DNA of 17,171 bases from a virus: the IMG/VR virus record IMGVR_UViG_3300012060_000014, positions 1 to 17,171 of that record; one strand, given 5' to 3'. Numbering within the stretch: position 1 is the stretch's first letter; every line of letters starts with the position of its first letter. The translations under genes were made by a program, and so were the position numbers. Shown one piece after another: positions 1 to 17,171 of this stretch. Under the pieces are notes generated by a model. The model did no database searches. It saw nothing but the letters and a program-made list of their open reading frames with translations, and was not told the origin of the DNA.

Positions 1-123
1 TCCATCAAACACAATTTTACTCCACAATGTTTCACGTGAAACATTCTGGTAAAGTGGTAACGTGGTAATGTGCTAATTCGTTAAAGCACTTTAGTACGGT
101 GACGTGGTGGTGTGGTGACGTGA
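1..123. repeat. Left inverted terminal repeat (123 bp)
   Basis: I reverse-complemented 1-123 by hand and it matches 17049-17171 at every base. Identity stops at 124 (a) versus the complement of 17048 (g). It contains a perfect 20-bp palindrome AATGTTTCACGTGAAACATT (26-45) and four ACGTG cores. Confidence 0.97.
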
Positions 124-184
124 ATATGAATATCCTGTTAACAATTATGTAATAGAACATTAATGTTATGTCTATCGAAACATG

Positions 185-213
185 TTGCAAAATTTGTCGA
201 ATTATGGTACAAT
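185..213 (+). promoter_or_regulatory. Left-end early promoter (sigma-A type, extended -10)
   Basis: TTGCAA (185-190), a 17-nt spacer and TACAAT (208-213), with TG at 205-206 giving TGgTACAAT. It lies about 60 nt upstream of the first ORF and is nearly identical to the right-end promoter. Confidence 0.7.
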
Positions 214-273
214 AAAGAAGATAGGATATATGTTAATTAAAAACTAGACAAGTAGAAAGGGGTAAGGACACAC

Positions 274-486
274 ATGCATATTGCAGATCAGATTGAATAC
301 GTAAAAACAATGATTAAAAATGTAAGTGATGAGATTGGTTTTTCACAAGACAGGGAGGAAATATCACATTTAGCAGACGAAAAAGTCAGGCTAATATCTC
401 TATTGGTAAGTCTGGAAAAGCTTGCAAAAATCAATTCCTTAGTTGAAGCTTTTAACGCACAAAAAGTCACTCCGACGAGTCTTTGA
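274..486 (+). CDS. Hypothetical early protein (70 aa, predicted helical)
   Basis: First ORF after the promoter, with RBS AAAGGGG/AAGGA upstream of the ATG. No recognisable motifs. Its last codons overlap the 5' half of hammerhead copy 1. Confidence 0.7.
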   Translation: MHIADQIEYVKTMIKNVSDEIGFSQDREEISHLADEKVRLISLLVSLEKLAKINSLVEAFNAQKVTPTSL

Positions 487-525
487 AAATTAAGACGAAA
501 CTGCTCTTGATGAGCAGTAAGTGAC
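466..525 (+). ncRNA. Type I hammerhead ribozyme motif, core variant (position 4 is C)
   Basis: Stem I is GUCACU (466-471) / AGUGAC (520-525). The core is CCGACGA (472-478). Stem II is GUCUU/AAGAC (479-483 / 492-496) with loop UGAAAAUU. GAAA is at 497-500. Stem III is ACUGCUC/GAGCAGU (500-506 / 512-518). H17 is A519. It shares an exact 24-mer with the 6284-6341 copy. Confidence 0.65.
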
Positions 526-582
526 AGTGAGGTCACTAGTGGATAGATGGGATAAGCCATCACACGAAAGGAGCAGTGTATA

Positions 583-1065
583 ATGAAAAATTATATTGTA
601 ACAATTAAAGACGGTCTTGCATTAACAGCACATGAGGAAATGGCAGAATCCGTGAACACTTTAAAATTAAAGTACGGTGATAAATTCGTTGGCGCATCAT
701 TCATCGGACGGGCAACTTTGGAAGATAATATCAGGAAATTCGTAATTGAAAATTACGGTACTGAATACGTGCCAAGAGGCGAAACGATGGAAGAAATAAA
801 GACAGAAATTGAGCATTTGAAAAGCACGATAAAGCAGGTAAATGTTATTTATCGTGGCCAATCTGGTAATCTGCTAGATGCAACATTATCTACTAAAGTT
901 GACATTGAAGAGTGGTGTAAAAAATACAATTACACTTACGTAACAAAATACGGTTTACGCAATTTGTGTAATGAGGAACTTATCAACCTTGCCGTTCATA
1001 CCGTTTTGAATAAAGACAAAATTGCTATGCAGGCAGAAAACGAAAAGGAGAAAATATCATGTTAA
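583..1065 (+). CDS. Hypothetical early protein (160 aa)
   Basis: Strong RBS GAAAGGAG 9 nt upstream of the ATG. The stop overlaps the next start (ATGTTAA). No recognisable motifs. Confidence 0.8.
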   Translation: MKNYIVTIKDGLALTAHEEMAESVNTLKLKYGDKFVGASFIGRATLEDNIRKFVIENYGTEYVPRGETMEEIKTEIEHLKSTIKQVNVIYRGQSGNLLDATLSTKVDIEEWCKKYNYTYVTKYGLRNLCNEELINLAVHTVLNKDKIAMQAENEKEKISC

Positions 1066-1436
1066 TAGAATTCACATTAAAATCAACATTTTTAAATTTC
1101 AATGACCGTTATAACAAGATAGTAAAAGCAAGAAAAAAAGACGAATCTTCATATGTAACATTTTCCGCACCATATTCGGTCAAGACGGATAAAAAAACAT
1201 ATGAAAACAGGTACTTATCATGCATTAAGTTTTTTGATGATCCGGAAAAAGCAGAAGATTTTGGCATCCTACTCGATGAATCGGATGGAGTAAAATATGA
1301 TATATATGGAACAATAACAGATATTAATGAAAAGGGATATGTAAACGTAGTGGTTGATGAAATATGTCTAGTTGAAGAAAAAAAGGGCAGGGGAACCAAC
1401 ACAAGTAATAAAGGAAGAAACGGCAGAAATAAATAG
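1059..1436 (+). CDS. Hypothetical early protein (125 aa); possible ssDNA-binding protein by size, position and basic tail only
   Basis: RBS AAAAGGAG, translationally coupled to the upstream ORF and immediately upstream of the polymerase. The body looks beta-rich and the C-terminal tail is G/R/K/N-rich (KKGRGTNTSNKGRNGRNK). Its size is similar to phi29 p5. No diagnostic motif. Confidence 0.75.
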   Translation: MLIEFTLKSTFLNFNDRYNKIVKARKKDESSYVTFSAPYSVKTDKKTYENRYLSCIKFFDDPEKAEDFGILLDESDGVKYDIYGTITDINEKGYVNVVVDEICLVEEKKGRGTNTSNKGRNGRNK

Positions 1437-1472
1437 AACACAAAACATAAACGTAGAGAGGGGTTAACTTAA

Positions 1473-3764
1473 ATGTTAGAAATAATTAACAATAAAGAAA
1501 ATCTCTCTCTTTATTTAACCAAAAATTTGAGAGAAAAGAAACACATATTTTACGATATTGAAACGGTAACACTCAACCAAAAAACAAAAAAACCTAGTGA
1601 ACTTTTATCAATCGAATACATATGTGCAATTTCATATTTATATCAGGGAAAAGTAAATTATTTCTTCACACCGACATTGGAAAGTTTCATCAAATATCTG
1701 TACACAATAAAATCATCATGCAAGATAGACCTAACAGGTCAATTCATTTTTGGTTTCGACAATCATTTCCTCTTAAAATCCTTGACCGAACTGGGTTACA
1801 CTCCGGTCAACATGGAAAGAGATGCAATCAACGTACCATATTACACAAATTTAACCGCCGAAAATCCGGTCGAATGTTTAAGGGTGAAAAGAAAGTCCTC
1901 TCTCTCACTCAAATTCAAAATAAACGATATGGAAATTGAGACGGTTGACACAATTTTGAAGTCAAATTCCAAACTTGAAACGATGGGAAAGAAGCTACTC
2001 AATCTTAATTTGATTGATGAGGAATATCTTAAACTTGATGATTTTGATTATGAATTATACAATAAGAAAGAAAATTACACACTTTTCAAAGCGAAAGAAT
2101 ACGCAAGACAAATATACGATAATTTGAGTGAACGACAATTACAGTATTGCAGGAATGACGTTGTAATATTAGCCCTATACAAACATCATTACAAAGAATT
2201 ATACCCCAATTACGATTATTTCAAAATGACGTTATCACAAAATATAATGTCTGACTATGACACAACAAAATTATCAGTATTACAACTTAAAAACATTTTC
2301 TATAACGCAAAAGTTGAGAAACTTAGTGCAAGAGAAAAGCGGAAATATGAAACACACATAAAGTATTCTGACTATGTTTTTAACGGAATAAATCTATATC
2401 AATATTTGAAAGCGTCATATTCCGGTGGTCTTGTAATTTACAACGACAAACACATAGCGAAAATGATTAATAGATTAATGCGTTATGTGGATAGAAATAG
2501 TTCTTATCCTCACGTAATACACAAATTTCCAGTTCCAACTTTTTTAAAGGAATTCGGAAATGCAACAACACTGAACAACCTGAAAAAAGAAAACGAATTT
2601 TCCGTTTTTAGAATGACAATTGATGAATTCAATAATATGATTTTGGAAATTGATTCACACTTCATAAGATGTGCATTTGTAAAATATCTGTATAAGGGAA
2701 AAGATGATATTACGATAAATTCAAATAATCTGTTATTGTTGGAAGAGTTTGGAGTTGATTTGAGACGTTTTAAGTGCATGGACTACATAACATTCGAATG
2801 TAAACGTTTTGACACACACGAAAAGATTGCTGAATTTTACGCAATGAAACAACAATCAAAAAACAAAAATGAGATTGATGCGACCGATGTTGAAAATATA
2901 ATAGTATTAGATAATATCCTTGATAAATTAGATAGTACGGATGAGGAAATATATTTAGCAAAAGTGTCTATGAATGGACTTAGTGGCTTACCAGCTTTGA
3001 GATCAACTTTTCCTGTATATGTTTTAAATGAAAATAGTGAAATAGTTGGATATCAAACTGGATTCACAAACAAGGAAAGAAATTGCATATTTTCGATTTT
3101 TGTAACATCACATTCATTTTATGATTTGTTGCACCCACTTACGACATTAACAGCGGACGAAATTGATAATTATGTATATTACACAGATACTGATTCCCTC
3201 ATTGTTGATGATGTAATTTTTCACAAACTTGATTGTAAATTAGACGAAAACAATCTAGGTGCATGGGATGTTGAATATAATATCAAGAATTTATACATTG
3301 CAAATAATAAAATGTATTGTTTCCAGACAACCGAAAATAAAATTGTGGTAAAATCTTGTGGAGTTCGTAAAGATGCATTTGATACAAAAAACAAAACATT
3401 CGATGAGTTTGTAAAAGAATATTTAGCAATTGGTTGCAAACTTCCGAACCTCAAAAACGTGTTAAATAAACACGGAACTATCTCACTCTACAACGCATAT
3501 ACAGAAATCAAGGAACCACGTTACCGATTACCAGAACAAATTTTTAAGAAAACTAAGGAAGTACTTGACGAAATAAAAAGACAGGTCAGAAATTCACTCA
3601 CTATGGAAGAATATGAAGATACAATTTATATAGAAACATATCACGGCGCACTATCTTTGAGCGAATGCGTGGAAGAGGAAAACGAAACGGACGGAAAACA
3701 AGACATAGAAAAAATTGTAAAAACCTATAAGTTAGCAAAAATTTATATGAGAAAGGAAAAATAA
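1473..3764 (+). CDS. Family-B DNA polymerase, protein-primed (phi29 type)
   Basis: 763-aa ORF with RBS GAGAGGGG. The ordered motifs are ExoI FYDIETVT, ExoII FGFDNHFLL, ExoIII YCRNDVVIL, motif A YVDRNSSYP (DxxSLYP type), motif B KVSMNGLSG (Kx3NSxYG type), motif C YYTDTDS and the KxY region VVKSCG. A linear ITR-bounded genome implies protein priming. Confidence 0.95.
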   Translation: MLEIINNKENLSLYLTKNLREKKHIFYDIETVTLNQKTKKPSELLSIEYICAISYLYQGKVNYFFTPTLESFIKYLYTIKSSCKIDLTGQFIFGFDNHFLLKSLTELGYTPVNMERDAINVPYYTNLTAENPVECLRVKRKSSLSLKFKINDMEIETVDTILKSNSKLETMGKKLLNLNLIDEEYLKLDDFDYELYNKKENYTLFKAKEYARQIYDNLSERQLQYCRNDVVILALYKHHYKELYPNYDYFKMTLSQNIMSDYDTTKLSVLQLKNIFYNAKVEKLSAREKRKYETHIKYSDYVFNGINLYQYLKASYSGGLVIYNDKHIAKMINRLMRYVDRNSSYPHVIHKFPVPTFLKEFGNATTLNNLKKENEFSVFRMTIDEFNNMILEIDSHFIRCAFVKYLYKGKDDITINSNNLLLLEEFGVDLRRFKCMDYITFECKRFDTHEKIAEFYAMKQQSKNKNEIDATDVENIIVLDNILDKLDSTDEEIYLAKVSMNGLSGLPALRSTFPVYVLNENSEIVGYQTGFTNKERNCIFSIFVTSHSFYDLLHPLTTLTADEIDNYVYYTDTDSLIVDDVIFHKLDCKLDENNLGAWDVEYNIKNLYIANNKMYCFQTTENKIVVKSCGVRKDAFDTKNKTFDEFVKEYLAIGCKLPNLKNVLNKHGTISLYNAYTEIKEPRYRLPEQIFKKTKEVLDEIKRQVRNSLTMEEYEDTIYIETYHGALSLSECVEEENETDGKQDIEKIVKTYKLAKIYMRKEK

Positions 3765-3767
3765 AAA

Positions 3768-4169
3768 ATGGCATTAAATGAAATGCGTTCTAGGTCGAAA
3801 AAACCGCAAGATCAGGAAAGAGTAGAACAGGTAAAAAAGTATTACCGTAACAACACATTTTTAAATTTTGACAAAGCAACTCTTACACGGAATGAGGTTA
3901 CAAATCTGCTTAGTGAAAGAACAAAGAGTATGATTGATGATTTTGAAACGTTTCTCGATGTGCAAAGACATGAATCAAATATGTACATCAACGGCGCATC
4001 AAATTACAGTGAAAATTCTTTCATACATGATATTATGTCAAAAATGAATAAAATGTCATTACGAAAACAAATGCAATTCATGGAGAAAGCAAACAAACTA
4101 TTGAGAGAGGGTGGAATTAAAGGTGATCCGTACTCATGGCGTGCCGTAAAATATTCTGAATTCGGGTGA
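3768..4169 (+). CDS. Hypothetical protein (133 aa); weak terminal-protein candidate
   Basis: RBS AAAGGAAAA and ATG 4 nt after the polymerase stop. The N-terminus is basic (RSRSKKPQDQER...KKYYR) and Ser/Tyr residues lie near the C-terminus. No homology recognised. Confidence 0.75.
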   Translation: MALNEMRSRSKKPQDQERVEQVKKYYRNNTFLNFDKATLTRNEVTNLLSERTKSMIDDFETFLDVQRHESNMYINGASNYSENSFIHDIMSKMNKMSLRKQMQFMEKANKLLREGGIKGDPYSWRAVKYSEFG

Positions 4170-5392
4170 TAGATATGAAAGCTGGATTAAAAAACAAAAT
4201 TGACAAATGCATCAAAAAATACCGTGATTTACAGGATGAAAGATACAATAAATTCCTGTTATTAGACTATCTCACGGATGATGAAATTGACATAATGATG
4301 AGCATTACAAACCGGACAGACGGAAAAACATATTCGAACATCCTTATGCTACTTAGATTAAACGCTGAATTCGGTCTAACATTCGTTCTAATGTGTAGAC
4401 ATTTCACACTAAGAAAAGCATACTTAGCAACTGTTTTCGATATCGTAAACAGCGAACGCACTCACGATTCAAACCAACTCACAATTATGAACCGTGAGGA
4501 ATTTATCGAAATCGTGGGTAAAGGTGGTAAAACAGTTTGTTGCGTAACAGATCTTAATAGCGCAAGTGATTTGAAATATCGTGCAAATGAAATGCGTCAT
4601 TATGATTTAATTGTATATGATGAATTCATCGCACTTGAGCATGAATATTTATCACATGAAGTAGAATCCTTAAAGGTAATTTATGAAACTATGGATAGAG
4701 AATCAAACAAACGATTACTTGACAATCCGAAATTAATTTTTCTCGGAAACGCAATCAATTTTGCAAGTCCGGTAATCAGTTACTACAATATTTTTTCTGA
4801 TATCGAATTACAAGAAATCAACACAATTCAGGTTGTTGAAAAACTTACGGAAAACAACGACCACCTAAAAATAGCAATCGAATTACGCCGAAATGAAGAG
4901 GTAAACAAAACCAAAAATAGCAAACTTTTTAATTTAGGTGGAAACAACTATGCGCTGTCAGGAGAGTTCACAACGAATGATTATCTATTACATAACAACG
5001 TTGACAACATGGAATACATAATTTTAAAGATTGATAAAAAGTATTTGAAATGCTATTACAATTCAGTTCGGATTGTTTTGAACGTCCTTGATTATTGCGA
5101 TTCATACGGATACTGCAATAGCATTGCGGACATGAAAAAAGACGTGCATTACCTCAACGATAACTATTTTGATTCAGAACACATTCACAAAATGTATGAC
5201 CGTACAATCCTGTACGCAAACACATACACATTGCAATTCATTTCAAAATCAACTTACCTACAACAAATTTTGTATGAAGAAATCGTTGCAGAAATTATGT
5301 ACGATAAAAAGCAGATTAAAAAGATGATTGAACACAAGAATACAGACAAACGAATATTAGATATATTGAAACAATTTGAAAGTCCATTTTAA
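4166..5392 (+). CDS. DNA encapsidation (packaging) ATPase, phi29 gp16-like
   Basis: It is collinear with phi29 gp16 as I recall it. The matches are NRTDGKTYS vs GARGIGKSY (Walker A region), FVLMCRHF vs FIYVRRY, LIVYDEFI vs TIVFDEFI (Walker B) and LIFLGNAINFASPV vs CICLSNAVSVVNPY. The track start is GTG 4166, overlapping the upstream TGA. ATG 4175 is an equally plausible start. Confidence 0.88.
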   Translation: MIDMKAGLKNKIDKCIKKYRDLQDERYNKFLLLDYLTDDEIDIMMSITNRTDGKTYSNILMLLRLNAEFGLTFVLMCRHFTLRKAYLATVFDIVNSERTHDSNQLTIMNREEFIEIVGKGGKTVCCVTDLNSASDLKYRANEMRHYDLIVYDEFIALEHEYLSHEVESLKVIYETMDRESNKRLLDNPKLIFLGNAINFASPVISYYNIFSDIELQEINTIQVVEKLTENNDHLKIAIELRRNEEVNKTKNSKLFNLGGNNYALSGEFTTNDYLLHNNVDNMEYIILKIDKKYLKCYYNSVRIVLNVLDYCDSYGYCNSIADMKKDVHYLNDNYFDSEHIHKMYDRTILYANTYTLQFISKSTYLQQILYEEIVAEIMYDKKQIKKMIEHKNTDKRILDILKQFESPF

Positions 5393-5407
5393 AAAAAAAG
5401 AAAGGAA

Positions 5408-5593
5408 GTGAAAAAAAACATGATTGCTAAGAATGAACGTAAAATTATTATATGTCCAAAATGTAAAGGTGAGGGATTCAGGTTAGACAGAGTTAACGTT
5501 AATAATTCAATTGATTTACCGTGCAAATGCAAATATTGTTGTGGGAAAGGCAGAGTTATTAAACACACGGTTATCACACATACGATTGTTTAA
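5408..5593 (+). CDS. Small zinc-finger protein with two DnaJ-type CxxCxGxG motifs
   Basis: It carries CPKCKGEG and CKYCCGKG motifs plus an extra CKC. The track start is GTG 5408, directly abutting AGGAAG. ATG 5420 (MIAKNERK...) is the more likely start. Confidence 0.65.
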   Translation: MKKNMIAKNERKIIICPKCKGEGFRLDRVNVNNSIDLPCKCKYCCGKGRVIKHTVITHTIV

Positions 5594-5646
5594 GAAAAAA
5601 ACACAATTTAACTTCAAAAATTTGTCAGGAAAAATGCAGATTTCTC

Positions 5647-5675
5647 TTGACAATTTTTGTTATTCGTGGTAAAAT
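5647..5675 (+). promoter_or_regulatory. Internal promoter for the 5708-7184 cassette (consensus -35, extended -10)
   Basis: TTGACA (5647-5652), a 17-nt spacer and TAAAAT (5670-5675) preceded by TGg. The -35 lies in the right arm of an imperfect inverted repeat, CAAAAATTTGTCAG (5615-5628) / CTTGACAATTTTTG (5646-5659). Confidence 0.7.
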
Positions 5676-5707
5676 AAAAGAAAAAAGTTAATTTAGGGGG
5701 TAGCACT

Positions 5708-6013
5708 ATGACATACAAAAAGGTAGTTGAGGGAATCGCAAGAAATACAGTTGGTAAATTTATATTAGACAGGTTGGAACGTGGTTATTTTGATATTGAT
5801 AGCATAGAACTTACACAACCAATCGGCAAGGTTTTTGATGAAATGATATTTTTTCAAGTTAAAGTTCGCATTAACAAGTTTGATGATTTACTTGAAAGAG
5901 ATTATGCAATAGACGGAGCTATTTTCGACACTGGTAAAGGTACGGTAACATCAATTACTACACACGATGATAATTTCATTTATTCAGACACACTCAAAAA
6001 ATTTAAATTCTAA
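5708..6013 (+). CDS. Hypothetical protein (101 aa)
   Basis: RBS AGGGGG 7 nt upstream. It is the first gene after the internal promoter. No motifs recognised. Confidence 0.8.
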   Translation: MTYKKVVEGIARNTVGKFILDRLERGYFDIDSIELTQPIGKVFDEMIFFQVKVRINKFDDLLERDYAIDGAIFDTGKGTVTSITTHDDNFIYSDTLKKFKF

Positions 6014-6025
6014 GGAGATAGCAAG

Positions 6026-6283
6026 ATGAAAAATTTACTTAAAAGAATCCAAAATGAGGTAGTTGTAATAGAAGATTCATTAATGAGAAATGGAAAGCTG
6101 TTAGGAGATCAATCAATAACGGTCGCATTAGTTCTAACGGATGATGAAAAAGAATTGTTCAAAGAATGTCATTATTTTGAAAGTGAAAATTTTTGGTGGG
6201 AAATTACTGATAATGTTTTATATCTTACTTATTCCGGTGAAAATTTTTGGTGGGAAATGGAAAATATGATAACTTATTCATAA
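6026..6283 (+). CDS. Hypothetical acidic protein (85 aa) with duplicated ENFWWE motif
   Basis: RBS AAGGAG. It is rich in E and D. SENFWWEITDN and GENFWWEMENM are encoded by a repeated 21-mer, GTGAAAATTTTTGGTGGGAAA (6183-6203 and 6237-6257). Confidence 0.8.
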   Translation: MKNLLKRIQNEVVVIEDSLMRNGKLLGDQSITVALVLTDDEKELFKECHYFESENFWWEITDNVLYLTYSGENFWWEMENMITYS

Positions 6284-6341
6284 GTCACCCTGAGGAGTCT
6301 TTGAAAATTAAGACGAAAACCAGCATAGCTGGTTCGGTGTC
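6284..6341 (+). ncRNA. Type I hammerhead ribozyme motif (full consensus core)
   Basis: Stem I is GUCACC (6284-6289) / GGUGUC (6336-6341). CUGAGGA is at 6290-6296. Stem II is GUCUU/AAGAC (6297-6301 / 6310-6314) with loop UGAAAAUU. GAAA is at 6315-6318. Stem III is AACCAGC/GCUGGUU (6318-6324 / 6328-6334). H17 is C6335. All invariant positions are present in the correct order. Confidence 0.85.
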
Positions 6342-6368
6342 ATAAAAAATCTAAGGAGGAAAAACAAA

Positions 6369-6662
6369 ATGACAGACCAAACAAAAATCAAGGTTATCGA
6401 ATTATCAATGGATTTAAACAACGTAATAAACGAATCAGTAAAGACAGTAAAGGGCGAATATTTTCAAGGATTATCAACACTTAATGTTACTACAAATCTA
6501 TTCAAAGATGATGCTATCTCGATTTATCAGTTAATAAGTGAATACGCTACAATGACAACTTTGCTCTGTGAGCTAGGATTCATCGATAAAGAGTTATATG
6601 AGACTCAATGGCAGTTGATGGAAGACATTAGACAAATAGCAATGCATGATTTATTCCAATAA
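6369..6662 (+). CDS. Hypothetical protein (97 aa, acidic, predicted helical)
   Basis: RBS AAGGAGG 8 nt upstream. It is the first ORF on the predicted 3' cleavage product of the hammerhead. Confidence 0.8.
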   Translation: MTDQTKIKVIELSMDLNNVINESVKTVKGEYFQGLSTLNVTTNLFKDDAISIYQLISEYATMTTLLCELGFIDKELYETQWQLMEDIRQIAMHDLFQ

Positions 6663-6714
6663 ATAAAATCACACGCTGACCTAACGGCAAATACGGGGAG
6701 AAAGAGGTATTATT

Positions 6715-6963
6715 ATGAGTGAAACAAAACTAAACACAAGCGGAATTGAGACAGTAAAAATTGAAAAAGTCGGTTACATCTACAAGCTTTGGGATAAGGT
6801 AAATGAAATCGTATTTGAAATGAAAACGATGGAACGGCGTTCATTCAGAACTGGAAACTACATTTTGCTGGATTCCAGAAAAGTAAAATTTCAAATTGCA
6901 GTCAGCGTTGACCTCAACGAAATGAAATTTTTGGAAGAAAAGGGAAGTGAGGTAATCGAATGA
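6715..6963 (+). CDS. Hypothetical protein (82 aa)
   Basis: RBS GAAAGAGG upstream of the ATG. The stop overlaps the next start (ATGA). Confidence 0.75.
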   Translation: MSETKLNTSGIETVKIEKVGYIYKLWDKVNEIVFEMKTMERRSFRTGNYILLDSRKVKFQIAVSVDLNEMKFLEEKGSEVIE

Positions 6964-7184
6964 TAAGCAGATACAAACTAAGAGTATTTTTGAGTAATAT
7001 ACCAGTTGGACAGAGATTTTATATTGACGCAATAAATTTAACAAGTCAAGCAATCGTTTATCTTAGGGGTTGTATAAAAGAAGGTTTTATAATGCCAGTG
7101 GATTTTGAAAATAGAGTTAAAATCAAGGAATCCGTAGAATCAGGTGATACAATCTTACCACAAGGATATTACAAAAAAATTTAA
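6960..7184 (+). CDS. Hypothetical protein (74 aa)
   Basis: RBS GTGAGG, coupled by ATGA to the upstream ORF. It ends at the terminator hairpin. Confidence 0.7.
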   Translation: MISRYKLRVFLSNIPVGQRFYIDAINLTSQAIVYLRGCIKEGFIMPVDFENRVKIKESVESGDTILPQGYYKKI

Positions 7185-7206
7185 AGGGGGTTACCCCCCT
7201 TTTTTA
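7183..7206. terminator. Bidirectional rho-independent terminator between the convergent arms
   Basis: The sequence is AAA-GGGGG-UUAC-CCCCC-UUUUUU. A 5-bp all-GC stem (7186-7190 / 7195-7199) has a T run downstream on the + strand. On the - strand it is followed by UUUAAAUUUUUUU. It sits exactly between stop codons at 7182-7184 (+) and 7207-7209 (-). Confidence 0.8.
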
Positions 7207-8610
7207 TTACAAAATTCTCAAAAATCTCCAATTAAGTCTCTTAATACTATTAATGTAAGAGTCTAAATTTTCCTCAACCGTTCCGTAAGCCGTTCCCTTG
7301 CAGTGGATGAACGTGTTATTTTCTGACACTATCCCGACATGTGCATCACGTGCTTGCGGTGCTACTTCGGTTAAAATTAAGTCACCGGCTTTCAACTTTG
7401 ATTTGTTGGAATTGATTTCAGAATAACCACCACTTCCAGACGCAATAAGATTACCAGCAGTTCTCAAATTTCCAGTCCATGAACATATTTCCCCACCACT
7501 ATTATACAATTTTTTTTCTGTTATCATATAATAAAGCGTAACAACAAATGACGAACAATCGGCATAACCATCGGAAAACGAAAAACGGTCGGTATCTAGT
7601 TCCTGACTATAAGATAATTTTCCAACGTATGACCTAGCAAGATCAATATAATTTTGAACTTTCGTTCCGTCCGTTGGAATTGGTGGGGGGTCAGTCGTGT
7701 TTGGATTGTCGGGGGTCGGGGTGGAATCCTCTCCTTTAATCGGTTTTGAATTATTGTTTGCAACGTCTTGTTTATTTGGAGTCCAAATTCTAACTCCTTC
7801 TTTAAATAATTGCACTATCTGTCTAGTTCCGTTTGAATCAACTCCAATCAAATGATACACATTCCCCCGCAATTGCATTGATGTGATTGTCAATGCAGAA
7901 CTTGTGTTATCCTCAACTATTTCCTCATTAGTATCAGGGTCAGGAAGAACAGTATTTACGTTTTGATCTTCGCTTGGATTTCCGTCCGTTGGAATTTCAT
8001 AATTACCTTTTTTTTGTCCAAAGTCGGGGGGTGGTGATGAACCATCCCATTTATTTAAAATATCATAAACCTTATTCCACCTTGAAACATATCCGCCAAA
8101 AGTTCCATCGTTAAGAAGTGCCTGTCTGTATTGTGCAATCGTGGTACCTCTACCACCCCCACACGCATTTACAATTCTAGCAACGGTTCCGATGCCACCC
8201 AACCAACCGCCGGTTTCCGCAAAAATTGCAGTTTTCGGATCAGTAAAATTATGTGATTTCAACACGGCTGATTCATCCGTAATATCTCTATTCCATAATT
8301 CCGTTTGCAGTTCGACACTTTTCGCACTTTGCAATATTTTTGACACGTTGTTTGCTTCATCTATCGTAAATGTTTTGCTAGTCCACCCACCTGATTCCAT
8401 TTGAGATTTCATAGGGTTAACCGTGAAAAGTGAAGGGTTATCATCGTAAAACAATTTCAAAAGTTTGTAACTCCTTGAATGACTCCACTGTAAAAGTCCT
8501 ATTCCAACTCTATCCCCTAATTCGATTTGCGCCCAATTATAATTTACAGATTCCACACTTGCAAGAACATATAAGCAGTATTCTTTCCAAACGCTGTCAT
8601 ACATAGCCAT
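7207..8610 (-). CDS. Tail-associated peptidoglycan hydrolase (phi29 gp13 analogue): lysozyme-like N-domain plus NlpC/P60-type C-domain
   Basis: The N-terminal SVES...GIGLLQWS matches the ES...GxGLxQW pattern of phi29 gp13 (QSES...GFGLVQWT, from memory). Two P/T/D/N-rich linkers each contain IPTDG. The C-terminal ADCSSFV...HVGIV is a Cys-His peptidase signature. It is the last gene of the late arm. Confidence 0.8.
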   Translation of the reverse strand: MAMYDSVWKEYCLYVLASVESVNYNWAQIELGDRVGIGLLQWSHSRSYKLLKLFYDDNPSLFTVNPMKSQMESGGWTSKTFTIDEANNVSKILQSAKSVELQTELWNRDITDESAVLKSHNFTDPKTAIFAETGGWLGGIGTVARIVNACGGGRGTTIAQYRQALLNDGTFGGYVSRWNKVYDILNKWDGSSPPPDFGQKKGNYEIPTDGNPSEDQNVNTVLPDPDTNEEIVEDNTSSALTITSMQLRGNVYHLIGVDSNGTRQIVQLFKEGVRIWTPNKQDVANNNSKPIKGEDSTPTPDNPNTTDPPPIPTDGTKVQNYIDLARSYVGKLSYSQELDTDRFSFSDGYADCSSFVVTLYYMITEKKLYNSGGEICSWTGNLRTAGNLIASGSGGYSEINSNKSKLKAGDLILTEVAPQARDAHVGIVSENNTFIHCKGTAYGTVEENLDSYINSIKRLNWRFLRIL

Positions 8611-8621
8611 CTAAATTTACC

Positions 8622-10358
8622 TCACTTTATCATATTTTTCGTCAAGTCCTGCCCACTGACAGGCTGATTCCACAATCTAATTCCATTCTCAATTCTCAAT
8701 TTGAATATATCAGAAATCTTACTGTCAACGTCTGACATTTTAAAGTTGTGTAATTTTGCTTTGAGATAGTTCGCCCGACTCATTGTATTCACCTTAATAC
8801 CATTTCTCAAAAACGGAATCGAAAAACCAAAATTGTTATGGTACTGTCTCACACTTTCAAAAATTTCAGGTGCTACTTTTCTGAATTTCATTGTGATACC
8901 AAAAATTTCTTCTTTCTGCTGAAAATTATTTGAATGTGTCTGATTAGTGATAGTCGGAGTCGTTAACTTTGAGTCCTGAATTTCAGCATTTTTCGTGCGG
9001 TAATATTCATATTCATCCGTAATTTTTTCACCTAACGCCATCGGAGAAAAGTTAGAAATAACGCTTATCGTATCAAAAAGCCGACTTTGGATATCATCAC
9101 CACTTACGATATTTTTCACACGATTTGAAATAAGTTTGCTTTCCGTCAACTCTCTCTGATATGCCGACTTTGCAAGACCTAGATTATAATTATCAATCAA
9201 TACTGGTACATCGTCAAAATTATCAATGATTATTGCGTTGTTCATAAAGTCGCCGACTCCGACATTACCGGATGCATTTTCATTAATCTGATTTAACTTG
9301 TCAGCATAAATCACAACCTGATTATGATATCCCACACAAACACGACATTTGATTACAAGTCCGTCTGTATTTTCAATGTCCTCTAATTTAATTGTGCATT
9401 TCTGCCCGTCCCAAGTCTGCATTTCAATATAACAATACGGATATCGCATCAAGTGCTTTTCCCTTGTCAGATCACAACCGAAAATATTTGCAAGTTCAGC
9501 CCACGTATAACATAATTCCTTAATATCGTAATTCTTTGAAACGGAATTATTTTGAAATTGATAGACAGTGTAACTTGAAAACGCCGTTAATTGCGTTAAA
9601 GGTGTATCCAAAATGAAGTTGGCTGGTATTTGTGTTACTTTTATGAAATTCTGTACAATCCATGAATATTGTTGTAAATCTTTTGTCATTTTTGCAAAAT
9701 CATCTTGACGCATGATGTACAAACTCACAGGGGATGTTATTTTATTAAAAGTTCCGCCAAATGCGGAGGGCATTAGTGGTGCATCCACCGTGCCAAATGA
9801 TGATTTTCCACCTGACAGATCAACGGCAGATTGAATTAACACATAATACCAGTTAGTTTCATTGTCAAATCTGTACAATTTCTGTAAAATTGAATAATCG
9901 TTTGACGCACTGAAAAGAATATCATCATTATGTGTTAAATAACGAATGTTGCTATTGTATTCTGCAAGTGACAAATGCTGTCTATCTATTTGAGTGTTAA
10001 ATGCGGTTGAAAAATGAAAATCACCGGTTGCAAAAGTGACAAATGGGTCAATTATAAAATTGACTTCCGTAACGCCGTCATTGACGTATTGTGTTGTTAT
10101 GATATTAAAATAATAGATTTCATTTGCATTGTAAAATTTGCCGTAAGTGCATTTGGAAATTTCCTGATAATCATACTGAACTTTAATACTCTGTCTATCT
10201 GTGATGAAATTGAAATTCTTTTCAAATTTTATCTTTTCCGTGTTGGTCATATTATTGAAAAAATTATCTCTCTCTATTGCGTTTTCAAAGAAAATTGAGT
10301 TGTTCAAATCTTTGATGAAAAAATCTTTGTAAAGTTCAAATTTATATAAGTGTCTCAT
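8622..10358 (-). CDS. Tail knob / distal tail tube protein (phi29 gp9-like)
   Basis: 578 aa (gp9 is about 600 aa). MRYPYCYIEMQTWDG matches gp9 MMYPYCVTEITDFKG. The C-terminal IENGIRLWN matches gp9 FDNGITLWH. FNIITTQYVNDGVTEVNFIIDPF matches gp9 FYAFVTELEFKNSAVTYVHFEID. All gp9 strings are from memory. Confidence 0.88.
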   Translation of the reverse strand: MRHLYKFELYKDFFIKDLNNSIFFENAIERDNFFNNMTNTEKIKFEKNFNFITDRQSIKVQYDYQEISKCTYGKFYNANEIYYFNIITTQYVNDGVTEVNFIIDPFVTFATGDFHFSTAFNTQIDRQHLSLAEYNSNIRYLTHNDDILFSASNDYSILQKLYRFDNETNWYYVLIQSAVDLSGGKSSFGTVDAPLMPSAFGGTFNKITSPVSLYIMRQDDFAKMTKDLQQYSWIVQNFIKVTQIPANFILDTPLTQLTAFSSYTVYQFQNNSVSKNYDIKELCYTWAELANIFGCDLTREKHLMRYPYCYIEMQTWDGQKCTIKLEDIENTDGLVIKCRVCVGYHNQVVIYADKLNQINENASGNVGVGDFMNNAIIIDNFDDVPVLIDNYNLGLAKSAYQRELTESKLISNRVKNIVSGDDIQSRLFDTISVISNFSPMALGEKITDEYEYYRTKNAEIQDSKLTTPTITNQTHSNNFQQKEEIFGITMKFRKVAPEIFESVRQYHNNFGFSIPFLRNGIKVNTMSRANYLKAKLHNFKMSDVDSKISDIFKLRIENGIRLWNQPVSGQDLTKNMIK

Positions 10359-10381
10359 AGTTTTTTTCCTTTCTAAAATAA

Positions 10382-10407
10382 TTCAAGGAGAAATTAATCT
10401 CCTTGAA
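10382..10407 (-). terminator. Intra-operon hairpin (possible attenuator or partial terminator) after the second fibre gene
   Basis: Perfect 10-bp stem TTCAAGGAGA / TCTCCTTGAA (10382-10391 / 10398-10407) with a 6-nt loop. On the - strand RNA it is followed by AUUAUUUUAG, a weak U tract. Confidence 0.4.
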
Positions 10408-10410
10408 AAA

Positions 10411-11538
10411 TTATCCCTCTATTTCACCATAGACAGGAAGGGAAGGAAGTTTTCCAACCTCTGTCTGGACAACATAAAAACGTTTTCCGATATCCGCTGT
10501 CTTTGGTCTGTATTGTGACAATAGAGGTATATAAAAATCACCATTTTCTGTAACTTTTGCTGTTAAACATCCAAAATAAGTGTAATCAGTTATACCGACC
10601 TTTTTAGTATTTTTAACGTTCGCCCATTCCAAAATTATTGAAATTTCTGAATTGAGTATAGCACCAACGCCTGCAATTTCTGAATCGCCAACGTCTAAAT
10701 TAAACGGAACGACTACTTCTGAACGTTCCATAGCCTGTGTGGTTCCGCCGGTTGCATCCCCACTTGATTTTACCTCACCGCCGTAAATCGCAAGTCCTTT
10801 CCCACTTATTTCATTTGGACCAGTTAGATTGAAATTGTCAGAGTAATGTGCATGTAAAATCTGTATTTTGTCTGGGTCTAATAGTGCAAGTCCGTCTATC
10901 AAATAATTTACGTTTTTATAGTGATACATTTTATTACCAATTGCACTAAAAAGGTGATTAACTGGGTTGTTAGTTGATTGTCTGTAAAATTCTAAATTTG
11001 GAAATATTGCGCCGTCACCTTTAATAACTATATCCACAGACATATTGTCACCCATGAATATTATATTAATGTGACTTGACCATTTATTTTCGGTAGGTTT
11101 TTCGATAAAAACAACTTTTGTATATTTTTCGATATATAACGGCGAATTTGGTGCACTACCCCAATCAATATATGTCATAGCGTTTTTATCATCGTAATTA
11201 CCGTATTCAACGCAATTCACAAAAACCCGTCCGGTATCCTCACAATAATAGAGCATGTTTAATGTTGGATTTAAAATTTTGTCATAATCATCTTGTGTAA
11301 GAATTCTATGTGTGTTTACATTGAGAGACGTACCAGCTTTTAATCCGTTTACAGTTTCAACTTTGTTATTGATTCGCTTTAAAAAGTTGTCAATTTTTAC
11401 AAATGCATCCCCTTTTTCGGATGTAAAAAGATCGAGTTCGTCTGACATTAAAGGGGTTATTACATCGTTTTTGATTTCAATAACACCCTTATTCGCAAGG
11501 GGAACATCTTGCGTTCCCCTGATTATTTTTTTAGACAT
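10411..11538 (-). CDS. Tail fibre / receptor-binding protein 2 (375 aa)
   Basis: It lies between the endolysin and the tail knob. HRILTQDDYDKILNPTLNMLYYCED resembles the LTxxEYdxL...nTLYfi motif common in Gram-positive phage fibre proteins. The C-terminal half looks beta-rich. Confidence 0.55.
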   Translation of the reverse strand: MSKKIIRGTQDVPLANKGVIEIKNDVITPLMSDELDLFTSEKGDAFVKIDNFLKRINNKVETVNGLKAGTSLNVNTHRILTQDDYDKILNPTLNMLYYCEDTGRVFVNCVEYGNYDDKNAMTYIDWGSAPNSPLYIEKYTKVVFIEKPTENKWSSHINIIFMGDNMSVDIVIKGDGAIFPNLEFYRQSTNNPVNHLFSAIGNKMYHYKNVNYLIDGLALLDPDKIQILHAHYSDNFNLTGPNEISGKGLAIYGGEVKSSGDATGGTTQAMERSEVVVPFNLDVGDSEIAGVGAILNSEISIILEWANVKNTKKVGITDYTYFGCLTAKVTENGDFYIPLLSQYRPKTADIGKRFYVVQTEVGKLPSLPVYGEIEG

Positions 11539-11549
11539 ATTTTTCTCCT

Positions 11550-12326
11550 TTATCTAAGAAATATCTTTTGTCCGACATAAATCAGATTCGGATTTTTGAT
11601 ATTGTTAATAGAAACAATGTCGGATAATGACAAGTTGTATTTCTTTGCGATGGCAGACAACGTGTCACCTTTCACAACTGTGTGAAAACAGGGGTTGTAT
11701 GCAATTATGTTTAACACCTGACCAACGTTGATTAGATTCGGTTTTGTGATATTGTTTATTGAGATTATCTCATCAAGTTTCATGCCGTATCTTTTTGCAA
11801 TACCTGACAGCGTATCACCTTTCACAACTGTGTAATTTGCATACGTTGCCGTGTCAGGGGTGACAGCCGTTTCTTCGGCAGTATATCTCAAAATGTTCGT
11901 CCACGGACGGTTATAATATGACCGGATGCAGATTTCTCCACCTGTCTGATCACCGGGGATTCCCCCAGTAACGGTTCCTTTTTCGTTGATTGAAGCATGA
12001 ACTAAACGCCCATCACCTAACGACATTCCGGTATGATGGGTTACATTCAACAATACATCACCGTAATTTAACCCTGTTCCGGTTGCAAGATTGATCTTAC
12101 TTGTCACGTCCGTGAAACCTAATTTTTTGAATACACTCAACATGTTTCCTGTGTACGATGCACCGTTAGTTTTAACCGGAACGCCTGCATTTTGCCATGC
12201 TGTTATTACCAGAGACGAACAATCATAATCACCTTTTTCACCCCAACGATAAATTTGATCATATCCGTGTGAATTGTCGTTTGCGATTTGTAGCATAAAA
12301 TCCATTGCTTTCGTTATTTTACTCAT
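11550..12326 (-). CDS. Endolysin: NlpC/P60-superfamily (Amidase_5-like) catalytic domain plus two LysM repeats
   Basis: The N-terminal [24 protein letters not shown] resembles the YSMD...SYDCSS start of the Dp-1 Pal-type domain, with HHTGM further on. Two C-terminal LysM units are [17 protein letters not shown]...INVGQVLNI and [17 protein letters not shown]...IYVGQKIFL. The start overlaps the holin stop by 8 nt. Confidence 0.9.
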
Positions 12327-12720
12327 TCTGTTCTCCTTTCTGTAGAAACAAATCTTTTAATTTTTGCGGAACGGTTACACCGGAAGCGATTACATTTTCA
12401 ATTATTGATAGTCCTTCAGTTAAAATTAATGCCGTTATTACAGTGTTTCTCAAAACTGGTATGTTCGACAAAATTCCGAACACGTTCGCAAGGATTACAA
12501 GAACTAGGATTAATATTTTTTTAAGAATCCCCTTGAAAGCTTTGTCAGAACAAATCTTTGTACCGCTTTTACCACCTGTGATTCCAGCGGCAATTAATCC
12601 GGTTACAAAATCGAGTGCCATGCATGTTAATAACACAGACAGTGGCATGTCATAGTTTCCAAAAAGATAGAAAAGTAAGGAACATAATACACCACCTATA
12701 GAGCTTATTGCTTGTTTCAT
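12319..12720 (-). CDS. Holin (Phage_holin_4-like, multi-TMD)
   Basis: 133 aa with several hydrophobic segments. The family-typical pattern is [11 protein letters not shown]...KGILKK...[18 protein letters not shown], followed by a charged C-terminus. It lies directly upstream of the endolysin and overlaps it. Confidence 0.88.
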
Positions 12721-12732
12721 TTGTTACCCCCT

Positions 12733-13716
12733 TTATTTGAAAAATGTTGCTGCAATTGATAGCCAGCATGACGATGTTAATGTGTCAACCGGATAGCTTT
12801 CCCGAAACGGTCTGCCGTATCCGTCAATGTATCCTCTAAGTGCTGTTACATAATAGATGCCTTGTTTTGCTAGACTTACGTTTGAATTCCAAGAAGCACG
12901 TAAGTCTAAAGGGTAGACCGTCCAACTTCCGCTTGACGTTGCGGTTGTGTGAATGAAATCCGTGGGATTATTCATCCATTCGTAATCATTTATGAATCTA
13001 ACGCCATAAATTCTGGATTGCGGAACGTCCGATATATCAGAACTTCCGTGCATATCAATGTTTTTTAAATATGGCTGTTGTATAATTGTTCCGGTTGATG
13101 CAGCACTGCCAATTCTCAACATTGCACCGTTGTAAGTTTTTGCTAGTTTTACCTCTAGGTCATTTGATTCTGTGTAAAAACCGTTAAAAAATACAATTTC
13201 ATAATCTTTATTTTTTACTAAACGCTCGTATCCACCGCCGTTAATTGTATCGAATAGATTGTAAATATTTGTAATGTCATTTTTAATTTTTGATATGTCA
13301 TTTTCTATTTCAGATACTCTCGGTAATAAATCATATACATATAACGCCTTGTCAGAACCTTTTACTAATGCGTTTAAAATATCAGTTGAAATGTTAACAT
13401 CATGATAGACGTTTATGATATCATCCCATTCCTGCCAGTCACCTTCAATGCGTGGGGTTGTGGTGTCTGTTTTGTTAAACTTGATATCACGGTCTAACAG
13501 TTTGTTTATCATTTGCATGATCTTTTTGATTAATGCGTTCCATCTTGCTAGGAAATCATAGTAAGAGGGGGCGTTTGTGTTATAATCTGCTGAATCGTTG
13601 TACCACGGCATGTAAAAACGTTTACTTTTGTTTCTTGGAACATTGTGATTGTGTGGATGGTCAGGGTTGAAACAATTGTCTTTATCCTCAAATCTGAATG
13701 GTTCTTTGTTTGCCAT
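12733..13716 (-). CDS. Tail fibre / appendage protein 1 (327 aa)
   Basis: It occupies the position equivalent to phi29 gp12, after the lower collar. The N-terminal NTNAPSYYDFLARWNALI motif is typical of Gram-positive phage fibre N-termini (from memory). It also has a heptad-like central segment (EIENDISKIKNDITNIYNLF) and a beta-rich C-domain. Confidence 0.6.
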   Translation of the reverse strand: MANKEPFRFEDKDNCFNPDHPHNHNVPRNKSKRFYMPWYNDSADYNTNAPSYYDFLARWNALIKKIMQMINKLLDRDIKFNKTDTTTPRIEGDWQEWDDIINVYHDVNISTDILNALVKGSDKALYVYDLLPRVSEIENDISKIKNDITNIYNLFDTINGGGYERLVKNKDYEIVFFNGFYTESNDLEVKLAKTYNGAMLRIGSAASTGTIIQQPYLKNIDMHGSSDISDVPQSRIYGVRFINDYEWMNNPTDFIHTTATSSGSWTVYPLDLRASWNSNVSLAKQGIYYVTALRGYIDGYGRPFRESYPVDTLTSSCWLSIAATFFK

Positions 13717-13730
13717 TTGTTCCCCTTTCT

Positions 13731-14372
13731 CTAAAATATTTGCAGAAATAGCCGTTCTTCCATTTCATTGAAAATTGTTCGGTATAATCCAAGAGTTGAA
13801 TAGATATCCTCAATTTTTAAGTTGCTTTTCTTGCTTGTTGAATTGTTTTTGTTGATGGATTGATTCAATGCGACTGTGTTTTCGTCTGCATAGTTGAGGT
13901 TGTTATTACTCACGTCAAGATTGATTTCATCTTGCGGAGTTGTTGTTGACGCTGTCCTATTTTGGTTGTCGATTTGGGTTTTTCCGTCCGTGGTATCTGT
14001 GTTTGAATTTGATATTATTGCTTCAAAATTATCATAGATAAATTCTATCGCTTGTTTCTTTTCATACATGAATGCAAGTAATTGCAATTTAAATAATTCG
14101 ATTGTTTGAAACTTGATTTCATGGTAGAAAAAATTGAATAGGAATGTTGTCTTGAAAAAATTATCTAAGTCCTCAAATTCAAAATAGAAATTTTCAAAGA
14201 TACATTTTTTCATTACTTTTAAAAATTCCTTGTCATTTACAGTATCCTGTTTTATTAGACGAGTTATGAAGGCATCACTTGTGAAGCGCCCATTTTTGAA
14301 AAACTCGTCATAACCGTTATTGATTAACTCGTTTCGTAAATAATCGTGTATGGAAGTTGTGTACTTTGCCAT
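13731..14372 (-). CDS. Lower collar / head-tail connector protein (phi29 gp11 position)
   Basis: 213-aa ORF immediately downstream of the portal gene, with its start at the portal stop. Assigned by synteny only. Confidence 0.55.
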   Translation of the reverse strand: MAKYTTSIHDYLRNELINNGYDEFFKNGRFTSDAFITRLIKQDTVNDKEFLKVMKKCIFENFYFEFEDLDNFFKTTFLFNFFYHEIKFQTIELFKLQLLAFMYEKKQAIEFIYDNFEAIISNSNTDTTDGKTQIDNQNRTASTTTPQDEINLDVSNNNLNYADENTVALNQSINKNNSTSKKSNLKIEDIYSTLGLYRTIFNEMEERLFLQIF

Positions 14373-15304
14373 TATTGAATATCCACTTCCTTTTTAAATA
14401 TATTTCTTTGGGTTTCCTTGTCGTTGTCGTATATGACTTTTATATCATAACCATAACGTTTATTCAGTAAATCAAATGATGATTGTCTTGATTTTATGTA
14501 TATGTTTGCCATTGCCAATACCAACTCATTATTTGCGTTGATTTCCTCAGATGATATACCGGATTCTTTAGCAATTCCAAATGAATTTATACCTAATATC
14601 TGACACATTTCTGCAAGCACTGTGTTATATTCCTGTTTTAATGTTGTCATTAATTCGGCAATTACGGCAGTGTGTTCAAGTACTCCAATGTTCTTGTCAA
14701 TGTCAAAATTCTTTGCTAATTTCAGGAATGGAGAACCGTTGTAGAATTTCTGAACAACTTGATTCAGTGTTTCGTCATTTTTATCACCCTTGAAGTACGT
14801 AAGACATTTTGCCTGCACTATTAGTGACATTCTTGACGCTTCAATTTCACATAACTTTCTTGCGTAATGAGAAATGATTTTTATGTCGGAAATTGAATAG
14901 TATTCCTGATTTGAAATTACTATGTAATTCCCTGTAGCACAGTTGTCAAGTAGTGAAATTCTTTTATATTCCTTTTCCCTCAAATTTTCTGGGATTGTGA
15001 ATATGATTTTATTTTCATTTTGCGGTCGGAAATCATCGAATTGAAAATTCCTATGATTTGAATATCCAAGAATGGTTATCGTTCCGATATTTGTTTTTCC
15101 TATTGCTACATCTTTCCCACATCGTAAAAGATGTTCTAAACGATGTGGGTCAACCTGTATTGTATCGAAATTTTCATAAGAGATTGTAGAAATCAGAGCC
15201 TTGAAAGTTCTGTCAATCATCAATCTCAAATGATTATTCCGATGTGAGATTATCTTTTTTTCTAAGTCTTCTGATAATTCAATGTCTAAACCGTCAATGT
15301 TCAT
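14372..15304 (-). CDS. Portal (upper collar) protein, phi29 gp10-like
   Basis: 310 aa (gp10 is about 309 aa). YENFDTIQVDPHRLEHLL matches gp10 WENLPPTINPSFLEKSI. FYNGSPFLKL matches YEGNAPVIFA. LAEMCQILGIN...EEINANNE matches NEMMTFLGIKN...DEVSSNDE. All gp10 strings are from memory. Confidence 0.85.
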   Translation of the reverse strand: MNIDGLDIELSEDLEKKIISHRNNHLRLMIDRTFKALISTISYENFDTIQVDPHRLEHLLRCGKDVAIGKTNIGTITILGYSNHRNFQFDDFRPQNENKIIFTIPENLREKEYKRISLLDNCATGNYIVISNQEYYSISDIKIISHYARKLCEIEASRMSLIVQAKCLTYFKGDKNDETLNQVVQKFYNGSPFLKLAKNFDIDKNIGVLEHTAVIAELMTTLKQEYNTVLAEMCQILGINSFGIAKESGISSEEINANNELVLAMANIYIKSRQSSFDLLNKRYGYDIKVIYDNDKETQRNIFKKEVDIQ

Positions 15305-15308
15305 ATTA

Positions 15309-16463
15309 TCACCCTGTAATTAAGATTTTGTTGTAGAATGGCGAAACGGCTTTCTGTGAGTAGTAATGGAAAAAGTGGGTTGTTTCGTCCATATCTCCAT
15401 TATAGAACGGTTCCTTGATCATGTCTTTGGTACAGCGTCTATACCGGATTGAACGAATGTCCATTATCATAGCAAAAAGATCATTGCCCGGTTTGATTTC
15501 TGTCAATTTAGATGCAATTGACGTAACCGATGTGAGGTCGAATGTGAAAACGGTTCCTTTTTCGATTATGTCACCTACATCGACCTGATAATCGCCGTAT
15601 GCCCTTGCAAGATTTACGAAATCCTGATCAACTGTGATATCATCGGTTAATCTCCATGCACCGCCCAAATCATCAAATGAACACACTCTTTGCATGAAAT
15701 CAAGTCCGGCAACCTGAAAAGTGTTAGCGATTTTTGTATCAAGTAAGTACGTTTTGATCTTGTCGGTTGTTAAAATCATTGTGTTTTTCAGTGCAGATTG
15801 AGTTGTATACCTGCCGATAGTTCCATTAGATGCGTTGACTGCTTCATTGTATTTTGCTGAATTGTTCTGAATGTTCTGAATTGACTCAAAACAAGAAGTT
15901 GCCAAATCAGACATATTTGTTACATTTCTTTTTACGGCTACCTGACTAATAGCATAATCAACAAGCATTGCTTTTATTTCTGATTCTTCCGCAACGTTGA
16001 AACCAGAAATGATATTTCTAAATGCCGATAATACAAAATTCACGCCGTCAATAAGCGTTGAAAAATTCAGACGCATATCATTGTTGTTGAGAGTTACTTT
16101 GTTTTTCTTTACTTCGCCTTGTGCGTAAAGACGTGTGATGATTTGCGGATAATTCCTGCGCAAAACGATATCCGCATTTTTGGACAGATTCAGAGATACC
16201 GGAATAATATCCTTGTATGTATATTCTTCACTAAGCTGACCGATAAAATCAACTTCACGTGCAAGCCAGTTAAAGCGATTTCCTAAGTCTTTATCAATCC
16301 CCACTGATTCCGTGATCTTTGGGAAGAGAAATTTTGTTACGAATGTTTCAAAGTTGGTAGCAACATTAGACCAGTTTGTTCCCCAGTTCCATGATGTACC
16401 GTAATTTTGATTGTACATCTTTAATGCGGACGCAACTGCTGTTGTGATTGGTGATGTTGGCAT
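15309..16463 (-). CDS. Major capsid protein
   Basis: 384-aa ORF between the scaffold and the portal with a strong RBS (AAAGGAGAT). The C-terminal FAMIMDIRS...HFFHYYSQKAVSPF loosely parallels phi29 gp8 WFMVYDNLH...YYYHVWQTLSVSRF. Assigned mainly by synteny and size. Confidence 0.8.
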   Translation of the reverse strand: MPTSPITTAVASALKMYNQNYGTSWNWGTNWSNVATNFETFVTKFLFPKITESVGIDKDLGNRFNWLAREVDFIGQLSEEYTYKDIIPVSLNLSKNADIVLRRNYPQIITRLYAQGEVKKNKVTLNNNDMRLNFSTLIDGVNFVLSAFRNIISGFNVAEESEIKAMLVDYAISQVAVKRNVTNMSDLATSCFESIQNIQNNSAKYNEAVNASNGTIGRYTTQSALKNTMILTTDKIKTYLLDTKIANTFQVAGLDFMQRVCSFDDLGGAWRLTDDITVDQDFVNLARAYGDYQVDVGDIIEKGTVFTFDLTSVTSIASKLTEIKPGNDLFAMIMDIRSIRYRRCTKDMIKEPFYNGDMDETTHFFHYYSQKAVSPFYNKILITG

Positions 16464-16478
16464 AGTTTTATCTCCTTT

Positions 16479-16742
16479 TTAAAAGTCCTGCAAAAGTTTT
16501 TCTAACTCTTCTGCTTCTGCATCGGTTACTGTTACTTCTGTTTCATTGTCCTTGTCTTTGTCATTGTCTTTGTCATTGTCTTTGTCATTGTCTTTGCCAG
16601 AGTCGTTTCCAGTCGTTTGCAATGACGTAATTATTTCAGATTGCTTTGTGACAGTTGTTTCTAGTTCTTTGTTTTTCGTTTCGAGTGCTGTCACTTTTTC
16701 ACTGACTTTTTTCATGTCAGCCATGAATTCCTGTAGTGTCAT
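16479..16742 (-). CDS. Scaffolding protein (87 aa from ATG 16742)
   Basis: It lies directly upstream of the capsid gene, in the phi29 gp7 position. It has a coiled-coil-like N-half, a (KDND)n repeat and an acidic C-terminus. ATG 16742 has RBS AGGGGG 8 nt upstream. The track start at 16781 is a GTG with no RBS. Confidence 0.7.
   Translation of the reverse strand: MTLQEFMADMKKVSEKVTALETKNKELETTVTKQSEIITSLQTTGNDSGKDNDKDNDKDNDKDKDNETEVTVTDAEAEELEKLLQDF
16544..16597. repeat. 12-bp tandem repeat inside the scaffold gene
   Basis: GTCATTGTCTTT occurs three times exactly (16560-16595), preceded by a degenerate unit. On the - strand it encodes GKDNDKDNDKDNDKDKDNE. Confidence 0.9.
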
Positions 16743-16788
16743 TTTTATCAACCCCCTAAATTTTATTTTCGCTGCTGCCACTGTAATA

Positions 16789-16935
16789 TTAATTTGTTTT
16801 TGTTTTCACTGCACTTGCAAACTCGTCCGGTTGATTTGCTTGAATAGTCATTTCACTGTTCAATTCAGTTGACTTATCCATTTTTCCATCACCGTAATTG
16901 TCAGGGTTCAGAGTTCTCATCGTGTTACCTTCCAT
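16789..16935 (-). CDS. Small hypothetical protein (48 aa), first ORF of the late arm; below the ORF-track length cutoff
   Basis: Hand translation gives MEGNTMRTLNPDNYGDGKMDKSTELNSEMTIQANQPDEFASAVKTKTN. A strong RBS (AAAGGGGGTGG) lies 5 nt upstream of ATG 16935. It is about 40 nt downstream of the right-end promoter and stops at 16789-16791. Confidence 0.45.
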   Translation of the reverse strand: MEGNTMRTLNPDNYGDGKMDKSTELNSEMTIQANQPDEFASAVKTKTN

Positions 16936-16982
16936 ATGTTCCACCCCCTTTCTTTATTATACATATAATTTATATCTAATTA

Positions 16983-17011
16983 ATTATAACATGATTCGAC
17001 AAAATTTGCAA
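16983..17011 (-). promoter_or_regulatory. Right-end promoter driving the - strand structural and lysis arm
   Basis: On the - strand: TTGCAA (17011-17006), a 17-nt spacer and TATAAT (16988-16983) preceded by TGt. It matches the left promoter at 25 of 29 positions. Confidence 0.7.
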
Positions 17012-17048
17012 GCTTTAATTCTGTGAAACTTTACTGTGTTAAAGTGTC

Positions 17049-17171
17049 TCACGTCACCACACCACCACGTCACCGTACTAAAGTGCTTTAACGAATTAGC
17101 ACATTACCACGTTACCACTTTACCAGAATGTTTCACGTGAAACATTGTGGAGTAAAATTGTGTTTGATGGA
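17049..17171. repeat. Right inverted terminal repeat (123 bp)
   Basis: Exact reverse complement of 1-123. Confidence 0.97.

Follow-up and report, generated by a model that had tools for sequence, protein, structure and literature searches.

The window, i.e., the whole stretch of 17,171 nucleotides analyzed here, comes from a 17-kb, phi29-like phage and carries at positions 466-525 (+ strand) what its sequence identifies as a genuine type I hammerhead ribozyme, predicted to cut itself. The ribozyme is real yet fairly ordinary, and it is located between the first and the second early gene. The best explanation is that a genuine member of a phage hammerhead subfamily cuts the early left-arm mRNA at 519/520 and that the C found at core position 4, in place of the consensus U4, is tolerated. 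We give this reading a probability of about 60%. In our model, self-cleavage at 519/520, which would process the early polycistronic mRNA, is the most likely activity of the element, and cleavage is probably slow or partial.

Structure of the ribozyme

Stem I is formed by GUCACU (466-471) and AGUGAC (520-525), as seen in the sequence, the predicted fold, and the covariance-model alignment. It is flanked by A465, which is conserved in the subfamily, on the 5' side and by A526 on the 3' side. The 5' segment of the core, CCGACGA (472-478), is read from the sequence and the family core counts as C3 C4 G5 A6 C7 G8 A9, so that C473 occupies position 4. Stem II pairs GUCUU (479-483) with AAGAC (492-496) and covaries in the family. 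Its loop II, UGAAAAUU (484-491), is invariant in the family and contains a UGA at 484-486. G12 A13 A14 of the core follow at 497-499, assigned by sequence, covariance-model alignment, and family core counts. Stem III (500-518; sequence and fold) consists of the pair A15.1-U16.1 (A500-U518) and of CUGCUC (501-506) with GAGCAG (512-517), closed by the loop UUGAU (507-511). H17 is A519, which gives a GUA triplet, and the hammerhead consensus places the predicted scissile bond at 519/520. The initial annotation had described the same element, and its coordinates agree with the sequence base for base, including the change of U4 to C at 473.

The three stems have 6, 5, and 7 bp, and 18/18 pairs are Watson-Crick. 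Six of the seven positions of the class core C3-U4-G5-A6-N7-G8-A9 fit, with position 4 as the deviation, and G12-A13-A14, the A15.1-U16.1 pair, and a non-G H17 are all present. Both the MFE and the centroid fold show three helices on one junction in type I order. The isolated 60-mer folds exactly as a hammerhead at -20.2 kcal/mol (z = -4.6), a value that none of 200 shuffles equaled.

A sister hammerhead lies at 6284-6341 (+), between ORF 6026-6283 and ORF 6369-6662, and is supported by sequence, fold, and model score (see below); its predicted cut is at 6335/6336. It has the consensus core CUGAGGA with a rare G7, a GUC cleavage triplet, and a single U-U mismatch in stem I. The core-adjacent pair of stem I is U-A in the 466-525 copy vs. 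C-G in the sister copy. An exact 24-mer, GAGTCTTTGAAAATTAAGACGAAA, occurs in both (477-500 and 6295-6318), with none expected from 200 shuffles. The common architecture that had been proposed for the two copies is thus borne out by the sequence, and both score ~61.5 bits. Duplication of a gene cassette was considered as their origin and rejected, as the flanking proteins are unrelated.

Subfamily and covariance-model searches

The sequence of 466-525 places it in a large subfamily of hammerheads that occurs in phages and prophages, most of them from gut Bacillota/Clostridia. Its members have an open stem I of 5-6 bp and a stem II of 5 bp; loop II is fixed as UGAAAAUU, and the stem III hairpin varies. 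They are intergenic, on the coding strand, and co-oriented with the flanking genes. The common 24-mer is present in at least 119 IMG/VR contigs and at least 100 genome contigs. Stem II and its loop as found at 479-496, starting with G10.1-C11.1, are the commonest variant (76/125 pattern matches). Stem I has 5-6 bp in 107 of 112 units, and our copy fits with 6 bp plus A465; the corresponding 5'-flanking column 1 of the family alignment (A1) is an A in 22/24 sequences.

All three stems covary in the subfamily. In alignment A1, 96% of the cells are paired and double changes occur in 13/17 pairs, which 0/500 shuffles reach, although these figures are somewhat inflated because the sequences had been chosen as pairable. 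Stem II varies under the fixed loop as GUCUU/AAGAC, GUCGU/ACGAC, GUCGC/GCGAC, and GUAUC/GAUAC. Neither a full-text literature search nor a search of the supplements of Perreault et al. (2011) returned the loop II/stem II sequence.

We built a covariance model from 24 hammerheads of unrelated phage contigs, with no sequence of the window and no U4C member among them. With filters off, 465-526 scored 61.6 bits (E ~8.5e-17) and aligned over its full length, and 6283-6342 scored 61.4 bits. The next-best match in the window reached 10.9 bits only. Subfamily members score between 33 and 81 bits against this model.

The initial annotation had suggested a cmsearch with the Rfam hammerhead models. This gave no match at gathering level, and it was our own phage model that found both copies. 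In the Rfam scan of the window at gathering thresholds, neither copy was called, and 466-525 did not reach the gathering scores of the hammerhead families RF00163, RF00008, and RF02275-7 (clan CL00010). In E-value mode, Hammerhead_3 matched 466-525 at 22.1 bits (gathering score 48.5) in a wrong register, and RAGATH-1-hammerhead (RF03152) matched 446-524 at 20.4 bits (E = 0.25, gathering score 56.3). As the Rfam models also miss consensus-core relatives in 20 other loci, the failure reflects model coverage and not C4.

Genes and predicted transcript

A promoter-like site lies at 185-213 (+), with TTGCAA, a 17-nt spacer, TACAAT, and a TG upstream (9/12 match with extended -10). From this consensus match, we infer that it probably drives the left-arm transcript that bears the ribozyme; both the promoter and the operon structure are predictions at consensus level. 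A near-identical copy of the site is found on the - strand at the right end.

The first early ORF (274-486, +, 70 aa) is preceded by the RBS GAAAGGGG (255-262) and was also predicted by gene calling on the identical Logan contig L129. Its product has no PHROG or Pfam match and falls into no known family. The last seven codons (KVTPTSL) and the TGA lie inside the ribozyme, with the TGA (484-486) in loop II, which agrees with the overlap noted initially. It had also been proposed that coding and RNA structure constrain the same bases. For such a dual constraint we found no evidence. Overlap with an upstream ORF is ordinary in the subfamily: it occurs in 38/125 members (~30%), and 13 other members share the stop site of ORF 274-486 at the loop II UGA (+21). 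Upstream ORFs stop just before stem I or at one of two UGA triplets, that of the CUGA core and that of loop II. The ribozyme dictates the short C-terminal tail of the upstream ORF.

Downstream of the predicted cut and of a hairpin at 520-537 (see below), the 5' UTR of the next gene continues at 538-582 (+). It contains AGUGG (538-542), which is the third AGUG repeat, a hairpin GAUGG/CCAUC (546-561; sequence and fold), and the RBS GAAAGGAG (566-573). The gene itself (583-1065, +) encodes a 160-aa orphan protein without hits in a homologue search and is the first gene of the predicted 3' cleavage product. Contiguous + strand ORFs follow, among them DNA polymerase B (1473-3764) and the packaging ATPase/terminase (4166-5392). 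The sequence supports the earlier placement of the element in the + strand early block, upstream of both genes, and also the distance of 63 nt from the predicted cut at 519/520 to the ATG at 583. In the subfamily, the next ORF starts at a median of 36 nt past the cut (IQR 23-45). In small podophage contigs such as L033, three such units lie between the first early genes.

Close relatives of the phage are few. None of 50,697 phage records is a near DNA match, a PolB-based scan of IMG/VR found no close relative, and exact-protein look-ups with both ORFs flanking the ribozyme gave no match. The PolB homologue search returned only L129, the one other copy of the phage and 100% identical, and two relatives at 55-57% PolB identity. 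Scanning these two with the phage hammerhead model revealed no hammerhead; hence, the ribozyme is evidently dispensable in this lineage.

The following course of events is proposed. The early left-arm mRNA, probably started at 185-213, would carry the ribozyme. Once stem I has formed, the RNA would cut itself between A519 and A520, leaving A519 with a 2',3'-cyclic phosphate and A520 with a 5'-OH. The genes for the 160-aa protein, the polymerase, and the packaging ATPase would then lie on an mRNA detached from the first gene. ORF 274-486 would stay on the 5' product, which would terminate in the hairpins of stems II and III and the cyclic phosphate. The first 18 nt of the 3' product could then refold as the hairpin 520-537, which should make cleavage irreversible and guard the new 5' end against 5'-exonucleases.

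A hairpin predicted to compete with stem I

The hairpin at 520-537 (+, fold prediction) consists of AGUGAC (520-525), the loop AGUGAG, and GUCACU (532-537), and it had not been described in the initial annotation. It mimics stem I, as its 3' arm has exactly the same sequence as the stem I 5' strand, and it begins at nucleotide 1 of the predicted 3' product. Alone, it is predicted to contribute -7.2 kcal/mol. In the context 465-545, the hairpin has a probability of ~0.9 vs. ~0.03 for stem I. When 526-542 are included, the hammerhead fold is at -21.7 kcal/mol vs. -23.1 or -25.6 kcal/mol for hairpin folds. The hairpin is thus predicted to be the more stable fold and to out-compete stem I.

Such product helices are frequent in the subfamily. 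A 5'-end helix of at least 5 bp in the 3' product occurs in 40/92 members vs. 23.8 +/- 3.5 in shuffles, an enrichment that is modest and inflated by relatedness among loci. Because of C4, the competing hairpin, and ribosomes that terminate at 484-486, cleavage would probably be slower or less complete than at 6284-6341. The hairpin is the strongest sequence argument for the earlier proposal of a slow cutter with a tunable ratio of cut to uncut mRNA.

Cytidine at core position 4

The alternative to be weighed first is that the ribozyme is dead or dying. C4 and the hairpin would then have abolished useful cleavage, the mRNA would stay uncut, and 466-525 would serve as a structured spacer or as the source of a stop codon. 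We take this possibility seriously but consider it unlikely. In engineered hammerheads, U4 mutants cleave poorly, and all single mutants of the CUGA turn showed little co-transcriptional cleavage (PMC9901934). The low stem I occupancy predicted in context (~3%) points the same way, as does the fact that the nearest relatives manage without any hammerhead. The 466-525 copy itself offers no sequence variation, L129 being identical.

The subfamily gives another picture of C4. It is the commonest departure from the core consensus (7/130 unbiased matches, ~5%) and the only frequent one, the rest of the core being invariant in the family; G5 and A6 do not vary among the 130 matches. We found 76 unique C4 units in metagenomes, 66 of them with intact type I or type III stems. 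C4 occurs in at least 39 distinct lineages, which show no difference from U4 lineages in N7, H17, closing pairs, or stem lengths. In a clade of eight C4 contigs, the ribozyme is better conserved than any other part of the region, with 4/57 variable columns, all in loop III, whereas 31/76 and 13/32 columns vary in the flanking intergenic DNA. Judged by these columns, purifying selection acts on C4 in at least one clade. Two C4 units (L093 and L107) differ by a compensatory change in stem I.

These observations argue against a dead ribozyme, as do the perfect stems of 466-525, given that the sister copy with its consensus core has a mismatch. Competing product hairpins are also found with consensus-core members such as the L017 group. 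An inactive ribozyme, which the initial annotation had allowed for, is hence disfavored as a general reading of C4, and on the sequence comparison an inactive relic is unlikely. C4 appears instead as a tolerated natural variant of the subfamily and not as a sign of decay.

Natural precedents exist. A U4C variant is already known in a viroid (PMC3088659); in the account cited there, its activity was "considerably" lower in vitro and was enough for infectivity in vivo (Ambros and Flores 1998, cited in PMC3088659). According to the literature, other "lethal" core changes also permit cleavage in natural contexts. Coding overlap was considered as the driver of the U4C change and rejected. An ORF reads into the core in 14/39 C4 lineages vs. 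27/129 U4 lineages, so C4 is not clearly enriched with overlap and there is a weak trend only.

A possible regulated cut

A deliberately attenuated or conditional switch is a further alternative, which we regard as doubtful. C4, the stem I mimic at 532-537, and termination at 484-486 would together set the ratio of cut to uncut mRNA. Terminating ribosomes would unfold stem I, the core, and stem II, and the conditions that are sensed could be ribosome traffic on the first gene, Mg2+, or pH through protonation of C4. Three independent brakes do coincide at this copy, and the mimic arm reproduces stem I without a difference, down to the U corresponding to the altered U-A pair next to the core. 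Selection maintains C4 in some clades, which suggests that it is at least harmless, and a tuned hammerhead with a variant core has been proposed for the haloviruses HF1/HF2 (Perreault et al. 2011, PMC3088659). However, the C4 class has no distinguishing feature, as N7, H17, stem lengths, and ORF overlap are not significantly different. Product hairpins and ORF stops within the ribozyme are common among U4 members too, and the idea that a protonated C might substitute for U in the U-turn is our own speculation.

It is similarly questionable that C4 hammerheads form a functionally distinct, deliberately attenuated or condition-dependent subclass, kept by selection in gut Clostridia phages in ~5% of the subfamily, that acts together with mimic and termination as a kinetic switch for the processed share of an early transcript. 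If this were true, 466-537 would be a three-input RNA device, with core chemistry, alternative pairing, and ribosome traffic as inputs, and not a plain cutter.

Other explanations

The two hammerheads could also act jointly. Cuts at 519/520 and 6335/6336 would free a 5.8-kb RNA whose ends would re-form a chimeric hammerhead, and ligation would then give a circular RNA of the kind found with viroids and retrozymes. The 5' strands of stem I are alike (GUCACU vs. GUCACC), AGUGAC of the first copy could pair with the 5' strand of the second at 5/6 positions, and circular products of clustered phage hammerheads have been raised as a possibility (Perreault et al. 2011, PMC3088659). The chimeric stem, however, would have a C-A mismatch at pair 1.1-2.1. 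Because the core-adjacent pair differs compensatorily within each copy, we argue that selection acts on pairing in cis. A strong promoter-like site at 5647-5675, between the two hammerheads, splits the interval, and stem I sequences are usually unrelated in the multi-copy loci of the subfamily. When spliced or circular products were sought, none were found (Perreault et al. 2011, PMC3088659). We therefore hold a circle to be very improbable.

Even less credible is that there is no RNA element at all, i.e., that the 24-mer, identical across very different phages, is a protein-binding site in the DNA or that the region is an intrinsic terminator, as a terminator-like hairpin flagged on the - strand (518-500) might suggest: strand-specific covariation in all three stems effectively refutes both, the units are consistently co-oriented with the flanking ORFs, the + strand has no U-run after stem III, - strand genes are absent here, and the flagged hairpin is the complement of GACGAAA and stem III.

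Implications

Current understanding is not overturned by the findings at 466-525. The predicted autonomous cuts of the early transcript, after the first gene and at 6335/6336, would affect the annotation and the expression of the early genes. A recurrent, selected C at the "invariant" U4 bears on how strict the U-turn is in tertiary-stabilized hammerheads. In addition, the Rfam models miss a large subfamily whose loop II is fixed as UGAAAAUU and whose open stem I is short. The built-in stop codons and the frequent mimic of stem I, which would cap the 3' product, hint at how self-cleavage may be integrated with translation and mRNA stability.

Comparison with known systems

Since 2011, hammerheads have been known to lie between operon genes of phages and prophages (Perreault et al. 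2011, PMC3088659). In three clusters of prophage hammerheads, all tested members or sites cleaved in vitro, and they were proposed to cut long phage transcripts into mRNAs of gene or operon length (PMC3088659). The biological role of phage hammerheads is still called unknown in the literature. Like those clustered hammerheads, which often number several per operon, 466-525 is small, intergenic in a phage operon, and co-oriented with the genes. The subfamily with the UGAAAAUU loop differs in that no Rfam hammerhead model calls it at gathering score.

The viroid U4C hammerhead, as far as it is described in the source cited above, shares with 466-525 the same single core substitution in a natural ribozyme. 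It is, in that description, of type III and serves genome monomerization in a circular RNA replicon, whereas 466-525 is an mRNA element of a DNA phage.

The hammerhead of HF1/HF2 (HHphage) resembles ours in its non-consensus core and in its position upstream of an early gene in an early polycistronic transcript of a linear dsDNA virus. A 5' end was mapped within 3 nt of its cleavage site, and a tuned, condition-dependent activity was proposed (PMC3088659). HHphage differs by a two-nucleotide insertion near C3, a high-salt-dependent activity, an archaeal host, and unrelated peripheral elements. RAGATH-1 (RF03152) has the type I topology of 466-525 and is the only Rfam model that aligns 446-524 in the correct register. 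It differs by an additional hairpin on the 5' side and by a stem II of minimal length, and 466-525 is not a member.

In phage T7, intercistronic cuts by RNase III convert the early mRNA into separate mRNAs with hairpin-protected ends. The likeness is in the way of working only, as a host protein enzyme cuts double-stranded sites in T7, whereas the RNA at 466-525 is predicted to cut itself.

Self-cleavage of glmS in Bacillota, in work by Collins and colleagues from 2007, reportedly leaves an mRNA with a 5'-OH end, and the 5'-exonuclease RNase J1 then determines what becomes of it. There, the downstream mRNA is degraded as a consequence of its 5'-OH end. At 466-525, in contrast, the hairpin 520-537 of the 3' product should block the entry of 5'-exonucleases of the RNase J1 type. 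The 3' product with the 160-aa gene is therefore predicted to be stabilized.

Structure and family membership of the hammerhead at 466-525

The ribozyme at 466-525 (+), here called copy 1, reads GUCACU-CCGACGA-GUCUU-UGAAAAUU-AAGAC-GAA-ACUGCUC-UUGAU-GAGCAGU-A-AGUGAC. On the + strand, stem I pairs 466-471 with 520-525, the catalytic core spans 472-478 with C473 at position 4 (U4C, or C4), stem II and loop II (UGAAAAUU) occupy 479-496, G12-A14 are 497-499, and stem III pairs 500-506 with 512-518. H17 is A519, and the predicted cut at 519/520 lies 63 nt 5' of the next gene's ATG (583, +). Gene 1 (274-486) has the C-terminus KVTPTSL, and its stop codon is the UGA of loop II. For the isolated 60-mer, the predicted fold is exactly that of a hammerhead (−20.2 kcal/mol, z = −4.6). 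The initial annotation's description of a U4C hammerhead overlapping a gene end was thus right in sequence, fold and the position of KVTPTSL and UGA inside the ribozyme, and all its coordinates for copy 1 agree with the sequence.

An exact 24-mer (477-500 = 6295-6318) is common to copy 1 and the sister copy at 6284-6341 (+); it matches twice in the window, with none expected. The sister has a consensus core with a rare G at N7 (2 of 132 family matches, itself included), a U-U mismatch in stem I and a fold z-score of only −2.1.

A scan with the Rfam hammerhead models, which had been suggested initially, gave no match to copy 1 at gathering thresholds; in E-value mode, weak matches appeared to Hammerhead_3 (22.1 bits, mis-registered) and RAGATH-1-hammerhead (20.4 bits, register correct). 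Across 20 family loci, no consensus-core subfamily member was flagged at gathering thresholds, the sole hammerhead call being a RAGATH-1 elsewhere in contig L008. Current Rfam models hence seem to under-cover the subfamily. We built a covariance model from 24 independent members, including neither window sequence nor any C4 member. Its scores were 61.6 bits for 465-526 and 61.4 bits for 6283-6342 (both with E about 1e-16), no more than 11 bits for anything else in the window, and 33-81 bits for family members. Copy 1 is therefore a genuine member, through common descent, of a large subfamily of phage hammerheads.

At least 119 IMG/VR viral contigs carry the shared 24-mer, as do 100 bacterial-genome contigs, mainly of gut Clostridia (e.g., Lachnospiraceae, Christensenellaceae, Oscillospiraceae). 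Its flanks build stems I and III from sequences wholly different between loci. A first-pass parse gave a type I hammerhead in 107 of 132 matches, and a stricter re-parse of more loci gave 112 type I units, stem I being 5-6 bp in 107 of them; most remaining matches are type III forms of the same module. In the ungapped 24-member alignment, 96% of cells are paired and 13/17 pairs show both-sided changes, figures that are somewhat generous as members were picked as pairable; no shuffle or register shift came near the observed pairing. With a relaxed pattern, stem II covaries (GUCUU/AAGAC, GUCGU/ACGAC, GUCGC/GCGAC, GUAUC/GAUAC and others) and loop II stays constant, as would suit a tertiary-contact element. 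Type III versions also occur in four contigs of 100-250 kb (L079, L125, L054, L074), a few hundred nt from Hatchet ribozymes and RAGATH-6, -7, -7-assoc and -14 RNAs, in what are ribozyme-dense regions of large phages.

The initial annotation saw a dual constraint of coding and RNA structure at copy 1. In a set of 136 type I units, the ORF upstream on the same strand stops directly before stem I in 44; in 17 its stop is the core UGA (within CUGA) and in 13, as in copy 1, the loop II UGA. The median distance from cut to next ORF start is 36 nt. Upstream ORF ends pile up at the module's built-in stops, which are the core UGA, the loop II UGA and the UGA formed by N7=U with G8A9 (e.g., L009, L013, L033, L078, L080, L099, L150). 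With C4, the core has CGA in place of this UGA, which moves the stop of the ORF one codon downstream. The overlap is thus a common property of the module, whose built-in stops fall in two reading frames, and no special dual constraint at copy 1.

The U4-to-C substitution

C4 was present in 7 of 130 non-window matches of an unbiased IMG/VR sample, in which G5 and A6 were invariant and position 3 deviated in four matches. Where the sample was set by stem II and loop II only, G8, A9, G12, A13 and A14 were each kept in at least 152 of 154, the exceptions being three loci that are not normal hammerheads. Two contigs, L188 (~4180-4197) and L189 (~2402-2419), carry the same stem II and loop II, but the core between what look like stems I and III is aberrant (CCUUUGA ... 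GACG or GAAG); they may represent degenerate copies or another kind of junction. At L035 14164-14181 and L059 461-478, core position 3 is A (ACGAAGA, AUGACGA), which would break the C3-G8 pair.

A targeted scan of IMG/VR found C4 in 14 contigs. The metagenome scan returned 81 stretches, or 76 unique units; in 66 of these, the type I or type III stems are intact and the cleavage triplet is correct. After collapsing to 39 type I C4 lineages, no difference from 129 U4 lineages was seen in N7, H17, the closing pairs or the lengths of the stems. In one C4 clade, whose eight contigs come from different samples, 4/57 ribozyme columns vary, all four in loop III, compared with 31/76 in upstream and 13/32 in downstream intergenic DNA, and 24/100 and 21/90 in the upstream and downstream flanking genes. 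Two further C4 contigs, L093 and L107, differ by a compensatory stem I change. Lower variability than in the flanks, together with this change, indicates that selection keeps C4 hammerheads in at least some lineages.

According to PMC3088659, citing Ambros and Flores (1998), U4C considerably lowers activity in vitro and still supports viroid infectivity. When an engineered type III hammerhead was put through deep mutational scanning, every single CUGA-turn mutant was poor (PMC9901934), and other "forbidden" core changes permit cleavage in natural, tertiary-stabilised contexts. This literature agrees in outline with C4 tolerance. The suggestion that copy 1 may be inactive is disfavoured by the selection on C4 hammerheads, and a relic at 466-525 appears unlikely.

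A hairpin predicted to compete with stem I

The initial annotation missed that, after the stem I 3' strand AGUGAC (520-525), there come a loop, AGUGAG, and GUCACU (532-537), an exact copy of the stem I 5' strand. The resulting hairpin 520-537 (−7.2 kcal/mol) begins at nucleotide 1 of the predicted 3' product. Within 465-545 it is predicted to prevail over stem I: the hammerhead fold has −21.7 kcal/mol vs −23.1 and −25.6 kcal/mol for hairpin folds, and the hairpin has a pairing probability of about 0.9, stem I one of about 0.03; both calculations cover secondary structure only. AGUG occurs three times, tandem-like, in 520-544 (AGUGAC, AGUGAG and, after GUCACU, AGUGGA), offering three alternative partners for the stem I 5' strand, and the MFE structure of 460-545 is a four-way junction in which 467-471 and 538-542 pair and enclose the hairpin. 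At the 5' end of the 3' product, hairpins with 5 bp or more occur in 40 of 92 family members vs 23.8 ± 3.5 in shuffles, including consensus-core members such as the group of contig L017; the predicted fold of the sister's 3' product has none.

Before cleavage, the hairpin would compete with the active fold. After cleavage, release of the 6-bp stem I would let it form, making the reaction irreversible, and it could cap the 5'-OH end against 5'-exonucleolytic decay. RNase J1 attacks the 5'-OH product of the glmS ribozyme.

Genomic context

From its perfect 123-bp inverted terminal repeats (1-123 and 17049-17171), the window is a complete, linear, protein-primed (phi29-like) type of genome. Genes at 274-7184 lie on the + strand, among them those for a packaging ATPase/terminase (4166-5392, +) and for a B-family DNA polymerase of the protein-primed type (PolB, 1473-3764, +); those at 7207-16944 lie on the − strand, and a bidirectional terminator is predicted between the arms (7183-7202). 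The polymerase shares only ~33% identity with the enzymes of small podophages from Streptococcus, Staphylococcus, Tetragenococcus and Enterococcus, and no near relative was found among deposited phages. Inside both repeats (26-45, 17127-17146) is a perfect 20-bp palindrome, AATGTTTCACGTGAAACATT, which might be an operator or origin-related site. The closest two relatives (L127, L128) have 2 and 4 copies of its 16-bp core, which is also present in other ~17-kb phage loci (L001, L089, L094, L101, L033 and L080); at L033 457-472 and L080 13429-13444 it is stem III of a hammerhead.

A promoter-like site at 185-213 (+; TTGCAA, 17 nt, TACAAT with TG) has a near-identical counterpart at about 16985-17013 (−). 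Both read TTGCAA-aatttgtcgaat-...-TAYAAT and face inward, which suggests paralogous promoters of the two arms and makes 185-213 a plausible early promoter. Its transcript would carry copy 1 about 250-300 nt in, directly after gene 1. A second strong promoter-like site (5647-5675) precedes the block with the sister hammerhead.

Copy 1 recurs only in L129, a 100% identical contig. The nearest relatives, L127 and L128 (PolB 55-57% identical), contain no hammerhead, which also shows sporadic gain and loss of the module. L127, the closest relative, has a long near-perfect hairpin (363-429) straddling the polymerase gene start, which matched microRNA precursor models by shape only.

Discussion

The best-supported reading is that copy 1 is an active self-cleaving processing site that would detach gene 1 from the downstream early mRNA; judging from sequence, we put the probability of cleavage to a biologically meaningful extent at roughly 60%. 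Both products would terminate in stable structure. Cleavage at 519/520 is probably slower or less complete than at 6335/6336 because of C4 in the core, the strong competing hairpin and ribosomes terminating at 484-486, which would have to melt stem I and the core together with half of stem II. The "tunable slow cutter" proposed initially is possible, and attenuation may be selected, as a switch or timer, or merely tolerated, as the sequence fits either. A designed conditional switch, a stronger reading that overlaps with meaningful cleavage, is improbable.

At the family level, observations that may serve as useful leads are the fixed loop II, a subfamily missed by models, the built-in stops, the hairpins mimicking stem I and selected C4 in about 5% of the subfamily. 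None is a surprise of principle, and phage hammerheads and a natural U4C variant are already on record. As recently as 2023, a paper described the biological reason behind the hammerhead-phage association as unknown. Clustered phage hammerheads have been proposed to process long transcripts, and three clusters were cleaved at all sites in vitro (Perreault et al. 2011, PMC3088659). Small podophage contigs such as L033 carry three units interspersed with the first 4-5 small early genes, no further than 1.3 kb from the end of the genome; this placement, which by position matches that of copy 1, fits the proposal of long-transcript processing.

Follow-up and report, generated by a model that had tools for sequence, protein, structure and literature searches.

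Two intercistronic type I hammerhead ribozyme motifs in the genome of a small phi29-like phage

Plus-strand gene block and the two hammerhead motifs

The window, that is, the whole stretch of DNA that was analysed (17,171 nucleotides), is an entire linear phage genome of 17.2 kb, that of a protein-primed, phi29-like podophage. The genome has terminal inverted repeats of 123 bp at its ends and carries ca. 23 genes and exactly two hammerheads. The nearest cultured relatives are Rountreeviridae-like phages. A megablast search of the whole window against the INPHARED phages gave no match, and a search of IMG/VR with the DNA polymerase of the window found no related loci; phage relatives (loci L121-L127, 33-57% identity) were obtained from a protein database via the DNA polymerase. 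Both hammerheads lie between genes of a + strand block that spans ca. 270-7180. A bidirectional terminator-like hairpin (7183-7202) is located between this block and the convergent - strand block, and is likely to be the 3' end of the + strand transcripts bearing both ribozymes.

Hammerhead 1 (466-525, + strand) has a type I topology. Its stem I (466-471/520-525) encloses the core strand C472-C473-G474-A475-C476-G477-A478, stem II (479-483/492-496) with loop II (484-491, UGAAAAUU), the GAAA at 497-500, and stem III, which consists of A500-U518 plus 501-506/512-517 and is capped by a loop at 507-511. The pairs 15.1-16.1 and 10.1-11.1 correspond to A500-U518 and G479-C496, respectively. The core strand CCGACGA has a C (C473) at position 4, which is the single deviation from C3-U4-G5-A6-N7-G8-A9. 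The cleavage triplet is GUA, and since H17 is A519, not G, cleavage is predicted between 519 and 520. The upstream 70-aa ORF (274-486, + strand), found in the ORF list, extends into the motif: its last seven codons form stem I, the core and the 5' strand of stem II, and its UGA stop codon lies within loop II (484-486), at +18 counted from the first nucleotide of stem I; three other family members have their stop codon at this position. A pRNA-like packaging RNA ending at hammerhead 1 was considered for this region and rejected, as there was no Rfam pRNA match and the identical contig L120 has a gene call for 274-486. Downstream, an SD (AAAGGAG, 567-573) and the ATG of a 160-aa ORF (583-1065) together occupy 567-585 on the + strand, and this start codon is 63 nt past the predicted cleavage site.

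Hammerhead 2 (6284-6341, + strand) is likewise type I. Stem I is weak, consisting of four base pairs (6286-6289/6336-6339) followed by a U6285-U6340 mismatch and the pair G6284-C6341. The core CUGAGGA (6290-6296) matches C3-U4-G5-A6-N7-G8-A9, and is followed by stem II (6297-6301/6310-6314) with loop II (6302-6309), GAAA (6315-6318), and stem III, made up of A6318-U6334 plus 6319-6324/6328-6333 with a loop at 6325-6327. Here, the pairs 15.1-16.1 and 10.1-11.1 are A6318-U6334 and G6297-C6314. The cleavage triplet is UUC, and cleavage is predicted between 6335 and 6336 because H17 is C6335, again not G. The UAA stop codon (6281-6283) of the upstream 85-aa ORF (6026-6283, + strand) directly adjoins stem I. 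On the 3' side, an SD (AAGGAGG, 6353-6359) and the ATG of a 97-aa ORF (6369-6662) occupy 6353-6371 on the + strand, with the start codon 33 nt past the predicted cleavage site.

The first-pass annotation had placed each copy a few hundred nt downstream of a + strand promoter. What the scan gave in the two upstream regions were consensus matches only, and such sites were no commoner than in shuffles. A candidate sigma-70-type promoter, TTGCAA-17-TACAAT with a TG extension (185-213, + strand), was identified by the consensus scan only (9/12) and lies ca. 250 nt upstream of hammerhead 1. The scan's best consensus match (11/12), the candidate promoter TTGACA-17-TAAAAT, also with a TG extension (5647-5675, + strand), lies ca. 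610 nt upstream of hammerhead 2.

Since Rfam gave only sub-threshold and partly mis-permuted matches, we built our own covariance model, R1, from 21 IMG/VR sequences with the window excluded. R1 detected only two sites in the window, hammerhead 1 (61.4 bits, E 1.4e-19) and hammerhead 2 (60.1 bits, E 4e-19). The third-best match (14.2 bits, 7178-7237, - strand) was the intergenic terminator hairpin and not a hammerhead. A lenient generic hammerhead descriptor returned exactly the same two sites. When folded in isolation, each copy adopted the hammerhead fold as its minimum-free-energy (MFE) structure, with -20.2 kcal/mol and a z of -4.6 for hammerhead 1, and -16.0 kcal/mol and a z of only -2.1 for hammerhead 2. 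By fold and by R1 score, three helices I, II, and III thus leave one junction in both copies.

No Rfam hammerhead model reached its gathering score on either copy, the best scores being those of RAGATH-1-hammerhead (RF03152; 22.2 bits, gathering 56.3) and Hammerhead_3 (RF00008; 22.1 bits, gathering 48.5). The type I model RF03152 aligned copy 1 in register, including stem I, the core, GAAA, stem III, and the cleavage site, over model positions 21-77 of 77, but positions 1-20 were unmatched, its stem II is much shorter, and copy 2 gave no match. RF00008, which represents the plant viroid and satellite type III hammerheads, gave 22.1 and 13.1 bits for the two copies. It shares the core with them and has a similar stem II and loop II (Rfam consensus GAGuCccUGAaAuAgGaCGAAAC versus GAGUCUUUGAAAAUUAAGACGAAA here), but the topology differs; since stem I is open and stem III is closed in both copies, they are not type III, and the RF00008 alignment is a mis-permuted partial match. 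Neither copy had RF00163 (Hammerhead_1) among its matches up to an E of 10, though the type I topology is present. Since all 20 of the family loci tested also lacked a hammerhead match at the Rfam gathering score, the sub-threshold scores reflect the models and not these two copies, and the curated RF00163 model appears not to cover the present subfamily.

Conservation of the fold between the copies and across the family

Positions 464-500 and 6282-6318 constitute a 37-nt repeat (repeat family D5). When recomputed, the reported agreement at 34 of 37 positions (92%) and the exact 24-mer GAGTCTTTGAAAATTAAGACGAAA at 477-500 and 6295-6318 were reproduced. Even when up to three mismatches were allowed, the 24-mer matched the window only twice and none of 200 shuffles, indicating that the match between the two copies is far beyond chance. 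The three differing positions (copy 1/copy 2) are 471 (U/C, position 2.1), 473 (C/U, core position 4), and 476 (C/G, N7). One of these falls within the core, and the earlier description of the catalytic core as invariant is not strictly correct because copy 1 reads CCGACGA instead of CUGANGA. The compensatory changes described in the helices were, on the other hand, exactly as claimed. Stem III is CUGCUC/GAGCAG (501-506/512-517) with the loop UUGAU in copy 1 and ACCAGC/GCUGGU (6319-6324/6328-6333) with the loop AUA in copy 2, such that all six pairs differ and all six still pair. Stem I closes with U471-A520 in copy 1, whereas C6289-G6336 takes its place in copy 2.

While the comparison of two sequences alone is without statistical power, the claim that the fold is under selection gained support from the family. 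At least 119 viral contigs (5-282 kb), including those of crAss-like phages, contain the exact 24-mer, as do 100 bacterial species genomes, mostly of gut Clostridia. Among 127 distinct 24-mer occurrences, 92% had hammerhead-competent flanks, compared with 3.5% when the flanks were shuffled; thus, the refuting case named in the first-pass annotation, the 24-mer without flanks able to pair, was not the pattern observed. These occurrences include 100 perfect type I forms, 12 perfect type III permutations (e.g. L014, L028, L093, and L107), and 5 type I forms with one mismatch. In the family alignment A2, consisting of 88 distinct sequences, covariation was strong in stems I, II, and III: 92.6% of the cells pair, a share that falls to 63.5% in shuffles and to 31-46% when the partners are slid, 373 cells show double changes as against 104, and compensatory changes were seen in 15 of the 17 pairs. 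Stem II covaries when it is left free, with UCUU/AAGA, UCGC/GCGA, UCGU/ACGA, and UAUC/GAUA all represented. Since the independent covariance model finds both copies and all three stems covary family-wide, these results support the proposal that both copies are hammerhead RNAs selected for their fold and not a DNA duplication, a promoter or an operator.

The identity of the 24-mer in both copies and in many phages would also be seen if the repeat were a DNA-level element (operator, promoter or recent duplication), and the stem III hairpin of copy 1, which was flagged as terminator-like on the - strand, would suit a transcription terminator instead of an RNA catalyst. However, there is no U-run downstream on the + strand, the orientation of the motif is fixed relative to the flanking genes, and circularly permuted type III versions share the same core. 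In addition, pairing is kept despite sequence change, through compensatory changes in three helices over the 88 sequences, which is not expected of a DNA site. We regard such an explanation as effectively refuted and give it almost no chance of being correct.

When loop II was left free, it still conformed to the consensus UGNRAAUU. The unpaired position 2.7, just beyond stem I, is A in 96% of the family, and 97% have A or G at position 2.6. The conservation of loop II and position 2.7 is compatible with a tertiary contact between loop II and stem I without demonstrating one; no covariation of loop II variants with the 5' flank was seen. A 2-bp pseudoknot between AA of the 5' flank and UU of loop II was dropped since the loop end and the A-rich flank do not covary, loop variants ending in GU, GC or CU keeping the same A-rich flank.

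The two copies belong to a very large gut-phage hammerhead subfamily, which makes them good representatives of a kind already known, not of a new kind.

Predicted activity of the two copies

Judging from its canonical core, hammerhead 2 is very probably active. Hammerhead 1 combines two features that are rare in the family. C4 was found in 3 of the 116 members of the non-redundant type I set, and A17 in 4 of them, H17 being C in 105 and U in 7. Based on C4 and A17, hammerhead 1 may be slower, conditional or decaying.

The longer context of hammerhead 1 also has a different predicted fold. In the MFE fold of 460-582 (z -3.8), stem I is replaced by the hairpin AGUGAC-AGUGAG-GUCACU (520-537, + strand), in which the stem I 3' strand has a new partner, a copy of the stem I 5' strand that lies downstream, and the SD GGAG (570-573) pairs with CUCC (470-473). 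The same hairpin appears in the MFE fold of 520-582. According to these models, it would be a 5'-terminal hairpin on the 3' cleavage product or a competitor of stem I before cleavage. Downstream of hammerhead 2, no hairpin was predicted, the fold of 6336-6368 being unstructured. Across the family, 5'-terminal hairpins using the 3' strand of stem I occur in 43% of members versus 24-26% of controls (control maximum 35%).

It is conceivable, though we think it somewhat unlikely, that only hammerhead 2 works. Hammerhead 1 would then be decaying or very slow, and part of its sequence would now be retained as coding sequence at the 3' end of the 70-aa ORF. The family-rare C4 and A17 are in line with this, as are the ORF, which reads across stem I and the core before it stops in loop II, the loss of stem I in the long-context fold, and the report that a natural U4C variant of a viroid hammerhead has considerably reduced activity in vitro (PMC3088659). 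That variant is, however, still functional in vivo (PMC3088659), and the helices of hammerhead 1 are all perfect, its isolated fold being the stronger of the two. Moreover, 8 of the 127 distinct 24-mer occurrences have a CCGA core; type I and type III forms are both among them, and several have readable intact helices. Co-transcriptional folding, too, would form stem I before the competing strand 532-537 exists.

The alternative pairing seen in the fold of 460-582 is exactly that required if the hammerheads were conditional switches and not constitutive cutters. In such a case, pairing of the stem I 3' strand with the downstream 5'-strand copy together with that of CUCC with the SD, or ribosomes entering hammerhead 1 from the 70-aa ORF that ends within it, would gate cleavage, which would in turn make the downstream SD free or accessible and determine how fast the downstream mRNA decays. 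A 5' hairpin could matter because the 5'-OH generated by glmS directs the downstream RNA to RNase J1 in Bacillus (PMC3328962), and such hairpins are enriched in the family. On the other side, hammerhead 2 has no hairpin of this kind, the excess over controls concerns only ca. one-fifth of the family, the folds are purely thermodynamic predictions, and there is no known ligand or protein partner. We regard conditional switching as unlikely.

Transcript processing and relation to known ribozymes

In the family, the stop codon of an upstream ORF lies at most 12 nt 5' of stem I in 64 of 97 members, most commonly at -3, and in 91 of 116 members the cleavage site is followed by an SD and start codon, with a median distance of 40 nt. 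This layout, in which a stop codon, the ribozyme, ca. 40 nt, and an SD with a start codon succeed one another, is followed by both copies in the window. Such intercistronic placement is compatible with mRNA processing. The earlier suggestion of systematic processing of the + strand mRNAs agrees with this family-wide layout, but it does not extend to the phage lineage: neither the covariance model nor the descriptor found hammerheads in the seven DNA-polymerase-relative loci, and the ribozymes are therefore not a lineage trait and are dispensable for such phages. When all proteins of the window were compared by tblastn with 218 loci, no homologue of the small flanking ORFs turned up beside another hammerhead, and co-mobility of the ribozymes with neighbouring genes was rejected on this basis.

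Taken as a complete explanation, it is very likely that two intercistronic type I hammerheads split the + strand polycistronic RNA. The analysis shows what the motifs are, that covariation across the family preserves their structure, and that they lie between genes on the strand of those genes; we infer that they self-cleave and that this affects expression. Each motif would fold into the three-helix hammerhead as the RNA emerges and would then cut itself, after A519 in hammerhead 1 and after C6335 in hammerhead 2, producing separate mRNAs from one transcript. The upstream piece would end with a compact ribozyme and a 2',3'-cyclic phosphate, and the downstream piece would begin with a 5'-OH, which lies 63 nt ahead of the next start codon for hammerhead 1 and 33 nt ahead of it for hammerhead 2. 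The likely outcome would be that neighbouring genes are uncoupled in mRNA stability and translation.

Earlier work has described gene-flanking hammerheads in phages and a possible role for them in processing long phage transcripts (PMC3088659). The phage and prophage intergenic type I hammerheads of Perreault et al. (2011, PMC3088659) have the same three-way junction with the core CUGANGA...GAAA...UH, an open stem I, and loop-capped stems II and III; they lie between phage operon genes, often in several copies per genome, and were proposed to cut long transcripts. In contrast to these, the present motifs occur in a 17-kb protein-primed phi29-like podophage, copy 1 carries C4 and A17, and all Rfam hammerhead models are sub-threshold. 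The viroid hammerheads, among which the natural U4C variant was found, process rolling-circle multimers and not mRNAs. The glmS ribozyme of Bacillota resembles the present case in that its self-cleavage, which takes place in a 5' leader, gives the downstream mRNA a 5'-OH end, as predicted here; this mRNA is a substrate of the RNase J1 exonuclease in Bacillus subtilis (PMC3328962). By analogy, the glmS/RNase J1 route is a plausible model for the effect of cleavage on the downstream genes. However, glmS belongs to another ribozyme class, depends on a metabolite cofactor, and acts in a single-gene leader, whereas the hammerheads lie between cistrons and imply no ligand.

A joint reading, which we consider quite improbable, is that the motifs represent a distinct, very abundant gut-phage subfamily missed by the Rfam models and acting as a switch coupled to translation or folding. 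The marks of the subfamily would be the near-fixed stem II and loop II (GUCUU-UGAAAAUU-AAGAC), a 5-bp stem I, and the unpaired A at 2.7. The downstream copy of the stem I 5' strand would capture the 3' strand after, or instead of, cleavage, and the captured strand would act as a protective 5' hairpin on the downstream mRNA against 5'-OH-dependent exonucleolytic decay. In copy 1, C4 would create the anti-SD CUCC, which would mask the ribosome-binding site of the next gene until cleavage. The window phage, in which one copy has the hairpin and the other lacks it, would be a minimal system in which to test the role of phage hammerheads.

Our literature search found nothing relevant on hammerheads in phi29-like or crAss-like phages. 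Phage hammerheads have been recognised since 2011, yet what they do biologically is still called unknown (PMC6765202), and the present genome, with ca. 23 genes and two ribozymes, offers a very small system in which their function can be tested. The contrast between the copies is useful in this respect, as one has a canonical core and no downstream hairpin, and the other has C4 and A17, overlaps an ORF, and is accompanied by a competing hairpin. The exact 24-mer is also of practical use in annotation, as it flags hundreds of hammerheads that lack annotation in gut phages (crAss-like phages among them) and in Clostridia and that are missed at Rfam thresholds.

Identification of the two repeats as type I hammerheads

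The 24-mer GAGTCTTTGAAAATTAAGACGAAA was read directly at 477-500 and 6295-6318, where it is exact; no third match was found in the window even with three mismatches allowed, and none was found in 200 shuffles. A repeat finder returned a 37-nt pair (464-500 and 6282-6318) with 34 identical positions (92%). The three differences between copy 1 and copy 2 are U and C at position 2.1 (471 and 6289), C and U at core position 4 (473 and 6291), and C and G at N7 (476 and 6294), respectively. Stem III reads CUGCUC-UUGAU-GAGCAG in copy 1 and ACCAGC-AUA-GCUGGU in copy 2, while stem I is closed by U471-A520 in the former and by C6289-G6336 in the latter. What the first-pass annotation had stated about the sequences of the two repeats was right throughout, as judged by direct reading and the repeat finder. 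Its description of the catalytic core as invariant has to be corrected, since the core of copy 1 is CCGACGA instead of CUGANGA, a difference that had been missed.

A search of the window with Rfam gave no match at the gathering score. RAGATH-1-hammerhead aligned with copy 1 in the right register at 22.2 bits (gathering score, 56.3), and Hammerhead_3 aligned with the two copies in the wrong permutation at 22.1 and 13.1 bits (gathering score, 48.5). Since these matches were only weak, relatives were sought by sequence. At least 119 IMG/VR contigs, 5 to 282 kb in length, contained the exact 24-mer, and the listed loci have CUGAN on its 5' side and, on its 3' side, a hairpin of very variable sequence, then U and a non-G nucleotide, followed by a strand that complements the 5-6 nt preceding the core. 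We built a covariance model (R1) with the type I hammerhead structure from a gap-free alignment of 21 IMG/VR sequences of equal length (A1), which included neither window copy, and searched the window with filters off. R1 picked exactly two sites, 466-525 (61.4 bits, E 1.4e-19) and 6284-6341 (60.1 bits, E 4e-19), both on the plus strand. The runner-up, at 14.2 bits, is an intergenic terminator and was rejected as a third hammerhead. A lenient descriptor combining sequence and pairing for types I and III found the same two window sites and no others. When each copy was folded in isolation, the minimum free energy (MFE) fold was the hammerhead structure (copy 1, -20.2 kcal/mol, z -4.6; copy 2, -16.0 kcal/mol, z -2.1). 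The window motifs are phage intercistronic type I hammerheads, a type already known, and nothing in these data contradicts established hammerhead biology. Rfam at the gathering score reported a hammerhead in 0 of 20 family loci; the subfamily is large and poorly detected by current models.

Covariation across the family and conserved features of stems I and II

A significant covariation signal is impossible from two sequences alone, and the family can supply one. In a larger model-based alignment (A2; 107 R1 matches, 88 distinct sequences), standard pairs filled 92.6% of cells, as against 63.5% in column shuffles, and none of 500 such shuffles reached the observed pairing. With the partners slid by 1-3 columns, pairing was 31-46%. 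Both sides had changed in 373 cells, whereas 104 were expected, and compensatory changes were seen in 15 of 17 pairs. Since A2 was fitted to the structure, a separate parse-and-shuffle control was run; the retrieval patterns put no constraint on stems I and III. Among 127 distinct 24-mer occurrences, 100 were type I with perfect stems I and III of at least 4 bp, 12 were the type III permutation with perfect stems, and five were type I when one mismatch was allowed per stem; the motif was cut by a contig end in one case, and nine cases were unresolved. The pass rate with shuffled flanks was 3.5%. In the 104 occurrences with a strict type I parse, 55 different strands were present for stem III and 57 for stem I. 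Related genomes carrying the 24-mer without pairing-competent flanks, the observation named beforehand as refuting selection on the fold, were not the pattern found. The R1 matches and the family covariation uphold, with the corrections made here, the proposal that both copies are hammerheads whose fold is under selection.

Since the first scan fixed the 24-mer, it was repeated twice, once with stem II free and once with loop II free; variants at new loci made up ca. 40% and ca. 35% of the matches, respectively. Stem II varied in a compensatory manner (UCUU/AAGA, UCGC/GCGA, UCGU/ACGA, UAUC/GAUA, UAUU/AAUA, UAGU/ACUA and others), and loop II variation stayed within UGNRAAUU (UGAAAAUU, UGAGAAUU, GGAAGAUU, UGCAAAUU, UGGAAAGU and others). 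Positional statistics from 116 non-redundant type I members indicated that stem I is mostly 5 bp long, with pairing falling from 95% at position 5 to 49% and 12% at positions 6 and 7, respectively. Position 2.7, the first unpaired 5' nucleotide, is A in 96% of these members, and 97% have a purine (A or G) at 2.6; the window copies share G2.6 and A2.7. Conservation of loop II and of an unpaired A at the distal end of a stem I of fixed length would be expected if loop II and stem I made a tertiary contact. No covariation defining such a contact was found among the variants from the two repeat scans.

Stem I is rich in C on its 5' strand and in G on its 3' strand, positions 2.1-2.3 being 59-73% C and only 10-14% G; this asymmetry has more behind it than helix stability alone. 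The conserved loop II/stem II sequence UUUGAAAAUUAAGAC contains stop codons in two of three frames, UGA (484-486) and UAA (490-492).

Contrasts between the two copies and their gene context

Hammerhead 1 carries C4 and A17, which are rare in the family (3/116 and 4/116, respectively). CCGA cores were found in 8 of the 127 distinct 24-mer occurrences, in both topologies, several with readable intact helices. A natural U4C variant is noted by Perreault et al. (PMC3088659) to lose much of its in vitro activity and still support viroid infectivity. Directly 3' of cleavage site 1, AGUGAC (520-525) is able to pair with GUCACU (532-537). In the MFE fold of 460-582, the hairpin at 520-537 replaces stem I, and CUCC at 470-473, which includes C4, pairs with the Shine-Dalgarno (SD) sequence GGAG (570-573) of ORF 583-1065. 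In hammerhead 2, the core is canonical, stem I is weaker (four pairs, a U-U mismatch and one further pair) and the 15.2-16.2 pair is A-U; no downstream hairpin was found there. Hammerhead 2 is judged very probably active, and hammerhead 1 probably active and possibly slow or conditional.

Hairpins at the 5' end of the 3' cleavage product are enriched family-wide. Such hairpins of at least 4 bp occurred in 43% of 116 members, versus 24% when partners were permuted and 26% when the downstream sequence of each member was itself shuffled (control maximum, 35%). In these hairpins, the 3' strand of stem I can re-pair with a second copy of the 5' strand lying downstream, at loci including L017, L076, L090, L103, L105 and L175.

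The upstream stop codon lies no more than 12 nt 5' of stem I in 64 of the 97 members with a long upstream ORF, most commonly directly abutting stem I, and falls within the ribozyme in 16 members. Of 116 members, 91 have an SD sequence and start codon 3' of the ribozyme, the median distance from the cleavage site being 40 nt. Both window copies match this layout. The UAA of ORF 6026-6283 adjoins hammerhead 2, and ORF 6369-6662 starts 33 nt past its predicted cut. A 70-aa ORF (274-486) enters hammerhead 1 and ends at the loop II UGA, which also serves as an ORF stop in three other family members, and ORF 583-1065 starts 63 nt past the predicted cut. As for the promoters proposed upstream of both copies, promoter-like sites are present at 185-213 (9/12 matches) and 5647-5675 (11/12 matches), but such matches are no commoner than in shuffles. 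Since 7183-7202 is the sole convincing plus-strand terminator, both ribozymes are probably within long polycistronic RNAs. The best explanation would be that self-cleavage separates cistrons, as proposed earlier for phage hammerheads (PMC3088659), the purpose of which was still called undefined in a 2019 review (PMC6765202). In the case of the Bacillus glmS ribozyme, the resulting 5'-OH turns the downstream RNA into an RNase J1 substrate (PMC3328962); by analogy, cleavage here could destabilise the genes downstream if the new 5' end lacks protection.

The host genome and the distribution of the ribozyme

Perfect 123-bp inverted terminal repeats (1-123 and 17049-17171) mark the window as a complete linear phi29-like podophage genome. 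On the plus strand, PHROG matches identified a protein-primed DNA polymerase at 1473-3764 and a packaging ATPase at 4166-5392; those in a convergent minus-strand block (7207-16944) identified tail, lysin, holin, collar, connector and major head proteins. The head protein shares ca. 57% identity with its counterparts in 17-18 kb podophages of Staphylococcus and Enterococcus. INPHARED contained no nucleotide-level match of the window; an identical contig (L120) came from one sequencing run.

Neither R1 nor the descriptor found a hammerhead in seven loci related through the DNA polymerase (33-57% identical). One to three copies are present close to one end of the genome in other small podophage contigs (13-18 kb; e.g. 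L033, L080 and L105). The subfamily is also present in jumbo-sized contigs, unannotated in crAss-like phages and Agathobaculum phages, and in ca. 100 species genomes, mostly of gut Clostridia. Homologues of the window's flanking small ORFs were not found beside other hammerheads; therefore, the distribution of the ribozyme is sporadic and independent of particular genes. The window is of modest interest for a minimal genome carrying two contrasting copies, for the rare C4/A17 core and the ORF ending in loop II, and for the family-wide hairpin enrichment.

L014, an IMG/VR contig of ca. 100 kb, carries the same 24-mer (927-950) in a type III hammerhead. This hammerhead is situated in a dense structured-RNA cluster (683-6346) where RAGATH-14, RAGATH-6, RAGATH-7, RAGATH-9, three hatchet ribozymes and a tRNA all exceeded their Rfam gathering scores.

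Each terminal repeat of the window holds an 18-bp perfect palindrome, ATGTTTCACGTGAAACAT (27-44 and 17128-17145). Its core, TGTTTCACRTGAAACA, also occurs in several other small-phage loci and in the relatives L121 (two sites) and L122 (four sites, including a terminal one and another immediately upstream of the DNA polymerase), and makes stem III of the hammerheads in L009, L029, L033, L046, L078 and L080; it may be a shared operator or origin-associated site. An exact 22-nt direct repeat, GTGAAAATTTTTGGTGGGAAAT (6183-6204 and 6237-6258, spacing 54 nt), sits in an 85-aa ORF just upstream of hammerhead 2 and would give its product an internal 18-residue repeat. A 12-nt tandem repeat, TCTTTGTCATTG, of ca. 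five copies (16543-16602) encodes a short peptide repeat within the minus-strand ORF 16479-16781. A 61-aa ORF (5408-5593), which follows the packaging ATPase gene and precedes the strong promoter-like site (5647-5675), has a sub-threshold match (26.7 bits versus 32.7) to the DnaJ-type CXXCXGXG zinc-finger domain.

Follow-up and report, generated by a model that had tools for sequence, protein, structure and literature searches.

Between two short genes in the left arm of a small phage genome lies a sequence with the features of a self-cleaving RNA, and the locus raises the question of whether this element is a genuine hammerhead ribozyme and what it would do to the transcript that carries it. 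The window, the whole 17,171-nucleotide stretch of DNA analysed here, proved to hold two such elements, which we call hammerheads A and B in their order along the + strand.

Genome and operon context

The window is a complete linear genome bounded by 123-bp inverted terminal repeats (1-123 and 17049-17171) that are 100% complementary. An earlier note on this DNA had read it as a phi29-like protein-primed podovirus, and the terminal repeats, the Pfam proteins and the relatives of the polymerase agree with that reading. Pfam searches detected Phi29_MCP (6e-63), Phage_connector (GP10; 1e-15) and the tail domains Caud_tail_N and phi29_gp9_C. A tblastn comparison puts the DNA polymerase at ~33-34% identity with its Rountreeviridae counterparts; at E ≤ 0.001 Pfam finds no DNA_pol_B_2 domain in it, and no terminal protein was identified in the genome. 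The host is probably Gram-positive (Bacillota), because the genome encodes a LysM endolysin, its ribosome-binding sites read AAGGAGG and relatives of the polymerase were found solely in phages of Bacilli.

Both hammerheads sit in the left-arm operon, which runs from about 220 to 7202 on the + strand and comprises the following features:

185-213, + strand: promoter-like TTGCAA-17-TACAAT with TG, a consensus match only, mirrored at the right end (16953-17011)
274-486, + strand: 70-aa ORF that crosses stem I and the core of hammerhead A, with its UGA stop within loop II (484-486)
583-6283, + strand: gene block between the predicted cuts, with ORFs of 160 aa and 125 aa, the polymerase, 133 aa, the ATPase, and 61, 101 and 85 aa
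1473-3764, + strand: DNA polymerase (tblastn)
4166-5392, + strand: packaging ATPase (phrog_2150, terminase/encapsidation, 7.7e-52)
5647-5675, + strand: strong internal promoter-like TTGACA-17-TAAAAT with TG (11/12), a consensus match only, upstream of the 101-aa gene
6281-6283, + strand: TAA stop of the 85-aa ORF, overlapping the 5' end of hammerhead B
6354-6360, + strand: AAGGAGG which, with the ATG at 6369 of the 97-aa gene, lies 18-33 nt after the predicted cut of hammerhead B
6369-7184, + strand: genes of 97, 82 and 74 aa after hammerhead B, with no detectable homologue
7183-7202, strand-neutral: bidirectional terminator-like hairpin between convergent gene clusters, ending the transcript that holds both hammerheads

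Judged by its resemblance to consensus, the site at 185-213 probably drives the operon. Much of the left arm stands apart from known sequences. Near and distant nucleotide searches with 5600-7300 found no match in GenBank phages, the 85-aa and 97-aa proteins had no relatives in viral contigs, and PHROGs placed only one of the ten small left-arm proteins in a family, with no match for the 70-aa ORF. A polymerase-based locus search of viral and metagenome contigs likewise returned no related locus.

A complete type I hammerhead at 6281-6344

The elements of hammerhead B are as follows, all on the + strand:

6281-6344: hammerhead B, type I, recognised by sequence, minimum free energy (MFE) fold, family model R1 and family covariation
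6284-6289 and 6336-6341: stem I, GUCACC / GGUGUC
6283: unpaired A 5' of stem I (position 2.7), facing A6342; the equivalents in hammerhead A are A465 and A526
6290-6296: core CUGAGGA, with no deviating invariant base
6297-6301 and 6310-6314: stem II, GUCUU / AAGAC, with loop II UGAAAAUU at 6302-6309
6315-6317: GAA (G12-A13-A14)
6318-6324 and 6328-6334: stem III, AACCAGC / GCUGGUU, with loop AUA
6335: H17, a C; predicted cut 6335/6336

The earlier note had placed every invariant type I position within 6281-6344, and all of its coordinates match the sequence. The pairs A6318-U6334 (15.1-16.1) and G6297-C6314 (10.1-11.1) are present, and the MFE fold of 6278-6348 is exactly the hammerhead three-way junction (-17.4 kcal/mol, z -2.5). 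Stem I is weak: four contiguous pairs are followed by the mismatch U6285-U6340, a place at which 90% of family copies are paired, and beyond it A6283 and A6342 are juxtaposed before A6282-U6343 and U6281-A6344. Hammerhead B also carries N7=G and an A-U pair at 15.2-16.2, both rare in the family. Folded within 221 nt of context, the MFE structure keeps stems II and III and replaces stem I by alternative pairings, in a diffuse ensemble and under a model of secondary structure only.

On its sequence, 6281-6344 is a complete type I hammerhead, predicted to be self-cleaving. The G-U pairs and the strand-specific core indicate that it would act at the RNA level, on the + strand. The cut at 6335/6336 was said to lie 33 nt before the ATG at 6369 with AAGGAGG downstream; these positions were verified, the cut itself being a prediction.

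A second copy with a U4C core

The earlier note flagged one hammerhead and overlooked a second copy at 462-529 (+), which was found with the family model:

462-529, + strand: hammerhead A, type I with a U4C core, recognised by the R1 model, MFE fold and sequence
466-471 and 520-525, + strand: stem I, GUCACU / AGUGAC
472-478, + strand: core CCGACGA, with C473 at position 4, differing from consensus at U4
479-483 and 492-496, + strand: stem II, with loop II UGAAAAUU at 484-491
497-499, + strand: GAA
500-506 and 512-518, + strand: stem III
519, + strand: H17, an A; predicted cut 519/520

The pairs A500-U518 and G479-C496 are present on inspection of the sequence. All three helices are perfect, with 6, 5 and 7 bp, and the MFE fold is the three-way junction at -21.7 kcal/mol.

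Covariation and conservation in a large phage family

We scored both copies with the covariance model R1, built from 39 other phage copies with the window sequence excluded. Hammerhead B received 70.7 bits (E 2.6e-20) and hammerhead A 65.7 bits (E 1e-18); the best background match reached 12.6 bits. Pairing holds in 95.7% of cells of the 40-sequence alignment, compared with 28-43% in slid controls, and double (compensatory) changes occur in 13 of the 17 base pairs. These changes cover all six pairs of stem I and both free pairs of stem II, none of which was selected for in the seed sequences, whereas stem III partly was. Pairs in stem I and stem III each show four to five pair types, so the alignment is not one of near-identical sequences. 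RNAalifold recovered the same three helices independently from the family alignment. The claim of a type I hammerhead between the 85-aa and 97-aa genes is thus backed by covariation across a large family.

Conservation extends to the unpaired positions. The core CUGANGA is found in 177 of 180 copies and GAA is invariant; across the 40-sequence alignment GAA and the 15.1-16.1 and 10.1-11.1 pairs do not vary. H17 is C in 160 copies, A in 10, U in 8 and G in 2 (n=180). Loop II is UGAAAAUU in 123/180 copies, and both window hammerheads have it. Of 134 distinct family copies, 132 have an A at position 2.7 and 104 an A opposite. Such conservation suggests that the A at 2.7 and loop II probably form part of a tertiary contact between loop II and stem I, a kind of contact on which type I hammerheads depend for rapid cleavage at physiological Mg2+.

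Members of the family were found in at least 120 viral contigs and in 120 or more bacterial genomes or species, and at least eight other uncultured small phages with protein-primed-type polymerases carry it. This hammerhead sub-family is very abundant in phages and prophages yet under-annotated. Seven closer relatives of the phage are without a hammerhead. The two nearest relatives, identified by a protein-cluster search, have none, and the element is therefore dispensable for such phages. Scans of five cultured Rountreeviridae genomes found no hammerhead supported by the family model. A weak match to a relaxed descriptor in L294 lies inside a coding region and was rejected, the family model giving it no support.

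Placement at gene boundaries and proposed processing

Each window hammerhead adjoins the upstream stop codon, and the next start follows 33-63 nt after the predicted cut. The family is placed in a similar way. In 105 of 168 copies the upstream ORF stops within the ribozyme or 0-3 nt ahead of stem I, the next ORF most often starts 21-40 nt beyond stem I, and 73-81% of copies are co-oriented with the flanking long ORFs.

From the established motifs, family membership, covariation and placement we infer catalysis and every consequence downstream of it. The reading that we favour, and consider likely to be correct, is that two cis-acting hammerheads split the left-arm polycistronic RNA of an uncultured phi29-like podovirus at gene boundaries. 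In the nascent RNA, each hammerhead would fold to its three-way junction and cut itself, A at 519/520 and B at 6335/6336, so that the operon RNA would be divided between genes. No reading frame would be destroyed, because the cuts fall just past the upstream stop and at the distance given above before the next start. The upstream piece would close with the compactly folded ribozyme and bear a 2',3'-cyclic phosphate at its end. The downstream piece would start from a 5'-OH, with a leader that is short and defined and has its own ribosome-binding site; after hammerhead A this leader would open with a terminal hairpin. By analogy with RiboJ, neighbouring gene blocks could then have separate stabilities and translation efficiencies, freed from upstream context. 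Self-cleavage in vitro is on record for phage hammerheads that flank gene blocks, and a part in transcript processing has been proposed for them (Perreault et al. 2011, PMC3088659).

Possible fate of the predicted 5'-OH products

Cleavage could also serve a different end. By analogy with glmS, the hammerheads might mainly destabilise, their 5'-OH ends exposing the downstream RNA to RNase J1, a 5'-to-3' exonuclease, and lowering expression of the downstream genes, a reading that we think unlikely but deserving of weight. In B. subtilis the 5'-OH product of glmS is degraded by RNase J1, as related in the passage of PMC3328962 that cites Collins 2007. The targets would be the replication block after A and the 97-, 82- and 74-aa genes after B. 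A probably Gram-positive host is in keeping with this, as is the 3' product of hammerhead B, which lacks a strong hairpin at its 5' end (-6.5 kcal/mol over 85 nt). That product, however, has a strong ribosome-binding site 18 nt from its 5' end, and constant repression of the phage's own polymerase operon seems costly. The predicted product of hammerhead A argues further against destabilisation, as it starts with a hairpin:

520-537, + strand: hairpin AGUGAC-AGUGAG-GUCACU at the 5' end of the predicted hammerhead A product, re-using the 3' strand of stem I

In the fold of 520-600 this 6-bp hairpin begins at nucleotide 1 (-20.2 kcal/mol, z -3.4), and 5'-terminal stem-loops should hinder 5' exonucleases. 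Hairpins at this end are modestly enriched in the family, at 4.68 versus 4.13±0.09 bp, an enrichment that is inflated by related sequences. We had considered the 5'-terminal hairpin as a general family trait and, the enrichment being modest and inflated by kinship, downgraded it to a suggestion.

Probable activity of the U4C copy

Processing of the operon RNA at two sites would depend on hammerhead A being active in spite of its core. U4 is an invariant core base, and its change to C "considerably decreases activity in vitro" (PMC3088659). Carrying U4C, A probably cuts more slowly, and since the change greatly reduces the activity of minimal hammerheads it might be almost inactive. It is conceivable, if rather improbable, that only hammerhead B is catalytic and that A is decaying or inactive, kept for example because it encodes the end of the 70-aa ORF or serves as a structured 3' UTR. 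The ORF covers stem I, the core and stem II, so that part of A is possibly under coding constraint, but a U at position 4 would encode Leu instead of Pro and create no stop, and coding does not therefore force the C.

The remainder of hammerhead A also speaks against a dead copy: its three helices are perfect, and neither loop II nor the A at 2.7 has been lost. Twenty-six viral contigs carry the U4C core; in at least 14 distinct copies or contexts stems I and III are still intact and covarying, which would be unexpected if such copies were inactive. Moreover, U and C at position 4 alternate among orthologous hammerheads of related phages. A natural U4C hammerhead of a viroid is slow in vitro and functional in vivo, according to the lines of PMC3088659 that cite its ref. 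30.

Shared stem I and possible rejoining

The two hammerheads resemble each other in stem I in a way that allows a further proposal, in which the pair rejoins RNA. The ribozyme that ends the 520-6335 fragment would bind the fragment's own 5' end and ligate it to give a circular 5.8-kb mRNA, or the outer fragments would be joined. If true, the replication and packaging genes would be expressed from a circular mRNA, and phage hammerheads paired by a common stem I would serve to cut and rejoin RNA, not simply to cut it. Cleavage-ligation products were raised as a possibility by Perreault et al. (PMC3088659), but we hold rejoining here to be very improbable. In stem I the two 5' strands agree at 5/6 positions (GUCACU / GUCACC), whereas the stem III strands agree at 0/5, and a chimeric stem I formed by the enzyme part of B and the 3' strand of A is predicted at -7.3 kcal/mol versus -5.6 for native B. 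This chimera, however, has a C-A mismatch at 1.1-2.1, beside the ligation site, and the fragment's 5' end would, by the predicted fold, be tied up in a hairpin. Stem I is shared (5/6 or better) by 32% of same-contig copies versus 6% of different-contig copies (22 pairs), but the within-contig sample is small and partly related, and duplication or gene conversion explains a shared stem I equally well. Many multi-copy loci are without a shared stem I, and translating ribosomes and the 5.8-kb distance disfavour rejoining further.

Rfam outcome and chance controls

The earlier note had proposed a check against Rfam and had taken the lack of a covariance-model hit above threshold, together with a lack of self-cleavage in vitro, to count against the hammerhead. 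With Rfam 15, no match was obtained at the gathering thresholds in the whole window, as that objection would have it, whereas the family model contradicts it with 70.7 bits. Permissive Rfam searches of 6240-6400 gave a partial Hammerhead_3 match as the only relevant one, at 13.1 bits against a threshold of 48.5. Other permissive matches (SSRC34, freshwater-2 and others) were set aside as spurious, driven by the ribosome-binding site and hairpin. Canonical members of the family fare little better: Hammerhead_1 gives them 19.9 bits against 34, Hammerhead_3 20-24 against 48.5, and RF03152 (RAGATH-1) 22-27 against 56.3, the last finding no match in the window copies. Because even canonical members stay at 20-27 bits where the thresholds demand 34-56, the Rfam miss represents a gap in model sensitivity and not a refutation.

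We also used a deliberately relaxed, family-independent type I descriptor that requires stems of at least 4/3/3 bp. Applied to the window itself, it matches hammerhead B and the U4C copy (466-525) only, with none on the minus strand, and it matches 17 of 2000 dinucleotide shuffles of the window (<1%). A DNA pattern with GACGAAAC did not match hammerhead B, the stem III of which begins AA. The minus-strand reading folds similarly (-18.7 kcal/mol), as hairpins would, and was rejected, having neither a hammerhead core nor a model match. A terminator reading was also rejected, as neither hammerhead has a + strand terminator pattern and the sole one in the operon is at 7183-7202.

Chance resemblance, or hairpins that act as a transcription terminator or DNA-level site, is effectively refuted: in its favour are the absence of any Rfam match above threshold and the simple terminator pattern fitted by the minus-strand stem III of A and its T-rich tract (518-500), but that tract lies inside a + strand operon, far from any minus-strand gene end, and the family-model E values of about 1e-18 to 1e-20, the covariation in three helices, the invariant strand-specific core, the lack of a + strand terminator pattern at either site and the rarity of the relaxed descriptor in shuffles all stand against it.

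The sensitivity gap has a practical side for annotation. Every Rfam hammerhead threshold lies above the scores of this sub-family, which spans at least 120 viral contigs and 120 or more bacterial species, and deposited records of crAss-like and other phages leave it unannotated.

Comparison with known systems

The window hammerheads are firmly a new example of a known element and not a new kind, and the known repertoire of phage element kinds is unchanged by them. Hammerheads in phages and prophages, several of them flanking gene blocks, were described by Perreault et al. 2011 (PMC3088659), who proposed that long transcripts are processed into single-gene or operon-length mRNAs. A 2019 review calls the role of bacterial and phage hammerheads "largely elusive", with polycistronic processing merely suggested (PMC6765202). 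The earlier note rated the novelty too high, although its narrow point stands. Our literature search found no hammerhead report for a phi29-like protein-primed podovirus, and no paper linking hammerheads to phi29-like phages, but phage hammerheads and their proposed role were published in 2011. Given the other small phages with protein-primed-type polymerases that carry the same family (at least eight), a phi29-like host is unreported but not surprising. The locus offers an unusually simple setting for testing the role of such ribozymes: the genome is complete at 17 kb, and its single left-arm operon has a terminator, probable promoters and exactly two ribozymes, both at gene boundaries.

Like other bacterial and phage type I hammerheads (PMC3088659; RF00163 Hammerhead_1, CL00010), A and B have the conserved core, a three-helix junction, an open stem I, a cut after H17 and an intergenic position. 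As in the examples of Perreault et al., several copies flank phage gene blocks and the same processing role is proposed. Unlike RF00163, the present sub-family has a fixed stem II and loop II (GUC NN UGRRAAUU NN GAC), a long stem III and a 6-bp stem I followed by an invariant unpaired A, and Hammerhead_1 gives hammerhead B no match. RAGATH-1 (RF03152) shares with the family the type I architecture, bacterial and phage loci associated with hammerheads or twisters, a long stem III and a stem I preceded by an A/U-rich tract, but differs in its minimal stem II and extra upstream hairpin.

Two further systems are relevant for their products. In RiboJ (PMC6206723), as here, a hammerhead just before a ribosome-binding site yields a fixed 5' end, and hammerhead A would share the post-cut hairpin as well. 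Unlike the window hammerheads, RiboJ is engineered, of type III and derived from sTRSV, and the likeness is a functional analogy only. The glmS ribozyme (PMC3328962, PMC6765202) resembles the window hammerheads as an element of a Gram-positive mRNA leader in which a ribozyme-made 5'-OH decides the fate of the downstream RNA; it belongs to an unrelated, metabolite-dependent class, whereas A and B have no sign of a ligand domain. The viroid U4C hammerhead, as far as the cited passage describes it, has the same core change as A but is of type III and located in a circular RNA replicon. The U4C copy in the window is of type I and lies within the mRNA of a DNA phage, where the consensus core of B and the recurring U4C core of A form a natural contrast in one operon.

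A type I hammerhead between two small genes

The earlier note described a complete type I hammerhead ribozyme at 6281-6344 (+), here called hammerhead B, and its description agrees exactly with the sequence.

Elements of hammerhead B
6284-6289 and 6336-6341 (+): stem I, GUCACC with GGUGUC, one U-U mismatch
6290-6296 (+): core, CUGAGGA
(+): stem II, GUCUU with AAGAC, closing pair G10.1-C11.1, loop UGAAAAUU
6315-6317 (+): GAA
(+): stem III, seven pairs, the first being A15.1-U16.1
6335 (+): C17

The location between the 85-aa and 97-aa ORFs was likewise confirmed, with the upstream TAA at 6281-6283 and a downstream AAGGAGG (6354-6360) and ATG (6369). The three-way junction is both the MFE and the centroid structure of hammerhead B in RNAfold. 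When the window was dinucleotide-shuffled 2000 times, only 17 shuffles matched a relaxed, family-independent type I descriptor; on the real + strand this descriptor matched hammerhead B alone, besides a copy at 466-525 with C instead of U at core position 4 (U4C).

Several features surround the site. The 20-nt GAAAATTTTTGGTGGGAAAT occurs twice in the 85-aa ORF (6186-6205 and 6240-6259) and encodes a duplicated ENFWWE peptide, and near it GGUGA (6236-6240) pairs with the stem I 5′ strand in the MFE fold of a 221-nt context. After cleavage, the 5′ end of the product, UGUCAU (6338-6343), is predicted to pair with AUGACA (6369-6374), a stretch containing the 97-aa gene's start codon; this pairing, from the MFE fold of 6336-6420, is weak, at -6.5 kcal/mol for the entire fragment.

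A covarying family below Rfam thresholds

The earlier note proposed an Rfam search as a check, and at gathering thresholds the window gave no match; in permissive mode hammerhead B aligned only in part, to Hammerhead_3, at 13.1 bits. We do not count this negative as a refutation because canonical relatives of hammerhead B also fail. At 12 loci with clearly canonical relatives there was no Rfam hammerhead match except for one copy in L016, a viral contig. Typical family members in permissive mode scored 19.9 bits with Hammerhead_1 (threshold 34), 20-24 bits with Hammerhead_3 (48.5) and 22-27 bits with RAGATH-1-hammerhead (56.3), so the curated models are insensitive to this sub-family. A covariance model built from 39 family copies with the window left out (R1) scored hammerhead B at 70.7 bits (E 2.6e-20). 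The hammerhead finding is real and well supported.

Two loci have arrangements of their own. The 6.6-kb, high-GC L016 contig carries eight tandem type I hammerheads at 2988-6433 (+), spaced ~330-690 nt apart, one of which exceeds the Hammerhead_1 threshold (36.2 bits). The viral locus L105 mixes hammerhead topologies, with a type II hammerhead above its Rfam threshold (38.5 bits) ~300 nt from a family type I copy on the same strand (34-103 (-) and 401-463 (-)).

A narrow IMG/VR scan for the exact core plus ‘TCGGTG’ returned 33 contigs. With the core and loop II motif fixed and nothing else, at least 120 IMG/VR viral contigs and at least 120 bacterial species genomes matched, the bacterial genomes among the matches listed coming mainly from gut Clostridia and in part from Saccharibacteria, Melainabacteria and other groups. 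Parsing yielded ~109 distinct copies that have the stem II/loop II GUC-NN-UGRRAAUU-NN-GAC in common, while stems I and III vary freely. The structure in the earlier note was tested on a 40-sequence alignment, with partners slid by 1-3 columns as control. Paired cells reached 95.7% compared with 28-43% in the slid controls, double changes occurred in 13 of 17 pairs, and the covariation score was 0.78 (controls, 0.05-0.12). Seed selection needed a parsable stem III and left stem I and the two variable stem II pairs unconstrained; these were 91% and 100% paired, with 4-5 pair types each. RNAalifold independently predicted the same helices.

Among 180 R1 matches, the core CUGANGA was present in 177, GAA was invariant and H17 was C in 160. 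Hammerhead B is slightly atypical, with G at N7, A-U at 15.2-16.2 and the U-U mismatch at 2.5-1.5, and keeps all invariant positions. The A-A mismatch reported beyond its stem I is present and is a conserved family feature, since an A lies directly 5′ of stem I in 132 of 134 copies and is opposed by A in 104. From this conservation, the A and loop II probably form a tertiary contact.

Gene-boundary placement and genome architecture

In 105 of 168 family copies the nearest upstream ORF end on the same strand falls within the ribozyme or 0-3 nt 5′ of stem I. The next ORF most commonly starts 21-40 nt past stem I, and 73-81% of copies run in the same direction as the long ORFs that flank them. 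By these placement statistics the family element is an intercistronic RNA element; its predicted cut would fall just past one gene and leave a short RBS-bearing leader for the next.

The window is a complete linear genome with 123-bp perfect inverted terminal repeats. Just inside them, promoter-like TTGCAA-17-TACAAT regions (185-243 and 16953-17011) are mirrored at the genome ends and are 73% complementary across 59 nt; symmetric inward transcription of two convergent gene clusters is implied by these sequences. The genome encodes a Phi29-type major capsid protein, a GP10-type connector, gp9-type tail domains, a LysM endolysin, a packaging ATPase (phrog_2150) and a polymerase 33-34% identical to those of Rountreeviridae. 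On the + strand, the gene cluster extends between a promoter-like site at 185-213 and a predicted bidirectional terminator at 7183-7202, with a strong internal promoter-like site at 5647-5675. A second hammerhead, hammerhead A, comes directly after this cluster's first small ORF, and hammerhead B divides the 101/85-aa genes from the 97/82/74-aa genes. The polymerase and packaging ATPase genes fall between the two predicted cuts.

A second copy with a U4C core

Hammerhead A (462-529 (+); R1, 65.7 bits) has three perfect helices and consensus loop II and flanking A residues. Its core is CCGACGA, with C for U at position 4, and H17 is A519. A 70-aa ORF (274-486) reads across its stem I, then its core, and ends at a UGA in loop II. 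In the predicted fold of the downstream product, nucleotide 1 opens a 6-bp hairpin (520-537); 5′-terminal hairpins are modestly enriched across the family, whose sequences are not independent.

A pattern scan found CCGANGA in the same scaffold in 26 viral contigs, giving at least 14 distinct U4C copies with intact stems I and III that differ between copies. Between closely related phage contigs, ribozymes that are clearly orthologous differ in having U or C at position 4, as in the small phages L036/L065 vs L150, L047 vs L162 and L052/L088 vs L152/L165/L168, and also in L070 vs L149/L171. This pattern suggests that U4C is nearly neutral in the family scaffold or tunes the cleavage rate. As noted in PMC3088659, a viroid hammerhead with U4C cleaves much more slowly in vitro but suffices in vivo; by analogy, hammerhead A is probably functional but slower.

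Stem I was at least 5/6 identical in 32% of 22 same-contig copy pairs compared with 6% of different-contig pairs, even where stem III was unrelated (L015, L039, L052, L066, L087 and others). The window pair (466-471 vs 6284-6289) is identical at 5/6 positions in stem I and 0/5 in stem III. Duplication or gene conversion could produce this likeness, as could selection that keeps enzyme and substrate strands interchangeable. That the pair ligates or circularises RNA through these near-identical strands is suggested by the likeness but highly improbable, and a mismatch beside the ligation site counts against it.

Distribution among phages

A DNA_pol_B_2 polymerase was found in 8 of 10 tested hammerhead-bearing contigs of genome size (13-18 kb). 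Each of these eight has its hammerhead or hammerheads near a contig end, upstream of the polymerase and on its strand, the position that hammerhead A occupies in the window. Eight contigs have distant structural proteins in common with the window. The closest two relatives found, with polymerases 55-57% identical, carry no hammerhead and lack the small-gene block around hammerhead B. Three contigs with two more distant polymerases (33-35% identical) were also without a hammerhead, and scans of five cultured Rountreeviridae genomes gave no model-supported hammerhead. Because the nearest relatives and the cultured Rountreeviridae lack it, the element is sporadic and tied to accessory regions, not a lineage hallmark.

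Deposited records with exact core matches comprise crAss-like phages, a few fecal ‘Bacteriophage sp.’ contigs and Agathobaculum phages, and the match is annotated in none. Three RefSeq crAss-like genomes have exact 31-nt core and loop II matches with no feature annotated there: cr53_1 (NC_055889.1, 99074-99104), cr131_1 (NC_055902.1, 445-475) and cr272_1 (NC_055903.1, 5519-5549). Within 1-2 kb of family hammerheads there are RAGATH-4 and RAGATH-36 RNAs as well as several tRNA genes (L021, 4350-4483 and 6980-7109; L013, 2003-2130), which ties family loci to known ‘ribozyme-associated’ neighbourhoods.

Proposed processing and relation to earlier work

Starting from the two complete motifs, their membership in a covarying family, their strand and gene-boundary placement and the recurrence of U4C, we propose that the transcript would self-cleave co-transcriptionally at 519/520 and 6335/6336. 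Each upstream fragment would carry the folded ribozyme with a 2′,3′-cyclic phosphate at its 3′ end, and downstream fragments would begin with a 5′-OH and a short defined leader. Stability and translation of neighbouring gene blocks would thereby be uncoupled and, by analogy with the engineered insulator RiboJ, the blocks may be insulated against upstream context. Downstream genes could be affected in either direction, since a ribozyme-made 5′-OH can recruit RNase J1 in Bacillota (PMC3328962).

Phage and prophage hammerheads, which the earlier note mentioned, were described in 2011, with multiple copies flanking gene blocks, arrays that cleave in vitro and natural core variants, and were proposed to process polycistronic transcripts (PMC3088659). 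The function of phage and bacterial hammerheads was still given as unresolved in a 2019 review (PMC6765202); the note stated that no role in phage operon processing had been established. The note's suggestion of novelty in a phi29-like phage holds in that our literature search found no published link between hammerheads and such phages, but the comparative data make the window one of several. The present analysis adds a second copy with a U4C core, a clean genome context for the two hammerheads, a placement upstream of the polymerase that recurs among small protein-primed phages, and an abundant sub-family missed by Rfam thresholds and existing annotations.

A terminal palindrome

The fetched viral loci (1.5 Mb) contain nine occurrences of a 16-nt perfect palindrome, TGTTTCAC(G/A)TGAAACA, against a chance expectation far below 1. 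In the window it lies inside the terminal repeats (28-43 and 17129-17144) without a hammerhead core; elsewhere it is at L088 457 and 1244, L138 816, L143 13349, L168 1196, L036 89 and L009 144. Every occurrence, those in the window included, is within ~30-1250 nt of a contig end. The palindrome may serve as a site for protein binding in the early or terminal region. Several small protein-primed phage contigs have it as the stem III of a hammerhead or directly after a hammerhead.
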